From positions 186,367 to 250,366 of IMG/VR virus record IMGVR_UViG_3300029288_006769: a stretch of DNA of 64,000 nt; one strand, written 5' to 3'. Shown here piece after piece: positions 1 to 64,000 of this stretch. This DNA comes from a virus. Every line of letters begins with the position of its first letter. Within the stretch, counting starts at the first letter, position 1. The notes under the pieces are model-generated. The model searched no databases, was not told where the DNA came from, and was given only the letters and a program-made list of their open reading frames with translations. The translations under genes and the position numbers were made by a program.

Positions 1-41
1 TAATCACCATCAAAATTATCAGTTTCAACGATGCGCATAGT

Positions 42-506
42 TTATTCATTTATTTCGATTTTAAAACAGTAAGGCTGATGTATAAGCATACTTACACCAT
101 CTGATGAAACATGATAAAACCCAAGTTTCTCTGGGCCTTCAACGAGATAACATAAATCTTTACGAACATTTGCAACAGTATTTTTTAAAATTCTAAGATT
201 TATAATGTTAATATCAAGTTCTGGAGGAATTATCAGTGTAGGGTTAACCAATTCTTCTATAATTGCACTTATAGCAAGTACTAATTCATCTTTTTTGTAA
301 GCTAAATCAAAACCAGAACACACATTCAGCATTGAAACAAACAAAAAATCTGTATGTATAATTTTTTCAAAATAATCGGGGATAATAATAGGAGTTATAT
401 CGTCACAAAAGCCTGACACTTTTGTGTAGAGCACTGGGATATCTGAAAATTTGTAATAGATTTTTGATTCCTGTTTTGCTAAACATTGCGTATAAAGTTC
501 ACTCAT
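42..506 (-). CDS. hypothetical protein
   Basis: 154-aa minus-strand ORF from the track, same orientation as all neighbours; no recognisable motif. Confidence 0.4.
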   Translation of the reverse strand: MSELYTQCLAKQESKIYYKFSDIPVLYTKVSGFCDDITPIIIPDYFEKIIHTDFLFVSMLNVCSGFDLAYKKDELVLAISAIIEELVNPTLIIPPELDINIINLRILKNTVANVRKDLCYLVEGPEKLGFYHVSSDGVSMLIHQPYCFKIEINE

Positions 507-550
507 ATAACTCCTTTTAGTTTTTTATATCTACAACCTCGTTTAGCATA

Positions 551-590
551 AACAAAAAAGGCGTTTATAGTTATACCTATAGAACGCCCT
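551..590 (-). terminator. rho-independent terminator hairpin
   Basis: GGCGTTCTATAG..CTATAAACGCC stem followed by a T6 run on the minus strand, directly downstream of the flotillin gene; near-identical copy at 2725-2762. Confidence 0.55.
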
Positions 591-612
591 CAATACGCTA
601 GAGAAATTCTCG

Positions 613-2085
613 TTAAACTTTGTCGGTATTTGTTTCGTTTGTACCGTCAAATAAACCTTTGGTGGTCACACCAATTTTGTTTAACAAGCCACTGATATCG
701 AATCCCATTTGACTCATGACTTCCTGGAGCATTCCGAGATTCTTTGGTACCTGACCTGCAAATTTTTGCATACCACTTTGACCATTTGCTGAATCGATAA
801 TAACTACTTTATCAATTGCAGAAAGCGGTTGTGCAGCTTCTCTTACAATTGCAGGGAATTTCTCTAATATGCTTGGTAATTTTTCGAGAATCATCTGAAA
901 TTGTCCTGCATCATCAAGCTGTTTGTAAGCTTCAGCTTTTTTCATAAGACCTTCAGCTTCACCGACGAGTCGGGCTTTTATTGCAGCACCTTCAGCTTCA
1001 CCAATTGCTAAAATTCTTGCGGCTTGTCCTTCACCTTCCAGAACTAATTTGCTCTTTTCGGCTTCAGCATTTTTGATTGTCGCACCTTTTTCACCTTCTG
1101 CTCTAGCAACTCTAGCTGCAGCTTCTTTTTCTGCGGGCACGACTTTTTTTGCTTGTTCTTCTTTTTCAGCAACAAGAATCATTTGTTCTTGAACTGCAAT
1201 GTTCGCTCTTTGACGAGCTTCTTCGATACCAACCTGAGCTTTTGTAACTTCCTGCATTGCTTCAGCTTCTGATCTTGGACCTGCTTGTTCTGCACGTGCT
1301 CTCTCGGCTGCAACCAATGCATCAAATGTTGCTTTTTTCACATCGCGTTCTTTATTAGCTTCAAATGTGAGAGCATCATTTTGTGCAGCAACAACATTTC
1401 CGTCTTTTTGAGCTGTAGTAGCTTGTTGTTTGGCTTCCTTGTCAGCATTTGCTTGACCAATAGAAGCGTCTCTCATAACTTCAGCAGTACGTTTCTTACC
1501 TAAAGATTCGATATACCCTGCATCATCAGTGATACTTTGAATATTTAAGATATCAATTCCCACACCAATTTTTCCAAGCTCGCCATCAGCTTCGGATTTT
1601 ACCTTGTTATTAAGAGCTTCACGATCTTTTATCAACTGTTCAATAGACATAGTACCAATTACAGAACGTAATTGGCCTTCAAGGTTTTCTTGAACTGTTA
1701 TATGGATGTCATTATCTTTTTTTCCCAAAAATCTTTCAACAGCAGCATTGAGCGATGCTTGATCGCTTTTAATTTTGCATGTTGCGACTGCATCAATGTT
1801 CACTTTGACGCCATCTAAGTTAGGGATCCCTTTAAGAGGCATTTTCAATTGAAAAGCCGCCATATCCATAACTTGATAGTCTTCAATAACGGGCCATTTG
1901 AATTTTGCACCGCCGGTTACAACAACAAAACCCTTGTCCAGATGTTTTCTTCCGAAAAACACTGCAGCTTTGTTAGGTGGTACTTTGATGTAATTTTTTG
2001 CAAGTAATGCAATTACAACAATTAATGCAACAACGGCTCCGACAACAACAATTAATGGTAAAATTTTTGAAAAATCAAAACCCAT
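613..2085 (-). CDS. flotillin-like SPFH/band-7 protein (YqiK/FloA family)
   Basis: N-terminal TM helix, SPFH domain, then a long Ala/Glu-rich coiled-coil flotillin repeat region; strong RBS AAGGAGATTAAAATG. Confidence 0.85.
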   Translation of the reverse strand: MGFDFSKILPLIVVVGAVVALIVVIALLAKNYIKVPPNKAAVFFGRKHLDKGFVVVTGGAKFKWPVIEDYQVMDMAAFQLKMPLKGIPNLDGVKVNIDAVATCKIKSDQASLNAAVERFLGKKDNDIHITVQENLEGQLRSVIGTMSIEQLIKDREALNNKVKSEADGELGKIGVGIDILNIQSITDDAGYIESLGKKRTAEVMRDASIGQANADKEAKQQATTAQKDGNVVAAQNDALTFEANKERDVKKATFDALVAAERARAEQAGPRSEAEAMQEVTKAQVGIEEARQRANIAVQEQMILVAEKEEQAKKVVPAEKEAAARVARAEGEKGATIKNAEAEKSKLVLEGEGQAARILAIGEAEGAAIKARLVGEAEGLMKKAEAYKQLDDAGQFQMILEKLPSILEKFPAIVREAAQPLSAIDKVVIIDSANGQSGMQKFAGQVPKNLGMLQEVMSQMGFDISGLLNKIGVTTKGLFDGTNETNTDKV

Positions 2086-2086
2086 T

Positions 2087-2653
2087 TTAATCTCCTTTTA
2101 AAGGCTTGACTATGCCAATATTTCCCGATACTCTAATGATTTCGACAATAGTACCCGAAGTAATTTGACACTCATTGTCTGATTGTACATCTAAAGAACG
2201 AACCTGTCCGTCAATTTCTGCAGTTATTTCTCCTGTTCCATGTTGGGGTATACCAACTCGTAAAGATGTTTTTAGACCAATAAATTTTTCGTTAGAAAAA
2301 AGCGAGGAAGATTGTTGTGACAAAAAGAATTTTATTATATACCAAGCACCTAACCCGATAAGTGAGCCTGAAAATAATCCAATTATTCCATCAACAAAAA
2401 GTTTCAAACTAACAAATTTTATTGCAAGGGTTAACCAACTATGTGATACGATTGCACCCATTCCAAAACCTACAAGAAAACATGATATGACCTTTGCAGA
2501 AAAAAAACTTGGGCTTATTGTGTGATCAACGCTGTGATCGAGCTCGATATGATGCTCTACATCGAAATGATCAAACCCGAAGACGAACGAAGTAAGCAAA
2601 AAAACGAAACCAGTTAAAAAAACACATAGATAGACAATTATAGCTGTATCCAT
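2087..2653 (-). CDS. NfeD-like membrane protein (YqiJ-like)
   Basis: multi-TM N-terminus plus C-terminal beta-barrel-like segment; 1-nt gap to the flotillin gene, the classic nfeD-flotillin operon; RBS GAAGGAAATATG. Confidence 0.7.
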   Translation of the reverse strand: MDTAIIVYLCVFLTGFVFLLTSFVFGFDHFDVEHHIELDHSVDHTISPSFFSAKVISCFLVGFGMGAIVSHSWLTLAIKFVSLKLFVDGIIGLFSGSLIGLGAWYIIKFFLSQQSSSLFSNEKFIGLKTSLRVGIPQHGTGEITAEIDGQVRSLDVQSDNECQITSGTIVEIIRVSGNIGIVKPLKGD

Positions 2654-2724
2654 ATTTCCTTCTTTCGTTAAAATTCTGTCTCATTGACACATTAAATTTA
2701 TATATTTAAGACTTTGTCTAGCAT

Positions 2725-2762
2725 ACAAAAAAGGCGTTTTATAGTTTCCTATAGAACGCCCA
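2725..2762 (-). terminator. rho-independent terminator hairpin (second copy)
   Basis: GGGCGTTCTATAGGAAACTATAAAACGCC plus a T-run on the minus strand; almost identical to the 551-590 hairpin. Confidence 0.55.
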
Positions 2763-2795
2763 AAGATGCTAAAAAGTTTCTTCTGTGACTTGCTT

Positions 2796-3047
2796 CTATT
2801 GTTTATTTAGAAGTTCTGTCAGTTTCTGTATTAGAGAGTTAGCAATGACTCCTTCAGCAGCTAGATCTCCTGCTGTATCAATTATACCTTCTATTGTGCC
2901 GGACAAATCTTGAGTTTTGCCGTCTGTTGTAGGAATCGTGACGACAAATTGGCCAGGCTTTCTTGATTTTTGTATCAAGATTTCCTCTGATGCAGTTACA
3001 AGAGAATCAAGAAAAGCTGACTCGTCAAATCTTGCTATCTTTTGCAT
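2796..3047 (-). CDS. hypothetical small protein
   Basis: 83-aa ORF with RBS GGGAGAAATATG. Confidence 0.5.
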   Translation of the reverse strand: MQKIARFDESAFLDSLVTASEEILIQKSRKPGQFVVTIPTTDGKTQDLSGTIEGIIDTAGDLAAEGVIANSLIQKLTELLNKQ

Positions 3048-3091
3048 ATTTCTCCCATCTTAAAAGTTTTTTCTGGAATAAATTACAGAGA

Positions 3092-3109
3092 TATAAAAAC
3101 AATACAAAT
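3092..3109 (-). promoter_or_regulatory. conserved 18-nt upstream motif (candidate phage promoter)
   Basis: plus-strand TATAAAAACAATACAAAT (minus-strand ATTTGTATTGTTTTTATA) 45-62 nt upstream of the 3047 start codon; identical 18-mer 41-58 nt upstream of the gene starting at 9129. Confidence 0.3.
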
Positions 3110-3223
3110 TATTGTTTTGTTCTCAATTTCTTTGATTTGCGGCATTGGTTACGGTTTGAACATTTCCCAGTCTCAAGTTCTAACATATAGACACACATCC
3201 ATTTTTCACCAAAGCACTTAGGT

Positions 3224-5065
3224 CTATTGATTTTCATTTTTTAATCTTCTGATAATCATACTTGACGCCGTAGATTCCTTTATAGTAATTGCTCTTTTCC
3301 ATTTATTTTTAAGTTTCCACCAGACAATTGCTTTCTGTATTTTATTCTTATTATGATCGTTCAATTCCCATTTCAATTGACCTGCAATCATTTTTGCAAA
3401 TTCGTCCTCGAGTTCTTTTTCTTTTGATTTTATTTTTCTTATCCAAAATAGTGTCGGGAGTATTCGCAAATAATTCTTACGATCAATGCGACTTTTCATA
3501 TAATAGTCAGCATCTTCTATAGAAACTTCATCAAAATTGACGACTTCATCACTATATAAATACCAAGGTACTCTTCTTTTCCGTTCTTTTTCTTCAAATG
3601 TCACAGGATCCCAAATCGTATCACCAGGTTTGTACCGTATTAAAATGGAAGTACCTTCCGGGAAATATTCCTTGGGCGATTCGCTTTTGAATGATTCTAC
3701 AACATAACAATAGTCTCTATATGGCGGGCAACTTGGCCGGAAAGGAGAACAACGCCATCTGTCATTATCTTTAGAAGAGAAACTGAAATAATTTTTTTGT
3801 GTAGAAATACATATTCTTGAGCCTAAATGAATTGTGCTCCTGTTATTCTTTAGATATTCGGACCAGCCAAGTCTACCATTACCTATCCAAAATTCTGTTT
3901 CGGCATCTCTTATAAATTTTACATGTTCATCCATATCGCTTCGAGGAGTCATTAAATTGACACCATGTTCTCTTAAATAAGTCCCTAGAATATCAGTTCG
4001 TTCAATCATGCCTTGGATTGCAATCAAACCATAGAGATAATTTTCATGTTTCCGTTGCAATTTTTCTTTGACATGTTTTTCACCCCATCTTTTTTCTGAA
4101 TTGACAAGATTTACATATTCATTTTTTTCAGGGAACAACAAATCACTTATACTAATATCGCTCCAGATTCGATAAAGTTTCGAACCATTGCGTATGAGAA
4201 AGTATGTCTGTTTGTTCCATTGATTGAATTGAACGTTGAGAAATTTGTCGCTATACTCTTTTTCATTACGACGCACTTGCCAAGCAACAACAGACAGGGG
4301 TTCATAAGCGAATGTTTTATAATTTTTCGCAATCCATTTATCGAATTGTTCAATGTCTTGGAAATCAAGACCTTGACCATCAGAATCATCCCAGATTCCA
4401 ACTTCTTCATCCATAAAAAGTTTTTGTTGAAATAAACTCAATGGTGTTCCAGAAGGAGCAGATTCTCCATCTGCTATCTGTACAATCTCTTCATGTAGTC
4501 CAAGATATGTTTCGATGATATATATGATTTTTTGTTTTTGCTTAAGCTCATCTTTAAGAATAGACATAGCCTGATTCATTTCGCTCATCATTTTTTCAAG
4601 TTCAGCTTTTCGACGAGCTATTTCGTCATGTTTTGCTCTGAGTTCGACTTTTGAATTAACTCTAGAAAGAGATTCAGCACTTGTTATGACAGGTAAAGTT
4701 TCTTGATTTTCTAGATTTTTACCTGGAATTTTGGGAGCTTCAAGCAAGTTTTTTTGTGGTATAAATTGACTAAAATCGACATTGATACATTCTTGTAAAC
4801 CGATTGTACCTATTCTTTTGTCTTGATCATCAAATATAGGAATTTTAGGGTCTGGAATTTTAAATTGATAAGAATATCTTGATAAGTCGCTATCATAGTC
4901 ACTTTCAAAACATCCTTCAGCATCTTTTTTAACATAAATCGGATCGACATATTTTTCTGGAAATAATACTGAAACTTTAAAAATTTTTATTGCATGATCA
5001 AAGTTTTTAGCCTCAATTAAAATATGTCTTTCATAAATATCATGTCGACCGAAACAAAACTTCAT
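3224..5065 (-). CDS. large hypothetical protein, N-terminal coiled coil and W/Cys-rich C-terminal domain
   Basis: 613-aa ORF, RBS AGGGGGGTGAACTATG; coiled-coil segment around residues 140-190; no motif I can name. Confidence 0.55.
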   Translation of the reverse strand: MKFCFGRHDIYERHILIEAKNFDHAIKIFKVSVLFPEKYVDPIYVKKDAEGCFESDYDSDLSRYSYQFKIPDPKIPIFDDQDKRIGTIGLQECINVDFSQFIPQKNLLEAPKIPGKNLENQETLPVITSAESLSRVNSKVELRAKHDEIARRKAELEKMMSEMNQAMSILKDELKQKQKIIYIIETYLGLHEEIVQIADGESAPSGTPLSLFQQKLFMDEEVGIWDDSDGQGLDFQDIEQFDKWIAKNYKTFAYEPLSVVAWQVRRNEKEYSDKFLNVQFNQWNKQTYFLIRNGSKLYRIWSDISISDLLFPEKNEYVNLVNSEKRWGEKHVKEKLQRKHENYLYGLIAIQGMIERTDILGTYLREHGVNLMTPRSDMDEHVKFIRDAETEFWIGNGRLGWSEYLKNNRSTIHLGSRICISTQKNYFSFSSKDNDRWRCSPFRPSCPPYRDYCYVVESFKSESPKEYFPEGTSILIRYKPGDTIWDPVTFEEKERKRRVPWYLYSDEVVNFDEVSIEDADYYMKSRIDRKNYLRILPTLFWIRKIKSKEKELEDEFAKMIAGQLKWELNDHNKNKIQKAIVWWKLKNKWKRAITIKESTASSMIIRRLKNENQ

Positions 5066-5215
5066 AGTTCACCCCCCTAAGAAATTAGGCTATTATATCT
5101 TAGGTTATATAGAACTATGCCAATAATGATCTATGGTGATTCAATTAGAATGTGCTAGACCGTGTCGTAGAAACAAACGTTAAACAACTCAACCCCATAT
5201 TTAATTGTTTAAAAC

Positions 5216-5833
5216 TTATTCAGGAAGCACTTGAATGATATCTCTCAATGCTTCGTTGATTGTAAGCAATTCAGTAGGACCACCTTCTTGGATTTCAGTG
5301 ATTCTCTGATTTGCTCTGTCAAGCAAAGCTTGTTTCTTGACGCAGGCAACTTTCATAGCAACCTGTAGATGACCCTTGACAAGTTCTACATCAACATTGC
5401 GTTGAAGAGCTGCAATGCCAATCGGGAAAAGACCATCAATAGAACATGTATCGACGGCATTGAGAAGGAGATTAGCACATACGTCAGCACCACAAGAAGC
5501 AATAGCTTGAATTCTATTTGTTTCTTCATTATGGCCATGACACATGCGTGCCCAGACAGTGTAACTATTTGGCGGGACTTCAACTTCAACATGGAATATT
5601 TTTTTACCAGTTACAGGGAGAATTTTAATTCTTGTTGCTCCCATGTAGTTGGGTAAAAGTGTTGCTGAGGCAACATGAGGATTTCTTGCCAAGATTCTCT
5701 GACAGACATCGGGATCTTTGTCTATCAGATATATCCCAGAGCAAGACACTAATACTAAATCCATTCTCCAAGCACTGCTAAGGACTTGACAATTCTTGTC
5801 CTTAACCCAGACGTTAAGTAATGCGTATGACAT
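5216..5833 (-). CDS. hypothetical Cys/His-rich protein
   Basis: start placed at the internal Met (MSYALL) because AAAGGAGTCATCATG is a strong RBS; contains CHGHNEE and several conserved-looking Cys. Confidence 0.5.
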   Translation of the reverse strand: MSYALLNVWVKDKNCQVLSSAWRMDLVLVSCSGIYLIDKDPDVCQRILARNPHVASATLLPNYMGATRIKILPVTGKKIFHVEVEVPPNSYTVWARMCHGHNEETNRIQAIASCGADVCANLLLNAVDTCSIDGLFPIGIAALQRNVDVELVKGHLQVAMKVACVKKQALLDRANQRITEIQEGGPTELLTINEALRDIIQVLPE

Positions 5834-5917
5834 GATGACTCCTTTTGATGGGGTTGAGTCAGCTTGATATTTTATAATAATAAACACAAAAAATGAAATA
5901 AAATTATTCTAGATATT

Positions 5918-6592
5918 CTAAACTAAAGTAGCAGCTGTAAATGACATTAAAGACCCGTAATAAAGAATATTATTAAGTGTATGATTTATTTTGTAATTGT
6001 TTAAGACTAAGTTGTTCAATAATGCTTCATTAGCAACTTGAGCATCTGTAAAGAAAAATAAAGTCGTGCCTATAGATGTAAATATTGCAACAGCAATATT
6101 GCCGTCTAAAAATAAAACATAGGATCTCCACACACTACAAAGTATGACAAGTAGATAGATAGGGACCAGTATCCCCATTATACCTTTTATTTTCCCTAAA
6201 AACAACATTGTGAAGATATATAAACCAAAAGCATATACTGCAAGCCCTATGCATATAGAATAACTTGAAAATGTCGGCTCGTGTATAAAGAAATTTATTG
6301 AGTTCAATATATGACATGCAAGAAAAGCAATTAGTCCAGCCATTAAATTTTTAATTATCAATAAATCTCCAATTAGAGCACAAAGTAGCATGAAATAAAT
6401 AAGAAAAGTAAAAAGCGAAATTTCTTCTGATAGCGATATAATTAGCAAGGGTATTAGAATTAGAATAGTCCGCCATAATTTTTGTTTTGAAATATCCCAG
6501 TCTTCGTATGGTTTGTAGACATAGTCAAGAATCGAGAACACGACGACAAGTGCAGCATTAACACCAAGCAAATACCATTGTATGTAAGTCAT
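5918..6592 (-). CDS. polytopic membrane protein (possibly YhhN-like)
   Basis: 224 aa with about 7 hydrophobic helices. Confidence 0.5.
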   Translation of the reverse strand: MTYIQWYLLGVNAALVVVFSILDYVYKPYEDWDISKQKLWRTILILIPLLIISLSEEISLFTFLIYFMLLCALIGDLLIIKNLMAGLIAFLACHILNSINFFIHEPTFSSYSICIGLAVYAFGLYIFTMLFLGKIKGIMGILVPIYLLVILCSVWRSYVLFLDGNIAVAIFTSIGTTLFFFTDAQVANEALLNNLVLNNYKINHTLNNILYYGSLMSFTAATLV

Positions 6593-6603
6593 TAAAAATT
6601 CTC

Positions 6604-7119
6604 TTATGGATATATTCTGTGAGTTCCTAAATATCTGGGCGTATAACCTTCATTTGCAATTTCAGACATTTTTTCATCGATGTCCTGAAGGTCTTTCTTG
6701 CTAAGTAAATCTGTAACATCAATATCACCAAAATATACTTTGAATTCTATTCCTAAGGAAGAATATTCATCGCCTCTGCTATCTATATATGGATCTGAAT
6801 AAGTATCTGTTATTTCAGCTTTAACAGGAACTTCAAATTCATCTTTTTCATTTTCTTTAAGATCATTTTTTTTCTTGTCAGTATAATAATCGATTACCCA
6901 ATCAGCTCCTTCACGAGAATATGGTTTTAAAGGCGAAACATCACAGGTCCCATCCTCATCTTCTTTTATATCAGCTACTTTTTTATCTTTCAAAAAAATA
7001 GCATTGTCTTTATAGACAAAAGGAATAACGACTTCGAAAATATCGTCATCATTTTTTCTTGATTTCATGTCTGTTGCAAGAATTTTGCAAATAGAACACA
7101 GTTCTGAATGTCTATGCAT
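6604..7119 (-). CDS. hypothetical acidic protein
   Basis: 171 aa, strongly Asp/Glu rich. Confidence 0.5.
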   Translation of the reverse strand: MHRHSELCSICKILATDMKSRKNDDDIFEVVIPFVYKDNAIFLKDKKVADIKEDEDGTCDVSPLKPYSREGADWVIDYYTDKKKNDLKENEKDEFEVPVKAEITDTYSDPYIDSRGDEYSSLGIEFKVYFGDIDVTDLLSKKDLQDIDEKMSEIANEGYTPRYLGTHRIYP

Positions 7120-7121
7120 AA

Positions 7122-7292
7122 TTAGTCCATCCTATACAGTTCTTTATCTAGTTCAGCAAAGTCGACAGGTTTGCCTGCAATGCCTTTAGCAAGATTTTTC
7201 GCTGATTCATCTATCATTTGTAGCGTATTTGCCGAAATCTGATCGAGCGCCTGTATTGTAGACTTCACATCGGTTTTTCTGTTATCTTTCAT
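7122..7292 (-). CDS. small ORF translationally coupled to the upstream protease gene
   Basis: 56-aa ORF MKDNRKTDVKSTIQALDQ...; its ATG overlaps the protease stop (ATGA); not in the track because it is under 60 aa. Confidence 0.35.
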   Translation of the reverse strand: MKDNRKTDVKSTIQALDQISANTLQMIDESAKNLAKGIAGKPVDFAELDKELYRMD

Positions 7293-8296
7293 AATGTACA
7301 ACCAAAAGCATTGAAAACATTATTTATTCTATTTACTATAGTAGTTGTGTCACTACCAGCAAATAAAAGACCTACAAGATAAGTACCCGAACAAACTGCT
7401 GAACCACTATCTCCGGGTTGACTAAACGAACCTTCTGAAGATGTTATTGATATTTGATCACTAAAAATAGCGGTCTTGTTTGTCCCATAACTTACTTGTG
7501 TTGTTACATCAATCTGATCAACTACACCTTTTGTGTATCCTGTTGTTCTACCCTGCTTATGAACTTCCATTCCTAATTCTATCTCTTTAACTCCAATAAT
7601 AGGGCCGATTCCTCTTATTTCTTGCAATACATCAGCTTCATTTAATGGCTTTGCAAGAGCAGCATCGACTAAATTTGTTGTTGCTTCTAAACTATAAGCT
7701 TTCAAACGGCTTTTTCTACCTAGAATAAATGAAAGGAAATTAAGAAAACCTGCACTACCTGTAGCAATAGGACAGTCAGTTCCTTGTAAACCATTTTCAA
7801 TAAAATTTACAGGTACAAATTCACTAAGTGTTCCAATTTGGTCTTTTTCAGTTCCTTTATCATAAGGCCCTGGTTGCAGTATTGCATCCCCTACTTTACC
7901 ATCATTACTATTTGCAAGTACATGATTGTTAGAAAGAATCATTAATTGTCCGTTTTTTCGAACAACACACCCAAGCGTGCCAGCTGTAATAGCATAATGT
8001 CCAATACTATCACCACCTAATGCTGGTCTCTGTTTTGTTGTATTGCTTTGAGCTTTTATGATTCCTGTTTGTACAACATCTGTGGGTATACCATTTATCT
8101 GCTCTGGGATAAGATCTTTTTCGGATAGTGATTCTTTGGTCTTCTTTTGTTCGACTGAACAAATAATAGAAAGTTTGTCGGTCTTTTTACCTTTAGAAGT
8201 CTTATAACCAATACCTAGACTTACAACATTGGCTTTCGACAATAAAACTTTTTTCGAAGCAACATCAAATCCTTTTCGAACATCATTGATATGCAT
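7289..8296 (-). CDS. trypsin-like (S1 family) serine protease
   Basis: GDSGSAV catalytic-Ser motif and an NHV His region; start moved to Met10 because of the RBS AAAGGAGACTATATG. Confidence 0.7.
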   Translation of the reverse strand: MHINDVRKGFDVASKKVLLSKANVVSLGIGYKTSKGKKTDKLSIICSVEQKKTKESLSEKDLIPEQINGIPTDVVQTGIIKAQSNTTKQRPALGGDSIGHYAITAGTLGCVVRKNGQLMILSNNHVLANSNDGKVGDAILQPGPYDKGTEKDQIGTLSEFVPVNFIENGLQGTDCPIATGSAGFLNFLSFILGRKSRLKAYSLEATTNLVDAALAKPLNEADVLQEIRGIGPIIGVKEIELGMEVHKQGRTTGYTKGVVDQIDVTTQVSYGTNKTAIFSDQISITSSEGSFSQPGDSGSAVCSGTYLVGLLFAGSDTTTIVNRINNVFNAFGCTL

Positions 8297-8340
8297 ATAG
8301 TCTCCTTTTTGAATGCATAACAAGATGTCTTATAAAAACT

Positions 8341-9129
8341 TTAAACAATCCTATCTGCTGAACCTAGTTTTGTGACATTATCGTCTACAATTCCTTGTAG
8401 AACAGAATCTGTAACTAAATTTCCAGATGATTGCACTGAGGCATTTATTGCTGCAAAGGATGTCATAGCTAAAGTATATTCATCTGGGTTCAACAAAGCT
8501 TTTGCTGCCCAAGATCTTCTGTCACTGTTATTGAGAGCGGCTACATAAGCGTCTCGTGTTGTCAAATATGTATTTACCAAATTTGTCACCATAGTCAACG
8601 TATTAGAACTTATTGATGCTATAATATTGCTTTCGGATGCAGCTGAATCTGCAATTGTAATATTTTGTCCTATGACAAATATTGAGCCGTCAGTGACAGC
8701 AACATCTTTTTGATTAGCATTAGCGTTGCCTGTAAGAGTAGAAACAGGTACAGCTTCTGAAAAAATTGAATTAGCTGCAATTATGATAGCAGAACGAATT
8801 CTTTTTCGTATTTCTGTTGATTCATAAATTTTGCTTATTGATATCAGTGTGTCTGTACCTACAACATTGTTATCAACATCATTTTTGCTTTCATTCAACA
8901 GATAATAAGCAGCTTCGCCACTCACACCTTCATTATAGACAACAAAATCAACATACTTGCTATTGACTACTGGTTTTATGCTTTTTTCTGAGTTGCCTGT
9001 CTCATAGACAAGCATAGAATAATGATTTATAGTCGTAGGTATATTGTTGTCATTTCTTTTACTACGAAAAGGACTTCCAACAAAAGTATAAAATGCAGTG
9101 ATCTCAGCAATAATTTCATTTTTTGTCAT
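8341..9129 (-). CDS. Ser/Thr/Asn/Ala-rich hypothetical protein (possible surface or structural protein)
   Basis: start at the internal Met (MTKNEII) with RBS GAAGGAATAACATTTATG; low-complexity beta-rich composition. Confidence 0.5.
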   Translation of the reverse strand: MTKNEIIAEITAFYTFVGSPFRSKRNDNNIPTTINHYSMLVYETGNSEKSIKPVVNSKYVDFVVYNEGVSGEAAYYLLNESKNDVDNNVVGTDTLISISKIYESTEIRKRIRSAIIIAANSIFSEAVPVSTLTGNANANQKDVAVTDGSIFVIGQNITIADSAASESNIIASISSNTLTMVTNLVNTYLTTRDAYVAALNNSDRRSWAAKALLNPDEYTLAMTSFAAINASVQSSGNLVTDSVLQGIVDDNVTKLGSADRIV

Positions 9130-9169
9130 AAATGTTATTCCTTCGAAGATGTGCGTAGAAAATGGGGAG

Positions 9170-9187
9170 TATAAAAACAATACAAAT
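9170..9187 (-). promoter_or_regulatory. second copy of the conserved 18-nt upstream motif
   Basis: identical TATAAAAACAATACAAAT at the same distance from a start codon as the 3092-3109 copy; direct repeats TAACTATTTCAT x2 lie just upstream at 9211-9243. Confidence 0.3.
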
Positions 9188-9253
9188 ATCAAAGCTAGAT
9201 AACTATTTCATAAGTTGTCTAACTATTTCATGCTATTGATGCAAGATGATGTC

Positions 9254-10117
9254 TTATAATTTTTTATTTATGAATTTATCTAAGGCAAGAACTAAAGAAT
9301 ACGTGAACATTGCACCAGCAATGCCAAACCATGGCGTGATTTCTACTGGATTATTAAAAATCCACGCCCATCTATTTGCCGTATAAGATAGAAAAACAGA
9401 ACTATGATGCGGGTTTCCTGCAGCATCAAATGTAAGATAAATCCACTGAGATGCCCATGAAAAGCCAGGGATTTTTGTAATCCATGTTACAGCAGCCCAA
9501 TCCCATAAAGCTGCAAACAAAACTATAAACAAGAAAAGTTTCAAATAATGTCGAGTGTCCCAAGTGTTCCATGCATAAAAAAATAAAGGTATTGATACCA
9601 AAGCAAATTGTAATGCAATAGATCTCCCTGCAACACTAGTAAAATAAAGAAAAAACATTGTAACAGCTATATGAAATATTTGAAATGCCCATTTTGACCA
9701 TTCAGAAGAAGTAAATCGGTTATGTAATAGTCTAAATATTGTATAGAAAAATGCCCCACAAACTGGATAAAACAGCCAGTCTTCTAAAGTCAAAATCCAT
9801 TCAGGCCCAACAACAGACCAAGGATGAAAAAGCCAGCCAGGAAATGTCGTATCAAATTTCTCCATATAGATTCCCCAGAACCAACCGCATATTGAGCCGA
9901 TGATCATATGAGGAATAAAAACTTTGAAATTCATTTTTGAACGTTTTGAGAACAACAGATAAGTAGTAATAAACGTAATGATAGCAACAATAATTGGATA
10001 ACCAAGAGCGACAATTTTTTGAAAATTATTTTTAGGTTCTCCATCTTTTAAAACGGAATCAAGAGCACCTTGTTCTTTTAACTCGTCATAACGCTGTTTG
10101 TTTGATTTTGAATTCAT
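9254..10117 (-). CDS. Trp-rich polytopic membrane protein
   Basis: 287 aa with many hydrophobic helices; ATGA overlap with the upstream gene. Confidence 0.55.
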   Translation of the reverse strand: MNSKSNKQRYDELKEQGALDSVLKDGEPKNNFQKIVALGYPIIVAIITFITTYLLFSKRSKMNFKVFIPHMIIGSICGWFWGIYMEKFDTTFPGWLFHPWSVVGPEWILTLEDWLFYPVCGAFFYTIFRLLHNRFTSSEWSKWAFQIFHIAVTMFFLYFTSVAGRSIALQFALVSIPLFFYAWNTWDTRHYLKLFLFIVLFAALWDWAAVTWITKIPGFSWASQWIYLTFDAAGNPHHSSVFLSYTANRWAWIFNNPVEITPWFGIAGAMFTYSLVLALDKFINKKL

Positions 10118-11124
10118 GTTGTACTCATTGTGATTATTGTCCCAGAATCAGGTATTGAACTGAAAATTACTGGAATATCAAATAATTCTAAAAGGTCAAT
10201 TGCTGATTTCAATTTGCTATTTGCAAATTCTTTACATTTCGTGTCAAAGCCCTTGCTATTATCGACAATTTCGATTGTTTTATTATTGAATTTTACTATT
10301 ATTTCCGTTGCCATATTAGAAATTGAGCTTTCAAAAATTACATATAAAACTAACAATAATGTATAAGAATCTATATCAAGTGTCTTAGTTGTCTGATCTA
10401 CATAAGAAATTGTTACGTTTTTTTGCATCGTATAAGAAATTGTCGAGCGTATTAAAGTAATCAAATGTCCAAAATTGCTTGTGTTGTTTTGTGCAATACA
10501 TGTAAGTTTTTCGATAAGAACTTGCATTCTTTCTTTATTTTGTTCATCAAGATTTCTTATATAGTAAGACATAGGTGTGATACATTGAATTATTTCATGT
10601 TTCAAAATTTTATTTGTTTCTAACAAAATTCTCTTGAATTTTGTTCCCGGGTCTAATTTAAGTCGTTGTCTTAACAAGAATAATATTGAGATTAGAAGTA
10701 CCATGCTTACCGAATTACATAATAATAGAACAGGGTAATCTAATGCTAAAATGCAATATAAAACCGTTTCGGCAATGGATAAGTAAATTAGAACATCATA
10801 TACTCTAGTTCTTTTTCGTAGATAGCAATATGTTATCAAAACACTAAATAAGACTTGGATAGGGTAACCATAAAACAATAATTTAGGAAACATGATGACA
10901 AGAAACAACACAGAAAGATTGTCGACATATATTCTTATTTCTAGTGATTGTTTTTTATTATCATTTTGCAGACAAAAAATTGTAGAGGATAAATTCAACA
11001 GAATTGTCAATGAAGCAATTATTCGAATATACATGCAATCATAAGAAGTTATGAATGCACACATGACACAGGCCCAAAGAATCGAAATAGAAACAATCAA
11101 AATATTTGTTATTCTTAAAAACAT
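10114..11124 (-). CDS. membrane-embedded histidine-kinase-like protein (AgrC/LytS-like topology)
   Basis: about 5-6 N-terminal TM helices; C-terminal region has an H-box-like KHEIIQ segment and a G1-like IEIVDNSKGFD ATP-lid motif; no response regulator nearby. Confidence 0.4.
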   Translation of the reverse strand: MFLRITNILIVSISILWACVMCAFITSYDCMYIRIIASLTILLNLSSTIFCLQNDNKKQSLEIRIYVDNLSVLFLVIMFPKLLFYGYPIQVLFSVLITYCYLRKRTRVYDVLIYLSIAETVLYCILALDYPVLLLCNSVSMVLLISILFLLRQRLKLDPGTKFKRILLETNKILKHEIIQCITPMSYYIRNLDEQNKERMQVLIEKLTCIAQNNTSNFGHLITLIRSTISYTMQKNVTISYVDQTTKTLDIDSYTLLLVLYVIFESSISNMATEIIVKFNNKTIEIVDNSKGFDTKCKEFANSKLKSAIDLLELFDIPVIFSSIPDSGTIITMSTT

Positions 11125-11129
11125 TTTAT

Positions 11130-11447
11130 CTATCCGATCGTTTTTTTGTATTTACAGTATCGTTTTCTTTTTTCTTTGAGAATACCTGTTCTACAATATC
11201 TTGAAGATTTAGTTTGATTATTTTCACAATCAGAACAAAGTATAGGTCTTGGGATTTTTTCGATTACTATTTTTGTGATATGTTTTCGAAGACATTTTGG
11301 GCAAATATCGGCTTCTTTCCAACGTATTCCATTACTACTTCTTATTTGAAGAACAGCAAGCCGATAATCATCTTCTCCAATCTTAAATTTGAACTCACTT
11401 TTGTCAAATATTGGAGTCTTACAAATGTCGCAAACTGTTACCTTCAC
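11130..11447 (-). CDS. zinc-ribbon protein
   Basis: CDIC...CPKC and CSDC pairs. Confidence 0.5.
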   Translation of the reverse strand: MKVTVCDICKTPIFDKSEFKFKIGEDDYRLAVLQIRSSNGIRWKEADICPKCLRKHITKIVIEKIPRPILCSDCENNQTKSSRYCRTGILKEKRKRYCKYKKTIG

Positions 11448-11470
11448 AAAGGGCTCCGAGAAGTCCCGTC

Positions 11471-12313
11471 TTATAAGATTTCTAATAGAGCAGCTTCTAC
11501 GTCTTGAGTAAGAGTTACATCACCCTCATCAAGCCCAAAGTGCTCAAGAATTGTATCCATAGTCAAATCGCAAAGTGCATCTTGCCAATCGCCAACAAAA
11601 TAATACCGAGTAGATTCCTTTATCACTCCACAAAGTATCGGATCTTTCTTCTCGGCTTGTGTTTTTTCGACAGCTTTGTTGTCCGGATCTGTATGTATTA
11701 CGACAAAATCATCAAATAACATTTTTTCTCTTGCAACTTCCATACGTTCACGAATATCTTTAGGAATGAGACGAATATAGTTTTTAATTGGAGTAATTTT
11801 GATTATTCGATTTTGAACGCTTTCAACAAAAGCTTGTAGTATTTCTTTTTCAAAATATTTGTCGAAGCCACATGCAATCATTTCTTGCTCTCTGAGAAAT
11901 TTTCCAAATTTTTCATGTATTTTTTCTTTTAAAGCGATCTGGTTTGTGATAGCGGTAGATTCGAGAATAGATGCGACTTTTTCGAGACGCTGAGATAGTT
12001 CACGTCTCTCCATAGGTTTGAATCTGTCTTTTAAAAACTTAAAAACGACAACAGGTTTTAGAAGATTTTTAATCCTATTTCTTGGATGATTTGCATCTTG
12101 TATAGCACCTTTTTGCTTTTTAGGCAATCGAATTGCTCGCTTTACCCATTTCTTACCATCATTATCAGATTTATCGGATTCGTCATCTGAATAATTTATT
12201 GAATCAGTGACATAAATACTTGTATCAGAAGGAGTAAAAAATGAAAAAGTACCTGAAGTAGATGCACTTGAAACATAATGACTACCGGAAGGTATTGTTG
12301 TCATAGATATCAT
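11471..12313 (-). CDS. hypothetical protein
   Basis: 280-aa ORF. Confidence 0.5.
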   Translation of the reverse strand: MISMTTIPSGSHYVSSASTSGTFSFFTPSDTSIYVTDSINYSDDESDKSDNDGKKWVKRAIRLPKKQKGAIQDANHPRNRIKNLLKPVVVFKFLKDRFKPMERRELSQRLEKVASILESTAITNQIALKEKIHEKFGKFLREQEMIACGFDKYFEKEILQAFVESVQNRIIKITPIKNYIRLIPKDIRERMEVAREKMLFDDFVVIHTDPDNKAVEKTQAEKKDPILCGVIKESTRYYFVGDWQDALCDLTMDTILEHFGLDEGDVTLTQDVEAALLEIL

Positions 12314-12639
12314 AGAGACTCCTTTATGAATTTTAGTTTATTCTGTTTTGGTTTGATAACAAGTTTTTCTGTATTATGACATTTCAAACAAATTTGCTTT
12401 GCTACAGATAAAACTCCATTACTGCAATGTTCTTGTCGCTCTTCTCTAAAATATTGTGTTCCTTTTGGTATTGGAGATCTGCATTCGCAACATTTCCAGT
12501 TTTTTCCTGCTTTGCATATTTTACCAATTGTTCGAGTTTTTGCTGCTTCATAGTATGCATCAATTAAATCTTTACGACCTTGACTTTTTACAAACTCAAA
12601 AATCTCTTCAAGTTTTTGGTGTTGTTTCTGGTAATGCAT
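12310..12639 (-). CDS. hypothetical Cys-containing protein
   Basis: 109 aa; CCECRSP...CLKCHN. Confidence 0.45.
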   Translation of the reverse strand: MHYQKQHQKLEEIFEFVKSQGRKDLIDAYYEAAKTRTIGKICKAGKNWKCCECRSPIPKGTQYFREERQEHCSNGVLSVAKQICLKCHNTEKLVIKPKQNKLKFIKESL

Positions 12640-13105
12640 TTGTCAGATTGATTGTTTTCATTTTCTCTAAGCTTATTTGAAGCTGTTCAAGCTCTTTTTG
12701 ATCCCGTTCTATACTTTGTTTTGTCGATCTTATATGATTCTCCACACTTGCTGTATCGATTAGAATATTGTATATTTTCAAAAAATTCGTCAAAGCATCA
12801 GCTCTACAGAACAACAAAGTTATATCATCGTCATTAAAATAAAGATGAACATTACCAACATCAAAATTACAGCGATATGTAGTCTGTAAAAAATTTGCCA
12901 ACAATTTATGTCTATGGATATTAGAATCTAAACGATTATCATCAGTCAACAACCACTTCGCTTCATTAAGAATTTCAGGACAGGATAAAGCATTTTGAAG
13001 TAATTGAGAACAACAATCGGATTTGATTCTTTCAAGAATGTTGATTTTTTCTTGGACTTCGTCAATATGCATCTTTAAAGTTTCGATATCGTCTTTAAGT
13101 ATCAT
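12608..13105 (-). CDS. hypothetical coiled-coil protein
   Basis: 165 aa. Confidence 0.45.
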   Translation of the reverse strand: MILKDDIETLKMHIDEVQEKINILERIKSDCCSQLLQNALSCPEILNEAKWLLTDDNRLDSNIHRHKLLANFLQTTYRCNFDVGNVHLYFNDDDITLLFCRADALTNFLKIYNILIDTASVENHIRSTKQSIERDQKELEQLQISLEKMKTINLTNALPETTPKT

Positions 13106-13280
13106 TCTTATTCTCCAAATCTTCCAAATCTAAAACTATCTGTCCTCTATATAAAACAACCGACAGAATTCTTTTTCCAATAAGCATCGACAGATCTACT
13201 GGAAAATTCGTGTCTGGGTCAAGAACGGATTGCGGGCCTCCAAAATCAGAATGATCTGTGTAATCTATCTTTACTTTCAT
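13095..13280 (-). CDS. hypothetical small protein
   Basis: 61-aa ORF. Confidence 0.3.
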   Translation of the reverse strand: MKVKIDYTDHSDFGGPQSVLDPDTNFPVDLSMLIGKRILSVVLYRGQIVLDLEDLENKNDT

Positions 13281-13311
13281 GATGGTTTATATACAAGAAA
13301 TCTAAAACAAA

Positions 13312-13346
13312 AACAAAAAAGGCCCGGGTTATTGCGTCCCCGGACC
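13312..13346 (-). terminator. rho-independent terminator downstream of the tmRNA
   Basis: minus strand GGTCCGGGGACGCAATAACCCGGGCC (8-bp GC stem) followed by TTTTTTGTTTTTG. Confidence 0.5.
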
Positions 13347-13385
13347 CTCAACAGAAGAGCTGTGTGGCTCCATAAAGGAATTTAA

Positions 13386-13781
13386 TGGAGGCGACGGGAG
13401 TCGAACCCGTGTCCAGAAAACGATCCATGACAATCACTACATGCTTATCTCAGTTTTAATACTCCAACACACTAACTGGGCAAACAATGCTATTGGAGTG
13501 CAAGAACGTAACTTCGGTCCCCTTCTCTCTCTTGCGATTCGGATTCCCTATTCGTGTCTGTAAAAGATTCGGCTCACACGACTGCACCAGAATCTTTTGT
13601 TGCTTTTAATTAAGCAACGACTGAATTCGCAACACCCAAGCGAACATTGTTCGCAAAAGCGAGAGCGAATTTTACTGCATAATTGTTGGCAATTATGTTT
13701 TTCCGGATTTTTACGAGGCCATCCAGACCCTCGGCATGCGACTGGCAATTCACATAATCTGTCGAAAACCGATACGCCCCC
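13386..13781 (-). ncRNA. ssrA: tmRNA (SsrA), one-piece
   Basis: minus-strand 5' end GGGGGCGTATCGGTTTTCGACAG...GCATGCCGAGGG..TGGCCTCGTAAAAA.CCG.AAAAA matches the conserved tmRNA 5' domain; 3' end GGGTTCGACTCCCGTCGCCTCCA forms the T-arm and acceptor; the 7-bp acceptor stem has a G3:U70 Ala identity pair; resume codon GCC at nt 92; tag ORF ends at a TAA inside the TTGCTTAATTAAAAGCAA hairpin; CCA is not encoded. Confidence 0.85.
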
Positions 13782-13799
13782 TAATTTTCAAAGACCACA

Positions 13800-13828
13800 A
13801 TTATAAAATACCATAAAATATCAAACAA
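13800..13828 (-). promoter_or_regulatory. sigma-70-type promoter for the tmRNA
   Basis: minus strand TTGTTT, 17-nt spacer, TATAAT, about 18 nt before the mature 5' end, consistent with a precursor processed by RNase P. Confidence 0.45.
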
Positions 13829-13838
13829 GTGTAAAAAA

Positions 13839-15032
13839 TTATCCCACGGGCAAACCCGATAAGAATCCTTCCTTTTCTCCTATCAAATCTTTCATGCCTT
13901 TTTCTTTAATAGCATTGAACTGATCGACAAAAACGAAGAAGAGTCTCATAACTGATTCAGGTTTGTCTTTCCAATCAGAAACACTTAACGGATCGACAGT
14001 TAAACCCTGCAATATTTCAGCTCCTGCTCCAACACCAACTTCTGTTGTTCTTGGTTTTGGTGTACAGATACCACTGCCACCAGCTCTATATTGAACATCA
14101 GTTTGAATAGAATCAGCGCTTGCTGCACATGGAACAGCATTTGAAAAATAGGCTGTCGATCTGGGTGCTTCACACAATATTCCATCCGTTATTTGTGAAT
14201 CGACAACATCTGATATTGATCGTAATCTTAAAGCTCTTAAAGTTCCACTAGATTTTTTTAATGATTTTGTCGGGATTGAACTCGCAAAACAATCAGGGGA
14301 AATAGATTTTGAGTTGAAATTATAGGATTTATATTGGATAAATTCTGGTGCCCATGTTTGGCCGACAGATTCTGTCGATCCTTGGACTCCAGTAGACCCA
14401 TAAAGAACATCACTACTAAAAATTGGCGACTGTTGTGTAACACTGATATGCTTCTGGATAATAGCTTCACGCACAACTTTAGGTCTGTAAAAAGCAAAAC
14501 CGAAAGCAGGGACAGTATCTTCTTTACCTATTACAAGTTCAGGAACTGATTTAGCCAAATCCTCTGTAAAGAAAAACTGTCTTACCTTACCATCAGCAGT
14601 ACGGAACCCATCCCACCACAACTTATTAGGATAAGCTACATAGTTCTGATCAGGCCATTTAAAATTGCATTTTTCACAGAACAAACCATCTTTGAAGGGT
14701 TCATCGTGAATCGGACAGCGTTCTTTGTACCGTTCCAACATAAAACCATTTGTCCGTTGCCCCGTAATAGGATTCATCCCTTTGATTGATAGTAGAACGG
14801 CTGTATTTGTCCAGTCATTATCGGTGAAATCAAACCACAAACCCCAATCAGTATCCACAGGTACGACGTAATTTCCTGGGCCTGCAATCCATGACGGTAA
14901 AGGTTCTTTAAAAGCATCCACAGGATAAACATCGACAGGATTCCCAGGAGGTAAACTATGAGGACCGTCTCCCATTAGTCTTCGAGCTTTCATTATTCTA
15001 GCAGAAAAACCTGCATATTGCATTGTATACAT
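13839..15032 (-). CDS. conserved hypothetical protein, Trp-rich (possible virion protein)
   Basis: 397 aa; RBS TGGAGGAAATAATTTATG. Confidence 0.55.
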   Translation of the reverse strand: MYTMQYAGFSARIMKARRLMGDGPHSLPPGNPVDVYPVDAFKEPLPSWIAGPGNYVVPVDTDWGLWFDFTDNDWTNTAVLLSIKGMNPITGQRTNGFMLERYKERCPIHDEPFKDGLFCEKCNFKWPDQNYVAYPNKLWWDGFRTADGKVRQFFFTEDLAKSVPELVIGKEDTVPAFGFAFYRPKVVREAIIQKHISVTQQSPIFSSDVLYGSTGVQGSTESVGQTWAPEFIQYKSYNFNSKSISPDCFASSIPTKSLKKSSGTLRALRLRSISDVVDSQITDGILCEAPRSTAYFSNAVPCAASADSIQTDVQYRAGGSGICTPKPRTTEVGVGAGAEILQGLTVDPLSVSDWKDKPESVMRLFFVFVDQFNAIKEKGMKDLIGEKEGFLSGLPVG

Positions 15033-15063
15033 AAATTATTTCCTCCAAGTTTTTTAACAAAAC

Positions 15064-15096
15064 GAGCTGGCGCCATTAAAAAAAATGGCGCCAAAT
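15064..15096 (-). terminator. hairpin terminator
   Basis: perfect palindromic TGGCGCCA arms (15068-15075 and 15086-15093) around an A/T loop, downstream of the 15101 gene. Confidence 0.4.
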
Positions 15097-15100
15097 CAAA

Positions 15101-15970
15101 TTAATATGTCTTGTGTTGAATTGTTCTGAAAGGATCAGAATCTCTACTTTTTGAGATTCTTCTTTTAAGACTTGGAAGTTTGTCCTCAGTTTCAAGTTCC
15201 TTATATTGAACAAATGCTTTCGGGAACTCTTTTGATAATTGCTCAAAAGATAATTCACGATATGTCCTTGCAGGATCTGTCGTGCTATCCGAAATTATGC
15301 GGAGCAATGCTAACCTTTTTGAGTTTTTGATGTCATGAGTTATACCGCATTCTTCGCAAAAGCCATCGACAAGAAGAACATTTGAGTGTAGAGGACATTC
15401 ATAGAAAACTTCAAGGGGAAATTCACCAACTTTGAATACCTGCTTTGTTTCTCCTTTGATTTCAAAGGTCGATGGAGTTATTTGATACCGAGCTTTCCTT
15501 ATCATATAAAGAGAACTCTCAGTATCAACTGTACCATCATCAAAGAAGATGATGCAATTTCTCTCTTTACTACGTTTTCTGAGTTGTTCCTCGACTTCAG
15601 CAGAACTTTCTTTTCCATAGGCTTCAAGAAGTTCAAGATCGCTCCACTGACCAATTGGCCTCAATGTTTTTGCTAAAGCAGCAAGATCAGAAATTTCTGC
15701 TGTGTCAGGTTTTGGAGGTTGTAAACTCGCCCATGCAAGTTTTAAACGAGGTACGGGAATAGCTGCACCATCTGCATGTATTTTTGCTGTTGCCCCGTAA
15801 AAATCATCAAATGTCGTTGTTGGCGCATCCAGGATTTCTAAACCTATTTCAGGTTCGTCAATTCCCATTTCAAAAAGAATCTTATCGAGTTCATTTTTTT
15901 CGATTTTGAGGTATTTTAAAGCTGTTTCGATGCGGGAATTAAAAGCTGTAGTCTTTGAAGATTCATTCAT
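15101..15970 (-). CDS. hypothetical protein
   Basis: start at the internal Met (MNESSK) supported by the RBS AGGAGAAATTGAAATG. Confidence 0.5.
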   Translation of the reverse strand: MNESSKTTAFNSRIETALKYLKIEKNELDKILFEMGIDEPEIGLEILDAPTTTFDDFYGATAKIHADGAAIPVPRLKLAWASLQPPKPDTAEISDLAALAKTLRPIGQWSDLELLEAYGKESSAEVEEQLRKRSKERNCIIFFDDGTVDTESSLYMIRKARYQITPSTFEIKGETKQVFKVGEFPLEVFYECPLHSNVLLVDGFCEECGITHDIKNSKRLALLRIISDSTTDPARTYRELSFEQLSKEFPKAFVQYKELETEDKLPSLKRRISKSRDSDPFRTIQHKTY

Positions 15971-16092
15971 TTCAATTTCTCCTGTTTTGAACCTTTGTAT
16001 CGGTTCGGTTATGCTACTTGTGTAGCGAATTTGTAGCAACTTGGTCTCACGGTTGCTATTACCTAAGCTTGTTTAAAGTCTTAAGCTATAGA

Positions 16093-16302
16093 CTATTCGT
16101 CTCTGTCTTCGGCCTCCTTTCTGTTCTTGATAGCAATATATATACTTGCAATAGAAATAGGCCAAAAAAATGAAAAAATTATATGTGACGATAACTCTTT
16201 TGTTTTCCAAAATCCTTGAATTGACATGAATACGTAAAAAAACAAACCACAAAAGAAATAAACAAAAATCAATTTTCCAACTAAACACAGAAACTCCAGC
16301 AT
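16093..16302 (-). CDS. small 2-TM protein with charged C-terminal tail (holin-like)
   Basis: 69 aa, two hydrophobic helices, tail KNRKEAEDRDE; strong RBS GAGGAGAGTAGTATG; the overlapping alternative ORF 16073-16288 was rejected. Confidence 0.45.
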   Translation of the reverse strand: MLEFLCLVGKLIFVYFFCGLFFYVFMSIQGFWKTKELSSHIIFSFFWPISIASIYIAIKNRKEAEDRDE

Positions 16303-16312
16303 ACTACTCTCC

Positions 16313-16819
16313 TCATTTAGCTGTTTGTATTATAGCGAATTCTGTCAATATTGCTGTCGCTAAACCAGCAATAAATCCAAAATAAACTATGTTTTTTTCA
16401 AGCCATGTTCGCTCAACTTTCTTATTGAGATTTTTTATTTCATTTTGATAAACCTTTTCTGCTTCTAAGGAATTGTCATAGTAATCATTATATAATTTTT
16501 TGACCAATGTTAGTTTTTTATCTAAATATTCGCCATTATTTCTATAATAAATAAAAAGAGCTGCTTTTTTCTCACTAAACAGAATGCCAGGATGAAGTTG
16601 TAAGGTGTCTCTATATATGGTAGTTAAACGACCCGAATCTATTGGAATAGATTTGAAATCCATTAAAGACGTATCGACTATATTTGTATTGGGTGGCATT
16701 AAAATATCTATGTCTAATTTTTCTGGGAGATAACTGTATTTTAGTGGTTGCTCAGCAATTTTAGCTGTTGATGCGCATGAAACAAACAAAAAACAAAATA
16801 AAACAACGATATTTTTCAT
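16313..16819 (-). CDS. lipoprotein with a C-terminal TM helix (o-spanin or u-spanin-like)
   Basis: start at the internal Met; signal MKNIVVLFCFLFVSCAS with an L-F-V-S-C lipobox; C-terminal hydrophobic helix IVYFGFIAGLATAILTEFAII. Confidence 0.5.
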   Translation of the reverse strand: MKNIVVLFCFLFVSCASTAKIAEQPLKYSYLPEKLDIDILMPPNTNIVDTSLMDFKSIPIDSGRLTTIYRDTLQLHPGILFSEKKAALFIYYRNNGEYLDKKLTLVKKLYNDYYDNSLEAEKVYQNEIKNLNKKVERTWLEKNIVYFGFIAGLATAILTEFAIIQTAK

Positions 16820-16820
16820 A

Positions 16821-17195
16821 TTAACCCACCATCTCTGCAAGGCGCTTTCGACGTTCTCTGTCATCAGGAATCTTTTGTACTTCTTTAAGCTCATTCATTA
16901 ATTGTTCATTTTTAGTTTTTTCTATAGCAGCTTCAACTTTTACGACAGAATTTACTTCTTCAAGTTTTCCTTTGATCGATGTTATATCATCCTTTAATGT
17001 AGTTGCATTAGAACTCGTAGATGCAGTTCCTTTTGAACGAATAGTAGCTAAAATCTTCAAAACTAAAACAAGAACAGCTGGAATCAAAATTAAAGCATAT
17101 CTCCAGTTCTTCTTTACAAAAGCTGTTTTACGGAAAATTATCAGAAGAATGATAGCAATTGTGCAAAGGATTAACAAGAAAATTTCGGTTGTCAT
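16821..17195 (-). CDS. membrane-anchored coiled-coil protein (i-spanin-like)
   Basis: N-terminal TM segment(s), then a Lys/Glu-rich coiled coil; its stop is immediately followed by the lipoprotein start (TAATATG). Confidence 0.45.
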   Translation of the reverse strand: MTTEIFLLILCTIAIILLIIFRKTAFVKKNWRYALILIPAVLVLVLKILATIRSKGTASTSSNATTLKDDITSIKGKLEEVNSVVKVEAAIEKTKNEQLMNELKEVQKIPDDRERRKRLAEMVG

Positions 17196-17731
17196 ACTTC
17201 CTCCTTGTTGAGTTCTAGTTTTTCAGCATCTATAGAAAATTTCCTCACAGAAGCACTTGCAAATTTAATTAACGAATTATATGAAGTTTTTAATTGATCA
17301 TCATTCATTTCGGTAAATAATTTTGCCAAATCTCTTTCGATAGTGCTCAAAACAACTTTGACTTCATCTGGGTCTAAATAAAGAATACCTGCAAGAACCA
17401 TTTTAATATCGTCAAATTTGTTTTCTGTAACTAACTTTTTAAAATGTTCAAATGAAAGTTTGCGTTTTTTGTCTTGGTAATTGAAAATAATACGTTTACT
17501 TACTTTTCGTATTGTATACCCATCCCAAGAACCGAATAATTTTTGATAAGAAGAAATTGTATTCAAACAAAAACGAAAGGCATCTAGTTCATTGTCTGTT
17601 TCAATCAATAAACCATTATTGTCCACAAAATTTGCATTGCGAAACTGGGCTCGAGCCATGCTTAAAATGGTTTTTGTTTCCTTCTTGGGGAGACAATGCC
17701 ACCCCTCGAATTCTAACTTCAATTTGTGCAT
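17192..17731 (-). CDS. hypothetical protein
   Basis: 179 aa; ATGA overlap with the downstream gene. Confidence 0.45.
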   Translation of the reverse strand: MHKLKLEFEGWHCLPKKETKTILSMARAQFRNANFVDNNGLLIETDNELDAFRFCLNTISSYQKLFGSWDGYTIRKVSKRIIFNYQDKKRKLSFEHFKKLVTENKFDDIKMVLAGILYLDPDEVKVVLSTIERDLAKLFTEMNDDQLKTSYNSLIKFASASVRKFSIDAEKLELNKEEV

Positions 17732-17791
17732 GAAAATTCATTTCTTTTAATCTCTTTTTATATTAATTTTCAAGAAACAGATTTAATAATA

Positions 17792-18022
17792 TTACCGCCC
17801 GACAATAGACTTTGCACGTGGAAGACCAAAATTAGTTACACCAGCAATACACCAAGTTTTACCTCTTGAACGTCTTGCATTGCCACTATTAACCGGATCA
17901 CTAACCAATGCATTTGTGCTTCCATAATCATTAATTTCCAATGATGTGCTTGCCATCTTAATATTTCTTTCAACACCTGCATCAGTTGTACAAGGAATTG
18001 TGCAAATTGTCCCGTTTGTCAT
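17792..18022 (-). CDS. small Cys/Thr-rich protein (possible peptide precursor)
   Basis: 76 aa, MTNGTICTIPCTTDAGV... Confidence 0.35.
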   Translation of the reverse strand: MTNGTICTIPCTTDAGVERNIKMASTSLEINDYGSTNALVSDPVNSGNARRSRGKTWCIAGVTNFGLPRAKSIVGR

Positions 18023-18032
18023 ACAAACCTCC

Positions 18033-18596
18033 TTATATGTTGTTTTTTCTTAACTCCATTGCATGATCTACAATTCGACTCCATAAGTCTGTATCATCAT
18101 GCACTTTATTATGTAAAAAATTAATAATTTCACCTTTTGTCATACCCCAATCAAGTAATTCTCTAACTTGCTCTAATCTCGATTGTTTTTCTCCTGGGTC
18201 ATTCCAGTACTTATTATAATCGATGTTAAATTTTCCATCAGTTTTTTGTTCCAAGTATTGAACATGTGGAAATGTCTCAGAAAGATTTTGAAAAATGTGT
18301 ATTGTTTCATGTGTAACAGTAGATTTTGGGTTTTCCAAATATATAATGACATCGTTTCTTGTTTTTAAATGATATTTTTTAAAATCATGAAGTGGAAGAT
18401 AAACCACTTTCTTTTTATGATTAGATGCTCCACGTTCTTCTTGTTCTCTAAATTTAATTTTAACCGAGTCTAAAATATCTGAAAATTCTTTTTCTTTTGT
18501 TGTAGGATAAATTTCTTTTAGTCTTTGTAAGAGAAATTTTCTTTTTTTAGGGATGTCAGCAAAAGTATATGTTTCATTTCTCGGATCCATTTTCAT
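18033..18596 (-). CDS. putative zinc metallopeptidase (HExxH)
   Basis: THETIH motif with a downstream Glu. Confidence 0.45.
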   Translation of the reverse strand: MKMDPRNETYTFADIPKKRKFLLQRLKEIYPTTKEKEFSDILDSVKIKFREQEERGASNHKKKVVYLPLHDFKKYHLKTRNDVIIYLENPKSTVTHETIHIFQNLSETFPHVQYLEQKTDGKFNIDYNKYWNDPGEKQSRLEQVRELLDWGMTKGEIINFLHNKVHDDTDLWSRIVDHAMELRKNNI

Positions 18597-19158
18597 TCCT
18601 ATTTTGCTTTAGTTTTTTGATTGTTTCTTGCATCTCTTGAATGATTTGATTCTGATGACTTAATTTTTGCTGCATCTCTGTTACTACCATATTGTTATGT
18701 CTATTGATCCTTTCGATGTCGTGTTGGAGCTTTTCAATCATTTGATGCTCCATGTTTTTTACAATATTATTCAACTCATCTTGGTCATGTATCAAAACAA
18801 ATTTGCTCTTATCATCGTGCTTTCTTGTCAGAACACTTATTCTTTTGTTGAAATTTTCTTCAAAACTATTGTTCAATTCCTGTTCTTCAGCTTTTGAAAG
18901 AGCAATTATATTTCTTAATTTGCCGCACAAAAAACCCTCTGTACCATCAAAATGCCTATCAACAAATTCTCTGTCGGGCATCAATGCTGTCTCTTGCAAC
19001 GTCGGCCCCCCAACACAACCTTTAAAAAAATCTGGGCAATGTGTACAAGGGACCGGCTTCAACAAACCTAACAAAAACGTAGACTCATTCCTATCAACAT
19101 AAGAAATAGAAAAACTAGATGCTCCTGTAGCTTCTCCACCTAATTGTTTTACTAGCAT
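18574..19158 (-). CDS. hypothetical protein
   Basis: 194 aa. Confidence 0.45.
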   Translation of the reverse strand: MLVKQLGGEATGASSFSISYVDRNESTFLLGLLKPVPCTHCPDFFKGCVGGPTLQETALMPDREFVDRHFDGTEGFLCGKLRNIIALSKAEEQELNNSFEENFNKRISVLTRKHDDKSKFVLIHDQDELNNIVKNMEHQMIEKLQHDIERINRHNNMVVTEMQQKLSHQNQIIQEMQETIKKLKQNRNENGSEK

Positions 19159-21014
19159 TATTGAGCGACTTGTTGATATAAGGTATCAGCTTGTTCATGA
19201 TCTTTTGAATTCTCTACTACAATTTTACTAAGAGGCCCTGATTTTTTAGACACATGAAAACTAATTCCATTGTCTCTAAGTTTTCTCTTAAACTGACTTA
19301 AATGTTGGATTGTAGGAAACTCATAAGTTTTCCACTCGGTTGACGACTTCTTAGTTTCATTGAGAATGTCATCAATTATTGATGCACTGTTTTTGTTCGA
19401 AAAAAGTTCGACATCAAAATTATTATCAGGCTGCACAAAACTTTCTTGTGTCTCTGTTGTCTCTGTTCTATCTTTCGATGCTCTTTTTCCAATATTCTTC
19501 TTTTCTTCATCTAAAGCAGCTTGAATCCCAAGAGTGAAAGTAGAAATAGTTTTTGACTGATCATTGCTTACAATTGCAGCACAAGTTTCAATCCAAGATT
19601 TAGGCACAAACGAGCTTGCTTTCTCAAACACTCTCTTTACAGCTCTCGGCGATCTTACTAAAGGGCTATTCGAAACTAACAATGCAACTTTAGTACAAGT
19701 CCCACAGTTGTTGAGACTGCAATTATTACATTTTGGATTTGCTTTCAAACTATAAATAAGTTTTCCGCCTGCATGCTGGATTTTTGAAAAATGCATTGCC
19801 ATTTCATCGCAATTTGTATAAATATTTGAATCAATGAAAACATAACCAATTTGTCCATAATGTCTTTGCAACTTATAATCATTCTCTGTCCAAAATTGAT
19901 TTGCAGCTTCAAAACCAAATTTCTGCCTAAGAGAACTCTTAACAGTCTCAAGGTCATCCCCCATAGTCATCAAATTAAAAGCATGATTTGTCATTGCTTT
20001 TGTATTGATTGTGAGCGGCTTCGATTTTGGCTCTATTTCAACACCTTGAAGAGTTGAACTCGCAAAATTCGTGTCAAAATTCTGCCGTCTTGCAAATCTT
20101 TCAAGTTTTTTCAATTCTTCTTTATGTGTTTCGACAAAATCTCTAAAAGTGTTGAAGCTATATTTGTGTGCAATCATTTTTCCAATCTCAGACTGAGAAA
20201 GACGAGAATTTAGCCCTTTCTTCCAATCTGACATAATTTCTGCATAAAAAGCTTGTTTCTGAAGTGCAGCATTCTTCTTGTCATTGTTTTTGACTTCACG
20301 AATATGCAAATCTTTTTCATCAGCATCTCTTTGGAAAGCTACTCGAGCTTCTTTTGCATTATAATAAGATCTTTTGATGGAATCAAGAGAAAATAAAAAT
20401 TTAGATGCAACAAAAACAGGACGTTTTGCTTCCAGCAAATCTTTGTATTCTTTTATTGTCGCCTTTGTAATAAACTCAAGCCCTGAAAATTTATCAAGAA
20501 TATCATGAACAGTTGCACGTCGAATTTTGAAATCGATCTTAGCCTGTTCAATAATATTTGCATGTTTTTCCTCAAGATTTTCAAAACCAAGAAACGAGTA
20601 TTCATTAAGATGAAGTCTTATACTTGATTCTAAATATTTAAATACTTGTTCTTTGGCATATTTAGACAAAAGTTCAGTATGGATCTGTTCAAAACTTTTT
20701 TTATCTCTGATCAAAGTTTCAACAGTTCTATCTATTGTTTTCATTACTACGTCTTGAGCAATTCTTTGCGATTTTTCAGCTGTGAATCTGTTTTCTATAT
20801 TTGATTCTCTAGACCCATCAGAAGTCAGTTCGTTGGCCCTAGACAAACCCGAATCTTTCTCATAAGGGATTACAGGTACCTCGAGTTTAGGAGGCTCGTA
20901 ATTAATCTCCTGTTCAGCAAGTTTCTCAATATAGTCAGGCATTGTTTTGCGACTGGGAGTACTATCTAGAATACCTGAAAAACCTTGATCAAAAATTCCA
21001 TTCAACGGGTCCAT
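19158..21014 (-). CDS. large hypothetical protein
   Basis: 618 aa; internal Cys cluster CNNCSLNNCGTC. Confidence 0.55.
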   Translation of the reverse strand: MDPLNGIFDQGFSGILDSTPSRKTMPDYIEKLAEQEINYEPPKLEVPVIPYEKDSGLSRANELTSDGSRESNIENRFTAEKSQRIAQDVVMKTIDRTVETLIRDKKSFEQIHTELLSKYAKEQVFKYLESSIRLHLNEYSFLGFENLEEKHANIIEQAKIDFKIRRATVHDILDKFSGLEFITKATIKEYKDLLEAKRPVFVASKFLFSLDSIKRSYYNAKEARVAFQRDADEKDLHIREVKNNDKKNAALQKQAFYAEIMSDWKKGLNSRLSQSEIGKMIAHKYSFNTFRDFVETHKEELKKLERFARRQNFDTNFASSTLQGVEIEPKSKPLTINTKAMTNHAFNLMTMGDDLETVKSSLRQKFGFEAANQFWTENDYKLQRHYGQIGYVFIDSNIYTNCDEMAMHFSKIQHAGGKLIYSLKANPKCNNCSLNNCGTCTKVALLVSNSPLVRSPRAVKRVFEKASSFVPKSWIETCAAIVSNDQSKTISTFTLGIQAALDEEKKNIGKRASKDRTETTETQESFVQPDNNFDVELFSNKNSASIIDDILNETKKSSTEWKTYEFPTIQHLSQFKRKLRDNGISFHVSKKSGPLSKIVVENSKDHEQADTLYQQVAQ

Positions 21015-21030
21015 GTTTTTAATCCTTTAT

Positions 21031-22299
21031 TTAAGTTGCAAAAGTTGCAATAAGAGGAGAAATGTATTGATTATCTAACAAATAATCTTCTTGCTTCATA
21101 GAATATAGACTTACTTTAATATTTGGTATTGTCTTAAAATAATCAAACATTAAAGAAGAGGTCTTGTTCTCCACAAGCTTAAAATCCCCATATACCATAG
21201 GTATTTTTCTATAACTCAAACCTTCAATCTTAATTAATTTTGCAGACTTTATATCGCGATCTTCTTCAAATCCACAAACATGACACTTAAACATTCTTTC
21301 ACTTAAAGTAAATTTTGTTTTTGAACTACATAAAGGACATATTTGCGTTGAAGGAAAGTAACGATCCACAAAAATTGTCTTAGATGTTTTTCTTAATTCA
21401 TCTAATATTCGTCCAATTATTGTAGAACTTATTTTTCTTCCATACAAACGTTGCCATCCTACTAAATTATCGTTTTGAATGCAAATAAAATCAAAATTGT
21501 TCTTTAAGTAACTAGTTATCTTGTTTGAGACATCTTCTTTTTGATTGTTTATTTTTAAATATTCTTTTCTGATTTTCATCCTGGACTTAAACTTGTTTTT
21601 AGAATTTCTAATTTGTCTAGAAATCTTTTTTTGTATTAATCTTATTTTATTGTTTTTGAAAGTAGTATCAATTTTAATTCCATTTGAAAAATTTAAAATA
21701 TTCTTAATACCTAAATCACATCCAATTGTTTGATTCGATATAGATCGTTCTTGTTTTTGTTGAAAAGTAGTAATATGAAAAAAGAAACTAAAAGGTTTTC
21801 TTATAAGTCTTATACTAGAAATTTCTGAATTTTCTGGTATTTGCTTTAATCCTCTTACTTTAAAAACTTTTTTATAATTTTCAATTTTTATCGAATTAGA
21901 TTTTACATACATATTACCTGGAATAGAATTTATTTCGCTTTTAAATTTTAATTTTCCTACTTTTTCGTTTTTTTTCTTTTTTGTTGCAAGTCCTTTTATA
22001 TTATAAATTATTTTTTGATAAATCTTTGCTCTCATAGAACTACTCAAATGTCTTAAATCTTTCTCTTCAAACTCTCTTTCTTTATTCATTACAGAAACTT
22101 TTTTTAACTTGCAATCAACAGAAAAAATATTTTTTTGAGATAAACAAAAATTATACCACCATTTTGCTTCAAGAAACAATCTGTTAAGAAATTCCAATTT
22201 GTCTTTTGATAATCTTGACATATCGATTTTTACTTCATAAATTTTACAAAGTTGTTTTTTTCTCTTTTCTTTTGTTGATTGACTTTGGATAAAAGACAT
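21031..22299 (-). CDS. tnpB: TnpB-like RuvC nuclease (IS200/IS605 OrfB family)
   Basis: N-terminal OrfB HTH-like helix (WWYNFCL); RuvC-I GCDLGIKN; RuvC-II region IQNDNL (Asp where Glu is usual); zinc finger CPLC..CHVC; RuvC-III DRDIKSAKLI. Confidence 0.8.
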   Translation of the reverse strand: MSFIQSQSTKEKRKKQLCKIYEVKIDMSRLSKDKLEFLNRLFLEAKWWYNFCLSQKNIFSVDCKLKKVSVMNKEREFEEKDLRHLSSSMRAKIYQKIIYNIKGLATKKKKNEKVGKLKFKSEINSIPGNMYVKSNSIKIENYKKVFKVRGLKQIPENSEISSIRLIRKPFSFFFHITTFQQKQERSISNQTIGCDLGIKNILNFSNGIKIDTTFKNNKIRLIQKKISRQIRNSKNKFKSRMKIRKEYLKINNQKEDVSNKITSYLKNNFDFICIQNDNLVGWQRLYGRKISSTIIGRILDELRKTSKTIFVDRYFPSTQICPLCSSKTKFTLSERMFKCHVCGFEEDRDIKSAKLIKIEGLSYRKIPMVYGDFKLVENKTSSLMFDYFKTIPNIKVSLYSMKQEDYLLDNQYISPLIATFAT

Positions 22300-22338
22300 T
22301 TTAAAATTTTCACATATCTGTTGTGATTTGCAAAAAAC

Positions 22339-22651
22339 TCACTTAAGTTCCAAATCAAAAATTACTTGGTTTTTTTCGCCCATTTGAATTTCTGTCTTCT
22401 TGGGCTCTCCATTATATCGTTTTTCAAGAATTTCAGCTACATCAGACATATCTATTATGACTCGAGTTCCACCTTTTGATTCTTGTACTGTTACGGGAAT
22501 CAAAACTTTTTCTTTTCCTTCGCCATCAAGTCTTTCTTCTGGCTCCATATCCTCGCAACATTTTTCTTCGTCACATGCCTCAATAAAAGCTTTTTTTAGC
22601 AATTTTTTTAGGAGCAAGAATTGTACATATAGCGCAAGAACAAGTATGCAT
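22339..22651 (-). CDS. Cys-rich small protein, paralog A (frame broken in a poly-A run)
   Basis: ATG CAT ACT TGT TCT TGC... gives MHTCSCAICTILAPKKIAKK, then the frame shifts at GCT-A7-GC (A6 in paralog B); the downstream frame matches track ORF 22339-22617. Confidence 0.4.
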
Positions 22652-22652
22652 T

Positions 22653-22787
22653 TTATCCACCTATTTTTCTTGGTTTTTCAAATATATCAAGAGGTCTCTC
22701 AGCTTCTCCGTCTTTTGGCTCTTTACTTTCTAAACCAAAATCCTGAGATTCATTTAAAACTTCTTGTATTATTTGTTCATTTTTCAT
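22653..22787 (-). CDS. small acidic protein (44 aa), copy A
   Basis: MKNEQIIQEVLNESQDFGLESKEPKDGEAERPLDIFEKPRKIGG; its stop is 1 nt before the Cys-rich ORF start; its ATG overlaps the stop of paralog B (ATGA). Confidence 0.35.
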   Translation of the reverse strand: MKNEQIIQEVLNESQDFGLESKEPKDGEAERPLDIFEKPRKIGG

Positions 22788-23050
22788 TTAATATCTAGCT
22801 TATCCCAAAATTCAACGATTTGTTTTATTGTATCTTCTAAAGAATCTCCACTTTGGAAACTTCCTTCAATCTTAATTCTAAAACCCATTTTATCGGGAGT
22901 CTCAGTAATAACCATGTCAACACCAGGGCCAAGTTCAACTTTTTTTGCAGTTTTATCAAGTTTTTCTTCGTCACATGCTTCAATAAAAGCTTTTTTAGCA
23001 ATTTTTTGAGGATCAAGAACTGCACATATAGAACAAGAACAAGTTCGCAT
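22784..23050 (-). CDS. Cys-rich small protein, paralog B
   Basis: MRTCSCSICAVLDPQKIAKKAFIEACDEEK..., in frame; shares the N-terminus with paralog A. Confidence 0.5.
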   Translation of the reverse strand: MRTCSCSICAVLDPQKIAKKAFIEACDEEKLDKTAKKVELGPGVDMVITETPDKMGFRIKIEGSFQSGDSLEDTIKQIVEFWDKLDIK

Positions 23051-23051
23051 T

Positions 23052-23186
23052 TCACCCGCCTATTTTTCTTGGTTTTTCAAATATATCAAGAGGTCTCTCA
23101 GCTTCTCCGTCTTTTGGCTCTTTACTTTCTAAACCAAAATCTTGAGTGTCGTCAAGAAATTCTTGTATTATTTGCTCGTCTTTCAA
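23052..23186 (-). CDS. small acidic protein, copy B (TTG start)
   Basis: LKDEQIIQEFLDDTQDFGLESKEPKDGEAERPLDIFEKPRKIGG; same length and position as copy A. Confidence 0.3.
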   Translation of the reverse strand: MKDEQIIQEFLDDTQDFGLESKEPKDGEAERPLDIFEKPRKIGG

Positions 23187-23281
23187 GCGATATCCATAGT
23201 TATTTAAATATTAATGTAACATGTTTTAATATCTTTATTTGTTTTGATTAACATATTATTCTTCTATAGTCTTTTTTAAAT

Positions 23282-24295
23282 TTATTTAGCAGTAACCCAA
23301 GACACGACAAATTCATAACCATCAGGAATCTTTCTAAATTTTTGTATGCCTTCAAAATCATAAAAAGTATGAGTAAGATTAAATTCATCTTCATCATAAT
23401 GTAAATCCTTTATTTCTTCTTCTAATTTTTCTTTTGTATAATTTTCTTTAGTTTTTAACACTAAATGGACATAATACTCACCTTCATATTCTTCATCTAT
23501 ATCATCTTCATCTTTATCCAAGGCATCGTTTATTTGATCATTATCTTTAATCTTTTTAAGCAGTTCTTTTACTGAATTACCTTCTAATTTAACATCAGCT
23601 TCCAATGTACTTGTTATTTTAAATCCCATAGATTTTGACAGCTCAAAGAAACTGTCGATTCCTGCCATGAATTTTTCAAACAAAGTTACATATTCAGTTT
23701 TGTCACCCTCTTTTAAGTACGTTAACCATTTTTCAGTGTCGATCGCTCTCTTCAATTCATCAACATGTTTCTCAGCCTTTTCAAAAGCTGTGGTAAATTC
23801 TGATGAATCAGCAAACTCTTTTGCTTCAACTTCTTTTGATGCTTTCTTGTCAGCTACACCTTTTTCATCTTCTTTGAAAAGCCGCATAACATGCTTTTTA
23901 TCTTCAGAAATTTTCCAAAAATCACCAGTCTCTAAATCTTCATAAACATCTCGACCAGCAACTTTGAAAATACCAACTTGTCTATAAGCCATTGCTGTCA
24001 TCAAACTCATCTGAGTTTGTTTTGCTCTTTGTGCAACAAGCTCTTTGAAAAAATCTTGAGCAACAGATTTAGGATTATCACCAAGACTTGCTCTCTTCTT
24101 ATAAATATCTATAGTTGCATGTGTGATTTCAGGGCTCTTGTCAAAAGCTCTTAAAACTTTCTCAATGTCCTGCATAACATTACTATATGTCACAATCTCT
24201 TTACCATTGGGCAGTTGTGAAGCAGCTGTCTTGACAATACCGCGTTTTGAAACTTCCAAATTATCAAGAAAACTAGATTCTGTATCTCTTCTCAT
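23282..24295 (-). CDS. hypothetical protein
   Basis: 337 aa, acidic C-terminal half. Confidence 0.5.
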   Translation of the reverse strand: MRRDTESSFLDNLEVSKRGIVKTAASQLPNGKEIVTYSNVMQDIEKVLRAFDKSPEITHATIDIYKKRASLGDNPKSVAQDFFKELVAQRAKQTQMSLMTAMAYRQVGIFKVAGRDVYEDLETGDFWKISEDKKHVMRLFKEDEKGVADKKASKEVEAKEFADSSEFTTAFEKAEKHVDELKRAIDTEKWLTYLKEGDKTEYVTLFEKFMAGIDSFFELSKSMGFKITSTLEADVKLEGNSVKELLKKIKDNDQINDALDKDEDDIDEEYEGEYYVHLVLKTKENYTKEKLEEEIKDLHYDEDEFNLTHTFYDFEGIQKFRKIPDGYEFVVSWVTAK

Positions 24296-24305
24296 ATAAT
24301 CTCCT

Positions 24306-24611
24306 TTATACTAAAGTAAGTTTCTTTTTCATTGCTTTCAATTTCAACATAAGCTTTTTAAAATCATCTTGTGACTCTAAGACGCTTGGTGAACTAGAAC
24401 CTGAAAGACTTTCGATTGCCATATCAACTTCTGTTGTCAAATTTTCTACAATATCTCTTAATTCCATTGCTAAAGTAGTTGCTTCATCAACCTGTTCTTG
24501 TGGTACTGTTGTAACGACAGTTTCGTCTTTTGGTACTTGATCTTCAGGAAGATCGGGCCCTGGTACAACTTCTTTTGCAAGAATCTCATTTGCAATTTTT
24601 AAAACATTCAT
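24306..24611 (-). CDS. hypothetical protein
   Basis: 101 aa. Confidence 0.4.
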   Translation of the reverse strand: MNVLKIANEILAKEVVPGPDLPEDQVPKDETVVTTVPQEQVDEATTLAMELRDIVENLTTEVDMAIESLSGSSSPSVLESQDDFKKLMLKLKAMKKKLTLV

Positions 24612-24808
24612 TCTTCTTTGCTTTCTGTAGTTTTTTTTCTTAATAATTTATTGCCTACAATTCTCCAAACATCATCATCGACACGTCCTTCAAGAGGATC
24701 TTTCTTCGGAGAACCAAAACTAATTCTCTCAAAATAAGACGATGCTTCTTTAATTTTAGGCAAGCCTAAAGCATTTTCAACAACATTAGACTGATCTATC
24801 CTAAGCAT
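24608..24808 (-). CDS. hypothetical small protein
   Basis: 66 aa; overlapping junctions with both neighbours. Confidence 0.35.
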   Translation of the reverse strand: MLRIDQSNVVENALGLPKIKEASSYFERISFGSPKKDPLEGRVDDDVWRIVGNKLLRKKTTESKEE

Positions 24809-25477
24809 TTAAAATGCTCCTTTAATCTCATAATCTACAATTGCTTCACCTTGTTCGACAGAATCAAACTGAACTGGAGTTTTAAAAATCTCAGGTGTCA
24901 ATGTTGCTTTAAGTTTTTTGAATTCTGTTCCAAAATAACTATAAATCTTGTTAAGAATTTCATCAACATCATTCTGTTCTATTTTAATTTTATTTGCAGT
25001 TTTGAAAGAACTCATGTCCTGATGAAACTGAATTTTCAAAGTTCCTGTCATCATATTTGTTTTCTTGTCATAAAAATATTTTGACCAATCTTCAGAAATT
25101 TCTACATTTGCAAAATGTTGTAACGATGCTTTCTTTTCTGTTGCTTCTTCCGTTTTATCCATCTCCTGTTCAACAACATTAGGTTCTTCATCTTTCACTT
25201 TTTTCTTGACAATAGGTTCGTCAACAATTTCAAGATCCTTTATCTGTTCAGCAAGAAAACTCAAACTATTTGCAAGCGATTCACCATAAGACTTTAAAGC
25301 ATCAGGAGCAGCTAAAATTACCCCTTTGCTTACTTCTTTTCTACGAACAAGATCCATAATGTCTTCAAGAACAGTGTTGTCTGAATAACCCTTTGTCACT
25401 GCATTAATGACGGCATGTACAAAACTCTTATTCTCTGATTCAGTTATTACATTTGTTCTTTCGGCTATCTTGTCCAT
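24809..25477 (-). CDS. hypothetical protein
   Basis: 222 aa; RBS GAGGTAAAAATG; palindrome TTACTAAAATCTTAGTAA (25520-25537) in its upstream region. Confidence 0.5.
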   Translation of the reverse strand: MDKIAERTNVITESENKSFVHAVINAVTKGYSDNTVLEDIMDLVRRKEVSKGVILAAPDALKSYGESLANSLSFLAEQIKDLEIVDEPIVKKKVKDEEPNVVEQEMDKTEEATEKKASLQHFANVEISEDWSKYFYDKKTNMMTGTLKIQFHQDMSSFKTANKIKIEQNDVDEILNKIYSYFGTEFKKLKATLTPEIFKTPVQFDSVEQGEAIVDYEIKGAF

Positions 25478-25563
25478 TTTTACCTCGTTTTTAATTTTTA
25501 TTGCAATAGTTGACTAGTCTTACTAAAATCTTAGTAAATGACGGGATAAAAACTATAGAAAAA

Positions 25564-26268
25564 TCAAACAGATATTTCTTTTTCGACAGTTTTCTTAGAC
25601 TGGGTATGATATAAGGAATTATATTTTTTAAGAAGAGAAAAAACTTTGTGGTATATTGCTGCTTCTCTTGCCAATGTAGGACTTGACGATTTTTTAAGAT
25701 ACTCTAAACGTTTCAATCCAAGTTTGATTCTAGACCCTATTGATTCATATAAAAGATCGGGTTTCCCTTCTGCCTTTCCTATCTTTTTTGCAATTCTTCT
25801 TAAATCATGGTCTTTGAAATATTCCAGCATTGCAATTTTTTGTTTCCTGGTAACATGCTGATCTAGAAAACTTTCCATTTTTGTAATATCTATATTCCTG
25901 AAAAAACAAAGCAAATTTATACGTTTCAAAGCACGTTTTTTGTAATAACATACCATTTCTTGAGAAACTTTTAGAATTCTACCAACTACTTCCTGTTTTT
26001 TCTTATAAAAGAAAAGAAGCAATATTACATATTTCTCAATTTCTGGCAACATATGCTCAATTACATAATTTACTTCATTAATTTTCTCTTCATTTTCAAG
26101 TTCTATTTGAACATCTTCAGAACTATATAGACTATCACTATTTGAAAAGAAAAGTTCTAAAAGATTGTGATCGATTCGAACTTCACGTTTGTAGACGCTT
26201 ATATCGCCACTGGGGTCGAAATGACGTATAATACTTGACTTGCTTAATTTCGGAAGGTAATCATCCAT
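25564..26268 (-). CDS. sigma-factor-like protein carrying a region-4 HTH (possible late transcription factor)
   Basis: segment QEVVGRILKVSQEMVCYYKKRALKRI resembles sigma-70 region 4.2; no clear region 2. Confidence 0.45.
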   Translation of the reverse strand: MDDYLPKLSKSSIIRHFDPSGDISVYKREVRIDHNLLELFFSNSDSLYSSEDVQIELENEEKINEVNYVIEHMLPEIEKYVILLLFFYKKKQEVVGRILKVSQEMVCYYKKRALKRINLLCFFRNIDITKMESFLDQHVTRKQKIAMLEYFKDHDLRRIAKKIGKAEGKPDLLYESIGSRIKLGLKRLEYLKKSSSPTLAREAAIYHKVFSLLKKYNSLYHTQSKKTVEKEISV

Positions 26269-26275
26269 AAGAAAT

Positions 26276-26419
26276 TTACTCTTTTTGTGTCATTTTTGCC
26301 TTGCACTCTTCACAAATCATCCGACCATCAACTAATGCTGTTGCAGGATTTTGCCCGCAAATTTCGCAAACACCTGAAGCGATTTTGATTGGTTGTGGGG
26401 TCCCTTGTTTATGAAACAT
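26276..26419 (-). CDS. small zinc-ribbon protein (47 aa)
   Basis: MFHKQGTPQPIKIASGVCEICGQNPATALVDGRMICEECKAKMTQKE with strong RBS AAGGAGTTTTTATG; not in the track because it is under 60 aa. Confidence 0.4.
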   Translation of the reverse strand: MFHKQGTPQPIKIASGVCEICGQNPATALVDGRMICEECKAKMTQKE

Positions 26420-26428
26420 AAAAACTCC

Positions 26429-27400
26429 TTATATAAAAATACAATCTTCTAGCTTCTTATCATCTCGCAACTTAACAAATCTTGCCTCTTGGTACTTGCC
26501 TTCATTTTCATTTTTCTCTGTCGCTAAAAACTCAAAAACTTTCCCAAGTAGCTGCTCTTTGTTATTATATAATACTTCACGTGCATCATTACTATGTACT
26601 GGTATATTCATTATTTTTGTCAATTGCCCGTTTTTAAATTGTCCGCCCTCAAGAGCGACAATCATTTTATTCAATTTTTTATTAGAACTTTCAACAATAC
26701 CCATAATAGACATAAAATAAGACTGAGGGACTTTATAAATTCTAGAACTCGAACTTTGCTTATTAAATGAGTATCTAGCTGCTAGATCTTTAAAAAGAAA
26801 AACTTTAATTTCGTCTTTTAAAGAATCAAAAACTTTTTGTTTATCTTTAAAAAAACTTTGTTGGATTGTTACATAGTCTCCATGAGCTCGTTCAAACAGT
26901 TTGTTTAGAATAGTACGTCTATCAAAAAAAGCTATATTACAAACGTCTTGACCATTATGATAAATAATATCTGTTATAAACAATTGCGCATTATTTCTTA
27001 GATCATCATCAAGTTCTTCAAGTTTTAAGAATCTAAAAGCTTTAGCTCTATCATTTTGAAAAGTCAGATAACATTCAAACAAAGTTTGTTCAGGTAAATT
27101 CAAAGATTGTAAAGTAGACATGATATTAGACAATTGTTCAACTTTATTTTGCTCTTTGTAATCTTTTCTTTTCCCATGGAACTTAATTTTCCCTGGAGCA
27201 TATACGAGACCTTGATAACGAATCCCTTGATATATAGGTTCCATAACCCATTGGTCAGAATGCCAAAACTTGTCTTGATCATTCTCGCTGTCTATATTCA
27301 AACTTCGAGCTTCCATTAAATTTATAAAATCAACCATTGATTGCTCCAAAAACAAATTCAAATTTCGAAATCTGTCTGATAAAATGACTATCAAAAACAA
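26429..27400 (-). CDS. nucleotidyltransferase-fold protein resembling an ATP-dependent ligase with degenerate motif I
   Basis: MEPIYQGIR aligns to ligase motif I (E-x-K-x-D-G-x-R) but with Ile at the Lys position and Gln at the Asp position. Confidence 0.35.
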   Translation of the reverse strand: MFLIVILSDRFRNLNLFLEQSMVDFINLMEARSLNIDSENDQDKFWHSDQWVMEPIYQGIRYQGLVYAPGKIKFHGKRKDYKEQNKVEQLSNIMSTLQSLNLPEQTLFECYLTFQNDRAKAFRFLKLEELDDDLRNNAQLFITDIIYHNGQDVCNIAFFDRRTILNKLFERAHGDYVTIQQSFFKDKQKVFDSLKDEIKVFLFKDLAARYSFNKQSSSSRIYKVPQSYFMSIMGIVESSNKKLNKMIVALEGGQFKNGQLTKIMNIPVHSNDAREVLYNNKEQLLGKVFEFLATEKNENEGKYQEARFVKLRDDKKLEDCIFI

Positions 27401-27674
27401 ATGGTTTTGAAAGAATTAATATTTGTCCATTGTCACGGATAAAAGGAAATTCGTTTTCAAAAAACAACGCTCCTGCTTCTCTACATCTATTCAATAAATT
27501 CAATAATGTGCCACGTATTTGATAGAGCAATCTTTATTAATAGTTTTGCACAAAAAATTATTATAAATAGATTCGACATGTTTGACAAAATCTGGAACTA
27601 TAGAAAGATCAATACAAATACTTTTATCAAATTTTACGTGAATTTCATTATCAATTTGTAAACTTCAACATCCA

Positions 27675-27854
27675 TCAATTTGACTCATTCCAAATCTTTA
27701 TTGCTCTTATTTCTTCATAAGCAATTTGACTTCTTTTGTTACAACGTGGACATTGCAACCAAGTTTGTACAAGAAATCCATTCTCATGTCTTTTAAAAAC
27801 AGGTTCATTTTGACACTTCGAACATTTCTTTATTTCAGGTAATTGTAAATTCAT
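27675..27854 (-). CDS. small zinc-ribbon protein (59 aa)
   Basis: MNLQLPEIKKCSKCQNEPVF...CPRCNK; its ATG overlaps the stop of the 27851-28123 ORF (ATGA). Confidence 0.4.
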   Translation of the reverse strand: MNLQLPEIKKCSKCQNEPVFKRHENGFLVQTWLQCPRCNKRSQIAYEEIRAIKIWNESN

Positions 27855-28123
27855 GGTAAAAAGACTTCTATATGTTCAAAATCATCTTTAGATAATCTAA
27901 CATTTTTTTCTTTTGCAAGTTCAACAAAACAATCTATACATAGACAACCATTTTCATTTCCTTGAACTAAATTCCAAATCGAATCTTTTACTGACCAGTA
28001 CAATTTATAACAATGTCCGCAACGTTCACAAGATTCATATTGCCAGATAGAAAGCTCTTTGAATTTGAATGCATAACAAACTCTTCGAATTAAACGTTTA
28101 AGAATCAATTTCCAATAAACCAT
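27851..28123 (-). CDS. Cys-rich hypothetical protein
   Basis: 90 aa with CERCGHC and CLCIDC. Confidence 0.45.
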   Translation of the reverse strand: MVYWKLILKRLIRRVCYAFKFKELSIWQYESCERCGHCYKLYWSVKDSIWNLVQGNENGCLCIDCFVELAKEKNVRLSKDDFEHIEVFLP

Positions 28124-28127
28124 AAAT

Positions 28128-28733
28128 TCATTTACTACCTTTTTTTATTTCTTCAAACAAATACGTTTCATCAATTTCAAAAAACTTTGATGCAACATTC
28201 TTAAGTTCTTGTGATGTCGTGTTCTTATTGTTCGAAAACGAATAAACTTCAACTTGAATATTTTGAGCTTTCAATAGTTCAACTAAAGCTACAAAATCGC
28301 CATCACCTGAAACAAGAACAACAGTATCAAGTTTATCTTTTTCAGTAATGATATCTATTGCCATCTCAATATCTAAATTGCCTTTTGCAGTTCCATCGCT
28401 TCGCTTTTTCAAATCTTTTGAAACTATACTATAACCAATTTGTTTTAAGAAACCTACAAAATTCGAATTGTCATTGTCACCTTTAACGACATAAGCATTG
28501 CAAGTTGTAAGTTTTCTACCCTTGACTATGCTTTCTGTGAGCTTCTTGAAATCTATTTTTCGTTTGAAATTATCCATTGCACCATAATAAACATTTTGAA
28601 TATCGACAAAAATCCCTATACGTTCATCTGGTGTATTTCTGTTTTCAACACGCACCTGAAACAAAAAATCCCCTTTCAGGGAGTCTACAGCTTCAAGGAG
28701 CTTCTGATATTGTTGTATTTTACTTTCTTTCAT
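28128..28733 (-). CDS. NYN-domain (LabA/DUF88-like) putative ribonuclease
   Basis: GNLDIEMAIDI ... VLVSGDGDF matches the NYN/PIN-like acidic motifs. Confidence 0.65.
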   Translation of the reverse strand: MKESKIQQYQKLLEAVDSLKGDFLFQVRVENRNTPDERIGIFVDIQNVYYGAMDNFKRKIDFKKLTESIVKGRKLTTCNAYVVKGDNDNSNFVGFLKQIGYSIVSKDLKKRSDGTAKGNLDIEMAIDIITEKDKLDTVVLVSGDGDFVALVELLKAQNIQVEVYSFSNNKNTTSQELKNVASKFFEIDETYLFEEIKKGSK

Positions 28734-28735
28734 TA

Positions 28736-28936
28736 TTAGTCCCGTTCAATATCGCTCTCTTCACAATAATGTTTATTGATATAGTTTGCAAATTTTTTGA
28801 AAGGTTCGCTTTTTGTCATACCCTGTTTTACAGCTTGTCTATCATGGTGTCCATCAAATTTTGCTATCAAGTCATATAAAATGTCAATAGCTTCATCACG
28901 TTCAATCGGAGGTCTGGTATCGATCTCTGTTGTCAT
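28736..28936 (-). CDS. hypothetical small protein
   Basis: 66 aa. Confidence 0.4.
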   Translation of the reverse strand: MTTEIDTRPPIERDEAIDILYDLIAKFDGHHDRQAVKQGMTKSEPFKKFANYINKHYCEESDIERD

Positions 28937-31233
28937 GATACTGTAACTAAGCTCCCTTCATCATCTGTTTTATTGACAATAATTTCATTACCGTTTATCA
29001 TGTCTTTCAAAGTTTCTATATGTGTAATGACAAAAACCTGTTTATAGATTTTTGCAATTTCTTGTATTACTTCACCAAATTGCGAAATTCCTCGAACATC
29101 AAGTTTTGCTATTTTTTCATCTATTATTAAAGTTTCGTGCTTCTTTCCTGCTCTTAATGATAAAAGCTTTGCTAATGACAAAACAATACTAAATACGATT
29201 CGGACTGTCTCACCACCCGAATACATTTGCAAATCTTTTGGGTCTTTTCCTTCTTCTAAAACAAGTATATCAAGACCTCCACCTTTTTTGAGTTCACCAT
29301 CTTGTCTCTTAGGATCTAAATCAAATTTGACTTTTATTTTCTCAGAATCTTCATTAAAGATCTTCAAAAATTCCATTGTATATTTTTCAAGCATCGGAAT
29401 TGACTCTTTCATAATGGATTTCTGTACTCCGTCTTTCCCAAAAATCATAGAAAGAGTTTGATGGATTTTCTTTTGCTTTGTATTCTCTTCATTTATCTTC
29501 AAAAAATGCTCTATATCAGCTTTCATCTTTTCGAATCCATCGATCTTGTTTTTTAATTCTCCAATTTCTTGATTGACATCATCAATTTCAGCTCTTAACA
29601 CTCCTATTTCATCTTCTACATCTTCAACAGATTTTGTCAATTCACTAAGAATTCGTTGTAATTCGGGATTCAATTTGGTTTCAAGTTCAACAACAATCTT
29701 TCGTTTTTCTTCAATCTTTTCTTGAACTTCTTGTGATTCACCTGACAATTTAGATTTGTCAATCTCGACTTCTTTCAAATATTGCTTAAATTCCTTTTCT
29801 TTCTCTTTAAAAGTAGTTTCGCTATTTTCTATGGTTTGTAATGAAAGTTTAAGTTTTGAAAGTTTATTATTCTGTAATTGCCTTGTACTTGCTTTTATTT
29901 CAAGATCAGTTTGTTCCTTAAGCATTGACTTTATAGCTTGCGTCAACTTTTGATGTTGATCTTGATTCTCATTTATTTTGTTTTGTAAAACTTCTAATTC
30001 TTTTAGTAATTCTGTCTTAAATTTGTCTTTAAAATCACCTTTAAGTAATGCACATTCTAAATCAGTAACAGGGCATATATTCTTAAATTCATTGATTTTC
30101 GCTAAAGAATTTTGAAGTGGTTTTTGCTCTGTTTTAAGAACTGCTATTGTTTTTTCTAATTCGGAAGCGTGGTCTTCTAAATCTTTCCTTCTTGCTTGAA
30201 ATGCCTTTAAATTTTTATCGACTTGATCCAGTTCCTCTAATATTTCTTCTTGAGTTTTTATTGATTTCTTGATAGTTGCTTTCTCTTCTAATGAATCTTC
30301 TAATGCTTTCTTCCGCTGTTCATACAATTTTGTTTGAGACTTAGACTCTTCAATAAGACTATGAATTTCATCTATTATCAATTTCCCTTGCTTTGCAAGT
30401 TCTCCAAGTTCTCTATTTCCTTGTATAATTTGATTCTTGATTAAATTTTCTGTTTCTATTTGCGTATTCAGTTTTTGTTTTTCGTCATTTAGATCTTTAA
30501 ATTCTTTTTCTTTAGATTTTAGATCTCTTTTAACTTTTTTGAGTGTCAATTCTGTATCTTTGAAACTTTGTTTTATTTCTTCTTCTTGTTCAAGTTGTTT
30601 TTGTTTGTCCTGAACAATATTCAAATTGACTTGTACTTTTTTATCCAAATCATCAAATTTTTTAGTACAAAATCTAGCAGCTTTTTCATATAGTTCTATA
30701 TTGAGAAGTTCTCTTAATATTTCTTTTCTCTCAGAACTTGTACCCGTAATGATTTGCAAAGACTCACGTTCATTCAAATAAATTGTCGAACTATATGTCT
30801 TTGCTCCAAGACCAAGAATTTCTTCAATAGTCTTATCAGTTTTTTTCCACGTTGCATTTTTCAAATCTTGATTTGTTGTGTCTAGAAATATTTCAAATAA
30901 TGCTCCTGTATTTCTAGATTTTGAACGTATCGATTTGAACCTTTGATTGTCAATTTTAAAAATCACTTCGATATACATTTTCGACATATTGTCGTTAATG
31001 TAACTATCAAGTAGATCAGCTCTACCCGAGCCTTTACCAAAAAAATTCACAGGAATTGCTTCAAAAAGACTTGATTTACCGGCACCATTTGATAACTCGA
31101 CATCATCATTTATTCTACCAAGCACTAAACATGTCAAAACATCTGACAAGTCTATTTCTTGACGTTTTCTATAACTTAAAAAACCTTCAAGTATAATCTT
31201 TTCAAGCAACATTTTTCTTACCTCATTAAACAA
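28933..31233 (-). CDS. sbcC: SbcC/Rad50-like recombination ATPase (T4 gp46-like)
   Basis: N-terminal Walker A GAGKSS, long coiled coil, C-terminal signature LSGGE and Walker B LIIDE. Confidence 0.85.
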   Translation of the reverse strand: MFNEVRKMLLEKIILEGFLSYRKRQEIDLSDVLTCLVLGRINDDVELSNGAGKSSLFEAIPVNFFGKGSGRADLLDSYINDNMSKMYIEVIFKIDNQRFKSIRSKSRNTGALFEIFLDTTNQDLKNATWKKTDKTIEEILGLGAKTYSSTIYLNERESLQIITGTSSERKEILRELLNIELYEKAARFCTKKFDDLDKKVQVNLNIVQDKQKQLEQEEEIKQSFKDTELTLKKVKRDLKSKEKEFKDLNDEKQKLNTQIETENLIKNQIIQGNRELGELAKQGKLIIDEIHSLIEESKSQTKLYEQRKKALEDSLEEKATIKKSIKTQEEILEELDQVDKNLKAFQARRKDLEDHASELEKTIAVLKTEQKPLQNSLAKINEFKNICPVTDLECALLKGDFKDKFKTELLKELEVLQNKINENQDQHQKLTQAIKSMLKEQTDLEIKASTRQLQNNKLSKLKLSLQTIENSETTFKEKEKEFKQYLKEVEIDKSKLSGESQEVQEKIEEKRKIVVELETKLNPELQRILSELTKSVEDVEDEIGVLRAEIDDVNQEIGELKNKIDGFEKMKADIEHFLKINEENTKQKKIHQTLSMIFGKDGVQKSIMKESIPMLEKYTMEFLKIFNEDSEKIKVKFDLDPKRQDGELKKGGGLDILVLEEGKDPKDLQMYSGGETVRIVFSIVLSLAKLLSLRAGKKHETLIIDEKIAKLDVRGISQFGEVIQEIAKIYKQVFVITHIETLKDMINGNEIIVNKTDDEGSLVTVS

Positions 31234-31281
31234 GAATGTCCCTATAGCTTTATACTATAAGGACATTTAACTTGAATAAAA

Positions 31282-33486
31282 TTAATAACCTACTTTTTCT
31301 TCACCGAGCTCAAATCCACATTTGATATTATCAACAACAAGTTCGCAGTTGTCTCGACTTGTAAATTCTTTAAACCATTTACGACCAAGAATCACAGCCA
31401 TTTTTGTCTTCTGAATTCCCGTTCTAACTTTTTTAAGTTCTTTTTGTTTTTCTTTTGTAGTTGTCTCAAACCAATCAGAAATTGCTTTTCTGTCCTTTAG
31501 AGAAGCTTTATGTGATGTCCAATTAGTAATTGCAACTTCTAAAAGAGCTTCTACAGGAGTTCTTGCTTTATTTGAAGCAATTTTCTCCATGACTTTTTTC
31601 ACTGTTGGCAGACTTGCCATACCTGCCAGTTTGATATCAAAAGTCTTTGCCATGTAAAAATCTACAGGGTCAGCTTTGTCTGTTGGCGGAGAATAAACAC
31701 CCCCACGATCGACAAGTATTCCATTTTCCTTTAGAAAAGCAGCCTGCTCCTGAGTAAAAGTTTCAGTCTTAATTTCTTCTTCACCAAGCACATCTGTTTT
31801 GAGCCACTTATAAGCCTTAATTTCAGCTTTGAGTTTTTGCTCGGCAATAACATTCTTACAAAGCTCAATACCTGAAATATTGTCACCTGCAAGAATTCTA
31901 TTGATTGCTGGTAATTTTCCAAGATCAACAGCATAAACTTTTGAATTTTTGAAATCATCATCAATCACTATGCCTTCATTCTTGAATTTCTTGTACGATG
32001 CATCTGATGATGTCAAATAGAAAATTTTCGTGTGGGTATGCCCATCTTTGACAAACGTATAATTTCTGAAAACAAATGTTGGGTAAATTTTCGAAAAACC
32101 CATTTTGTCGGGTGTTACGCCATTGATGTCACGAAGCTCGATGGTTCCCTTGATCGAAGTCTGAACAGACAAATTCAATCTGCTCTCATGCCACACGAGC
32201 GTATTAAAAGGACATTTACTTGTTTTGTCAGCTGAAAATTTGCTGTAACCATCTTTTTCAGAAGATTTTACTCCAATTTTCTCATAAGCAAACTTTTCAT
32301 GATATGGGAAAAAAGCAGCTTCAGGGTCTTCTGTCAACATATTCAAAGCATCATATACACAAAATGCATCGGCCTTGGGCAGATAGTTAGCATCTCTGCC
32401 ACCGGTAAATCTTGCACTCACATCTACAACAGCACTTGAAATGTTCCCTTCAGCTTCACCAAACTCTTCGACCATAAATGCATTATTGAGTTTGTCAATA
32501 ATTGCCTTGTCGCCAGCTTTACCTATGATCTCGATTGCAATATCTGTTTTCGTTTGTTGGCTCATAACAAGAGCAGCACCATAAACTGCTTTCGAAATAG
32601 GATCGTCTGTCGAACTGAAGTCAATAGTTGAAATATCGATTTTGTCCCAAGACTTTGTGTTCGGTCTCTCTGTTGTCAAATAATAAATCTTGACAGGTTT
32701 GCCTTTTGAGGGCGAAACATAAAGTTTGCCATCATCAGGAGATAACAAAACAACACCCTGATCAGTAATAGTAAAAATTGCTAGTGTTGTTTGAAATAGT
32801 GGTTCTACTTCTTCTTTAGGATCGACATTTTCTGTAAGATTTATAAGATTATTGATACTGCGAGTATAGTCTTTTATTGAGGAACTATGTATTAAAATTG
32901 CTCCAAATTTCTCTGCCATTTGCGATAACAATTCTTTATTGTAATAAGCTCCAAAAGCAACAATAGAAACTGTTTTAAAACATGGCTTAACTTTTTTAAT
33001 TGCATTAAAAATTTTATTAAGTTCATTAGAATAATTAGAGACAACAGGATACCCATCAGTGAAAAAACTTAAAGAAAAAGTCTTAGACATCACTGATAGA
33101 TCTTTTATAACTGTATCAATGTCTTGTAAAATATCAGAAAAACATGTAGTTGATCTTGATGAAGAATGTTGTCTTATAGACTTTTCAAGAATAGCATAAT
33201 CAGATGTTTCTGTTATTTTAAACCCTTTAAAAACCCAATCAAAATCTCCTTCAGAACTAAACCACCCAAGACTAAGAATACTTTGTTTGGGTAATGTCTT
33301 TGTTAAGTCAATCAATTGAGAACATAGATCTGGCAAAAAATAATGCATACTTCCAGATCGATCATAAACCCAAATGTAATTATTAGGTTCTTTTTTTTGA
33401 ATTTTATTAAACTTCTTTAATTCTTGTTCGACTAAATACAGATTATTAGTTAAGCTCAGATACTTTGGCATTTGCTCCTCCATCAA
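31282..33486 (-). CDS. von Willebrand factor A domain protein
   Basis: MIDAS motif DRSGSM ... T ... FFTDG within a vWA-like N-terminal region; 734 aa. Confidence 0.6.
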   Translation of the reverse strand: MMEEQMPKYLSLTNNLYLVEQELKKFNKIQKKEPNNYIWVYDRSGSMHYFLPDLCSQLIDLTKTLPKQSILSLGWFSSEGDFDWVFKGFKITETSDYAILEKSIRQHSSSRSTTCFSDILQDIDTVIKDLSVMSKTFSLSFFTDGYPVVSNYSNELNKIFNAIKKVKPCFKTVSIVAFGAYYNKELLSQMAEKFGAILIHSSSIKDYTRSINNLINLTENVDPKEEVEPLFQTTLAIFTITDQGVVLLSPDDGKLYVSPSKGKPVKIYYLTTERPNTKSWDKIDISTIDFSSTDDPISKAVYGAALVMSQQTKTDIAIEIIGKAGDKAIIDKLNNAFMVEEFGEAEGNISSAVVDVSARFTGGRDANYLPKADAFCVYDALNMLTEDPEAAFFPYHEKFAYEKIGVKSSEKDGYSKFSADKTSKCPFNTLVWHESRLNLSVQTSIKGTIELRDINGVTPDKMGFSKIYPTFVFRNYTFVKDGHTHTKIFYLTSSDASYKKFKNEGIVIDDDFKNSKVYAVDLGKLPAINRILAGDNISGIELCKNVIAEQKLKAEIKAYKWLKTDVLGEEEIKTETFTQEQAAFLKENGILVDRGGVYSPPTDKADPVDFYMAKTFDIKLAGMASLPTVKKVMEKIASNKARTPVEALLEVAITNWTSHKASLKDRKAISDWFETTTKEKQKELKKVRTGIQKTKMAVILGRKWFKEFTSRDNCELVVDNIKCGFELGEEKVGY

Positions 33487-33880
33487 TTAAAGAATTAATT
33501 ATAATTTTAGGAATCTCATTTATTTTTTTATAGGGAATTCTAATTAAAGACAGTTTTTTGAATCTGCAAAAATCTGTCTTGATTTTATCTCTAAAACAAG
33601 TATCTTGAAAAACTTTTAGTTTGTTTTCGTTGGACAAATCTGAACCAAAACTAAACGGTTCAAAATGTTGAATGCCATCAAATTCAATAAGCGTATTATA
33701 ATCTGGAAGATAAAAATCAAAAGGCAAAGGTTTTTTAAAACGACATTCAACAAAAAAAAATGCATTAACATTTGTTATACATTCAGCATTTAAAGGTTTG
33801 TCTAACTCAGTCTGTTCCACAAATTGTTTTAATTTGGGTAGAACAGTATCATCGAACCATTCGTCAAGTGAATATCCCAT
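33446..33880 (-). CDS. DUF559/Vsr-like restriction-endonuclease-fold protein (free-standing homing-type endonuclease)
   Basis: FDFYLPDYNTLIEFDGIQH is the characteristic PD-(D/E)xK DUF559 pattern; it sits between sbcD and sbcC. Confidence 0.5.
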   Translation of the reverse strand: MGYSLDEWFDDTVLPKLKQFVEQTELDKPLNAECITNVNAFFFVECRFKKPLPFDFYLPDYNTLIEFDGIQHFEPFSFGSDLSNENKLKVFQDTCFRDKIKTDFCRFKKLSLIRIPYKKINEIPKIIINSLIDGGANAKVSELN

Positions 33881-33888
33881 TTTGTTTC

Positions 33889-35049
33889 CTATGAATTCAT
33901 GACATCGGCAAGAACTTCTTCTCCAACTTTTAAAATATCTTCTTTCATTTCGATCTCAGCTTGTTCAATATAGCTTCTAAACATAGAAACATAATTGAGT
34001 TCATCACTTTGTTTTATCTTGATTTCGCTTTTTTCTTGTCGAATTTCTTCAATATTTTTCCCAATATAATTCCAAGACTCTTCTTTGAGATATTCTTCAA
34101 TTCCATCAAAATTGATCAATTTTTTATCTGTCTCATTTATCACTATTTTTAGACGAACAACAGATTCGCTAAGATCCATATCTTGTACCGATTCACAGAA
34201 ACTCATCATCAACTGTCGTGCATCATCTCTAAGATCAGCAAAAAGAGTCTTGAATTCTCTGTCTTTTATTGGTATAAAAGTATCTTCATCATCTTTGACG
34301 TAATAAAAACCTTTTTTCTCTCCCTCTTCTCCAAAATCTACTTTTGCGACAGACCCTACATGCCTGCAGAAAAAATTCATTTCCTGTTGTTTATGTATGT
34401 CGCCCAAATAGACTTTTGTCCATATATTTTGATCAAAAATTTTTATGGGAAGAACTTTATTGCTCTTTTCATCTTGACCCATATCAAAACTTTTACCAGC
34501 AACAGATTTATCTGTGGGATAGTGACCAAAGAAATATTTGTATTTTTTATTGCTTGCTTTTGCTTTAGCAGCAAGCATTTCTACGCTTTCAATTACATAA
34601 TCATGGAATTTTTTAGATTCAATATTGACATCAAACGTATTGACATGAGGCATAAAACACAAAACAGAATCTTCAACTTCTATTATAGTGGGTATTTCAA
34701 TTACACGTAAATTTTCTATTTGCGTGCTCATTTCGACAAGTTCTACTAAATCATGTCCGTGCGATTTTCCTTGGTCATGATTCCCTAATAAAAGATAAAG
34801 TTTTATTCCCTTGTCTAAAGCCCATTCGAATTTAGAAGCTAATAATCTTCTAAAAACTTGTGCTGGGCGTTTTGTATGATAAAAGTCTCCCAGAACCACA
34901 ATTGTTTTTATTCTATGATTATTTGCATAATCAAGTGCTTGTTGAATATTGTCTAAAATGTCTTGTGTTCTAGAATCATAACCTTTATCATTCATTCTTC
35001 CATACTTATAACGACCCAAATGTATATCTGAAATAAGCACCATTTCCAT
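33889..35049 (-). CDS. sbcD: SbcD/Mre11-like nuclease (T4 gp47-like)
   Basis: phosphoesterase motifs ISDIHLG, VLGDFYH, GNHDQ. Confidence 0.85.
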   Translation of the reverse strand: MEMVLISDIHLGRYKYGRMNDKGYDSRTQDILDNIQQALDYANNHRIKTIVVLGDFYHTKRPAQVFRRLLASKFEWALDKGIKLYLLLGNHDQGKSHGHDLVELVEMSTQIENLRVIEIPTIIEVEDSVLCFMPHVNTFDVNIESKKFHDYVIESVEMLAAKAKASNKKYKYFFGHYPTDKSVAGKSFDMGQDEKSNKVLPIKIFDQNIWTKVYLGDIHKQQEMNFFCRHVGSVAKVDFGEEGEKKGFYYVKDDEDTFIPIKDREFKTLFADLRDDARQLMMSFCESVQDMDLSESVVRLKIVINETDKKLINFDGIEEYLKEESWNYIGKNIEEIRQEKSEIKIKQSDELNYVSMFRSYIEQAEIEMKEDILKVGEEVLADVMNS

Positions 35050-35052
35050 AAG

Positions 35053-35505
35053 TTACTCCAAAGGCTCAAAATATGCTTGCATATTATTCGGTTCTCTATT
35101 TGCAAATTTTGGTTGTTCTATTTTTATATCCATTTTTGCATGGATATCACTCATTGTTGCAAGTACTTGATCTAAGCACTCTAATATGTACCTGTATCTA
35201 ATGACCAACTGGTGCCATGTTTCTCCCTTTTGTCCTTCAGCCATTTCTGATTTTTCTTTGAGTTGCTGTTTAAGCCAAAAAAGACTATGTTGACCACTTG
35301 GCATCCTAAGATCTGATGTACTTAATAGAGCAAGAAAATCTTGAATTTCTGTATTAGAAACTTTAGTTATTTGAAGCTCAGGTTTATTTAGAACCTGAGA
35401 TAGTAGCCAGTTTATAGAAATCTCGTCTTCAAAAACAAAGACTCCTTCTTGTTCATCATAATGGTATTTTTTATCTGACTTCATTCTTTTTAAACAGCAC
35501 AGCAA
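35053..35505 (-). CDS. hypothetical protein
   Basis: 150 aa. Confidence 0.45.
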   Translation of the reverse strand: MLCCLKRMKSDKKYHYDEQEGVFVFEDEISINWLLSQVLNKPELQITKVSNTEIQDFLALLSTSDLRMPSGQHSLFWLKQQLKEKSEMAEGQKGETWHQLVIRYRYILECLDQVLATMSDIHAKMDIKIEQPKFANREPNNMQAYFEPLE

Positions 35506-36121
35506 GTGCTATTGAAATTGAATCTGCTATATCATTATTGATGCCTGAGTCACTATAAATATCTGTGCTTATTTTATCGTATGCTTTTTCAATTTCTTTT
35601 ATCTGTTTTGCTAATGTTTTCTTTGTCGTTTTTTGTTGTTTTGCAACAGCTTTTGCATTAGACACGTCAAGTACTATTTTTTTAAAACAATCTTGATATG
35701 TAGTAATCTGTTTTTGCGTCAATAAACCAAATCTTTCACATACGCTAACTTGAACTTCTGCTTTTGAACAATTACCTGCAATACCTACGATTTTTCGCCA
35801 TTCAGGTGGTCCAAACAACAAGGGCTCTTTTTTGTTATGAGCATAAGCTTGATATATTGCTACACCAGAAAAACGAGATAGGGTCCTCAAAATTGTAGGA
35901 CCCCTCATAAAAAGTGATTCTTCAATACCAATTTCATCAGGATTATATTTGTCAAACACTTTCTTAAGTTCATTTCCCAAGAGATAAAGCCGTTGTATAG
36001 TGCTCATAGAGCCCTCACCACGTATTAACCCTTTGTCTATAATCTTAAGCGTCTGGTCTGTTTTTTCTACAATACTCCAACCAGTACTTTGTGTCGAAAC
36101 ATCACATCCTGCAGCTATCAT
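35471..36121 (-). CDS. ruvC: RuvC-family Holliday junction resolvase
   Basis: AAGCDVSTQSTGWSIV (catalytic Asp), IEE, and C-terminal DIADSISIAL acidic motif. Confidence 0.7.
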   Translation of the reverse strand: MIAAGCDVSTQSTGWSIVEKTDQTLKIIDKGLIRGEGSMSTIQRLYLLGNELKKVFDKYNPDEIGIEESLFMRGPTILRTLSRFSGVAIYQAYAHNKKEPLLFGPPEWRKIVGIAGNCSKAEVQVSVCERFGLLTQKQITTYQDCFKKIVLDVSNAKAVAKQQKTTKKTLAKQIKEIEKAYDKISTDIYSDSGINNDIADSISIALAVLFKKNEVR

Positions 36122-37347
36122 TCTGATCTCTTTTTTCTACTTATTGTTGCAGCTTCAGATTTCTCTGTCTGTTCTTCTCCTGGTTTTTCTTCAAGTTTCT
36201 CTACAGGACTTTCACTAACTTCAGGGTTATCTTCTTCAATCTTGCTATCGACAGCATAAAACTTCCCTTCTTTAATCAAATCCCAAATCACTTTTTTCAT
36301 TTCAGGATGTTCATTTATAACAGTTTTAAAATCATCCTTTTTGAAATACTCAATAGATTCATCATAAAGCTCATCTTCGCTTCCAAGTTTTGCAAAATTA
36401 TACTTTCCTCTCTTGAACTCTTTCACAAAACCATTCATTTCAGCCACATACATAAGTTCACCATCCTGATCAATCCCAGTGCCATCATAACAAATTCTTA
36501 TGATTATAGGATCGGCTGGCAAACTTCCTGCTTTGTTCTTGTCGAATTTTACTTTGGCTTGATGAGCAAAAATCTTACCCGATGCATCACGTTCTTCTGT
36601 TTTTCTGATTTTTGAGACTCTATAAGAAATAGTGTCATAAAATGGCAATGCTGTTCCACCAGTACGGCTTTCAGGATTTGTACCATGCCTTGCTTGTGGA
36701 TTCATTCTTGTTTGATTTATGAAAATCAAAATTGTCTTAGAATTAGCAAGTACCATTGCTGACAAAATTTTCTTGAGACCTTTAGACATCATTGCTGCAA
36801 CAGAAGCCATTCGTTGAGACTCATCCATCCCTTTGTGAATCATTTCGAGGGGGACTAGCTGTGTCACGGAATCAACCATAATGATACCAAAGTTACCTGG
36901 CGTAACCACCTTAGTGACCTCTCCATCTGCATTAAGCTGAACATCACCAAGGATAGCCATCTCAATCATGTCGAATGCTTCTTCTCCGGAGATAACTGGT
37001 TTCACATAAAGGTTTGGTACATCAACGCCAAGTTGTTTTGCCCACCTTGATTGAAACTTGAATTGATTCTCAGCATCAATTATAAGATGGTCTCTTGTAG
37101 GATTCTTCTTTTGAGATTGAGCTAATGCCAAATAACCCATAAGAGTTTTCCCAGAGTGCTGTGGTCCATAGATCTCGATCACACTTCCTTCAGGGTACCC
37201 TTTACAATCGCCAATTGCTTCGTCCATCAAAAGAGAGCCAGTAGAAATTGAAGCCGGGGGCTTCAAAATAGAATTCCCGGCTTTTTCCCATTTGCCACCA
37301 AACTTTTCTTCAATTCGTTCAGCAGCTGATATTACTGTTTTTGCCAT
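36118..37347 (-). CDS. RecA/UvsX-like recombinase
   Basis: Walker A GPQHSGKT and overall RecA-core architecture; sits beside the SSB and RuvC genes. Confidence 0.85.
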   Translation of the reverse strand: MAKTVISAAERIEEKFGGKWEKAGNSILKPPASISTGSLLMDEAIGDCKGYPEGSVIEIYGPQHSGKTLMGYLALAQSQKKNPTRDHLIIDAENQFKFQSRWAKQLGVDVPNLYVKPVISGEEAFDMIEMAILGDVQLNADGEVTKVVTPGNFGIIMVDSVTQLVPLEMIHKGMDESQRMASVAAMMSKGLKKILSAMVLANSKTILIFINQTRMNPQARHGTNPESRTGGTALPFYDTISYRVSKIRKTEERDASGKIFAHQAKVKFDKNKAGSLPADPIIIRICYDGTGIDQDGELMYVAEMNGFVKEFKRGKYNFAKLGSEDELYDESIEYFKKDDFKTVINEHPEMKKVIWDLIKEGKFYAVDSKIEEDNPEVSESPVEKLEEKPGEEQTEKSEAATISRKKRSE

Positions 37348-37364
37348 GCTTGTTTCCCTTCAAA

Positions 37365-38534
37365 TTAGAATGGAATTCTCTTCCCTCTTTTGGAAGGTTC
37401 TTGAGCTGGTGCTTCAGCTTTCTTGACTTCGGCAACAATTTCTTTTGTAGGACGATGAGGATCAATATCGATCTTCAACTGTTTTGCCTTGACATAGAAA
37501 GGATGGATCTCTTCACAAGCATTCTTTACGGGACAATCAGAACACATCTTGTCGTTTTCATCAAAGTCGCCTTTGCATTCATAAACCTCAATGTTATGTT
37601 CGTCATCAACAGGCTGAGATTCAGCAACAGGTTCCGGTGCAGGTGTTTTTACTGGTTCAGGCTTTGGTTCAGTCTTTACTGATTCCGCCTGTTTTGTTGA
37701 TTCCCGTATTTCTTTTTCAACTTCTTCAACTGGATCAGGTGCCACTGTAGCAGCTTTCTCTTTTCTCGGCCGTCTTGAAGCAGTCTCCTCTCCAAGATAC
37801 TGAGAAATCTCATTGTAAGGAGCTTTAGCATTTTCAAGAATCTTTTTGATATCAGATGCCGACGTATTTTTTCTGAGTTCCTTAAGATCAAAACCTTTTT
37901 CAATAAGCTTTTTTTCATCAGCTGTCAAAGGTGATGTATTTCTATCGGGTACCGTCCGATATTCTCTTCTTTCTTTGCTGCCTGATGTGATGATTTCAAG
38001 ATCATATCCTGATTCATCATTTGATGGGCTTCCCCATTTTTTTGCAAAACCGAAAATTTCCTTATAAACAGTGCTACCAACACTCATTCTTTTGGGTGCA
38101 GGTTCTTTGACACCAGTTTCTTCATTTGAAACAAGAAGATCTTCACGATGAAGAACATTCATGTCATAACGAGTTTTTGCTGAGACACCTCCAACCTTTT
38201 TAAGAAGAGCTTCGACTTCAGGACTCTTGTCGGTCATGTCTTCTTCTTCTTTGAGGCGATGGATTTCGTCCCATTGAGTCGAGACCCAGTCACACACTGA
38301 ACATCTTTCATCAATGCCATGTGTTATGGGTTTTCCTACCTGTGTACCGTTCTGAGGAATCCAGTGTTGTTTATATCCATGAAATGGGAAATCTCCAGCT
38401 TTCTTTGAAGGAAGAATACGAACTGTATGAGTAGTATTGTCAAAAAACTTCATGTCACGAATTTTTTGTCTGGGTCTGTCTTCATCATCATAACGGTTAC
38501 CTTCGTCTAACCAAGGATTGGCTTTTTCTGCCAT
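37365..38534 (-). CDS. gp32-like single-stranded DNA-binding protein
   Basis: HTVRILPSKKAGDFPF aligns with T4 gp32 AVIRFLPSKNDEQAPF; H..C..C zinc-site residues follow; low-complexity C-terminal tail. Confidence 0.7.
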   Translation of the reverse strand: MAEKANPWLDEGNRYDDEDRPRQKIRDMKFFDNTTHTVRILPSKKAGDFPFHGYKQHWIPQNGTQVGKPITHGIDERCSVCDWVSTQWDEIHRLKEEEDMTDKSPEVEALLKKVGGVSAKTRYDMNVLHREDLLVSNEETGVKEPAPKRMSVGSTVYKEIFGFAKKWGSPSNDESGYDLEIITSGSKERREYRTVPDRNTSPLTADEKKLIEKGFDLKELRKNTSASDIKKILENAKAPYNEISQYLGEETASRRPRKEKAATVAPDPVEEVEKEIRESTKQAESVKTEPKPEPVKTPAPEPVAESQPVDDEHNIEVYECKGDFDENDKMCSDCPVKNACEEIHPFYVKAKQLKIDIDPHRPTKEIVAEVKKAEAPAQEPSKRGKRIPF

Positions 38535-38587
38535 TATAGGCCTCCATCTGTTAAAAAGTTTGAGTCGTTCGAATAACTTTAATTATA

Positions 38588-39208
38588 TCAAGTGGGCCAA
38601 CCATCGTTCACATTTAAATCAAGTTTTTCATCATCTTTTTTGTCTTCGTATTCCCTTTTAATATGATGATATTCTTTCTTAGGACCAAAAAATTTATTGC
38701 CACCAAGAGCATCAGCTTCCCATTTGAGCATTGAAGCTATAGTAACTATTTTGTCACCTTTTTCTCCCAAACCATTAGCAATTGCAAAAATATGTTTCAT
38801 GTTCTTTTTTGAAATAGCAATATCCTCAGACATACGTTCAAAATCAGGATCTGATTTGATCATGTCATCAACCATCTTGTCAGTCACACGGCCTTTTGCG
38901 ACTTTTTCAAGTTCTTTTCTATATTCCCCTGATTTTTTTGCTAACCAGATTTCGAACTTTGTTTTTAGAATGTCATATTCACATACCGACTCATTATATA
39001 TGACATTCCATCTTGCATGAACTAATGGGTTTTCTGCAAGCATTTTGAGAACCATTGGAAGAGTAAGTTTGTCAGCCATCGGAATATGTAAAGACTCTTC
39101 TAAGTCTTGTTCAACTACCTTGTCACCGATTTTGACTAAAACTTTGACAAAAAATTCTTCATCATCAGAAGAACAAGAATTAACGCCCTTTGTCTTTCGA
39201 GTAATCAT
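38588..39208 (-). CDS. hypothetical protein
   Basis: 206 aa. Confidence 0.45.
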   Translation of the reverse strand: MITRKTKGVNSCSSDDEEFFVKVLVKIGDKVVEQDLEESLHIPMADKLTLPMVLKMLAENPLVHARWNVIYNESVCEYDILKTKFEIWLAKKSGEYRKELEKVAKGRVTDKMVDDMIKSDPDFERMSEDIAISKKNMKHIFAIANGLGEKGDKIVTIASMLKWEADALGGNKFFGPKKEYHHIKREYEDKKDDEKLDLNVNDGWPT

Positions 39209-39878
39209 AATCTTTTTTAAACTCTTTTCTAAGAATATCTCTACTCAATCCAGTAAGATAAAGCATTTGTTTTGATCGTTCATAAACATTATATTGATTG
39301 CTTTGTTTGTTCAATTCTCTGAACAATGGATCCGACAATACAAATTCTATAGTATCAGGAATGATCTTGTAATTCCATTGTTTTGTCACTCCAGAAAGTG
39401 CTAAACTTGGTTTTTGAACAAGCTTTAATGTACCAATTCGATGAATTCGATATATTCTATATTTTCTAAGGACATTTGCTATAGTTGTTAAGTAGTAACA
39501 AAACAAAAATCTTGTATCTTTGACTTTTATTCCAAGCATTATTGAAATAAGTTTTAGTTGTTCTACAAAAGGCACACAATACTCGATAATAGTTTTTTTC
39601 GTATTCTTTATTCTTTCTCTAAAATCATCTGCAGGATTAAAATCGACTATATGATATCTGTGCCCATAAAGATTGTAACTATAAGGAACTACATAAAATT
39701 TTCCTAAACCAAATACGCATACACATCCTTGTTCAAGTAATCTTTTTCTTATAAAAAACGAAAATAGATCTATTACAAGCGTTATGTCTTGTGTTTTCAA
39801 GCCTGTTTTAGCCGACATAATTTCTAAGTGTTCAGCTTTGCTGGCTTCTAAAGGTTGTTTCCCAACGATCAAATTCAT
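39180..39878 (-). CDS. protein with an N-terminal HU/IHF-like DNA-binding domain fused to an unknown C-terminal domain
   Basis: the N-terminus MSAKTGLKTQDITLVIDLFSFFIRKRLLEQGCVCVFGLGKFYV follows the HU pattern (..LtK.d...v.d.f..i...L..G..V.l.GfG.F.v). Confidence 0.45.
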   Translation of the reverse strand: MNLIVGKQPLEASKAEHLEIMSAKTGLKTQDITLVIDLFSFFIRKRLLEQGCVCVFGLGKFYVVPYSYNLYGHRYHIVDFNPADDFRERIKNTKKTIIEYCVPFVEQLKLISIMLGIKVKDTRFLFCYYLTTIANVLRKYRIYRIHRIGTLKLVQKPSLALSGVTKQWNYKIIPDTIEFVLSDPLFRELNKQSNQYNVYERSKQMLYLTGLSRDILRKEFKKDYDYSKDKGR

Positions 39879-40734
39879 TTAAAAATTGCTCAAATTCTAA
39901 ATCTTTAAATTCTTGTTTTACGGCTTCAAAATCGATTTGTTGTTTTGTAAAATCCGGTTCGACATCAAGATCATCAATAATTTTTACAAGTTTATATGCT
40001 ATTTTTATATTTTCTAAATTCAATTTTATTTTTTGTTTTAAATCGTCTTTAGCATCCACCACACAACCTTTCCTATTTAACATTTTAAGATTGTCTGGAT
40101 TTTTTAAAATTTCATCTAATGAACCGTTGGCTATTATAAGTTTTGCGGCAGTTTTATCTCCCACACCCTCAATGCCAGGGATATTGTCGGTAGGATCACC
40201 AGTAATCGCCATAGCTTCAACAATTCGATCGGGTGTTATTCCATATTTGTCTATAACATATTGTACATTTTTTATGAGATTATTTGCTAGGGGATGTAGG
40301 ACTTCAACATGTCTTGAAATGAGTTGTTCAAAATCGTGATCCGAACTTATTATAAAAACTTTTTGTCCTTTTTTTCTAGACTTTATTGTAAGTGTCCCTA
40401 TTAAATCATCAGCTTCAATTGTTGGGAAATGGTATTGTTTTATTCCACACCAAGACAAAATCTTTCTAAGTTCGGCAAGCTGTTCATAAAAAGCATCTTC
40501 AAATCTTTTTCTTCCGCCTTTGTAATCAGGGAAAATAGCTTTTCTCCTGTTATTTCCCCCATCCCAAGTAAGGAAAAAAGTAGTATTTTTTCCACCATAT
40601 TCTCTTATTAATTTTCTGATAGAAATGAGAACAGAATAAATTGTTTCTGTTCTTTTTCCTTTACTTGTTGTCAAGGGTTCAAGAGAAAAATAGCAACGAC
40701 ATGCAAGTTGATTTCCGTCAATAATATTTACCAT
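39832..40734 (-). CDS. 5'-3' exonuclease / flap endonuclease (RNase H, Pol I 5' exo family)
   Basis: LTWDGGNNRRK..YKGGRK and IEADDLIG motifs. Confidence 0.8.
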   Translation of the reverse strand: MVNIIDGNQLACRCYFSLEPLTTSKGKRTETIYSVLISIRKLIREYGGKNTTFFLTWDGGNNRRKAIFPDYKGGRKRFEDAFYEQLAELRKILSWCGIKQYHFPTIEADDLIGTLTIKSRKKGQKVFIISSDHDFEQLISRHVEVLHPLANNLIKNVQYVIDKYGITPDRIVEAMAITGDPTDNIPGIEGVGDKTAAKLIIANGSLDEILKNPDNLKMLNRKGCVVDAKDDLKQKIKLNLENIKIAYKLVKIIDDLDVEPDFTKQQIDFEAVKQEFKDLEFEQFLNEFDRWETTFRSQQS

Positions 40735-40746
40735 GTAGCTTTTTAT

Positions 40747-42303
40747 TTAATTTTTTATAGCGTCAACAAAATATTTTGGGAAAAATTTGCTATTTTGTTT
40801 TAAGAAAAACTTGAACTGGCTATCCATTATGTAGATTGTACAAAAATCTTTGTCGTGTCTGACTCCACGTCCAGCAGCTTGTACAAGAGTAAGTGCTGTT
40901 TTCCAATTATACCATTCAGGATCAATTTCCATACGCTGCTTTATTTGTTTGTCGCCCAAAAACATGAATGGGAGTTTTACAATTACAACAAATCTTGCAA
41001 GATCATCTTTTAAATCAATACCTTCGGTCATTGATGGGGTTACAAGAACTTTTGGTTCGTCAGATAACATAAAATTGTTCAATGCTGCTGTTCTTGTAGA
41101 ACTATCATGAAGAATTATGCGTTCTCTGAATTTCAACCCAATATTTTCTTTGATATAGTTGGCAATTCGATATGTATGGCAATGTAAAAGTCCTTTTTCG
41201 GTGTCATGAAAATCTAAAATTTTCTCAATGTCTTGAACTACTTTGGGCAAACTTTCTTCAATATTGTTTTTTCCTAAATTCCCTGATCTTGTAAGAATTA
41301 TTGGTCTTATATCCGGAGAAAACGTCGATGGAACTTGAATGAATTTTGTTTTAGAAACTTCAAGATCTAAATTCCTGCAAAAACTTTCTTTATCTAAAAT
41401 TGTCGCCGACATGAATAATTTCTTTTCAGCATTTTTGAAAAGCAATCTTTGAGCAAAAAAACCGACAGTCAAAGGTTTGAATATAATTGTTTTTGAACGT
41501 AATTTTTCATTAGTTGTTATATCGAAAATCCATTCAACTTTTGTATAACTCTCAAGAAAAACTTTAACTCTTTCTTCTTGACTAGCAAGTCCTTCGAGTT
41601 CTTTTTGAAGATCTGAAATTATTTCTATATCAAGAAATTTATTCTTCAGTTTTTCTGTTACTTCTTTTTTTCGTTCCTTGATTATAGGGACTAGCATTCG
41701 AAGCCACTCTATATATTCATCAAGTTTTTCATAAATTGGTATTTTAGAAGTTACACCCAATTTTGAAAGATAAAGAGATGAAAAACTAAATTCGACAAAA
41801 GACATACATTCATCATCAAGACTATGAGCTTCGTCACATATCAAAAGCTTTCTTAAAGAAAATGTCCCAGTATAATTCGTAATACATAGAAAATATTTAT
41901 AGTTCATCAATGCAACATAAGATTCTACAGCCTGTTGCTTAGCAATTTCATAATAACATTCTGGTTTTATTGGACATTGTTTTGTAGAACAATAAGAATC
42001 TTCACAAGTAAAATTTGCATACAACTTACAAGGATAATTATTACGTCCTTTTAAAACACAAACTCTACCTGAACTATAATCTTTTACATATTGATCCTGA
42101 AGAATTTTTTGTGAAGTCAATAAAAAAGCAGATTTGTAATAAAGACCAAGGCTAATCGCAATGGCACTTTTGCCTGAACCTGTAGGACTTTCCAAAACAA
42201 CATTCTCTATTTCATCTGAATCAAGAGATTGTTGAATATCAAGAATGGTTTCTTTTTGATATGGTCTGAAAGTTTTATGAGGGAAAAAATCTAGAACGCT
42301 CAT
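40747..42303 (-). CDS. DinG/XPD-like Fe-S SF2 helicase
   Basis: Walker A ESPTGSGKS, DEAH box CDEAHSLDD, four-Cys Fe-S cluster insert. Confidence 0.8.
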   Translation of the reverse strand: MSVLDFFPHKTFRPYQKETILDIQQSLDSDEIENVVLESPTGSGKSAIAISLGLYYKSAFLLTSQKILQDQYVKDYSSGRVCVLKGRNNYPCKLYANFTCEDSYCSTKQCPIKPECYYEIAKQQAVESYVALMNYKYFLCITNYTGTFSLRKLLICDEAHSLDDECMSFVEFSFSSLYLSKLGVTSKIPIYEKLDEYIEWLRMLVPIIKERKKEVTEKLKNKFLDIEIISDLQKELEGLASQEERVKVFLESYTKVEWIFDITTNEKLRSKTIIFKPLTVGFFAQRLLFKNAEKKLFMSATILDKESFCRNLDLEVSKTKFIQVPSTFSPDIRPIILTRSGNLGKNNIEESLPKVVQDIEKILDFHDTEKGLLHCHTYRIANYIKENIGLKFRERIILHDSSTRTAALNNFMLSDEPKVLVTPSMTEGIDLKDDLARFVVIVKLPFMFLGDKQIKQRMEIDPEWYNWKTALTLVQAAGRGVRHDKDFCTIYIMDSQFKFFLKQNSKFFPKYFVDAIKN

Positions 42304-42746
42304 AAAAAACCAATATCTTGAACTCTTGCTTTTACTATTTTCGAGAAATAGGAAGGTCTAATCTTTACTATTCTTTTTCGCAATTCTATGATGACGCCAT
42401 CGATATCTGCTAAATCACCATGTTTGATGATTACATGATCCCCAATCTTAAATTCTGTTTGCCTTTGGGCTTTTAATTCTACGTCAGCAACATTCAATTT
42501 CTTGATTTGAGCTGTTGTAAATTTTTGAGGGTGCTTATTAGGACCAAGGAACTTTAATGTTCCCTCTGTAGCTAAAAAACTCTTTGCACTTTGTTGATCG
42601 ATTTCAATAGAACGAATAAAAACATAACCTGACAATTCATTTGATATTGAAATTTCACTGAACGATAATTCTTTTTGTTTCGAACTTAATTGTTCTTTGA
42701 TGAGTTGTTCAAACCCTTGATGAACTAACAATATATACCACGCCAT
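42300..42746 (-). CDS. NusG-like transcription antiterminator paralog (NGN + KOW)
   Basis: WYILLVHQGFEQ NGN start and KOW motif GDHVIIKHGDLADIDGVIIEL. Confidence 0.65.
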   Translation of the reverse strand: MAWYILLVHQGFEQLIKEQLSSKQKELSFSEISISNELSGYVFIRSIEIDQQSAKSFLATEGTLKFLGPNKHPQKFTTAQIKKLNVADVELKAQRQTEFKIGDHVIIKHGDLADIDGVIIELRKRIVKIRPSYFSKIVKARVQDIGFL

Positions 42747-43948
42747 TATTCTTCCAGCTTTGATTTTACTAAATTGACAACATGTCTTTTCATTTTGATG
42801 ACATGTCCTTTTGATCTCTTGTATTTCTTTGCTATATCCTCATCTCCATTTATATCATACTTAATGTTTCGAAGAATTTCTCTATACATAGAATTTCTTA
42901 AATTATCTCTAAGATCTTTTTCCAAGAGAAAAATATCTTCTATACTCATATTATATTGTTTTGCTAAAGCATAGAAAGAATTTTGCATTGTCGATTTGTT
43001 CCGAATTACTAAAAGCATTGCTTGCTTAAGTTCTTCAGGAGCATCTATTTCTTTTAATTCAAACATTTTATTGATATGAGAACAAAGATCCTTTGACATA
43101 TATTCATCTTCAAAATTTATTTGAGGAATCAGAGTTCTTTCGGAAGAAATAACTTCATCCCATGAACATTCCGGATCATCAAGTTCTACAGATTTAATAG
43201 ACGATATTTTTCTTTTTTGAGTTCCTAAAGATTGTAAAACTCTTTTAAAAGCACAGTTTATTACATACCAAGCATAAGTAGAAAAACAGGTATTACAAGC
43301 TATGTCAAACCATTTGCTTACTTGGATGAATAAAGCTGAAACTATATCCTGATAGAAATCATTTTCGGTTCGATCTCTATATTGAGCAAATTTGTGTCTG
43401 TTAAAACGTACAAAACTAATTATTATTTGATCCCATGTCTTTCCTCTTACGCCACGCTGATAGAGAATAATATTGAAAATCTTATTCTTCTCTCTTTGTG
43501 TTGTAGCATTTCTAAAAGCTCCTACAAGAATTCTTTCATCACGATCTTGGGGTTCTTCATTAACTTTAAGTTCGAGTTTTCTTTTAGGTTCTTTTGGGAG
43601 TCTAACTTTCTTTTCTCGTGGTGTTACTATTTTGATGGGAATAGCAGGAGGAATATAAGACGAAGGAACTTCGAACTCAAAATATTTTGAGAATAAATTT
43701 AAAAGTTCTTGTTCTGCATTAATTACGCCTATACATCTCATTTTCCCGAGATGCTTAAGTTTTGCTTCTTCTTCAGTGACTTCTGTGAAATTAGGGCCCC
43801 ATGTTGGATCAAAGGCAAGAAGCTGCACTCTTTTTCCAGAAAAACAAGCCTTTTTCCCAGACACATCACGAAAAATTATAAAATGTTTTGTTATGTCAGG
43901 AGTTATTGACTTGGGCAAAACATTCAAAAATAATTCTGATAATTCCAC
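42746..43948 (-). CDS. sigma-70 family RNA polymerase sigma factor
   Basis: region 2.3-2.4 FSTYAWYVINCAFKRVL and a C-terminal region-4 HTH; GTG start with RBS GAGGAATGT. Confidence 0.7.
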   Translation of the reverse strand: MELSELFLNVLPKSITPDITKHFIIFRDVSGKKACFSGKRVQLLAFDPTWGPNFTEVTEEEAKLKHLGKMRCIGVINAEQELLNLFSKYFEFEVPSSYIPPAIPIKIVTPREKKVRLPKEPKRKLELKVNEEPQDRDERILVGAFRNATTQREKNKIFNIILYQRGVRGKTWDQIIISFVRFNRHKFAQYRDRTENDFYQDIVSALFIQVSKWFDIACNTCFSTYAWYVINCAFKRVLQSLGTQKRKISSIKSVELDDPECSWDEVISSERTLIPQINFEDEYMSKDLCSHINKMFELKEIDAPEELKQAMLLVIRNKSTMQNSFYALAKQYNMSIEDIFLLEKDLRDNLRNSMYREILRNIKYDINGDEDIAKKYKRSKGHVIKMKRHVVNLVKSKLEE

Positions 43949-43954
43949 ACATTC

Positions 43955-44075
43955 CTCACAGTTCTAGCATAGAAGTTCTAGCAATTATTTAAAAAATTAA
44001 ACTGTAAAGGAAAGTTTTGCCAAGCAATTCGGAAGATTCACGTGACATTCTCATACCAACAGCTCCATTCTCATA
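43955..44075 (-). promoter_or_regulatory. direct-repeat cluster upstream of the sigma factor gene
   Basis: AGTTCTAGCA x2 (43960-43969, 43974-43983) and CATTCTCATA x2 plus TCTCATAC (about 44047-44090). Confidence 0.3.
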
Positions 44076-44124
44076 ATAATTATCTCATACATAAAACTAT
44101 AACTATAACACCTTAAAACATAAT

Positions 44125-45249
44125 TCAATGTAGGGCTAATGTAAACACCTTTTGCATCTTTTTTGCATCATCAAGTGCACGATCAAATTCCTCTTTCGTG
44201 CAGTCATCTGGGTCCTTCCCTTCAGGCAACACGAGATTAAAAACAGGGACATCTGTTAAATATTCTTCCATGATCTTTTGTGCAGCTTCTTGGCCCGGAT
44301 TTGATTTATTTCCATTCATATCGATTTTATCGTCATTGTCCAATGCAATATAGATACGTTCGAAATTTTGAACTAACTGTTTCATCTTATATGTATTCAG
44401 ATGACAACTCAAAAGCGCCACTACATTGTATCCAAATCTAATAATTTTCAATGCATCAAAAATACCTTCGCAAATAAAAACTTCTTTTTTGTTTTTTACG
44501 CTTTCATCCCAATTAAAAAACAATCTACTCATTGGCGTACCAAACGGGTAGAGAATCTTTTTATAGAGATACTTGTCAATGATTCTTTGTTTATCCTGTT
44601 TCGAAAGATTCCTTTTTTTCATTATAGCTTTTGCTTTTGCCCATATATCCGACTTACCCGACATATCTCTGGCAGCAAAAGTCACAAGCTTATTCTGTAA
44701 ATAGACAGGTATTATCAATCTGTCATGAAAAATTCTATCGTCAACACAATATCTCATACCATATTTTTTTATGTCTTCTAAACAAACACGTTTTTTTACG
44801 ATATCATAGTATTTTTCTGCTGGTTCGCTTGGCGGGAGTACGACTTCCTTTAATTCATTATTTTCTTCTTCATAACAATCGTTATCGAAGAATTGAAAAG
44901 TCGAATTTTTGACTATAGAAAAAACATCTACAGTTTCATTAATCCCGACTTGAATTTTTGCAAATTCAATTGCTTCCTTTGTAGTTTTAAGACCTTCAAG
45001 ATTTTTTATGAATCTTATGAAGTCTCCACCACCACAAACAAAACAATTGTAGATTCCTGTTTTTTCTTGAATAGAAAATGAAGGTGTTGTGTCATCATGA
45101 AAGGGGCAAGGGCACATAAACTCTCTGCCCTTTTGAGTCCTGTATGTTTTGAACTCTAGATTATAATGTTTAAGAACATTCTCAATTTTAACCCGAGAAT
45201 AAATTTCGTTATAAACTTTCTTATAATTCTCTATCATCATTTTTTGCAC
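44125..45249 (-). CDS. dnaG: DnaG-type DNA primase (CHC2 zinc finger + TOPRIM)
   Basis: CPCPFHDDTTPSFSI zinc finger and TOPRIM EGIFD. Confidence 0.8.
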   Translation of the reverse strand: MQKMMIENYKKVYNEIYSRVKIENVLKHYNLEFKTYRTQKGREFMCPCPFHDDTTPSFSIQEKTGIYNCFVCGGGDFIRFIKNLEGLKTTKEAIEFAKIQVGINETVDVFSIVKNSTFQFFDNDCYEEENNELKEVVLPPSEPAEKYYDIVKKRVCLEDIKKYGMRYCVDDRIFHDRLIIPVYLQNKLVTFAARDMSGKSDIWAKAKAIMKKRNLSKQDKQRIIDKYLYKKILYPFGTPMSRLFFNWDESVKNKKEVFICEGIFDALKIIRFGYNVVALLSCHLNTYKMKQLVQNFERIYIALDNDDKIDMNGNKSNPGQEAAQKIMEEYLTDVPVFNLVLPEGKDPDDCTKEEFDRALDDAKKMQKVFTLALH

Positions 45250-45997
45250 ATGTTTTCTTATATTGACAGAAAAAACAATCCTTTGTTCTCTGATTGAATT
45301 TGGGCTCTTTTAAAAAATCCTTTTTCGAAATTCTTTCGAGCATATTATTGACTTGCCTAAATAAAATCTCAAAATCTTCTTCAGTGCGTTGGGTGAACAA
45401 GATTTCACCATCGATCGGATATGCTAGTGCACCATGTATTGAATCAAGCGAATATTTATATAATTCCCTCACAAAAAAACTATAAAAAGTTAATTGTATA
45501 TTCTTGTCAATTTCTTTTTCTTTACTTTTTGATGTTTTCCAATCAAGACAGACAATCTCGTCATTCGCTAAAAGCATATCTATACGACCTGTAAGATGCA
45601 CATCGTCTAAAAAATGATTAATAAAAGGTATTTTACAATATTTCTCTATTTCAAGAATTTTAAAACTGCTCCAACGACTCTTCATTTTTTTGACGTTTTC
45701 TATTTGCAATCTTCCTTTTGCTATAGAATCTTCAAGTTCCTTTGAATTAGGAAAAGGTAGATTCTTTGCTTCGGTGCAAAAAGCTATAAACAATGAGGGC
45801 CATGCAGCAGAAATTTCGTCAAGACTCAGACCAAATTTGAAATGCAATTCAAGTGCTTTATGGAGTGTAGAACCAAAAGTCGTGAAAAGATATGCTTCAT
45901 CAGGTGTTCTCTCATCTAAAAACTGCCATTTATACATCTGAGAACATCTGAAAAAAGAAGATAAAGATGATGCAGAAACAGTTACTTGTGTTCTCAT
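45221..45997 (-). CDS. PD-(D/E)XK nuclease with C-terminal Cys cluster (Cas4/RecB-like)
   Basis: GRIDML...DWKTSK core and C-terminal CFFCQYKKTC. Confidence 0.6.
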   Translation of the reverse strand: MRTQVTVSASSLSSFFRCSQMYKWQFLDERTPDEAYLFTTFGSTLHKALELHFKFGLSLDEISAAWPSLFIAFCTEAKNLPFPNSKELEDSIAKGRLQIENVKKMKSRWSSFKILEIEKYCKIPFINHFLDDVHLTGRIDMLLANDEIVCLDWKTSKSKEKEIDKNIQLTFYSFFVRELYKYSLDSIHGALAYPIDGEILFTQRTEEDFEILFRQVNNMLERISKKDFLKEPKFNQRTKDCFFCQYKKTCAKNDDREL

Positions 45998-47283
45998 TTT
46001 ACCTCATTCAAAAGAAATTCAATTGTTTTTTCGTTCAAAGCAGCTGTCCGCATCAATTCGAATTGTTGTTTATTAGTTTTTAGTTCTTCCTTGATTTTTG
46101 TCTGACGATCAACATCATGTTTAAGCATACTTGAAATTTGCATTGCATAGGTAACAATTTCATCATCTGTCACCAATATCCCAAAATCTTTTGCAACCTG
46201 TTCGAGTACTAAAGCAGCTTTAATAGACTCTATAGAACGTTGTGTATAATGATCAAAGAAACCCTCTTTAGAAACTTTTTCTTTTGCAATCTGTTCTTCA
46301 GTTTTTCCAATGCGTTTTAAAAACGCATTCCATTCTTTTTCATTTTCTCGATCTATCATTACTTTGGGTATTGGTGTGATATTCGAATTATTGATAACAG
46401 ATAACAGCACTTGCTTTTTAAAAGTTTCTTTTGCATTATTCTCTTTCTCTTCAGCAAATTTAAGTCTTAAATTTTCTTCATACAATTTGATTGTGTCAAA
46501 CCCTTTTGATTTTGCAAATTGTTCATTATATTCAGGAATTATTTTGTCTTTGATTGCTTTAAGAGTAACAGTAAAAATAGCTTTTTTACCAGCTAGTGTT
46601 GTTTCTCTATAATTTGTCGGGAATGTTACAAATATTTGTCTTGTCTCTTCTTTCTTCATCCCAATGAGCTGATCTTCAAAATTGTCTATAAATTGTTTTT
46701 GTCCATTTATGATTTCATTTATTTTTATCTGATAACCTTTAGCAACACCACCCTTAAAAGGCGTTGCTTCACCTTCAAGTCTGCCTTCGAAATCGATTAC
46801 AGCAATATCAAAATTTTCTAATGATTCTTTTTCAGAATCAAGTATGATTTCGCTTTTCTTTACTTCCATTGTTATCTTATCTCTAAATTCATTTTCTGTC
46901 AGTATAGATTCGGGCTTTTCGATCTTGATTGCGTTTAGAACTGGTAAGCTGATCAAAGGTTTTATTTCAGCAACAAATTCGATAGTAAAAGATGATTTTT
47001 TCTTTAAATCACCAAAAAATTTAAAATCAGCAGAAGAAACAATATTGGGTTCTACATTCACAATGTCATGAAAAATTTGATCAACCATAGGTTTATAAAG
47101 TCGTTCAATTCTTAAACGACTTTCAGCAACATCCCGAGGAACATTTCCTTTTCTGAAACCTGGAATCTCTATATTACTTTTTACTTTGTCATAGCATTCT
47201 TTTTTTCTTGTTTCAACATCATCGGGGTCTAATGTCACAATGTATTTCACTGGTGCAGGCATTGCTTCTGTTTTAATGTTCAT
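45994..47283 (-). CDS. tig: trigger factor (ribosome-associated chaperone/PPIase) homolog
   Basis: ribosome-binding signature GFRKGNVP near residue 40, central FKBP-like PPIase region (GG..KG...I..I..G..FI..FE..L.G....ET....V.FP..Y....LAGK.A.F.V.L), 429 aa as in bacterial TF. Confidence 0.8.
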   Translation of the reverse strand: MNIKTEAMPAPVKYIVTLDPDDVETRKKECYDKVKSNIEIPGFRKGNVPRDVAESRLRIERLYKPMVDQIFHDIVNVEPNIVSSADFKFFGDLKKKSSFTIEFVAEIKPLISLPVLNAIKIEKPESILTENEFRDKITMEVKKSEIILDSEKESLENFDIAVIDFEGRLEGEATPFKGGVAKGYQIKINEIINGQKQFIDNFEDQLIGMKKEETRQIFVTFPTNYRETTLAGKKAIFTVTLKAIKDKIIPEYNEQFAKSKGFDTIKLYEENLRLKFAEEKENNAKETFKKQVLLSVINNSNITPIPKVMIDRENEKEWNAFLKRIGKTEEQIAKEKVSKEGFFDHYTQRSIESIKAALVLEQVAKDFGILVTDDEIVTYAMQISSMLKHDVDRQTKIKEELKTNKQQFELMRTAALNEKTIEFLLNEVK

Positions 47284-48734
47284 TATTCCTCCTTGTCTTT
47301 TTCTACAATGGTTGAAGGACCTTCATCGACACGTGAATCATATTTGAATCTCATAATATCAAATTCTTTAATGAAAAACAATTTTGTAAGTTGAGAATCT
47401 CTTGTTTTAGGGAAATAGAGACATGCTGTTTCTTTATCTCCTGTTATACCTATCATGTTGTCAGTGTTATGGCCCAATTTATCTGAAAAAGCAGCATCCA
47501 TAGAATCAACTTCTTTTCCATGCAAATGCCTTTTATGGGATTCTCTATTAAACTGACTTGCTGCAATTATTGGCAATTCTCTACCGCGAGCAAGTAATTT
47601 CAAATCCCATGAAATTACTCCTACAGGATCATCTGTTTTACGTTCACTTGGTGTCATCAGATAAATAGGATCTATGATTAAAAGATGAGCTTTCTTGCTA
47701 GTAACATTTTCAAATGCTGTTATTCTAGAATCAATAAACTGGCTATTACAATTTTGAGGTGCATCAATAAACCATAGAAAATTATCATGTTCTTCTTTTG
47801 TCTTTTTCAACTTACGTTCTAGTAGTTCTACTTCTTCATCGCTCATTAAATGAGGTAGTTTTATTTTATTATATGAAATTTTTGTGATTAAAGAAGTGAA
47901 ACGTGCTCTTTGTTGAGCCATAGGCATTTCAATAGTTACATAAATGACATTATAATTTAATTTGTAAGCATTGTATGCAAAATTCAAAAGCAGAATTGAT
48001 TTTCCCATTCCTGGACGTCCAAGAACTAGAGAAAATTCACCAGGTTGCCAACCACCTGTAGCTTGATCAATTTTTTTATAACCTGTTGGTATTCCTTGAT
48101 ATTTCGAAGGATTTTCGCGTCGTTCCTTTATTTCAGCAACATCTCTTGAAATGTCATGGAGCACATCTTCTTCTAGAACTTTATATTTACCAGTTGTGAG
48201 TAGAATTTTGTTTACAGAATCTTGTATGTTTTGAGCCAATGCCATGGCTTCGTGTTTTTCATCAATAAAATCTTGTTTTAATTGTTCGTTTATTTTAAGA
48301 TTTATGTTGAGAAGATCTCTATAGAAAAATTTCTCTCTCAATTTATCAAACATAGGTTTGAAAGATTTTGCTTCAAACCTATATGAAAAAATCTTTTCAA
48401 GAACTACTTTCTTTTGTTCATATTCTTCAGCTTGCTTATATTTTGCTTTTAATTCATCAAACAAAAAACTCTTTGAGACGCACTCGGAAAAAGAAACAAA
48501 ATTATCTAATAGTTTGCTGAACATCCATTGCTTAAAATCCGACGTAAAAATTTCTTTAGGCAAACCTAAAAATGTAACATAAGAAAGATTCGAATTAATT
48601 TCATCTATGTCTGCTTTATTGTCAAATTCATTGTCAAAAACCAAAAGACGCAATACTTTACATTCAAGTACTACATCGATAAATGGTTTTTGTCCATTGT
48701 CAGTTTGTGTATCAGTTTTTTTTCTTGTTATCAT
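47283..48734 (-). CDS. dnaB: DnaB-family replicative helicase
   Basis: Walker A LVLGRPGMGKS and the RecA-like C-terminal domain. Confidence 0.85.
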   Translation of the reverse strand: MITRKKTDTQTDNGQKPFIDVVLECKVLRLLVFDNEFDNKADIDEINSNLSYVTFLGLPKEIFTSDFKQWMFSKLLDNFVSFSECVSKSFLFDELKAKYKQAEEYEQKKVVLEKIFSYRFEAKSFKPMFDKLREKFFYRDLLNINLKINEQLKQDFIDEKHEAMALAQNIQDSVNKILLTTGKYKVLEEDVLHDISRDVAEIKERRENPSKYQGIPTGYKKIDQATGGWQPGEFSLVLGRPGMGKSILLLNFAYNAYKLNYNVIYVTIEMPMAQQRARFTSLITKISYNKIKLPHLMSDEEVELLERKLKKTKEEHDNFLWFIDAPQNCNSQFIDSRITAFENVTSKKAHLLIIDPIYLMTPSERKTDDPVGVISWDLKLLARGRELPIIAASQFNRESHKRHLHGKEVDSMDAAFSDKLGHNTDNMIGITGDKETACLYFPKTRDSQLTKLFFIKEFDIMRFKYDSRVDEGPSTIVEKDKEE

Positions 48735-49489
48735 AGTCTATCCAGTAAAGATTCCCCAATTATATTTCTATAATCTTCCCCCAATAACTTGACTTCTATT
48801 AAACGCTCTTTGAAATTTGAATAAAGAGCTTCTCCCAACAGGTCTTTATTTGTTTCTAAAGGATGATTTGCTGTTATGATAGTACATAGATCTGAATCAT
48901 CACGTTTAGTAAAAATTTCATCTATATTTGCTCGTTCAGCATCATTTATTTGACTAAATAATCTTCCAATATCGTCAATTACGAAGAACTTGCAATTGTT
49001 CACGACATAAGTAAAGTAAGCTTTTTTATCCTCGTTTTTCCAACCTGCTCTTACAAACTCAATTATTTCTGCAGATCTACTAAAGAAAGCCGAATAATAA
49101 TGTTCAATAGCGATTTTTAAAATGATTATTGCTATTGCTGTTTTGCCTACTCCATGCGACCCGGAAATATAAAGTCCAATTCCTTCTTGAGCAGCTTTAT
49201 CAACTGAATTTATGTATTTCTCAATTTTTTTAATCTGGTCTATATTCGATTCTATAGTTTCTACTTTATTACGTATAGTCTCAAGATCAAATTTAAAATA
49301 TTTTTCAGGTATATTAGCAAGCAAAAAATTCTTTTCGAAAAAATCATCAACAGAACTATAAAAATCTAACCTTTCAACAATTTTTTCATTTCCAAACTTA
49401 GAAATATCTACCATGTGATGAAAATGCGACCAGAATTCATGCCTTCGTGGACTTTCTTGTTTTTTTCTAGAAATCATTGTTGAATCCAT
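48731..49489 (-). CDS. AAA+ helicase loader (DnaC/IstB-like)
   Basis: Walker A SGSHGVGKT and Walker B FFVIDDIG; ATGA overlap with dnaB. Confidence 0.65.
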   Translation of the reverse strand: MDSTMISRKKQESPRRHEFWSHFHHMVDISKFGNEKIVERLDFYSSVDDFFEKNFLLANIPEKYFKFDLETIRNKVETIESNIDQIKKIEKYINSVDKAAQEGIGLYISGSHGVGKTAIAIIILKIAIEHYYSAFFSRSAEIIEFVRAGWKNEDKKAYFTYVVNNCKFFVIDDIGRLFSQINDAERANIDEIFTKRDDSDLCTIITANHPLETNKDLLGEALYSNFKERLIEVKLLGEDYRNIIGESLLDRL

Positions 49490-50361
49490 TCAAAATCTTT
49501 TTTTATCTCTTGTTCTCGTCCATTGTCAATCAATATTTTGCAACCTAAAGCGTACAATCTATTAAGACCTTTAAAATCTTTCATTTTTAAATATGCTTGA
49601 TATGCTTTATTATCTTGAATCTGTCCTGAGGCAATCTTAATTGCTAATTGCTTATTACTTTCTTCAAATTCTTGTTTATATTGTTTCAAATTCAAGGTTT
49701 TAGCATCTTCTTTCTCACTTGTCTTGTCTGATCTCTCTTCCTTGATTCTTCTCATAATTCCATGAATATATGAGGCCGGCTTTTTTGCATAATAACTGGT
49801 AACATAGACATCACAAGTTTTTTCCAAAACAATTTGAGGTACATCAAAAAATGGATCAGTCAAATCTTTAATGTCTTGAAGTTCTACTTTTCCTTTTTCT
49901 CCATATAAAAATTTGACATGTCCAGAGATAAGTTCAGCAATTTTTTCTGATAGTCTTGGGTTCGTGAAACTAGAAACTATTCTATAGATATATTTGTCGA
50001 GATAATCTGTATTACTTCTTTTCCTTCTAATCTTTATTGCATCATCTGTAAGTGTGACTTTAAATTTGTCATTTGTCCCAAGTATAGTCCCAATACCCAA
50101 TTCGTAAGCATTCTGACCGTATGTTCTTTTGACTAGATTCCAGTAGCTTAATTCGCCCCAAGCATATTCAACTCTTTCTTTGTCATCAGAAACAAGAACA
50201 TGTTTTTGAAACACAGACGAAGGTATAGAAATGTCATTGCCCTTAACTTTATTATCAAAATAAAAAAAACAAAAACGTAATAAAGTACAAAAACTATCAG
50301 GACTTAGCAATTTCAAATATTGCTCAAGGAACTCTCTGGGTATTGTTTCCTGAACTTGCAT
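49474..50361 (-). CDS. hypothetical replication-module protein (possibly DnaD-like initiator)
   Basis: position upstream of the loader and helicase; no firm motif. Confidence 0.4.
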   Translation of the reverse strand: MQVQETIPREFLEQYLKLLSPDSFCTLLRFCFFYFDNKVKGNDISIPSSVFQKHVLVSDDKERVEYAWGELSYWNLVKRTYGQNAYELGIGTILGTNDKFKVTLTDDAIKIRRKRSNTDYLDKYIYRIVSSFTNPRLSEKIAELISGHVKFLYGEKGKVELQDIKDLTDPFFDVPQIVLEKTCDVYVTSYYAKKPASYIHGIMRRIKEERSDKTSEKEDAKTLNLKQYKQEFEESNKQLAIKIASGQIQDNKAYQAYLKMKDFKGLNRLYALGCKILIDNGREQEIKKDFEWIQQ

Positions 50362-50375
50362 GTTATTTTATAATA

Positions 50376-50657
50376 TTAATTGTACCCAAGTTTACTTTTT
50401 ATGTAACTTCGTAAATCTATCTCTTGGGCACCTAAAGAAATTGCTTGTTGTCTTTTTGACTGCACAAGATCATAATGAGGGAAATTACGTTTATTTTGAA
50501 ACCATGAACGTCTTAAACCTAATTTACCAGCAAATTCATGCAACTCTTGCACATCATCTGCAAATAAATGGCACCATTTTACGTGCGTGCCATATCTTTG
50601 GGCAATTTGACTGATTTGTTCTTTTATATAGGATGTTGGTTTGTCTACATATATCAT
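50376..50657 (-). CDS. DUF4031-like protein
   Basis: HLFADDVQELHEFAGKLGLRRSWFQ...HYDL pattern. Confidence 0.5.
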   Translation of the reverse strand: MIYVDKPTSYIKEQISQIAQRYGTHVKWCHLFADDVQELHEFAGKLGLRRSWFQNKRNFPHYDLVQSKRQQAISLGAQEIDLRSYIKSKLGYN

Positions 50658-50658
50658 A

Positions 50659-50994
50659 TTACGTAAGGTCTGTCACTCCATCGCCAAATAAAGCAGCTTG
50701 AGTGAATGTATCACCCTTGTCATCATGATAATATAAAATTGTCCCGTCAGGAAATTTATCCGTTTCTATAGGATCAATCCCTACAGCACAAGACTCGACA
50801 TCGAATTTGATAACCCAAGTCTTTAAAGAATCATCATGTTTTGAAACAGTAGTATGAACAAGTCCAACGGATTTACAAGAATCTATTCTCCCATTACTTG
50901 CAATATCTATAATTCTAAGTAATGCGGTGGAAATAATAGAAATCGCTTGTTTGTCAGAAATGTTTGAGGACTTTGAATCTTGGTTCTGATTCAT
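50659..50994 (-). CDS. hypothetical protein
   Basis: 111 aa. Confidence 0.4.
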   Translation of the reverse strand: MNQNQDSKSSNISDKQAISIISTALLRIIDIASNGRIDSCKSVGLVHTTVSKHDDSLKTWVIKFDVESCAVGIDPIETDKFPDGTILYYHDDKGDTFTQAALFGDGVTDLT

Positions 50995-53896
50995 AAATTT
51001 GCATTCGTTTCTTTGAATGACCAGTCAGATATCGTATTCTATCATAAAAATCAACTATTATGGCTTCTTTTTTTTCATTATTTTCAGCTGAAGGATAAGG
51101 TCTTAATGTTCTACCTACACGTTGCAATGACTTGATTAATGATTTGCCCCCACCTGCCATAATAGCAGAACCCAGAGCAGGTATGTCTACACCTTCGTCT
51201 GCCACAGTGTTATGACAAAGAATGCCTTGACCACTAAAAAAATTCTCGCTTTCTTCAACAGAGATGTCATAGACGACATCTCTGTCATAAACTTGCTCTT
51301 CAGTTCTTATGATAGGTAAAATATAGAATTGTCCTTCAATTTCATCTCTCAAATAAGATCTAGAACCCATTTTAACATGTCTACCAAGACCAAACAGATT
51401 GCCTACAACAGAAACTCTAAAAGCATAATTTCTCGTGATAATATCTTTTTGATTTCTTGGTTTTAAATCTGGTGGTACTACACTGTACTTAATTTTATTA
51501 AAACCATTTGCTAGTAGAATGCCTACAACACCATCTGTTAATTCTTTGCTTACAGAACCAAAAACAAATTGATGATCACCATCAAAACTTCCATCTGTTA
51601 AAAAATACCCATATAAAAAAGCCATTTGAATTTGTGTATTACTATTAAAAATATAGTTAGGTACTTTTTTTGTCAATGCTTTACCTATAACTCCTAAAAT
51701 ATCTCTAAATAACATAGAAATAAGTTGACCTCCGAAACAACATCCTCGTCCAGGAGTGACAACAACATCAAGAGATGGAAATAGCAACTTTAAATTTTTC
51801 ACCATTAAATCTACTGTATTTGCTTTTCTACTCTTTGCATTCTTATAAACAAAATGTTCATTAGGTTTTGCTGACAAAAAAAGCCTCCAAGAAGCATTAA
51901 CAGCTCCATCACCAATCAACATTCCACAGATTTCGCTTAGTTCTTTAGAATTATCTAAAAACAGGGGCAAAGAAAATTTTTTCCTACTTCTTCTCCAGTT
52001 GATTGTTGCACTTATTTTCTTATAATCTTTAAACAATAAAATTTTCTCAAAAGTAGTTCTGAATTTACCCTTATAAAATTTTACGTTCTCATTAAACCAC
52101 AAGACAAATGCTTTGTAATACAAAGACTTATTCTCTAATCTTTTCCCAATTTTATAATGAATTTTCTTGTCAAGAAGATTCATTAGATACTTATATTCAG
52201 ATTTTATTTTCCTAATATTTGCTTGTGTTAAATTCAGATTGATTTCTTTTTGATTTCGATCAAGCCAGATTTCAACCTTTCTGTTTTTTAATCTAGAAAA
52301 TTCTTTTACTAAATCAAATTGTTTAATTTTTTTTGAATTTAAGGGCAAATTTGTTGCTACAATAACAGTATTACCTTGTTTAGGCTCTACTTTTTTTTGC
52401 CTATTATCTTCTAATGTAATTAAAGAATGATTTGATGTTACACTTACACATCTTGTCGTTCCAACAGTTGTTCTAAGTATTGGCACATGTTTTTCGTGTC
52501 TAACTACATGAGTAATTTTCTTCCAACAAATTTTATTTTGCCAAAAAGATAATGTTTGAAATTCTGCTTCTATTTGAGTATTCAATGATGTCTCTACAAA
52601 TTCACCTATTCTTATCAAGCTTATTTTTTTGTTTTGATCTTTTATCCAAATAAATTCATCATAAGGCAAACTTGAGCCAACAAGTACCTGAAGTTGCTTT
52701 GTGCGCACTTTATTTAAAAGGTCTTTTCGCATCTCTCCATTAACTTCACCTTGTATAAAAGCAACAGAACCTACTCCCGCCTTGGCTAGCCTCTCACATA
52801 ATATGTCTCCATGTGGTAACCTGGTGACTGTAATCAACACAGACTTGCCTAACTCAAGTAATCGTAGAGTACTATCTATAATCATTTCATTACGAAGGTC
52901 ATTATTGACAATATACTCTTCATATATATTTCTGAAAGACTTTCTGACATATTTGTATTTTGGATGCTCATTAGGATCTAACATATAGATCCAAGGTTGA
53001 ACAAGATATCCTTTATCTATCAAGAAAGATGCACTTATATTGCAAATCTGTCTACCCGAATAAGCATCTAGAACTTTATCTATTGATTTATCACGGTATG
53101 GGGTCGCACTTAACGAATACCTAAAATATGCTGACTGCATTAATTGCATCATTTGAATATAGACAGGCGCAGTAGCGCGGTGACATTCATCACTTATTAC
53201 GACTTCAGCTTCTTGAACGACTTTTCTAATTTCATGTTTTCTTTCAAGAACATGTTTCGAAATTTTTTCTTTAAACATGTTTTCTTCATCAATAGCACTA
53301 TACTTCAAATCAAATGCACTATGTAATGTCTGAACTGTACATACATTGATTTGACGTATATCACAATATCCACCGCCTATTTTCCCGACTTTGATCTTGA
53401 ACATATTCTCAAATTCATCAGCTGTTTGTTCAAGCAAGTCAATAGAATAGACAATAAAAAGAGTTTTCAAATTAAGTTGAGCTACTATTGCTGCAGCAAT
53501 TACTGTTTTTCCACCACCAGTAGCTACTTTTATGACGCCTCGTTCAGCTTTTATTGCACTATGTACAACTTCTTCTTGATAATCTCTTAACTTCTTTGCG
53601 TGCATTTGTAAGGGATCACCAATAGACGGAATAATACGAGTATCAAGTACATCGAAAGAAAAATGACATTCTGATAAAATTCTATCAAGGGTAGAGTAGA
53701 GCCCGGTAGGATAGCGTAATCTCTCACGTTCAAATAATGGAATTTCGAGTTCAAAAGTTTCTTTTCTGAAATTTGAATACTCTTCTCGACTATAAGACAT
53801 TTCTGATTCAATACGTCGAATCAGTTCTGTATTCAGTTTAACATTGGGTTTAAGATGGGTCCATGTATTGTCAATAACAATTTCAAAATCAGCCAT
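50954..53896 (-). CDS. UvsW-like SF2 DNA helicase interrupted by an intein
   Basis: Walker A VATGGGKT, DECH box, motif VI QRVGRTLR; motif V is split as VLVGS / TVADEGVDIP by a 488-aa insert; extein about 492 aa. Confidence 0.8.
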   Translation of the reverse strand: MADFEIVIDNTWTHLKPNVKLNTELIRRIESEMSYSREEYSNFRKETFELEIPLFERERLRYPTGLYSTLDRILSECHFSFDVLDTRIIPSIGDPLQMHAKKLRDYQEEVVHSAIKAERGVIKVATGGGKTVIAAAIVAQLNLKTLFIVYSIDLLEQTADEFENMFKIKVGKIGGGYCDIRQINVCTVQTLHSAFDLKYSAIDEENMFKEKISKHVLERKHEIRKVVQEAEVVISDECHRATAPVYIQMMQLMQSAYFRYSLSATPYRDKSIDKVLDAYSGRQICNISASFLIDKGYLVQPWIYMLDPNEHPKYKYVRKSFRNIYEEYIVNNDLRNEMIIDSTLRLLELGKSVLITVTRLPHGDILCERLAKAGVGSVAFIQGEVNGEMRKDLLNKVRTKQLQVLVGSSLPYDEFIWIKDQNKKISLIRIGEFVETSLNTQIEAEFQTLSFWQNKICWKKITHVVRHEKHVPILRTTVGTTRCVSVTSNHSLITLEDNRQKKVEPKQGNTVIVATNLPLNSKKIKQFDLVKEFSRLKNRKVEIWLDRNQKEINLNLTQANIRKIKSEYKYLMNLLDKKIHYKIGKRLENKSLYYKAFVLWFNENVKFYKGKFRTTFEKILLFKDYKKISATINWRRSRKKFSLPLFLDNSKELSEICGMLIGDGAVNASWRLFLSAKPNEHFVYKNAKSRKANTVDLMVKNLKLLFPSLDVVVTPGRGCCFGGQLISMLFRDILGVIGKALTKKVPNYIFNSNTQIQMAFLYGYFLTDGSFDGDHQFVFGSVSKELTDGVVGILLANGFNKIKYSVVPPDLKPRNQKDIITRNYAFRVSVVGNLFGLGRHVKMGSRSYLRDEIEGQFYILPIIRTEEQVYDRDVVYDISVEESENFFSGQGILCHNTVADEGVDIPALGSAIMAGGGKSLIKSLQRVGRTLRPYPSAENNEKKEAIIVDFYDRIRYLTGHSKKRMQIYESEPRFKVLKHF
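51209..52672 (-). mobile_element. intein with LAGLIDADG homing endonuclease domain, within the helicase gene
   Basis: begins SLPYDEFIWI (block A), block B VTSNHSL, LAGLIDADG motifs ICGMLIGDGAV and LYGYFLTDGSF, ends ILCHN followed by Thr+1; coordinates approximate to a few nt. Confidence 0.7.
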
Positions 53897-54686
53897 GGAT
53901 TTTCAAAGCTTTCCACCATGATTCATTTTCTTTATACCATTCAATTGTATCTGTAAGCCCAGCACTCATGTCGATAATAGGTGACCATCCATACAATTTA
54001 TTTAGCTTTGAAAAATCCATAAAACAGGGTTCTATTAATTCTTGTTTAAATTCTAACTTCTGTTTAGGTATTTGCAAATATTCCATTATAAATAGAGCTA
54101 TATCGATATCTTTTATTTCGTTGCCACCACCAAATTCGTAAGATTCACCGATCTTGCCATAATGAATTAAAGTCTCTAAACATCTACAACTATCTAAAAC
54201 ACTTGTCCAATCTCTTATTCTTTCTGTCACACAAAGATTCTCGCCTTCAAGCGCATTAGTAATTAAATTAGGAACTAATTCTGATGGGTGCTGGAAATAT
54301 CCATAATTATTGGATAATTTCAACACCATCGCTGGGACAATAGTTGCTTCTAAAGCAAGTTTATCAAGTTCTTGTTGTTCTGCAATCTGTAAATATTTTT
54401 TGACTTTATATTTCTTCAGTACATCCAACAAAACTGTTGTTCTGATCGCATCATCAGCAAAATAAACAATAATATCGACTCTAAACCAAAATTTGAAGAA
54501 CTTTGAGAAATCTCTAGTATCTACAACATAGGAATAGAATCTGTTATTCTTAATTTCTTCAAAATTCCTCTTATCAGCTTCTGGTTTGTCAATACAAATA
54601 ACATTATAATTGATATATTTATCAAGCAAGTGTTGCACAAAATTTGTGCCAATAAATCCAGAACCATCAACGACTAGTATGTCCAT
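53889..54686 (-). CDS. truncated NAD-dependent epimerase/dehydratase (RfbB-like) lacking the catalytic core
   Basis: Rossmann start ILVVDGSGFIGTNF and the RfbB-like segment NNYGYFQHPSELVPNLITNAL, but only 265 aa with no STDEVYG or YxxxK motifs. Confidence 0.55.
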   Translation of the reverse strand: MDILVVDGSGFIGTNFVQHLLDKYINYNVICIDKPEADKRNFEEIKNNRFYSYVVDTRDFSKFFKFWFRVDIIVYFADDAIRTTVLLDVLKKYKVKKYLQIAEQQELDKLALEATIVPAMVLKLSNNYGYFQHPSELVPNLITNALEGENLCVTERIRDWTSVLDSCRCLETLIHYGKIGESYEFGGGNEIKDIDIALFIMEYLQIPKQKLEFKQELIEPCFMDFSKLNKLYGWSPIIDMSAGLTDTIEWYKENESWWKALKIHG

Positions 54687-54693
54687 TTGAGCC

Positions 54694-57642
54694 TCAGCAC
54701 AAGTTGTTCGTGATTATTCTTTCTTCTAAACGGAACAAATCGACAAGAATAGGACTATCTGATGTGTGTATTCCCTTATTACCTATTTGTATCATAATTA
54801 AAAGCTCTCCTGAAACTTTATTTCTGACAAGCAAAGGCATTGCAAATTCAGCATATAAAGTATCTACTAATGGTTCTTCAAAAATTATTTCTAACATTGG
54901 CTGAGACAGGAATCCTCTTTGTGTTGTCTCAGGAGTAGCAGGAACTAAGTAATCGGTATCAACCCATAAACGTCCTCCACCATGATAACCATAAACATCA
55001 TAAGAAGCAAACATCCAAGTATCAGTAGAAAAGCGTTTTCTTCCACCACCTGTGATTTCTATAACAGTGCCATTTCTCAAATAATCATTGAATGAACCAG
55101 GTAATTTTGGAGACAAAGGAGTGAACATTAATGATGATGTACCAGTAATTCCTGTCGTATCTATTACACCACCCCCTGTACCATTATTAAAGAAAACACC
55201 ATGTTCTCTCTTACAAACTAATGACAAATTCTGATTACCTATAGAGCTACCTTGATAAGGTGAATAAGAGTAAATCAGTTTTATTTGTGCTCCATCATGT
55301 GGTGCTCCCAAATAGTCACAGTCGATCCAGACACGATCTCTATTCGACATTGTAGTGATATATCCTGTGTTTGTAGACTCAGTACAATCAATAATCAGAC
55401 CGCCAATATCATATCCAGCTCCCGCACTCAATCTCACTTTCGTTCTTGTTCCTGCCCATTTGAACTGTGAAACTGTCGCTCCCACAGGTATTTCCCATTG
55501 AACTCCATTCGAATTATAAAGACTTATCCTCGAACCTATGGTACCACTTGTTGTCGCTCTATGCTCTAGCACATAGCTCAAAGGTTGACCCTGATAAATG
55601 TAACCAAGTAACTCTATTTCAGAACCAGGACCTGCAGGTATGTATTGTAAAGAAGTCAAAGACCCAATAAAATAATCTGCACTAACTAAAATTTTATTTG
55701 CTTCCAAATCTGAAACTTGGATTCTAGAAACAATATTCTGCATTGCAAGTTCGGTTCCACCAGTAGAAGATGTATAGACACCACGTAAATGCTGCAATGG
55801 ATAAGGTACATATATTGTTTTTGTTGTGACATTTAGTGTTTCTACTTCTAAAGCTCTTTGTGAACCATTTTTTGATGTAGTAGTTTGGATCAAAGGTGAA
55901 ATACGAACCTGTTTCCTTGCTCGAACAGATTCAGTCTCTGTGTAAGTTTGTGCATCTGTTATATTCTCAAATGGGTGTTCAAACAAATCTTGGAATCTTG
56001 TAGATTCTGTCTTGATATTCTGTCCTCTTACAACAACACCATTAGAAGTAGGAAATGATGATGCATTAGCATAGAGCACTCTAAACAAATCGTCCTGAAC
56101 ATTTGTTATACCCTGACCTGCAGGTATTTCAGTATCATAATAAACCCAAATATCATAATTTGTTCCAACCCAAATTCCAGTACTCATCGAAAAAATTGCT
56201 TGATTTGTATTTAGATTAGACCATGTACCCGTTATAACAGTTTTCAAGTGGTCTTCTAAATAAACTCTTGGTGTTCCCTTAATTATTGTTCCTGAAGGGT
56301 ATTTAGCAGTGACATGAACAACTATAGTGTTTCCTACAGCCCAGTTCCCAGTACCTGAACCTCTATAAACATCAAGTTCTACACCAGTTGTACTAACTGA
56401 AACACTCGCAAAAATATCAGATTGTTGTGTAATAGCATCAGACCAATATATTCTCTTACCACTTGGACCTACATTACCATACAAATCTGTATATCCAAAT
56501 ATATGCGTGTCTGAAATTGCATCATATGTAAGTTCTTTAATTCTATTTTGTCTTAATTCTCCCCTAAAAAATTTGTCAAGATTTTGCTCTAACAGTTTAT
56601 GATAATTCCAACCAGAAAAAGAAACCTTTTGTCTAAGATCTATTATATCAGTTGCATCAATGCCATCATGAAATTTTCCATCTGGTCTATCTGAAACAAG
56701 TGCTGATAAAACAGCTGAATTTCCAAGTTGATTATAAAGAGCTGTCAAATCATCACCACCAGTATCGCCCCAAAGATTTGTAGGTCTTCTATAAATTTTA
56801 AACATTGGAATAGCATAAGAATAACCATCTACAGTTTGTAATGCAATTTGAGAAGCTTCATTTCCAAATCCTGCTCTCCACAAACCGACATCACCTAATT
56901 CATGAATCATATTGGTAAAATTGTAACTTGCTACTTGTGATACTGCAGCAGCACCCTGAGCTCTTACATTAGTGTCATCAAATCCATAAGAATCTGTACT
57001 CATAAAATCTACATTTGAAACTACTCTGATTCTATATTGAACTTGAACTCTTTCTGATGTTTCTTCATCAAAAACTGTGTCTATAGAGTCATCAACTAAA
57101 TTTGTTCCACCAAATTGTACATTACCAAATTTGTAGATATTATCTGCGTCCGGTTTATTTTGAGCAATTGGAAGATTGTTCTCATCTCTAGCTCTAAGCT
57201 GTGCTCTCCAAACTTCAAGAAAAACAAAATCCCAACGTGCTGCACTTCCAGCAGGTGAAAGAGTGATTTGATTTAAAATTGTATCAGTGTAATTTACTCC
57301 TCCTATTAAAACAGGGTATCCATTAACGACAGCATTCGGAATAACAGCTTCTTGATTATCTTCTTGGGCATAAAATCTAATCGTATTTGCAATTCCACAA
57401 TTTGTGCTGCTCTGATTTTTCCCAAGAGATAACCACCCGCTTGGGATATTAGATTTTATTAAATTGGAAACTGTGTTTCCTGCAACATCATTTAACAAAT
57501 TCCATTCAGAATCTAATGCAGCTTTACCTGTTCGCCATATTACATTTGAAAAGTTTCTGAAATTTGCTTGTAAAGTCCTGCTTACAATTTCTTCTGAAGG
57601 AGTTCTTTTAAATACACCATAATTATTAGTTCCATTATCCAT
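54694..57642 (-). CDS. large virion structural protein (tail fiber or baseplate-like)
   Basis: 982 aa, beta-rich Gly/Ser/Thr/Asn composition typical of phage fibers. Confidence 0.5.
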   Translation of the reverse strand: MDNGTNNYGVFKRTPSEEIVSRTLQANFRNFSNVIWRTGKAALDSEWNLLNDVAGNTVSNLIKSNIPSGWLSLGKNQSSTNCGIANTIRFYAQEDNQEAVIPNAVVNGYPVLIGGVNYTDTILNQITLSPAGSAARWDFVFLEVWRAQLRARDENNLPIAQNKPDADNIYKFGNVQFGGTNLVDDSIDTVFDEETSERVQVQYRIRVVSNVDFMSTDSYGFDDTNVRAQGAAAVSQVASYNFTNMIHELGDVGLWRAGFGNEASQIALQTVDGYSYAIPMFKIYRRPTNLWGDTGGDDLTALYNQLGNSAVLSALVSDRPDGKFHDGIDATDIIDLRQKVSFSGWNYHKLLEQNLDKFFRGELRQNRIKELTYDAISDTHIFGYTDLYGNVGPSGKRIYWSDAITQQSDIFASVSVSTTGVELDVYRGSGTGNWAVGNTIVVHVTAKYPSGTIIKGTPRVYLEDHLKTVITGTWSNLNTNQAIFSMSTGIWVGTNYDIWVYYDTEIPAGQGITNVQDDLFRVLYANASSFPTSNGVVVRGQNIKTESTRFQDLFEHPFENITDAQTYTETESVRARKQVRISPLIQTTTSKNGSQRALEVETLNVTTKTIYVPYPLQHLRGVYTSSTGGTELAMQNIVSRIQVSDLEANKILVSADYFIGSLTSLQYIPAGPGSEIELLGYIYQGQPLSYVLEHRATTSGTIGSRISLYNSNGVQWEIPVGATVSQFKWAGTRTKVRLSAGAGYDIGGLIIDCTESTNTGYITTMSNRDRVWIDCDYLGAPHDGAQIKLIYSYSPYQGSSIGNQNLSLVCKREHGVFFNNGTGGGVIDTTGITGTSSLMFTPLSPKLPGSFNDYLRNGTVIEITGGGRKRFSTDTWMFASYDVYGYHGGGRLWVDTDYLVPATPETTQRGFLSQPMLEIIFEEPLVDTLYAEFAMPLLVRNKVSGELLIMIQIGNKGIHTSDSPILVDLFRLEERIITNNLC

Positions 57643-57645
57643 TTT

Positions 57646-57963
57646 TTACTCCTTAAAAATCGTTGAATTCATAAAAAATATATTCGTTCTTGAAACTATT
57701 TCTTTCAGTTTTTTCTCGCCTTCATTGCCATACAATTCTCTTGAATATTGAACTAACATAAACCAGACACTATTTACTAAATTTGAAAATTTTTCTTCTA
57801 AACTTCTAGTATCAACATTTTCAGTAAGTAATTTCAAATCATGATCAGTGTAACGATATCTATTGCCTACTCTCTTAGGCTTCAAATTCTTTTGCTTGCA
57901 CAATTTATAAAGGGTAGGCTTTGAAATTTTCAATAAACCCATTATGTCTTTTGTCGAGTACAT
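57646..57963 (-). CDS. HTH DNA-binding protein (excisionase/AlpA-like)
   Basis: MGLLKISKPTLYKLCKQKNLKPKRVGNRYRYTDHDL matches the Xis/AlpA-type HTH. Confidence 0.55.
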   Translation of the reverse strand: MYSTKDIMGLLKISKPTLYKLCKQKNLKPKRVGNRYRYTDHDLKLLTENVDTRSLEEKFSNLVNSVWFMLVQYSRELYGNEGEKKLKEIVSRTNIFFMNSTIFKE

Positions 57964-58157
57964 TCTTTAATTCTTTTAATAGCATAGATGTTAAGATCTA
58001 ATATATCTCTTGATGTTACTCGAGAGTTAACTTTAAATTTGTTTTGTAGCTCGACAAACAATTTATCTCTTAATTCTGTTTGTGAACGTATATGCTCAGG
58101 CAATTGGTCCCAATTGAAAACTAAACTACCATCAGAAAAATATTGAACTAGTTGCAT
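57942..58157 (-). CDS. hypothetical small protein
   Basis: 71 aa; RBS AGGAACAAAAATG; a roughly 200-nt AT-rich upstream region (58160-58365) probably holds a promoter. Confidence 0.35.
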   Translation of the reverse strand: MQLVQYFSDGSLVFNWDQLPEHIRSQTELRDKLFVELQNKFKVNSRVTSRDILDLNIYAIKRIKECTRQKT

Positions 58158-58364
58158 TTTTGTTCCTATTTTTACCGTTTTTTACCCTTGCTTATAATTA
58201 CAATAAATACATTAGAAAAATTACAAGTTGCATGATATATGTGGAATTTATTATTATGAAGAATTTTCTGAGACATATCTGATTCGATAAGCCCCAGAAA
58301 ATTTTAACGTAACCAAGCTACGAGCCTACAAGACATATCATAATACATCGGCCATAGGAATCCA

Positions 58365-58904
58365 TTAAAAGATGAGTTTCCACATTATGTTTAATTGCGA
58401 TGTTTCATCTTTATTTAAAACAGGAAAATGTTTCGCATTAACTCTCGTTCCATCTCCTGCTGCTAATGAATTAGTTCCACCAAATAATCCCATTTCAACT
58501 AAAGGACCGTTAGCCTCTGCATAATCAAACAATGTCGTAAACTCTATTTTATTTGTTCGCGTACCGACAGGTACACCAGCATCATCCACATAGGTCCTGC
58601 TCGTAATTTGCTTTCTTGCAAGTTCACTATATAATTGTGTAAGATCTGATGTTTCTGCAGGAGGATTTTGAATATCCCAACCACTTCCACCTGTACCAAC
58701 AGCTAAAGTAAGAATCCCTGGAACTGTTGGTGTAAGTAATTGAAAAGACCATTCTGCAATAAGTTCACTACAAATATCAACAATAAGATTCTTGAAATGT
58801 CTATCGGGCTGCTCTAAAATTTGTTCCCTTGTTATATGATTCCCAAGTTTCATCCAGACTTCACCTGATTTCAAACGGATTTTTCCATTTTCTAATAGTT
58901 CCAT
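58365..58904 (-). CDS. hypothetical protein (possible virion component)
   Basis: 179 aa, lies between two giant structural genes. Confidence 0.45.
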   Translation of the reverse strand: MELLENGKIRLKSGEVWMKLGNHITREQILEQPDRHFKNLIVDICSELIAEWSFQLLTPTVPGILTLAVGTGGSGWDIQNPPAETSDLTQLYSELARKQITSRTYVDDAGVPVGTRTNKIEFTTLFDYAEANGPLVEMGLFGGTNSLAAGDGTRVNAKHFPVLNKDETSQLNIMWKLIF

Positions 58905-59023
58905 TATAACCTCCTTAGAGTTTTTTTCCCTGTTTTATCAGTCATAATAATAACAACTGTTTCTTTAGGTTTTTCAATTCTTTCTTCGTTTTTTCTCGGA
59001 TTTGGTTTTACCTGTTTTTGCAT
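58904..59023 (-). CDS. small basic protein (39 aa), translationally coupled
   Basis: MQKQVKPNPRKNEERIEKPKETVVIIMTDKTGKKTLRRL with strong RBS TAGGAGAAATATG; its stop overlaps the next ATG (TAATG). Confidence 0.3.
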   Translation of the reverse strand: MQKQVKPNPRKNEERIEKPKETVVIIMTDKTGKKTLRRL

Positions 59024-59030
59024 ATTTCTC

Positions 59031-62000
59031 CTATGACATCAGTGTCATTGTATAGGTATCATGATTCAAACATTTCTTGTTTATGATAGAGACTCCATTC
59101 AATATAAAATTTTTATCATTCAAATAAGTGAAAGAAATTTCAGGATTAGGAACATGGCCTGATTCTGGAGAATACCATTTTGCAACTTCATTGAGCATCA
59201 AAGGTTCTTTGAAATCTTCTCTTGTTGTAGAAACATTATTGTAATTAGTATCGCAAACATGAGCATGCATTTCTACATCAGGTATTTTTATTCTACCTAC
59301 AACCTGACGTGTAGTCAATGAACTTCGTTTTTCTATTTCAAATCCTGTCTCACCATCGCTTACTATAAATTCATCAAGCTCTGTTTCAAGAATGTCGAAA
59401 TATTGCGAGCCACCACCAAAAAAACTTTCAATACGATGTTGAATCCAATGTTGATAACTAATCCCACAACCATCAAGATACATCGTGACAACTCTATATA
59501 TAAAATACTTGTTGTACTTATACGTCACAAATACTGGCTCATAAGCTGCAGGTGTGACAGAAATTCTTACAAATCCCGTAAGAGGATCCAATTCCAAAAT
59601 TTGTACTGGCGTTCCATTAACAGTCACAGTAACATCAGCAAATTCAGCTACATGAGTTCCGTCATGTAGTATGGGAATTCTATGTATATAGAAATAATTT
59701 TCAGCTCCAGTAAACTGCGATGTTACCTCTTCTATATATGTGTTGACTCTTTCTAGACTTTCAGCGCAATCTTGTCTTACATCTTCTTCAAATCTGCTAT
59801 TGAAACTATACTTAAACCTGTCACAAATAGCTGTATCAGATTGTGTCTCAGCAGCTTGATATCCATCAAATGCAATTCTAGGGATTCTATTACCAAATTG
59901 GTTTATTACATAATCGCCAAATTCGTCAACTTCCCATAACAAAGTACAACCAGCTTGAAAATCGAATTCTTCAACCCAACCAAATCTTTGTACTATAAAA
60001 ACATGAGCAGGTTTTACAAGATTAAACACATGCGAAAGATTCTTACTAAGTGCAATCAGATCTACACCAGTAAAAGTATCTGTTATCATGATATCGGCTG
60101 TGAATACAAATTGTTCTGATATGTCTGTACCTTCAGCAAATACTACTTCAACTATTTTTACGTCAGTTCCCAAAAATAAAGACACACCTTGCTCGATAGA
60201 AGATTTCAATGAACCTTTAAAAAGAATTGAAATTAAAGATTGAAGAAGTCTTCTGTAATCATCATGAGACATATCTACTTGAGGTAATGTTTCAAGCAAA
60301 TATCCCAATTTTGAATAAAGATTTGAAGAACGAAGTGTTGTATAAGATCTATCTTCATTTAGGTGTTCGATTTCTTCTAAATGCCTTGCAAGTTCCAAAC
60401 AGATCGCTTTTTGGTGTCCATAAAAATTTGTCGATTTTGATCGTGAGTAATTGCTTGCCATATTAGCTTGCATATCACTCAAGTAATCAAGAGCTACTCT
60501 ATTGAGATAATTTCTCTTTTTTATTGAAGGTGTTGCATAAATATGTGGCACAAATGCATAAGTAAATGTATCCATTATATTGCCAGCATTATCTTCAGCA
60601 TTTATTGAAACATTTACTGTAACTTTATGTTCGAAATTAAAACTCGGGCTTGCAAATACTAAATAACCCTTTCCTCTTTCAAAAAACGAGAAATTTAAGT
60701 TTTCTTCGGGCAAATAAAAATCTACAACACCAGGATCAACAATATTGAGACTACTTATATTAAGCAGATAGATGCTCTCTGTTTGTTCATAACGAGAATC
60801 TAAAATTGTTACTTCATAATTTGGAAGACTATTTAGATAAAGTTCAACTTTTTTTATTGTATTTCGATCTGTTTCGTTGAAACTTATTGAAACGTCTTTT
60901 ACTGAATCAATATAAGTCACTAAAGATCTATTGAAAATTTGCAATGTTGCTGTCGTACAAACACCAGTATATTGAATCCTTAAAATATTTTTTGAATTTA
61001 TCTTGAATTCAATGCTGTTGATTGTAACATTGACGCTCTTAATATTTACACCTGATTGACTATCATCAATGAAAGCTATAACATTAGTTGCTGTTGAAAC
61101 ATCTTGAACATTAGGTGCTGGATATACCTCTCTTACCCATGGGCTCAAAACATCTGGTGTTACAAGATTGAATTCTAATGTCGGTGCAACATTGCCAGCA
61201 AAATCTGTAACGTTTCTTACTTTTAGTAACTCTACATCTTGAAAATTCAAAAGCCCTGTAATCGGAGAAATCGTAATAGTATAATCAGCTGCTGTACCTG
61301 CGTAAGAAAAATATGATGCATTTTTTGTAGTAGAATAAACAACACCATCAACATCTATAATAACAGAATCAATATCTACTCCTGATAATGCATCTCTGAT
61401 TTTAACCACAATTTCTGTAGTAGTATCTGTTATTATGCATCCTGCTGGTTGAAACTCATAGATCTCAGGTTCTTCAAGATCTATTTGAACAATCTGTGTT
61501 TTAATTGTTTCTATATTTCCCGCATTATCTACAGAGAAATATTTTAACGTATAAGTACCTGAAGTCAAGAGATCAACATAGGTACCATAAGCTGAAGACT
61601 GAGTTGGATCCGTGCCATCCGTTGTGTAATATGTCCTATAAGTTCCTGACCCAACATCGGTGACTAAGAAATTGATCCTTGATTGTGATGTATAACCTAC
61701 AGGTGCATCTGTTGTAGTTTCTGGTGCAGTTGCATCATATTTAATAACGGCAATTTTTGATGTTTCAATATTGCCAACATTATCGATGCTATAATATGTT
61801 ATTGTTATTGCACCTTCGGGCAACAAGAAGGGTGCTGTATATTCATAAAATAAACCGTCATTCAACCTGTAAAAAGTCTGATCGACGCCCGAGAATGAAT
61901 CAATGGATGTAAAACTGATTGTTGGTTGTGTTCTATACCAATAATTATTGCCATCCGGAACAACAGGTGATACAACAATACTAGTAAGTGGAGGGTCCGC

Positions 62001-64000
62001 ATCAACACTTACAAGATTAAGCCCTGTCTTAACAGCCTCAGAATTTCCTGCAAAATCTACAGAAAAATATTTAATGTTGTAGATTCCTGAGGAATCTAAT
62101 TGTATATAAGTGCTATTTTGTGATGTTCTTGTAGGTGTAAGTCCATTTGTTGTATAATGAGTTGCTGAAACTCCTGAGCCTGGCATTGCATCAAAAGGAA
62201 ACAGTTCAATATTGACAGGTGCTTTAAGCCAACCTGGACCTGGTATATTGTCAGTTGTTACTGGAGCAACTCTATCAAGTTTGTATGGTAATACATAGAG
62301 CAAACTTTGTTTTTGAGGTGCTCCTGTATTTAGAACTGTATTGCTATCATAAGCTCTAGCATAAATAGTTCTTTGGCCATCAATAGAATAAAATTGCGAA
62401 GAAGTTCTAAGGAAAGTAACAGCGTAATTCACTCTATTATTTGCAAGAACATCAGCACGTAAACCTGAAGGCGAAAGCAGCACTTCCGTACTTAATTCAG
62501 AACTATCAAGCCCGAAATTGACTTTTTCTAAACCAATATAATGTCTATAATCAACAAGCATTCTATCATACACAGAGTATGTTGCATCATAAACATCAGT
62601 ATCAACCATGCTTTCAGTTATTGTTATTCTACTACCTTCAAGGACAAAATTTGTAGTCGGTATACCATTTCTTCTTATTATTAATGTACCTATAATCGGT
62701 ACGTCATATAGATAATCAAGTTTTTCGGGATTATGAATATGAAGAATTTGGGGTGTAACAATAACTTTAACAGGAACATGTCTTTCACTACCTCTTACAA
62801 ATACTTTGTCGCAAGATGCTTCATTAAGTTCAAATCTGTCGAAGGTGTAAGATTTATCTGTAATTGATGTTCTTATTCTCGAAACATTGTTTACAAATCG
62901 ATTATTCAACCGTAATTCATATTCCCAAATTCCTGGCAAAACTTCTGTTTCAGAAAGTATTGTCGGTTCTTCGTCAATTCGATCTATTCTATCCTCAGAC
63001 CACAATTGGACATTCAAACCGAAATTATATTTGAACCAGCCATTTTCTCCATCCTCAAGAGGATCTAAATCGAAATCAATATGTAACTGTGGTATACGTT
63101 TATCAATTCGAATCTGATACTGAGCTTCGTGTGGAGTTTCAACATTGCCAGCGGCATCAATAGAAAAATACTTGATTGTATATGTACCGGGTTCAGTAAA
63201 ATCTATTGATGTACCCTCAAGCGAATTTATTGTTGGCTCTGAACCATCTGTTGTATAAAACGTATGTGCTATACTTGAAATGGCATCAGTCGGCAATAAA
63301 TGAACAGTAAGATCATAATCATTAGTATAAGGTGGATTATAAGGATCGATAAGTCTATAATCTATACTGTTCAATACTTGAGGGTCATGTGAAATATCGA
63401 ATGCATAAGAAACATTTACAATATCTCCTGCTGAAAATGGTACACCCGAGAAGCTATAATCAACAGACAGTATATCGCCAAGATCGATTCCTTCGATGCC
63501 TTGCAAAACTAAATTTCCAGCTAAAGTCGAACTTGCAAAATCTACAGTATATGTTATGCCCTTTGTTTTATTATGGATTCTGTAAATATGATAAAAATCA
63601 ATAAGCGGGCTTCCGCCTAAACCCAAAAGTTGTATTCTAAATTCATCAAGGCGACTTGAATTTTCGTTCCTAACAACAGGGAGAACTTGTATTACATCTC
63701 TATCGGTTCCTAAAATTTCTTCTAAGATATATTCTTGAGATTTAGTTACATTGTAACAATAAGGGACAGCTACAATATCTTTATTTCTAAGTCTTAAATT
63801 ATAAGGCCCTATAATTACGGGATTTTCTTCAGGTACTTGTTGATGTCCCGAACCTCTTGCTGTATAAATAATTCCTTGGTACTTTATTGTGTCATCTGTC
63901 GTTACCGGTGCTGAATAATCATATTTGAAAATTGCCTGATTTTCTATTTCTTCATTTCCAGCATAATCTACTGCATAAAATCTTAAAACATGTTGACCTT
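59031..64000 (-). CDS. giant Ig-like repeat structural/adhesin protein, 5' end outside the window
   Basis: the reading frame stays open upstream of the track start at 63626 (a TTG) all the way to position 64000; at least four beta-sandwich repeats carry the motif Y-[FY]-S-[IV]-D-x-A-G-N-x-E. Confidence 0.6.
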   Translation of the reverse strand, partial: GQHVLRFYAVDYAGNEEIENQAIFKYDYSAPVTTDDTIKYQGIIYTARGSGHQQVPEENPVIIGPYNLRLRNKDIVAVPYCYNVTKSQEYILEEILGTDRDVIQVLPVVRNENSSRLDEFRIQLLGLGGSPLIDFYHIYRIHNKTKGITYTVDFASSTLAGNLVLQGIEGIDLGDILSVDYSFSGVPFSAGDIVNVSYAFDISHDPQVLNSIDYRLIDPYNPPYTNDYDLTVHLLPTDAISSIAHTFYTTDGSEPTINSLEGTSIDFTEPGTYTIKYFSIDAAGNVETPHEAQYQIRIDKRIPQLHIDFDLDPLEDGENGWFKYNFGLNVQLWSEDRIDRIDEEPTILSETEVLPGIWEYELRLNNRFVNNVSRIRTSITDKSYTFDRFELNEASCDKVFVRGSERHVPVKVIVTPQILHIHNPEKLDYLYDVPIIGTLIIRRNGIPTTNFVLEGSRITITESMVDTDVYDATYSVYDRMLVDYRHYIGLEKVNFGLDSSELSTEVLLSPSGLRADVLANNRVNYAVTFLRTSSQFYSIDGQRTIYARAYDSNTVLNTGAPQKQSLLYVLPYKLDRVAPVTTDNIPGPGWLKAPVNIELFPFDAMPGSGVSATHYTTNGLTPTRTSQNSTYIQLDSSGIYNIKYFSVDFAGNSEAVKTGLNLVSVDADPPLTSIVVSPVVPDGNNYWYRTQPTISFTSIDSFSGVDQTFYRLNDGLFYEYTAPFLLPEGAITITYYSIDNVGNIETSKIAVIKYDATAPETTTDAPVGYTSQSRINFLVTDVGSGTYRTYYTTDGTDPTQSSAYGTYVDLLTSGTYTLKYFSVDNAGNIETIKTQIVQIDLEEPEIYEFQPAGCIITDTTTEIVVKIRDALSGVDIDSVIIDVDGVVYSTTKNASYFSYAGTAADYTITISPITGLLNFQDVELLKVRNVTDFAGNVAPTLEFNLVTPDVLSPWVREVYPAPNVQDVSTATNVIAFIDDSQSGVNIKSVNVTINSIEFKINSKNILRIQYTGVCTTATLQIFNRSLVTYIDSVKDVSISFNETDRNTIKKVELYLNSLPNYEVTILDSRYEQTESIYLLNISSLNIVDPGVVDFYLPEENLNFSFFERGKGYLVFASPSFNFEHKVTVNVSINAEDNAGNIMDTFTYAFVPHIYATPSIKKRNYLNRVALDYLSDMQANMASNYSRSKSTNFYGHQKAICLELARHLEEIEHLNEDRSYTTLRSSNLYSKLGYLLETLPQVDMSHDDYRRLLQSLISILFKGSLKSSIEQGVSLFLGTDVKIVEVVFAEGTDISEQFVFTADIMITDTFTGVDLIALSKNLSHVFNLVKPAHVFIVQRFGWVEEFDFQAGCTLLWEVDEFGDYVINQFGNRIPRIAFDGYQAAETQSDTAICDRFKYSFNSRFEEDVRQDCAESLERVNTYIEEVTSQFTGAENYFYIHRIPILHDGTHVAEFADVTVTVNGTPVQILELDPLTGFVRISVTPAAYEPVFVTYKYNKYFIYRVVTMYLDGCGISYQHWIQHRIESFFGGGSQYFDILETELDEFIVSDGETGFEIEKRSSLTTRQVVGRIKIPDVEMHAHVCDTNYNNVSTTREDFKEPLMLNEVAKWYSPESGHVPNPEISFTYLNDKNFILNGVSIINKKCLNHDTYTMTLMS

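Follow-up and report, generated by a model that had tools for sequence, protein, structure and literature searches.

A huge phage with a genome of about 422 kb carries an operon that pairs a gene for an NfeD-like protein with a gene for a flotillin. We consider it probable that the operon has long resided as an accessory module in a lineage of ~425-kb phages; it encodes a membrane-anchored flotillin and a short NfeD partner. Two copies of a repeated element border the operon. Comparison with related genomes shows that both copies are members of a small intergenic family of composite elements, each joining a terminator to a promoter-like block, which mark the edges of cassettes that differ between related phages by movement, insertion, or replacement. 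The features of the locus are summarized in Table 1.

Table 1. Features of the NfeD-flotillin locus, in coordinates of the analyzed stretch
Feature	Position	Strand	Basis or details
154-aa ORF, unknown function, downstream neighbor	42..506	-	First gene after the downstream element
Downstream full element copy	517..610	-	Promoter-like block 520-550 TATGCTAAACGAGGTTGTAGATATAAAAAAC, ahead of the 154-aa ORF
Downstream terminator hairpin	Stem-loop 560-589, six T 554-559	-	Just past the flotillin stop; predicted fold -15.8 kcal/mol, z -5.4
Flotillin gene, 490 aa	613..2085	-	Pfam, NCBIfam, human flotillin alignment, hydropathy, composition, dN/dS
NfeD-like gene, short form, 188 aa	2087..2653	-	Family profile, Pfam of relatives, Foldseek, model
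Upstream full element copy	2692..2781	-	TAGCAT box, hairpin, T-run, promoter-like block 2696-2725 TATGCTAGACAAAGTCTTAAATATATAAAT
Upstream terminator hairpin	Stem-loop 2733-2761, six T 2727-2732	-	Predicted fold -15.1 kcal/mol, z -5.35
83-aa ORF, unknown function, upstream neighbor	2796..3047	-	Comparison with relatives

The whole stretch of DNA analyzed (the window, 64 kb) starts at base 1751 of a 422,226-bp contig. The original prediction had placed the operon at the edge of the phage gene cluster, but other assemblies run past the end of this contig with more genes on the same strand, and the locus occupies 377-398 kb, an internal position, in a relative of 426.9 kb. Among the genes of the window are those for a primase, a DnaB-like helicase, SbcCD, UvsX/RecA, and SSB. 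A megablast search with the first 6 kb returned no match among GenBank phages. At NCBI, an identical contig falls in a bin called 'Candidatus Nanoarchaeia archaeon', and identical proteins carry MAG labels. These labels, and the fact that no virion genes were identified within the 64-kb window, would fit a small cellular genome rather than a phage, in which case the operon would be an ordinary cellular one. We regard this as very unlikely indeed, given a bacterial-type tmRNA in the window (147 bits), Shine-Dalgarno sites and intrinsic terminators, strong matches to phage families (phrog_2426, 3e-121; phrog_2488, 2e-104; phrog_20754, 4e-67), and a strand bias that puts nearly every gene of the 64 kb on one strand. 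The window also has no ribosomal or other core cellular genes, a relative is catalogued in IMG/VR, and three independent contigs measure 422-427 kb each.

The 490-aa protein has the layout of a flotillin, with an N-terminal hydrophobic anchor (residues ~8-30), an SPFH/Band 7 domain, an Ala/Glu-rich coiled coil (216-400), and a flotillin C-terminal region. It matches Pfam Band_7 (PF01145) with an E-value of 1.9e-27 (96.9 bits against a cutoff of 23.6) and Pfam Flot with an E-value of 1.3e-7 (32.2 bits against a cutoff of 27), and A, E, K, and Q make up 56% of residues 216-400, which upholds the original description of an SPFH flotillin with a long EA-rich coiled coil. The anchor is evident from hydropathy: 19-residue Kyte-Doolittle windows in residues 1-37 peak at a mean of 3.4. 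Human flotillin-1 and flotillin-2 align with residues 37-476 of the phage protein at E-values of 3e-54 and 2e-48. The NCBIfam FloT model (NF058507) is aligned end to end, over positions 6-475 of 477, with a score of 224.7 bits that lies far under its equivalog cutoff of 700 bits. Judged from these matches, the protein is a divergent flotillin, not a FloT orthologue.

The 188-aa protein encoded upstream is predicted to contain three hydrophobic helices, a His/Asp-rich loop (DHFDVEHHIELDHSVDH), and a C-terminal OB-like beta-barrel domain. As a single sequence it scores under the Pfam NfeD cutoff (16.9 against 29.1 bits). Its family profile matches B. subtilis YuaF (2K14) with an E-value of 2.5e-9, and Pfam NfeD (PF01957) is matched by 24 of 50 family members. 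An AlphaFold model of moderate confidence (mean pLDDT 68.7) places the helices at 3-28, 48-73, and 81-117, in agreement with hydropathy, and its top Foldseek matches are YbbJ in the QmcA-YbbJ complex (8Z5G; 1.7e-5) and YuaF (5.7e-5). In Pfam, no protease family was matched that would indicate a ClpP-type protease domain, and none of the family members matched the YqiJ-specific family. The locus had originally been described as a yqiJ/yqiK pair; a pair of NfeD-like and flotillin genes is indeed present, but its best specific matches are of the FloT/YuaF type, not YqiK/YqiJ. Both genes lie on the minus strand with 1 nt between the NfeD stop and the flotillin ATG, and an AAGGAG sits within the 3′ end of the NfeD-like gene. 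This arrangement indicates that the two genes are translationally coupled.

The closest known counterpart of the pair is yuaF (nfeD2)-floT (yuaG) of B. subtilis, which has the same order, a short NfeD with several TM helices and an OB domain encoded just 5′ of the flotillin. The phage flotillin shares the N-terminal anchor, SPFH domain, and EA-rich coiled coil of FloT, and the best profile and fold matches of the phage pair are YuaF, YbbJ, and FloT; the likeness to the yqiJ-yqiK and qmcA-ybbJ loci of E. coli is looser. Unlike yuaF-floT, the operon described here is encoded by a ~422-kb phage, its flotillin scores well below the FloT equivalog level, the loop of its NfeD is rich in His and Asp, and the nearest cellular proteins are only 52-56% identical. 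The eukaryotic flotillin-1/flotillin-2 dome (PDB 9L3G, 9BQ2) has the same domain order and aligns over the full length, whereas the phage has just one flotillin, of bacterial type, which is anchored by a TM segment and not by a lipidated hairpin and is paired with an NfeD.

The original prediction held that the operon is more GC-rich than its surroundings and was recently acquired. The first part is true of overall composition: the flotillin gene has a GC content of 39.3% against a gene mean of 33.0% and ranks 4th of 60. The excess, however, lies wholly in first codon positions (GC1, rank 1) and derives from the Ala, Glu, and Gly content of the protein, whereas GC3 is typical (24.1% against a mean of 23.5%; rank 26, z 0.17), as is synonymous codon usage (z -0.78 for flotillin, -0.99 for NfeD). 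Comparably GC-rich genes occur elsewhere in the window, at 13.8-15 kb and 36-38.5 kb. After this analysis by codon position, GC content was dropped as a mark of foreign origin.

In synonymous divergence, the operon resembles backbone genes. Against relatives, the flotillin gene has a dS of 1.07 and a dN/dS of 0.053, with a dN/dS of 0.154 for NfeD, and neighboring backbone genes have dS values of 1.1-3.2. Flotillin is the most conserved protein of the neighborhood (91% identity to relatives, against 49-83% for the others). Its nearest cellular homologues, among which proteins of other phage-like contigs are interspersed, are from MAGs that bear the labels Spirochaetales, Parcubacteria, and Myxococcales. 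Since these labels are taxonomically scattered, neither a bacterial donor nor a host could be read from them, and the closest flotillin clade does not point to the host in the way that had been expected.

A recent capture of a complete bacterial yqiJ/yqiK operon as a moron, with foreign GC content and with identical terminators as the scars of insertion, would explain the raised GC of flotillin, the near-identical hairpins on both flanks, and the occurrence of the two-gene arrangement in cellular genomes. We find this account very improbable, as the GC excess is confined to first codon positions, divergence from relatives is like that of backbone genes under a low dN/dS, the best cellular homologue is just 56% identical, and all four close lineages have the operon, with the downstream element kept beside it in every case and the upstream one specific to a lineage. 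Recent acquisition thus finds no support in composition, divergence, or distribution. We instead favor, as the likelier history, an old module that is selectively maintained yet dispensable.

Every close relative detected carries the operon, including several contigs of ~425 kb; the carriers comprise contigs of 422, 424, and 427 kb and further lineages. Its position varies. In four relatives (L001, L015, L016, and L008), the pair lies directly 3′ of a homologue of window ORF 12310-12639, with a gap of 2 nt, and neither the upstream element nor the 9.6-kb block of window positions 2654-12310 stands in between. The relatives with this different slot and no upstream element are 81% identical, and in them a homologue of the 83-aa ORF lies ~7 kb downstream of flotillin, which marks a rearrangement. 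In the closest relative, L014, a 1-bp deletion in nfeD and a 131-bp deletion between 10-bp direct repeats in the flotillin gene, both from one and the same metagenomic assembly, appear to be inactivating, so that the pair is read as pseudogenised there. A more distant relative, L087, passes in the syntenic interval from the 397-aa homologue to its tRNA array in ~3 kb, with no NfeD or flotillin gene. Taken together, the other slot, the decay in the closest relative, and the absence from the corresponding interval of a distant one support an operon that behaves as accessory cargo.

The expectation that some relatives would lack exactly the segment between the hairpins was not borne out: the close relatives all carry the operon, and only the distant L087 is without it in the syntenic interval. 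One contig (L078) that seemed to be such a variant proved merely to have a different gene call, and no contig joins the 83-aa gene via one element straight to the 154-aa gene, as an excision product would. The term moron therefore applies only in part. As in the Hendrix/Juhala definition, the operon is a non-essential accessory unit among phage genes, with its own terminator and a probable promoter, and it varies in presence and position among relatives. Its composition, on the other hand, is like that of its neighbors, the clade as a whole retains it, exact loss of this segment is seen in no relative, and there is no evidence of lysogeny for this phage.

The flanking near-identical terminator hairpins of the original prediction were confirmed, and they proved to be the cores of a longer element. 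The two copies are similar over ~90 nt (517-610 against 2692-2781 in a local alignment), with a conserved promoter-like block after each core. The A-runs of the plus strand (554-559 and 2727-2732) read on the coding (minus) strand as six T following a stem, and only on this strand do both hairpins have the geometry of terminators. They fold at -15 to -16 kcal/mol with z about -5.4, a stability equalled by none of 200 shuffles. The upstream hairpin lies 3′ of the 83-aa ORF and 73 nt ahead of the NfeD start. One stem arm of 14 nt is identical between the copies, the 13-nt stem motif occurs only at these two sites in 64 kb (0.3 expected), and the 15-mer TATGCTAGACAAAGT is likewise found only at the two elements, other matches being at chance level with three mismatches. 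Simple terminator and sigma-70 promoter scans did not report the elements, because their stems are bulged and no consensus promoter lies 3′ of them. An Rfam scan gave only a sub-threshold U7 match, which we take as chance.

Elements were compared by local alignment of the two copies in the window and by a six-way alignment with relatives. The promoter-like block consists of a TGCTA box, 12 nt, and TATA(A/T)A, and is kept in four copies (those of the window and L014); the copies in L001 and L008 have just a diverged block containing TGCT. No sigma-70-type promoter (at least 9 of 12 matches) was found on the coding strand 3′ of either hairpin, and the block is a candidate promoter inferred from its conservation among homologous copies alone. 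Accordingly, of the self-contained transcription unit originally proposed, the terminators on both sides stand, while the candidate promoter is a conserved block that lacks a sigma-70 consensus.

L014, L001, and L008 all have a hairpin and U-run at the downstream position, with stem sequences that differ yet still pair. At the upstream position, L014 has a diverged copy, and L001 and L008 have none ahead of NfeD. RNAalifold on seven copies recovered only an inner 5-bp stem, because indels misaligned the outer stems, and the hairpins were therefore folded one by one. Searched as an exact gapped pattern, the hairpin was found in one contig of a metagenome collection, that of L014, and in no contig of IMG/VR. 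Related loci have one or two elements each.

Three structural differences between relatives fall at the elements, the relocation of the operon being one. An extra 351-aa ORF is inserted right after the downstream element in L014, and the similarity between L014 and the window stops just past the TATA-rich block of that element. An epimerase-acetyltransferase cassette in L015 ends with a second element that shares this design, though in degenerate form. These features recall the PeSL and PmSL sequences of T4-type phages, which are composite terminator-promoter cassettes (Arbiol 2010, PMC2839356; Comeau 2014, PMC4122927). PeSLs share with them a stem-loop that a promoter-like block directly follows, repetition within a variable region, and a location at the edges of genes by whose insertion, movement, or replacement close relatives differ; the layout of a TGCT box plus a '-10' recalls the Mot-box PmSL variant in particular. 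By this analogy, the flanking elements appear to behave like PeSL cassettes. They differ in belonging to an unrelated phage lineage and in having no canonical -35/N17/-10; PeSLs are also numerous, whereas there are two copies here in 64 kb and few in relatives, and no mini-circle or deletion product was seen among the contigs.

The elements could also be the ordinary terminators of two adjacent transcription units, alike through local duplication or gene conversion and with no role in gene movement. Their canonical terminator geometry, the count of just two copies in the window, the lack of an excision variant among the contigs, and the divergence of the upstream copy in L014, by which identity within the window could reflect recent conversion, are all compatible with this explanation. 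It sits less well with a likeness that spans ~90 nt, non-stem flanks included, and with three independent structural differences that fall exactly at elements, namely the shift of the operon to another slot, the extra 351-aa ORF of L014, and the epimerase/acetyltransferase cassette that an element bounds. On balance, we judge it unlikely, though still to be reckoned with.

Mobile elements offer another origin. In both copies of the window, and in L014 at the downstream position, the terminator is enclosed by an outer 6-7-bp inverted repeat, which would suit MITE-like or REP-like palindromes, with terminal inverted repeats (CTAGCAT...ATGCTAG) around an internal hairpin. Such an origin seems most improbable to us: the outer repeats pair poorly in L001 and L008, target-site duplications are lacking, the 64 kb and ~100 kb of related loci hold no more copies, and the element matches neither Rfam nor another known family.

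Returning to composite boundary elements around a resident operon, we propose the following mode of action. The upstream hairpin and T-run would stop transcription arriving from the 83-aa gene, and the conserved TGCTA/TATA block 3′ of it may then serve as the promoter of the operon. The pair would thus be read as an insulated transcription unit of two translationally coupled genes, after which the second element copy would end transcription and restart it for the next genes. By analogy with homologues of solved structure (9L3G, 9BQ2, 8Z5G), the flotillin is expected to form oligomers through the SPFH domain and the Ala/Glu-rich coiled coil, building a dome or cage that sits against the host membrane on its cytoplasmic side, with the NfeD partner embedded under the cage and its C-terminal OB domain bound to the scaffold. 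The elements would act at least as portable expression boundaries and probably also, like PeSLs, as recombination points.

The most likely role of the pair would be to organize or stabilize the host cytoplasmic membrane, or to corral a host membrane protein such as a protease; this role would be beneficial but conditionally dispensable during the infection cycle of a very large phage. The original prediction had suggested superinfection exclusion, receptor masking, or an effect on lysis timing as possible roles. PADLOC returned no defense-system model for the two proteins or their neighbors. A bolder version, in which the elements are functional, independently evolved PeSL-analogue recombination cassettes that shuttle NfeD-flotillin between slots of a hyperplastic region, and the cages actively remodel host membrane microdomains so that infection by a very large phage is sustained, strikes us as doubtful. 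The phage flotillin cages might then enclose a host protease such as FtsH, or stabilize the membrane.

Flotillin/NfeD scaffolds are well studied in cells; to our knowledge, those of phages have been annotated only and never tested. No mention of flotillin was found in the jumbo-phage literature searched, and a large comparative survey of jumbo phages mentions neither SPFH nor NfeD. Neither the phage NfeD-flotillin pair nor the cassette-border elements are a new kind of system. The pair is under strong purifying selection in a clade of ~425-kb phages, recurs in other large phages, and has been lost in some relatives, which suggests a real, if conditional, benefit from manipulating the host membrane. 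Terminator/promoter-like elements at cassette borders in a non-T4 lineage would, for their part, widen the PeSL concept, in which portable regulatory boundaries drive modular shuffling.

Relatives from cells and from phages likewise have NfeD and SPFH genes side by side. A flotillin gene is annotated in Vibrio phage KIT04; the small ORF upstream of it was considered as an NfeD and set aside, as it is not NfeD-like. In phage csAssE-Sib, a gene for an NfeD-like TM protein lies directly upstream of the flotillin gene. The flotillins of these two unrelated phages are 28-33% identical to the present one over part of the protein, and neither has a repeated flanking element. On phage-like contigs of 75 and 135 kb, flotillin follows an ORF of 178-200 aa, which occupies the place of NfeD.

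The minus strand holds nearly all long open reading frames (ORFs) of the 64-kb window, including an NfeD-like gene followed by a flotillin gene. A single base separates the NfeD stop codon from the flotillin ATG and a Shine-Dalgarno sequence (AAGGAG) lies within the end of the NfeD gene, which couples their translation. The larger protein, of 490 aa, is a genuine flotillin: Pfam Band_7 (1.9e-27) and Flot (1.3e-7) both hit it, its end-to-end alignment to the NCBIfam FloT model scores 224.7 bits (under the 700-bit equivalog cut-off), and human flotillin-1 and -2 align to its residues 37-476 (E 3e-54). Its N-terminus is hydrophobic, and Ala, Glu, Lys and Gln make up 56% of residues 216-400.

As a single sequence, the 188-aa protein fell under the Pfam NfeD threshold, and its top match among PDB sequences, YuaF, was not significant (E 0.66). 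In B. subtilis, YuaF is the NfeD protein that partners FloT. An exhaustive HMMER search gave 327 relatives; a profile built from 50 members matched YuaF at E 2.5e-9, and 24 of these 50 matched Pfam NfeD individually. The AlphaFold model (mean pLDDT 68.7) combines three long helices with a five-strand barrel at the C-terminus, and its top Foldseek matches were YbbJ, from the E. coli QmcA-YbbJ SPFH-NfeD complex, and YuaF. Based on the profile, family and structural matches, the protein is a short, protease-less NfeD. The predicted NfeD-flotillin pair is therefore real, but the yuaF-floT type is closer to it than the yqiJ-yqiK type that had been named. Residues 27-44 of the NfeD protein (window 2540-2600) form a His/Asp-rich loop (DHFDVEHHIELDHSVDH) after the first helix, in which a DHD...DHD..HD pattern retained in the family consensus (alignment A3) suggests possible metal binding.

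Features of the window, with strand and supporting evidence
Feature	Position	Strand	Evidence
Downstream stem-loop	560-589	-	folding
Flotillin ORF, 490 aa	613-2085	-	ORF call
NfeD-like ORF, 188 aa	2087-2653	-	ORF call
Upstream stem-loop	2733-2761	-	folding
YhhN-family membrane protein (within 9.6-kb block)	5918-6592	-	Pfam 3e-15
Trypsin-like protease (within 9.6-kb block)	7289-8323	-	phrog_20754 4e-67
tmRNA	13383-13781	-	Rfam RF00023, 147 bits; tag peptide ANNYAVKFALAFANNVRLGVANSVVA
TnpB/Cas12f-like gene	21031-22299	-	OrfB_IS605 and Cas12f1-like TNB domain

The original prediction suggested that the pair was a recent bacterial acquisition and noted that it seemed GC-richer than its surroundings. 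The flotillin gene is indeed richer (39.3% GC vs a mean of 33.0% for 60 genes), but not in a way that marks it as foreign. All of the excess falls at first codon positions (rank 1 of 60), as the protein's high content of Ala, Glu, Gly and Val would lead one to expect. GC3 stands at 24.1% vs a mean of 23.5% (rank 26 of 60), and a synonymous-codon likelihood test gave z values of -0.78 and -0.99 for the two genes, within the range of the window's genes (-2.9 to +3.5). Across the 60 genes, neither GC by codon position nor codon usage gave a sign of foreign origin.

Four close lineages carry the operon: the window type, found in several samples (lineage 1); the contig L014, with 87-94% DNA identity (lineage 2); L001, L015 and L016, with 81% DNA and 91% protein identity (lineage 3); and L008-L013, with 81% DNA and 90-91% protein identity (lineage 4). 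Between the window and L001, dS is 1.07 and dN/dS 0.053 for flotillin, dN/dS is 0.154 for NfeD, and five neighbour genes have dS of 1.1-3.2 and protein identities of 49-83%. Because its dS is similar to that of its neighbours, the operon has diverged jointly with the phage backbone, of which it is locally the best conserved part. It is a long-standing resident that strong purifying selection maintains, and recent acquisition is contradicted by the typical composition, the dS, the low flotillin dN/dS and the presence in four lineages.

The closest bacterial flotillin clade had been expected to point to the host, and it does not. The cellular flotillins closest to it share 52-56% identity and come from metagenome-assembled genomes labelled Spirochaetales, Parcubacteria and Myxococcales, with the Spirochaetales match in a clearly cellular context and preceded by an NfeD gene; the next (SR1, Acidobacteriota, Bipolaricaulota and others) are 41-44% identical. 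In a neighbour-joining tree, cellular flotillins interleave with those of other phage-like contigs. Two of these contigs, of 75 kb and 135 kb, have a 178-200-aa ORF in the NfeD position upstream of flotillin (by position alone), and the latter also carries an anti-Pycsar Apyc1-like gene. These matches and this tree identify neither a donor nor a host.

Though conserved, the operon is mobile in position and dispensable. In lineages 3 and 4, NfeD begins 2 nt past the homologue of window ORF 12310-12639 and lacks an upstream hairpin, and epimerase and then acetyltransferase genes come after the pair; the operon would there be transcribed together with the genes upstream. The window has a 9.6-kb, eleven-gene block between that ORF and the operon, and in L001, homologues of two genes of this block (6604-7119 and 2796-3047) sit downstream of flotillin. 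In L014, the closest relative, nfeD is missing 1 bp (L014 735-760; ~window 2427) and the operon has lost 131 bp of flotillin (window 2046-1916; L014 1120-1130) between 10-bp direct repeats (TTGTTGTTGT). This apparent pseudogenisation is recent, since the remaining flotillin sequence still has a dN/dS of 0.04. In L087, a more distant relative whose backbone proteins are 51-73% identical, ~3 kb leads from the homologue of a 397-aa window gene to a tRNA array (19140-20368), with no tmRNA, NfeD or flotillin gene between them; no tmRNA was detected in the 20.5 kb of L087 scanned. The same interval spans ~8.5 kb in L008, which has 16 tRNAs at 16058-20106, and more than 13 kb in the window without reaching the array; the large arrays of L008 and L087 come a few kb after the flotillin region. 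This part of the genome is hyperplastic, and the operon behaves as accessory cargo despite its conservation.

Read on the plus strand, both flanking hairpins take the form AAAAAA-GGCGTTTATAG..CTATAGAACGCCC; the minus strand therefore has a GC-closed stem-loop and then six T, the layout of an intrinsic terminator acting solely on minus-strand transcripts. The hairpins are as real as predicted: their folding energies are -15 to -16 kcal/mol (z ~ -5.4; 0 of 200 shuffles equally stable), and their 13-nt stem arm has only two sites in 64 kb, vs 0.3 matches expected. Similarity between the two copies spans ~90 nt (2692-2781 vs 517-610), and both run in the order TAGCAT box, hairpin, T-run and conserved block (TATGCTAGACAAnGT..TA.ATATA(A/T)AAA), the last with a TGCTA box and, 12 nt on, TATA(A/T)A. 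A promoter scan detected no sigma-70 consensus promoter after either hairpin. The block may nonetheless be a promoter, which would make the operon an insulated unit in the window. The prediction of an autonomous accessory unit bracketed by terminators agrees with the hairpins on both sides, the varying position, the L014 lesions and the absence from the L087 interval. A further strong terminator, GGCGCCATT-TTTTTT-AATGGCGCC, at 15033-15100 on the minus strand, between a 312-aa ORF and the GC-rich 397-aa ORF (13839-15032), is unrelated to these hairpins in sequence.

The window holds only two copies of the element. The downstream copy is kept alongside the operon in all four close lineages; in L001 and L008 its outer stem differs in sequence (AUGAGCAUAUAGG..CCUAUAUGCUCAU), with pairing just as good (-16 to -19 kcal/mol). 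The upstream copy is restricted to the window and to L014, whose copy has diverged. Similarity between L014 and the window ends directly after the TATA-rich block of the downstream element, where a 351-aa ORF of unknown function (L014 2535-3590), absent from the window, sits before the homologue of ORF 42-506. A second, degenerate element of like design follows the acetyltransferase gene in L015, so the epimerase/acetyltransferase pair is also element-bounded. Judging from these alignments, structural differences among relatives map to the elements, which may be recombination points.

T4-type phages carry PeSL/PmSL, composite terminator-promoter cassettes (PMC4122927; PMC2839356), whose described behaviour the elements match at structural differences between relatives. 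Unlike those cassettes, the elements have no sigma-70 consensus, number two in the window, and yielded no excision variant, with the operon gone through a single element, among the related contigs searched. Relatives lacking exactly the inter-hairpin segment, about which the original prediction had asked, were not found; the distant L087 lacks the operon in the equivalent interval. The finding adds a member to known kinds, an NfeD-flotillin operon with PeSL-like cassette borders.

By analogy with FloT/YuaF, QmcA/YbbJ and flotillin-1/2, the flotillin would oligomerise into a dome attached to the membrane, with NfeD lying under it. We hypothesize a role in stabilising or organising the membrane, or in controlling a host membrane protein over a long infection. 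Neighbours are also envelope-related, with the YhhN-family protein and trypsin-like protease in the window, sugar-modifying enzymes in relatives, and a pilin-like (prepilin-type) N_methyl protein just outside the window's left end (L003, another assembly, 12567-12863). Defence-system models gave no match. A detectable flotillin relative occurs in 11 of 50,697 GenBank phage records (28-35% identity), and two of these, in Vibrio phage KIT04 and phage csAssE-Sib, bear a flotillin family annotation; in csAssE-Sib, the transmembrane protein upstream resembles NfeD (hhalign probability 91.5%). In IMG/VR, a profile-derived scan turned up no close relative beyond one. None of the papers listed by a combined jumbo-phage and flotillin literature search mentions flotillin, and a large comparative jumbo-phage survey mentions neither SPFH nor NfeD. 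Phage flotillins are rare, strongly conserved here and functionally unexplored.

The carrier is a huge phage. The exact flotillin is present on a 422,226-bp JGI contig (window start at base 1751), and relatives are on contigs of 426,911 and 423,981 bp, with one in IMG/VR. The window encodes SbcC/SbcD, a UvsX/RecA-like recombinase, SSB, several helicases, a primase, a DnaB-like helicase and TnpB, and several proteins match phage-only families very strongly (e.g. phrog_2426 at 3e-121). The tmRNA tag in L001 and L008 is VNKIAVNFALAFANNVRLGMANTIVA. An identical 17.6-kb NCBI contig (GCA_028717785.1, JAQUND010000028.1) was binned as 'Candidatus Nanoarchaeia archaeon'; an archaeal identity is unlikely given the bacterial tmRNA and phage gene content, and because of the tmRNA and phage replication genes the contig looks like a mis-binned phage fragment. 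One source sample, 3300014205, presumably comes from a landfill. A landfill virome paper (PMC12607003) describes a jumbo phage of ~421 kb that has TnpB-like genes and six CRISPR arrays, and which from its size, TnpB content and the presumed shared origin is possibly a relative of, or the same as, the window phage.

Just upstream of the TnpB gene, a ~400-bp tandem duplication (22561-23194; 87% identity, spacing 399 nt) overlaps two 132-aa plus-strand ORFs. The operon had been placed at the edge of the phage gene cluster, but it does not lie there; past the contig end, other assemblies run on with further same-strand genes. Two independent assemblies, of 422,226 and 24,723 bp, share their end base, 2,362 nt past the flotillin stop (~1.75 kb left of window position 1; ~10040 in the assembly L005). 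In longer contigs this point falls just upstream of an HNH endonuclease gene, suggesting a strain-variable site that breaks assemblies.

Follow-up and report, generated by a model that had tools for sequence, protein, structure and literature searches.

A one-piece tmRNA gene in a probable jumbo-phage genome carries a conserved hairpin within its tag reading frame

We find that a 64,000-nt stretch of viral DNA (the window, taken here as the whole stretch analysed) encodes a complete tmRNA. A conserved hairpin that lies within the reading frame and is itself translated makes its tag message about 2.6 times as long as usual. Judging from sequence comparison, this is likely to be a functional tmRNA gene of a jumbo-class phage, and its phage-borne lineage has probably long been kept by selection. 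Phage tmRNAs have been documented previously (PMC4131195, PMC7162821, PMC12484599) and are a known kind of element; the structural variant described here is new.

Identity, fold and relatives of the tmRNA

ARAGORN reports a single tmRNA in the window, at 13386..13781 on the minus strand, with a coding part at nt 92-172 and the tag ANNYAVKFALAFANNVRLGVANSVVA*. Rfam RF00023 matches 13383..13781(-) with 147 bits against a gathering score of 47 (E = 9.6e-58), and the match covers model positions 1-374 of 374. An earlier note, made from the sequence alone, had described a complete one-piece ssrA-like RNA of about 396 nt and proposed these two programs as a check; both return a full-length one-piece tmRNA. 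The mature RNA runs from a 5' G at 13781 to the discriminator A at 13386, and the gene, which ends CCUCCA-UUA, does not specify the 3' CCA, whereas that of the relative L005 does. The RNA is colinear with the standard model over its full length rather than permuted into two pieces, and it has a continuous T-loop, with no match to RF00028 in the window. The note had also raised the possibility of a host-derived fragment with a truncated 5' end; instead the 5' end is intact and the gene is syntenic in another viral contig. The Rfam E-value and the conservation of the gene in seven other contigs exclude a chance origin. The gene and its structural parts are as follows.

13386-13781, minus strand: complete one-piece tmRNA gene, 396 nt (ARAGORN, Rfam RF00023 and seven other contigs)
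13775-13781, minus strand: 5' strand (GGGGGCG) of the 7-bp acceptor stem, pairing with CGCCUCC at 13387-13393 and containing G3:U70
13702-13733, minus strand: pseudoknot PK1 (CGAGG/CCUCG and UCUGGAU/AUCCGGA), both stems covarying
13599-13618, minus strand: helix 5 (GUUGCUU-AAUUAA-AAGCAAC) with the stop codon in its loop (RF00023 alignment, duplex test and RNAalifold)
13552-13597, minus strand: PK2 (duplex energies, stems s1 and s2 p < 0.0002)
13500-13535, minus strand: second stem of PK3 (duplex energies, s2 p = 0.0044)
13451-13499, minus strand: PK4 (duplex energies, s1 and s2 p = 0.0002)
13394-13410, minus strand: T-arm ACGGG-UUCGACU-CCCGU, its loop of the GUUCRAnUC type (sequence, RF00023 alignment and duplex test in eight RNAs)

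We found seven further distinct tmRNAs of the same lineage, giving a family of eight. The relatives come from IMG/VR viral contigs that are 62-416 kb long, and one of them, on a 194.6-kb contig, is syntenic on both flanks, with flanking proteins 53% and 44% identical. A first search motif for the PK3 region was too strict and missed one relative (L003), and a looser motif, GAGAAGGKGACCGAARTNAC, was then used; its matches in L013, L014, L015 and L018 proved on inspection to be chance occurrences in coding or GC-rich DNA and were discarded. An exact 35-mer across PK1 had no matches in viral contigs. Among 50,697 phage records, neither blastn of the tmRNA in distant mode nor megablast of 25 kb gave a match, suggesting that the lineage is simply divergent. 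Three relatives (L003, L004/L006 and L012) bear a group I intron of 227-240 nt in the T-loop, between nucleotides 6 and 7, and two of these three copies are on IMG/VR contigs of 62.8 and 416 kb. This is the "position 7" site that is the main one in 883 bacterial sequences (PMC11915505). Intron-bearing tmRNAs have been reported for bacteria (PMC11915505), whereas the copies found here are on viral contigs; the window gene itself is intronless.

Covariation was assessed across the eight RNAs with a register-free test that compares cognate with non-cognate duplexes; a column-wise approach was dropped, since the whole-molecule MAFFT alignment was out of register at the 5' end and in the T-arm. Cognate pairs beat mixed ones for H1, H2, PK1, H5, PK2, PK3 stem 2, PK4 and the T arm (p = 0.0000-0.017), and every stem of PK1, PK2 and PK4 (two stems each) and the long helix 2 reaches p <= 0.0066. 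The acceptor stem with its G3:U70 pair and the T-arm, both noted earlier, are present in the sequence and covary, the acceptor stem at p = 0.0002. The two stems of PK1, which can be read directly in the window sequence as GCAUGCCGAGG...GGCCUCGUAAAAAUCCGGA, give p = 0.0066 and 0.0002. In PK3 the pairings of the second stem covary (GCAAGA/UCUUGC against GCAUAA/UUAUGC and others), whereas 2-3 possible G:C pairs are all that can be seen by eye for the first one. The expected fold with PK1-PK4 is thus recovered for both stems of PK1, PK2 and PK4 and for stem 2 of PK3, but not for the first stem of PK3.

The tag reading frame and its internal hairpin

The message of this tmRNA consists of two overlapping elements.

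13610-13690, minus strand: tag reading frame of 26 codons encoding ANNYAVKFALAFANNVRLGVANSVVA (ARAGORN, coding signature in eight RNAs)
13624-13671, minus strand: three-tier hairpin inside the tag ORF (AAUUCGC/GCGAAUU; CGCUU/GGGUG; GCGAAC-AAU-GUUCGC; covariation)

The resume codon GCC (13690-13688) lies 11 nt past PK1 and is directly preceded by UAAUU; [U/C]AA[U/C]U is conserved at this place in the family. ARAGORN and RF00023 agree with the earlier note that the codon is at nt 92, but its comparison "as in E. coli" does not hold, the E. coli resume codon being at nt 90. The frame ends at UAA (13612-13610) in the GUUGCUU-AAUUAA-AAGCAAC loop of helix 5, as the note had seen. In two relatives the resume codon is a valine codon, for which there is precedent (PMC2862035), and positions -6 to +1 are reported to fix the resume point via SmpB (PMC3985003).

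The tag frame is open in all eight family RNAs, with a length of 26 or 28 codons. Its variable columns fall at the three codon positions as 11/4/21 (chi-square p = 0.002; 8 RNAs), against 31/29/36 in the non-coding PK2-PK4 control, and pN/pS of the frame is 0.18-0.61 in 10 of 10 pairs. By this coding signature, purifying selection acts on the encoded tag peptide. The peptide is hydrophobic and aromatic-rich, and across the eight RNAs its internal core FALAFANNVRLG is better conserved than its C-terminus. The C-termini of the family are VVA, IVA, IVA, IAA, IAA, AVA, MAA and SVA; all eight end in one or more hydrophobic residues and a terminal Ala, with -AA in three. The -VVA ending, which had been singled out as possibly shared by relatives, is therefore one variant among VVA, IVA, IAA, AVA, MAA and SVA.

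The tag had been called unusually long or ambiguous, the second option being resumption at the second GCG-AAC-AAU (codon 13) to give the shorter tag ANNVRLGVANSVVA. The window RNA does contain two copies of GCN-AAC-AAU, and a tag of 14 residues would come nearer to typical lengths. However, the apical stem of the inner hairpin contains this second site, which has no conserved UAAYU in front of it, stands at a distance of 47 nt from PK1 instead of 11 nt, and in L016 is not followed by ANN (GCU GAU AAU). ARAGORN and Rfam put the first site at the consensus resume codon in every family member. Moreover, codons 5-12, which lie upstream of the second site, show almost only synonymous change (the exception is codon 7), and because of this we prefer the long frame and regard resumption at codon 13 as extremely unlikely. 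The tag is long, at 26 codons, and the ambiguity is settled in favor of the first site; by these sequence criteria the 26-codon tag is real and is read from there.

The hairpin makes up most of an insertion of about 50 nt relative to the Rfam consensus (cmscan alignment). RNAalifold predicts 17 pairs, and compensatory double changes occur at 5 of these. For the whole structure, 98% of cells are paired compared with 35-44% for slid controls, and there are 7 double-change pairs compared with 3.4 in shuffled data (1/500); the minimum free energy of the hairpin region has z = -3.5. The constraint imposed by the hairpin could in part produce the conservation of the tag peptide as a by-product, although codon periodicity persists when only the paired columns are counted (5/1/11, p = 0.02). 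Tentatively, and with somewhat less than even confidence, we suggest a compacting role for the inner hairpin: it would hold the longer coding region together, leaving the geometry of the pseudoknot ring normal until the ribosome reads through. The hairpin suggests a rule by which the coding region of a tmRNA can lengthen without upsetting the pseudoknot ring, and it is a compact natural case of a single sequence under joint RNA-structure and protein-coding constraint.

Flanking signals and genomic context

Three elements flank the gene.

13800-13828, minus strand: promoter-like TTGTTT-17 nt-TATAAT, present in the sequence, its TATAAT not conserved
13788-13794, minus strand: upstream motif (G)TTCTTTGA, 7-8 nt before the mature 5' end
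13308-13371, minus strand: 3' trailer with a small hairpin (13356-13371) followed by an intrinsic terminator (stem 13319-13348, U-run to 13308), found by folding

The promoter proposed earlier is present as described, with TTGTTT at 13828-13823, then 17 nt, and TATAAT at 13805-13800. Its -35 element fits the consensus at only three of six positions, and the closest relatives share TTGTTTG without sharing TATAAT, making the assignment uncertain. A consensus promoter/terminator scan reported nothing on the minus strand, the promoter-like site included. In the window TCTTTGAAA does not recur as a promoter-like motif, and a motif search for the combined TTGTTTG...TCTTTG pattern gave 0 matches. The TTCTTTGA motif stands at a fixed distance from the gene in seven of the eight family members and occurs once on the gene strand of the window, without enrichment; it may be a promoter element or an RNase P leader. 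In the relative L012 a terminator-like hairpin lies upstream, with a gap of only about 20 nt to the tmRNA. Downstream, the GC-rich terminator proposed in the note is borne out as an 11-bp GC-rich stem and a U-run (13348-13308); the consensus scan missed it because its loop is 10 nt, and it was recovered by folding only. The predicted fold of the 78-nt trailer has an energy of -25.2 kcal/mol (z = -2.8), and in the relative L001 a trailer of different sequence shows this two-hairpin arrangement too (z = -6.5).

The tmRNA gene very probably sits inside a phage genome and not at a prophage-host junction. All 57 long ORFs of the window are on one strand, GC content is about 33%, and most genes are ORFans. 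PHROG/Pfam matches in the window include a DnaB-like helicase, a primase, UvsX/RecA, SbcCD and other helicases, forming a T4-like replication module, and phage replication genes and ORFans flank the tmRNA on both sides on the same strand. A 734-aa protein of the window has homologues in 504 phage records, and a gene flanking the tmRNA is also present on a 0.2-1 Mb contig. The contig of the window is represented in the samples ERZ27247363, ERZ27247358 and SRR6484325. The window also encodes a trigger-factor homologue; the phage records that it matches by tblastn are for the most part "Bacteriophage sp." fragments of faecal origin with no annotation, and they are not very informative.

These data bear on whether the window could be a bacterial chromosome or megaplasmid, with the tmRNA as the host ssrA and possibly an integration site. 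ssrA is a common integration site for islands (PMC11915505), large plasmids can carry similar translation genes (PMC7162821), and the 64-kb window contains no capsid, terminase or other virion gene. However, the one-stranded, mostly ORFan gene content with its phage-type replication module argues for a phage, as do the relatives, which are classed as viral contigs and syntenic; in addition, the window holds no att-like second copy of the tmRNA 3' end. The helix 5 sequence is identical to that of no tmRNA from 185,579 bacterial and archaeal species genomes. We consider a bacterial or megaplasmid origin very unlikely. A 20-mer of helix 5 matched five bacterial genomes, none within a tmRNA, and so gives no lead to the host. 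Shine-Dalgarno motifs are enriched upstream of the ORFs (21 of 57, against a 7.5% background), a weak argument against a host among the Bacteroidota, even though the upstream motif, which contains TTTG, is similar to the -7 box of that phylum.

We found no SmpB gene by Pfam in the window or in the examined flanks of relatives, nor by tblastn with an E. coli SmpB query sequence. Function would therefore depend on compatibility with the SmpB, AlaRS and RNase P of the host. Could the RNA instead be mainly a decoy that titrates SmpB or blocks host trans-translation, its frame unused? The model for this is the RNA of mycobacteriophage DS6A, likewise a phage-borne tmRNA derivative; it has no coding region and is a proposed inhibitor of trans-translation (PMC4131195). 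Strong inhibition of tmRNA is reported for a DS6A-like molecule reduced to the tRNA-like domain (PMC4131195, PMC11915505), and the lack of a phage SmpB by Pfam and tblastn would fit such a role. In contrast to the DS6A RNA, the window RNA keeps a selected frame, with codon periodicity and pN/pS < 1, which a pure decoy would not need, and the full mRNA-like domain with resume context, helix 5 stop and pseudoknots (PK3 by one stem) is conserved. We consider a decoy role highly improbable.

Proposed function and comparison with known tmRNAs

Based on these data, we propose that the gene works as a complete trans-translation RNA during infection. It would be transcribed as its own unit, ending at the intrinsic terminator, and its precursor trimmed, with CCA added by host enzymes. 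Host AlaRS would charge it with alanine via G3:U70, and host SmpB and EF-Tu would presumably bring it to ribosomes stalled on broken or non-stop mRNAs. Translation would resume at GCC (nt 92) and read the 26 codons, unwinding the in-frame hairpin en route, until the UAA in the helix 5 loop frees the ribosome and leaves the nascent chain with the 27-residue hydrophobic tag (A)ANNYAVKFALAFANNVRLGVANSVVA. The likely gain for the phage would be more free ribosomes and disposal of truncated products while infection damages mRNA, the fate of the tagged proteins and the benefit to the phage being inferred. Plating of lambda-immP22 drops about 10^4-10^5-fold without ssrA or smpB (PMC2862035). The purifying selection on both fold and peptide argues that tagging as such is important to the phage, in addition to the release of ribosomes.

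How far does this RNA depart from known tmRNAs? With the standard bacterial tmRNA (SsrA, RF00023) it shares the G3:U70 tRNA-like domain, the long helix 2, PK1, PK2-PK4 and the T-arm, as well as the order of PK1, a single-stranded resume region and a tag ORF ending in the helix 5 loop. It differs in having an ORF about 50 nt longer than consensus, with the extra sequence folding into a covarying hairpin; in a tag of 26 encoded residues against a modal 10 (PMC11915505) that ends -VVA and not -LAA or -VAA; and in lying in a phage genome with no SmpB gene nearby. Other large lytic-type phages, namely Bacillus phage G, Bxz1-like mycobacteriophages and metagenomic huge phages, also combine a complete tmRNA with translation-related genes (PMC4131195, PMC7162821). 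In phage G the tag, AKLNITNNELQVA, ends -VA too (PMC12484599), and the window tag is about twice as long. The window tmRNA has no detectable nucleotide similarity among the 50,697 deposited phage genomes, and an in-frame hairpin goes unmentioned in the phage-tmRNA literature cited here (PMC4131195, PMC7162821, PMC12484599). Some huge phages encode SmpB (PMC7162821), whereas none was found for the window tmRNA.

Mycoplasma/Mesoplasma tmRNA also has a long tag, of about 27 residues, whose C-terminal part is hydrophobic and rich in aromatic residues and does not end in ALAA (PMC3985003); its sequence is unrelated to that of the window tag. For the extended Mycoplasma tag, which ends in AFA, a change of specificity to Lon is reported (PMC3985003, citing Gur & Sauer 2008, Ge & Karzai 2009); in Mycoplasma this change is put down to the loss of ClpXP. 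By analogy, rescue might work here while the long phage-specific tag serves as something other than a normal ClpXP degron, and tagged chains could instead go to a Lon-type protease as in Mycoplasma, to a phage protease, into membrane or aggregate sequestration, or escape altogether. The tag length of 26 encoded residues, where the mode is 10 (PMC11915505), is in keeping with this, as are the hydrophobic, aromatic-rich composition with the core FALAFANNVRLG more conserved than the C-terminus, the -QVA end of the phage G tag (PMC12484599) and a phage serine-protease homologue at 7289-8323. However, the family ends (hydrophobic plus Ala, -AA in three of eight) overlap ordinary degrons. We regard a non-ClpXP tag as unlikely, and the idea that -VVA lets tagged proteins evade host proteases finds no support. 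The retagging proposed in the earlier note is in any case a refinement of the ribosome-rescue function set out above and not a replacement for it.

A bolder and improbable possibility is that a jumbo-phage clade remodelled the tmRNA message by means of the doubly constrained hairpin, yielding a tag of about 27 residues that reprograms the fate of rescued proteins in infection. Tagged chains could then pass to a different protease or adaptor, or host and defence proteins could be marked or neutralised, and the tag would cooperate with other phage ribosome-associated factors, such as the trigger-factor homologue in the window. If true, this would amount to viral control of the output of host translational quality control, beyond extra rescue capacity.

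Genome surveys list phage-borne tmRNAs, and no function is reported for a full-length one in the literature cited; tmRNA goes unmentioned in some jumbo-phage reviews. The lineage described here is a tractable case, with eight diverged copies and clear purifying selection on fold and peptide, and the tag sequence is a direct mass-spectrometry handle for proteins tagged in jumbo-phage infection.

A one-piece tmRNA and its relatives

The complete one-piece tmRNA that the earlier note had read from sequence is borne out by ARAGORN, Rfam and the sequence itself, in its proposed place and on the minus strand. ARAGORN finds one tmRNA in the window (13386..13781, minus strand; coding part nt 92-172) with the tag ANNYAVKFALAFANNVRLGVANSVVA followed by a stop. 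RF00023, the sole Rfam family matched within the 64 kb, aligns over 374 of 374 model positions at 13383..13781 on the same strand (147 bits, gathering score 47; E = 9.6e-58); both programs thus call a full-length tmRNA. The G3:U70 acceptor stem, the T-arm, the GCC resume codon and the stop in a hairpin loop are each seen in the sequence.

Elements of the window tmRNA, read from the sequence
Acceptor stem, minus strand: GGGGGCG/CGCCUCC, G3:U70, discriminator A
T-arm, minus strand: ACGGG-UUCGACU-CCCGU
PK1, minus strand: CGAGG/CCUCG and UCUGGAU/AUCCGGA
13690-13688, minus strand: resume codon GCC
13612-13610, minus strand: stop UAA, in the loop of GUUGCUU-AAUUAA-AAGCAAC (helix 5)

The gene does not encode CCA, its 3' end reading CCUCCA-UUA. 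An encoded 3' CCA (...CCUCCA-CCA) is found in the activated-sludge relative (L005:217-219, minus strand), and not in the window or the other six family members.

With the protein next to the tmRNA and conserved motifs of the RNA as queries, we recovered seven further distinct tmRNAs, all seven above the Rfam threshold.

The tmRNA family: contig, tag and, where present, T-loop intron
Window: ANNYAVKFALAFANNVRLGVANSVVA
L001/L002, 194.6-kb IMG/VR contig: VNKIAVNFALAFANNVRLGMANTIVA (L001)
L005, activated-sludge contig: VNKIAVDFALAFANNVRLGIANTIVA
L016, 210 kb: AKDYAVKFALAFADNISLGVASSIAA
L004 = L006, metagenome contigs: AKKVAVDFALAFANNVRLSMASAIAA (L004); intron L006:~859-1085, plus strand
L003, 62.8 kb: AKTVNAGIRFAMQFAAMCEMAMPVAAVA; intron 1444-1683, minus strand
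L012, 416 kb: ANKIGSVFGAQFALQFAAMCAKAPAMAA; intron ~420-655, minus strand
L017, 85.9 kb: ANTGAVLGAKFATQFAVLCGLTSQVSVA

Synteny with L001 is two-sided, the upstream protein being 53% and the downstream small protein 44% identical (E = 9e-13) to those of the window. Representative genomes of 185,579 bacterial and archaeal species contain no tmRNA with the helix 5 sequence that several members share; its five genome matches, all outside tmRNAs, are chance.

Because MAFFT misaligned some regions, we assessed the fold by a register-free test that sets, helix by helix, the energy of the duplex formed by the two strands of one RNA against that of duplexes combining strands from different family members. 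Cognate strands are more stable than mixed ones in the acceptor stem, helix 2 (two segments), helix 5, the T arm, both stems of PK1, PK2 and PK4, and the second stem of PK3 (permutation p from 0.0000 to 0.017), and these helices contain many compensatory replacements, for example ACUCCAAUA/UGUUGGAGU versus GUUCUUUUA/UAAAAGAAU in PK4. The tmRNA fold is under selection. Folding of PK1-PK4, on which the earlier note had staked its claim, is therefore supported for every stem except the first of PK3, which could not be defined in the family RNAs.

Three relatives carry a T-loop group I intron (227-240 nt; RF00028, 91-105 bits) between loop nucleotides 6 and 7, with the junctions exon ...GGGUUC[G/A]AU, intron ...GUG, exon UCCC..., and ARAGORN missed all three of these tmRNAs. 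The site is the "position 7" site of bacterial tmRNAs, 883 of which have T-loop group I introns (PMC11915505). Since L003 and L012 are IMG/VR viral contigs (62.8 and 416 kb), intron-form tmRNAs are also present in phages. Directly downstream of the intron-containing tmRNA of L003 (~1300-1422, minus strand) is an ORF starting MKTNVAILGGAFDPITVGH that, by eye, looks like a nicotinate/nicotinamide-nucleotide adenylyltransferase motif. There are no tRNA genes in the window; arrays lie within a few kb of the tmRNAs with 28-codon tags (L003:6754-7236, four tRNAs; L012:3185-7539, five; L017:151-3529, nine).

A long tag frame and its hairpin

In all eight RNAs the frame stays open between the aligned resume codon and the stop in helix 5, with 26 codons in five and 28 in L003, L012 and L017, compared with a modal length of 10 for tmRNA tags (PMC11915505). 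In the tag of the five 26-codon members, codon positions 1, 2 and 3 hold 11, 4 and 21 variable columns (chi-square p = 0.002), against 31, 29 and 36 in the non-coding PK2-PK4 region used as a control (p = 0.67), and pN/pS is 0.18-0.61 in 10 of 10 pairs. The earlier note had called the tag long or ambiguous, with a possible restart at a second GCG-AAC-AAT. Its length stands; the restart does not, given that the second site is inside a stem, is without the conserved [U/C]AA[U/C]U context and in L016 does not read ANN, and that codons 5-12, upstream of it, show synonymous change only, codon 7 excepted. The first site is 11 nt past PK1, and in all members the alignment matches it to the consensus resume codon; the resume point set by SmpB depends on positions -6 to +1 (PMC3985003). 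Two relatives, L001 and L005, resume at GUC (Val), for which there is precedent in GUA of H. pylori and in GUC, functional in E. coli (PMC2862035). These patterns indicate that the tag is translated from the first resume site.

Relative to the Rfam consensus, the alignment places ~50 extra nt inside the tag ORF, and this segment forms a stem-loop.

13624-13671, minus strand: three-tier stem-loop in the tag frame (AAUUCGC/GCGAAUU, CGCUU/GGGUG, GCGAAC-AAU-GUUCGC)

The window tag region folds with z = -3.5, and RNAalifold on the five 26-codon members gives 17 hairpin pairs, 5 with compensatory double changes. For the structure as a whole, pairing holds in 98.3% of cells versus 35-44% with partners slid, and seven pairs show double changes versus 3.4 +/- 1.1 in shuffled alignments (seven reached in 1 of 500) and 0-2 when slid. 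In L016, GCUGAU/AUCAGU replaces the apical GCGAAC/GUUCGC, changing N-V-R to D-I-S with pairing kept, and the three 28-codon members form a hairpin about as large, on the same basal UUCGC...GCGAA pairing. Codon periodicity persists within paired columns (5/1/11, p = 0.02). Together, the compensatory changes and this periodicity show that 13624-13671 is under constraint as an RNA fold and as a coding sequence alike. The folded hairpin would keep the enlarged coding region compact, and hence the pseudoknot ring at normal size, until the ribosome unwinds it.

Phage tmRNAs are known from phage G, Bxz1-like mycobacteriophages and, as a domain-only RNA, DS6A (PMC4131195), and from huge phages (PMC7162821); long tags are already known in Mycoplasma. 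We found no published description of a conserved translated hairpin in the tag frame, lengthening the tag to 26-28 residues, across a large-phage clade, and we classify this RNA as a true tmRNA and as a phage tmRNA with a new structure, a translated in-frame hairpin.

Proposed role and fate of tagged chains

The RNA appears to have what is needed for charging by AlaRS and for work with SmpB and EF-Tu. Neither the window nor the examined flanks of the relatives contain an SmpB gene, so the RNA would rely on host SmpB; some huge phages encode their own (PMC7162821). Plating of lambda-immP22 falls ~10^4-10^5-fold without ssrA or smpB, chiefly through missing ribosome rescue (PMC2862035). Added rescue capacity during infection, with subsequent removal of tagged fragments, is the most likely role of the phage tmRNA, and selection on the tag peptide argues that tagging itself matters to the phage.

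The idea that -VVA evades host proteases finds no support. The endings vary across the family (VVA, IVA, IVA, IAA, IAA, AVA, MAA and SVA), and all eight, being hydrophobic or small residues plus a terminal Ala with -AA in three, overlap ordinary tags, whose ALAA end is recognised by ClpXP and ClpAP (PMC3985003). The phage G tag likewise ends in -QVA (PMC12484599). In length and hydrophobicity the tag recalls the extended Mycoplasma tag that switched to Lon (PMC3985003). That tagged chains pass to a different protease or adaptor is a reading we still entertain, although as an unlikely one. If the tag does redirect protein fate, the interest of the finding rises.

Transcription signals and genomic context

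The GC-rich terminator proposed downstream holds up: the 3' trailer has a small hairpin and then an 11-bp GC-rich stem with a U-run (13348-13308; -25.2 kcal/mol, z = -2.8), and the closest relative keeps this two-hairpin layout in a different sequence (z = -6.5). Its 10-nt loop is the sole reason why a consensus scanner passes over it. The proposed promoter fares less well. TTGTTT-17-TATAAT is present at 13828-13800, but TATAAT is not conserved in the relatives, the -35 matches 3 of 6 consensus positions, and a consensus promoter scan of the window does not report the site. Conservation falls instead on (G)TTCTTTGA (window copy 13788-13794, minus strand), which precedes the mature 5' end by 7-8 nt; seven of eight members have it (L017 does not), and it does not recur elsewhere within the window. 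In L012 an upstream terminator-like hairpin lies only ~20 nt from the tmRNA, so the motif may be a core promoter, for a host or phage sigma factor, or an RNase P/processing leader. Small ORFs of the window, taken from an alignment and without individual coordinates, have Pfam matches to, among others, NusG/KOW (1.2e-7), sigma-70 region 4 (1.6e-6), an NYN-domain RNase (1.3e-35), an HU-like DNA-binding protein and RuvC; the phage may thus control some of its own transcription, a point relevant to the promoter question.

The tmRNA lies in a phage context and not in a host one. The gene strand carries 57 long ORFs, all in the orientation of the tmRNA, the window has ~33% GC, and the neighbouring genes are for the most part ORFans. 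A phage-type replication/recombination module comprises a DnaB-like helicase, DnaG-like primase, UvsX/RecA, SbcC/SbcD, other helicases, a 5'-3' exonuclease, RuvC and a ligase-like protein. Full-length homologues of a 734-aa vWFA-type protein, at ~26% identity, are present in 504 deposited phage genomes, most of them myoviruses of 150-180 kb, and the gene immediately upstream of the tmRNA is also found on a contig in the 0.2-1 Mb range. Had an island integrated into ssrA, a second copy of the tmRNA 3' end would be expected; the window has none. A megaplasmid origin is unlikely, and keeps some room because the window holds no virion genes. Nucleotide searches against 50,697 phage records gave no match, which points to a divergent, uncultivated lineage.

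Between the DnaB-like helicase and the primase, a 429-aa protein (45994-47283, minus strand) has complete trigger-factor architecture (Trigger_N 1.7e-17, FKBP_C 5e-12, Trigger_C 1e-17), which gives this phage a further ribosome-associated function besides the tmRNA; tblastn against phage records gave few matches, ~28% identical and mostly unannotated metagenomic fragments. A serine-protease homologue ~5 kb downstream of the tmRNA (7289-8323, minus strand; phrog_20754, 3.9e-67; weak Nal1/Peptidase_S64 Pfam matches) could be linked to the tag only as pure speculation. Whole-window scans also matched Intein_splicing (Pfam, 2e-14) and HNH/homing endonuclease families (PHROGs). Lastly, the phage genome contains a TnpB-like protein with OrfB_IS605 and Cas12f1-like TNB domains (21031-22299, minus strand) and, ~1 kb downstream of the tmRNA, a second transposase-like ORF (11471-12313, minus strand; phrog_10081).

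Follow-up and report, generated by a model that had tools for sequence, protein, structure and literature searches.

The phage DNA analysed here, a 64,000-nt stretch (the window) of a genome of about 424 kb, carries a single copy of a TnpB-encoding element in the intergenic gap upstream of a 618-aa gene, next to a tandem cassette of small genes. The TnpB element and the cassette lie on the minus strand. Read in the direction of transcription, the cassette comprises a copy B acidic ORF of 44 aa with a TTG start (23052–23186 in the ORF list), an intact copy B Cys-rich gene of 88 aa (22784–23050; P0121 is identical) in which a 30-aa CxCxxC N-terminal module precedes a B-type C-terminal domain, a copy A acidic ORF, also of 44 aa (22653–22787), whose ATG overlaps the copy B stop as ATGA, and a copy A Cys-rich gene (22339–22651) that frame analysis found to be broken by one additional A. 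Both Cys-rich ORFs begin M-x-T-C-S-C-x-I-C, and the two acidic and two Cys-rich ORFs at 22339–23186 agree with a preliminary description of the locus. On inspection of the sequence, a 39-nt spacer (22300–22338) separates the copy A stop from the start of tnpB (21031–22299), which ends 16 nt, rather than the 17 nt first counted, before the next gene. A small hairpin, TCACA-ACAGATA-TGTGA, is present within the 39-nt spacer.

The tnpB ORF is intact and encodes a 422-aa protein of the IS200/IS605 family of RNA-guided nucleases. Its product matches OrfB_IS605 (PF01385; 33.3 bits, cut-off 30.5) and Cas12f1-like_TNB (PF07282; 38.4 bits, cut-off 26.3; residues 306–356) in Pfam, PHROG 506 (E 4e-41) and the TnpB chains 8bf8 and 8iaz in the PDB (E 1e-8 to 1e-14), bearing out its earlier assignment to the IS605 type. 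The closest of 513 TnpB homologues found is 61% identical. The OrfB_IS605 domain, the zinc ribbon and the RuvC-I/III DRD are shared with the IS200/IS605 TnpB-omega RNA systems (OMEGA), represented by ISDra2 TnpB (PDB 8bf8/8h1j) and the IS608 type.

The RuvC-I aspartate D195 (21715–21717, motif I-G-C-D-L-G), the RuvC-III motif D347-R-D349 (21253–21261, aligned with the DRD of ISDra2 TnpB) and the CxxC...CxxC zinc finger formed by C321, C324, C339 and C342 (21274–21339) are invariant in alignments A2 and A4, and a regular expression recovers the RuvC-I motif in 111 of 120 homologues. The RuvC-II region is different. In HMMER alignments, the canonical glutamate of the RuvC triad in 9yyg, 8iaz and 8bf8 falls on an invariant glutamine, Q275, within the motif I-Q-N-D-N-L (residues 274–279), and an acidic residue, aspartate in the window, follows at +2 (Q275-N-D277-N, 21466–21477). 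The preliminary description had noted NDNL in place of the usual E-D-L; the motif is indeed present, but it probably does not represent decay, since 114 of 120 homologues share the arrangement Q-[DN]-[ED]-x, with glutamate at +2 in 92 and aspartate in 22. The aspartate is conserved in the nearest clade, including P0002–P0010, and glutamine with an acid at +2 is also kept in TnpA-linked, presumably mobile homologues. To judge from this conservation, the glutamine with an acid at +2 is probably a rearranged active site common to the family. A similar situation is found in the RIIr branches of TnpB (Altae-Tran et al. 2023, PMC10691335), where the canonical RuvC-II glutamate is conservedly replaced by an alternative acid; such conserved rearrangement was read in that study as retained activity, and some RIIr branches were reported there to be virus-specific. 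In RIIr-5, the largest published case, the glutamate is changed to glycine and a glutamate is supplied from a loop, whereas the window family has glutamine and an acid two residues along the same strand, and no named branch was matched. The displaced acid offers a natural experiment on active-site plasticity, and the window protein a test case for aspartate in place of glutamate.

A tblastn search with the TnpA of locus L033 detected no Y1 TnpA anywhere in the 64-kb window, although 26 related loci yield a TnpA immediately before tnpB with this query. The preliminary description was correct on this point, and the window gene is an IS605-type TnpB that lacks a TnpA partner. Relatives at 40–45% identity come with a Y1 TnpA and a TTAC target, and the hairpins at their left and right ends match, as in IS200/IS605 elements; the TTAC flank and left-end hairpin were found in the TnpA-bearing members. 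In the window, neither a left end nor a TTAC can be recognised in the spacer upstream of tnpB, and the sequence upstream of the ATG shows no conservation with relatives or clade members. Neither the left end nor the TAM of the window element could be recognised, which precludes reconstruction of the predicted empty-site target. The absence of both TnpA and a left end suggests that the element is probably not transposing by the peel-and-paste mechanism. An initial impression that no IS ends are visible holds for the left end, which is missing, while the right end can be recognised by comparison and terminates at 21062.

The right end was defined by a structured RNA. A covariance model, R1, built from 13 distant TnpA-linked relatives only, matches 21062–21232 over its full length (67.7 bits, E 1.7e-16; runner-up in the window, 17.8 bits), placing the end of the element at 21062 and an omega/reRNA scaffold wholly within the tnpB frame. 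The search for such an RNA that had been proposed earlier thus finds it in the 3' 170 nt of the gene. Compensatory changes affect 20 of 29 scaffold pairs in alignment A7 and 35 of 38 in alignment A10, and 95% and 93% of the cells are paired, compared with 27–43% in slid controls. R1 matches the 3' end of tnpB at 81 TnpB-bearing loci (2 cut off by the contig end) and has no match in the TnpB-less phage relatives; in L014 and L015, translation stops ahead of the RNA motif and the motif is nonetheless kept.

Comparison with relatives places a subterminal right-end hairpin, ATTAT-TTGTTAG-ATAAT (21070–21086), and a terminal octamer, CAATACAT (21062–21069), within 21062–21086, where the relatives have CCTCAC-AGCTTTAGC-GTGAGG and TAGTTCAC. 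The relatives' sequences become unrelated exactly past the terminal TTCAC. The window hairpin consists of only 5 A-T pairs, and its octamer departs from those of the nearest relatives at 2 of 8 positions. The first DNA past the 3' end of R1, TTCTCCTCTTATTGCAACTT (21042–21061), is the predicted guide, its length of 20 nt being taken from other TnpB systems. As in the IS200/IS605 OMEGA systems, the 3' part of tnpB doubles as the scaffold, which stops at the right end, and the flank would act as guide. Unlike them, the window copy lacks TnpA and a left end, holds its entire scaffold and even its guide within the reading frame, has glutamine for the RuvC-II glutamate with the acid at +2, and resides in a phage of about 424 kb rather than in a cell. 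The element is a compact candidate RNA-guided nuclease from a huge phage, together with its guide RNA and an exact scaffold-guide boundary at 21062/21061.

The final 9–10 codons of tnpB and its stop (21031–21061) are flanking DNA beyond the right end; in relatives, the C-terminal tails of TnpB are unrelated or the protein stops sooner. Given that the element ends at 21062 and the ORF reads through into the flank, the close spacing to the next gene is fortuitous and gives no evidence of domestication. The case calls for caution in annotation: read-through of a TnpB ORF across the transposon end into its own guide can by itself produce both tight packing and an odd C-terminal tail.

Part of the scaffold, a kink-turn-like module CUUGUGGAG ... 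AUGAAGCAAGAA (21088–21177), resembles the RAGATH-18 RNA. It gives a sub-threshold match to Rfam RF03064 (21.8 bits, E 0.08–0.4; the gathering score of 44.9 is not reached), and its closing helix covaries, being CCUG/CAGG in most relatives and CUUG/CAAG in the clade of the window. The RAGATH-18-derived reRNA of the IS607 TnpB ISFba1 (Ren et al. 2024, PMC11061315), whose protein is similar in size to the window TnpB, likewise contains a kink-turn-like C-U-G-U-G-G-A-G ... A-U-G-A-A-x-C-A-G-G-A-A and a covarying closing helix in its scaffold. The two differ in placement, the ISFba1 motif lying downstream of the gene and being followed by 64 nt of scaffold, the window motif lying inside the ORF and being followed by 25 nt only. 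Membership of the RAGATH-18/IS607 group was rejected: the window score of 21.8 bits falls below the 44.9-bit threshold, neither L033 nor L009–L015 has an RF03064 match, and the transposase of the window family is of the Y1 type, not a serine recombinase.

These features also bear on whether TnpB might be a dead relic, decaying after the loss of its RuvC-II glutamate, TnpA and left end. The glutamine at the canonical position, an aspartate at +2 where the family usually has glutamate, the weak right-end hairpin and the absence of the left part of the element, including a small Zn-ribbon ORF found there in L010, L011 and L019, can all be cited for decay. We regard it as improbable, because the ORF is full length and retains every other invariant residue, glutamine with an acid at +2 is the rule among the homologues counted above, TnpA-linked ones included, with aspartate in 22 of them, and the scaffold still scores 67.7 bits against a model of distant relatives. 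TldR proteins are nuclease-dead TnpB-like repressors that have lost RuvC residues and are truncated before RuvC-III. The window protein resembles them as an immobile TnpB homologue lacking a transposase and lying beside a variable gene; a dead regulator of this kind was rejected on the basis of its full length of 422 aa and its intact D195, D347-R-D349 and zinc finger. The ‘Flagellin-TnpB’ clade (PMC10691335) was set beside TldR as a further comparison.

The neighbouring cassette repeats with a period of 399/400 bp, shorter than the unit of about 430 bp first estimated. The two copies share some 250 nt at 87–89% identity and cannot be aligned in their 3' parts. The preliminary picture of 5' parts that are alike and C-termini that differ is borne out, and the shared part includes an 83-nt core (22660–22742) identical to 23059–23141. 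Codon changes between the window copies and a related 44-aa ORF in L099 are about as often synonymous as nonsynonymous (13:14 for copy B, 11:10 for copy A). A promoter region in each unit, as had been proposed, is not borne out: the copy A start overlaps the copy B stop, and σ70-like matches are weak (9/12) and not clearly more numerous than expected (19, against 11.8 ± 3.9 in shuffles). In L001 and L005, a one-unit allele is B-like 5' of the 83-nt core and A-like 3' of it, with the remainder equal to the window over 5.7 kb; a crossover in the core would generate this allele in the population.

Sequence comparison locates the lesion in copy A to an A7 run at 22591–22597, where copy B and L098 have A6. 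As the preliminary description had noted, the extra A breaks the frame of copy A. The zero frame yields 23 aa (22580–22651) and then a stop, while removal of one A produces a 103-aa protein with an A-type C-terminal domain; addition of two also restores the frame. The suggestion of a sequencing artefact or assembly error does not survive the finding of A7 in six independent assemblies from different samples that span the site (L001–L005 and L007), including the one-unit allele, in which it lies in the only Cys gene. These assemblies all come from one strain (0 differences over 5.7 kb once the repeat is set aside), so that their agreement establishes the insertion as genuine but does not show conservation. 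Downstream of A7 the copy A frame stays open for 84 codons, with synonymous to nonsynonymous changes of 16:22 and 21:21 relative to the intact orthologues, which differ from one another by 14:25. This ratio is no worse than that of the orthologues, as would be expected if the mutation is very recent or if the frameshift is decoded and tolerated.

A decoded frameshift might involve slipping of RNA polymerase, or of the ribosome by +1, on A-AAA-AAA-G, so that the 23-aa peptide with CxCxxC and the complete 103-aa protein are both made; alternatively, A7 could be one state of an A6/A7 phase-variation switch that turns the gene on and off. After a +1 slip on A7, tRNA-Lys can re-pair perfectly. The slippery homopolymer at the shift site, the fixation of A7 in all six assemblies and in the one-unit allele, and the long open frame with no nonsynonymous excess speak for such recoding or switching. 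Yet the recurrence of A7 within one strain does not demonstrate conservation; copy B and the orthologues P0125 and P0126 keep their frame, having either A6 or no run in this place; no stimulatory structure is detected downstream of A7 (z −0.59); and a scan of A/T runs in the window turned up no other split gene. On balance recoding or phase variation seems unlikely, and the extra A is most simply a recent inactivating mutation, perhaps a leaky one.

The C-terminal domains have separate histories. The A-type domain, modelled by AF2 with a pLDDT of about 95, has intact orthologues in P0125 (100 aa) and P0126 (142 aa) and remote relatives in P0127–P0133, and the B-type domain forms the C-terminus of the homologue of the 337-aa gene in L099, from which the window version differs by 21 synonymous and 9 nonsynonymous codon changes. 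On these sequence relationships, the two C-termini are different, separately conserved domains. Rapid C-terminal divergence after duplication was rejected, given the intact A-type orthologues and the fusion of the B-type domain elsewhere in L099, and the pattern of the cassette is one of module shuffling and partial duplication. The number of Cys genes at the site is 0 in L014, 1 in L008 and L100–L103, 2 in L098, and 2 together with TnpB in the window. What had been termed a rapidly diversifying locus does vary in gene number and C-terminal modules among related phages, but its C-termini have not rapidly diverged. The site, between the 337-aa and 618-aa genes, would be a hotspot for small accessory genes whose proteins combine a common CxCxxC N-terminal module with C-terminal domains that can be exchanged, and the window cassette probably arose by partial tandem duplication of the 44-aa ORF and the Cys N-module, with a different domain behind each copy. 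Module swapping, polymorphism in copy number and a genuine frameshift at a homopolymer are all on record at this site.

As a separate observation, the remote A-domain homologues start with a different shared N-terminus, M-x-x-x-K-I-A-x-E-I-L, which also begins a nearby 101-aa gene (24306–24611).

The T4 internal-protein locus is a possible analogue of the Cys-rich cassette, which resembles it in gene architecture. T4-like internal proteins carry an N-terminal capsid-targeting sequence that is removed by the prohead protease, and they are found in virions. By this analogy, the Cys-rich proteins and their neighbours might be accessory proteins that are packaged or injected, the short conserved N-terminus labelling them for delivery while exchangeable C-terminal domains act on the host. 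A conserved N-module with interchangeable C-domains, variation in gene number at one site and the recurrence of the alternative N-terminus in the 24306–24611 gene are compatible with this idea, which we hold to be doubtful given that the Cys-rich proteins match no Pfam or PHROG family. No homologues of the small-protein family of the cassette were detected outside the phage lineage; it forms a new orphan family, which will be of modest interest as long as its role has not been established.

Both the TnpB-omega RNA element and the variable small-gene locus are of known general kinds. We consider that they are probably two unrelated things that have by chance come to lie side by side in a phage of about 424 kb, a homing-like TnpB beside an accessory-gene hotspot. 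The cassette locus occurs without TnpB or omega RNA in L008, L098, L099 and L100–L103, while L014, a more distant relative, has a TnpB of the same clade elsewhere and no Cys gene. In the mechanism we propose, TnpB would bind the omega RNA, with about 20 nt of phage flank (21061–21042) as guide, and the complex would cut DNA in which the TAM is joined to the flank sequence, that is, the insertion-free allele, for example in a co-infecting relative; the active site would be the conserved variant, in which D195 and D347/D349 are joined by Q275 and, at +2 from it, Asp277. Recombinational repair would then copy the element into the cut allele, much as happens with free-standing homing endonuclease genes. 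We infer the nuclease activity, guide length, TAM and homing lifestyle from published studies of the TnpB proteins of IS605 and IS607 (PMC10055086; PMC11061315).

The seg/mob genes of T4, which represent the free-standing homing endonuclease genes known from large lytic phages, offer a parallel to the window element. In both cases a lone nuclease gene is inserted amid conserved genes, occurs in some relatives but not in others and occupies varied intergenic sites, and TnpB, too, is predicted to cut the allele without the insertion. The T4 genes differ from the window TnpB in that its target recognition would be RNA-guided, not protein-based, and homing between phages is a proposal only. It is also conceivable, if quite improbable, that adjacency to the cassette reflects cause and effect, breaks made by TnpB at empty alleles stimulating the shuffling of modules and copy number at the hotspot; TnpB-omega RNA genes without a left end would then be RNA-guided homing genes spreading among co-infecting phages of about 420 kb.

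The preliminary description had instead cast TnpB as a domesticated nuclease or recombination driver for the cassette. An immobilised TnpB with a fixed guide might serve the phage by excluding or cutting competing phages at this locus, by regulating the 618-aa gene or by promoting cassette recombination, and immobile, exapted TnpBs are documented (PMC10691335). The lack of TnpA in 64 kb and of a left end, the intact state of both ORF and RNA, and the co-orientation and tight packing of TnpB with its neighbours in a phage operon, likewise observed in L009, L013, L014 and L015, could be taken in support. We nevertheless think domestication has little chance of being correct. Five or more relatives have the cassette locus without TnpB, L014 has TnpB without a Cys gene, and the catalytic set is normal for the family, with no hint that it has been inactivated or truncated as known regulators have. 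The guide is the adjacent flank, the same as in an unmodified IS, and the sole occurrence of its first 18 nt in the window, with up to 3 mismatches allowed, is that flank itself. Insertion sites also vary among phages of one lineage: in L014, a TnpB of the same clade, 54% identical to that of the window, occupies another intergenic site, where its ATG abuts the upstream stop codon.

The window TnpB is best explained as a selfish element of the ordinary TnpB-omega RNA kind, from a catalytically rearranged IS200/IS605 family, with a clearly defined guide RNA, inserted beside, and independent of, a recombination-shuffled accessory-gene hotspot. The identity of the 422-aa ORF (21031-22299, minus strand) as a TnpB was established by Pfam, PHROGs and PDB searches, the closest of 513 TnpB homologues being 61% identical. 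TnpB genes are common among deposited phages, occurring in 346 of 50,697 records, among which the window protein has no close match (best, Thermus phage phiLo, 32% identity); a scan of IMG/VR for TnpB found no relatives, and blastn of window positions 20000-24500 against the 50,697 phage records returned zero matches. Alignments to three solved TnpB-type chains place the canonical RuvC-II glutamate on Q275, which is invariant across the TnpB family alignment. The preliminary description had pointed to an NDNL motif at RuvC-II, and the motif is indeed there; reading it as decay fails, because Q-[DN]-[ED]-x is found in 114 of 120 homologues, always with an acidic residue at +2 (Glu in 92, Asp in 22, the nearest clade falling in the Asp group). 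D195, D347-R-D349 and all four zinc cysteines are likewise invariant in family alignments. Conserved RuvC-II rearrangements of a similar general sort have been described and were read by their authors as compatible with activity (PMC10691335).

Comparison with relatives at 40-45% identity revealed the anatomy of the element. In these, a Y1 TnpA lies directly 5' of tnpB, the left flank ends in TTAC, a left-end hairpin is present, and the right end consists of a matching hairpin and TAGTTCAC, beyond which the loci are mutually unrelated; this is the classical IS200/IS605 architecture. No TnpA was found anywhere in the 64-kb window. Of the IS ends initially considered invisible, the right one becomes recognisable once relatives are compared: the hairpin ATTAT-TTGTTAG-ATAAT is followed by CAATACAT, ending at 21062, and the next ~20 nt, TTCTCCTCTTATTGCAACTT (21061-21042), are the predicted guide, which is unique in the window, without off-target matches there. 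The tnpB frame stays open through both of these and terminates at 21031. Because the frame reads past the element end, close homologues carry unrelated C-terminal tails and tnpB seems jammed against its neighbour; the spacer, first given as 17 nt, measures 16 nt, and the true gap from the element end to the ATG of the next gene is 47 nt.

The left end, by contrast with the right, was not found. The 39 nt 5' of tnpB contain neither TTAC nor a hairpin resembling that of the right end, the aligned upstream regions of clade members share no common left end, and when the intergenic DNA was compared with that of TnpB-less relatives in search of a left end or TAM, the alignment was confined to the ribosome-binding site and the region around the start. 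L010, L011 and L019, the nearest relatives, have a small Zn-ribbon ORF 5' of tnpB that the window lacks, and in the more distant phage L014 the ATG of tnpB sits flush against the stop of the gene before it. Together, the 39-nt gap, the missing ORF and the abutting ATG make the phage-borne copies look left-end-less, a state that would be easier to reconcile with immobilisation, or with spread through homing and recombination, than with transposition by TnpA. The Zn-ribbon ORF is ~45 aa long and conserved (RFEECKRCGWKWIPR..KP..CPKCK..YW), and stands directly before tnpB together with a common AT-rich upstream segment (L010 ~2150-2270, L011 ~2370-2500, L019 ~1260-1400; degraded in L009); it may be part of the mobile unit of the L010/L011/L019 subclade.

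Over its final ~170 nt, tnpB is conserved at the nucleotide level far above the expectation from protein identity, and in L014 and L015 this conservation extends beyond the stop. A single-sequence fold of this region was not significant (z -0.95), so that comparison across relatives was required to see the RNA. RNAalifold analysis of 20 sequences yielded five helices with compensatory changes in 20 of 29 pairs, and 95.4% of cells were paired versus 27-43% in slid-partner controls. An independent covariance model, constructed from 13 TnpA-linked relatives only, with the window and phage-clade sequences left out, gave a single full-length match in the window at 21062-21232 (minus strand; 67.7 bits, E 1.7e-16), bearing out the suggestion that the 3' region of tnpB might hold a structured omega/reRNA. 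The same model matches 81 TnpB-bearing loci at the tnpB 3' end, two of them cut by a contig end, and none of the TnpB-less phage relatives; in the resulting 84-row alignment, 35 of 38 pairs covary. Its runner-up in the window (46738-46834, minus strand; 17.8 bits, rough E 0.005) spans 97 nt of the 170-position model, has no tnpB nearby and is probably a chance match. The scaffold contains a kink-turn-like module resembling RAGATH-18, the reRNA motif of IS607 TnpBs (PMC11061315). Membership in that family was rejected: the score of 21.8 bits falls below the 44.9-bit Rfam threshold and relatives do not share the match, and since relative L033 has none and the transposase of the window TnpB's own family is Y1, the likeness is one of resemblance.

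The host of the element is a huge phage, because the exact TnpB protein is present on a 424,144-bp contig and the window is syntenic with contigs of 424-427 kb and with one IMG/VR viral contig. The window is AT-rich (GC ~33%), and all of its ORFs of at least 120 aa, nested antisense ones apart, lie on the minus strand; most have no family match. Its recognisable genes include those for a sigma-like protein, a DnaB-type helicase, a full-length tmRNA (13383-13781, minus strand; 147 bits in Rfam, with the tag peptide ANNYAVKFALAFANNVRLGVANSVVA by ARAGORN) and a 980-aa SF2 helicase (ResIII/DEAD/Helicase_C; 50954-53896, minus strand) split by an intein that includes a homing-endonuclease domain of the LAGLIDADG type. 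One contig carrying the exact locus (L001; GCA_028717785.1, JAQUND010000072.1) bears the NCBI label 'Candidatus Nanoarchaeia archaeon' MAG; the bacterial-type tmRNA and the sigma-like gene contradict this label, and these two, together with DnaB and the gene order shared with the 424-427-kb viral contigs, indicate a mis-binned bacteriophage.

The cassette 5' of tnpB has the components first described: two 44-aa ORFs, two CxCxxC ORFs, similar 5' parts, unalignable 3' parts and an A7 versus A6 difference. Its dimensions required revision, the repeat having a period of 399/400 bp instead of ~430 bp; ~250 nt are common to both units, 87-89% identical and including a core of 83 nt without differences. 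Nor does each unit have its own promoter region, because the first ORF of copy A overlaps the stop of copy B; a promoter scan gave weak matches with no clear enrichment over shuffles. In related phages, a variable hotspot occupies the interval flanked by the counterparts of the neighbouring 337-aa and 618-aa genes. L014 has no gene there; L008 and L100-L103 have a single CxCxxC gene whose C-terminal domain is of a third type; L098 has an intact gene of the copy-A type (P0125, 100 aa) and a third-type gene; in L099 an intact A-type gene (P0126, 142 aa) accompanies a 44-aa ORF, and the homologue of the 337-aa gene ends in the B-type domain; and the window has two units, each a 44-aa ORF and a Cys gene, with TnpB. 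This spread of domain types argues against the proposal that the C-terminal two thirds diverged rapidly after duplication: the two window C-termini are distinct modules under constraint. Synonymous and nonsynonymous codon changes number 21 and 9 for the B-domain between the window and L099, 16:22 and 21:21 for the A-domain between the window and the intact orthologues, and 14:25 between these orthologues.

Neither Pfam nor PHROGs yielded a match above noise for the small cassette proteins, including the Cys-rich ones for which a known family had been considered, or for the 618-aa and 337-aa neighbours. The A-domain has remote small-protein homologues and a confidently predicted beta-beta-alpha-beta-beta fold (pLDDT ~95), for which no structural match was informative (AbrB/MazE E 0.19; ubiquitin-like or MinE folds Z <=3). 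Searching 5.8 billion proteins, the only homologues of the 44-aa ORF were its own two copies; it is kept in L099 with many synonymous changes. An arrangement of address tag and effector is at most a possibility for the Cys-rich proteins. The 337-aa protein (23282-24295, minus strand) has a conserved N-terminal half and C-terminal modules that differ between phages; its homologue at L099 5-337 ends in the B-type domain that, in the window, is part of the Cys-rich gene of copy B. The segment PG(I/V)PDGTGP...CPCKK is common to a 326-aa protein of L008 and P0126. The motif M-x-x-x-K-I-A-x-E-I-L opens a 101-aa gene two genes 5' of the cassette (24306-24611, minus strand) and several remote A-type homologues (P0129-P0133), is also placed at L008 4369-4647, and may be a common N-terminal tag; a similar segment, K-I-A-K-K, follows CxCxxC in the Cys-rich proteins. 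Homology of the window B-domain to L099 starts at a further poly-A tract, GCAAAAAAAG (window 22961-22975, minus strand; L099 170-185), and the similarity of copies A and B stops at GAAGAAAAA, so that A-rich microhomologies lie at the module junctions. Two antisense 132-aa ORFs (22400-22798 and 22853-23251, plus strand) mirror the cassette and most likely represent spurious frames that the repeat creates, since they are of low complexity and opposed to the uniform gene orientation.

An identical tnpB is found on seven contigs from different samples. Where contigs extend as far as the repeat, they end within it or, in L001 and L005, cross one unit only, which resembles copy B 5' of the 83-nt core and copy A on its 3' side. 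L001 equals the window over 5.7 kb apart from the repeat, and a second strain was rejected as the source of L001 and L005, which are identical to the window outside it. We provisionally regard this as a real recombinant allele, with one unit, of the window phage, because a k=31-based contig such as L005 should be interrupted wherever two copies were truly present, and because L001 reads across the junction. The A7 run (22591-22597) that breaks copy A is present in all six assemblies covering the site, so the frameshift is not the assembly artefact once considered; these six represent one strain and are therefore uninformative on its conservation. Programmed slippage or phase variation, by which the run would switch or bypass the frame, seems improbable, given that copy B and the orthologues of copy A are in frame and no stimulatory structure was found downstream of A7. 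A recent +1 insertion, possibly leaky, is the simplest reading. A scan of A/T runs in the window for further frameshifts returned only ordinary gene junctions, at thresholds that also missed the copy-A site.

The functional link between TnpB and the cassette raised in the preliminary description found no support in these comparisons, and there is no evidence that their adjacency is meaningful. Neither TnpB nor omega RNA is present at the cassette locus in L008, L098, L099 or L100-L103, and TnpBs of the same clade occupy unrelated contexts. The cassette was also rejected as cargo or left part of the IS, since its proteins showed no similarity to any TnpB locus and it exists without TnpB. At L014 3251-5697, TnpB starts right after the sigma-like stop and is followed by an extra 116-aa ORF without counterpart in the window or L100. 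L014 is more distant but of the same lineage (69% identity to the window in the sigma-like protein and 53% in the 618-aa protein), and its same-clade TnpB lies elsewhere, flanked by the sigma-like gene on one side and the counterpart of the 222-aa gene on the other.
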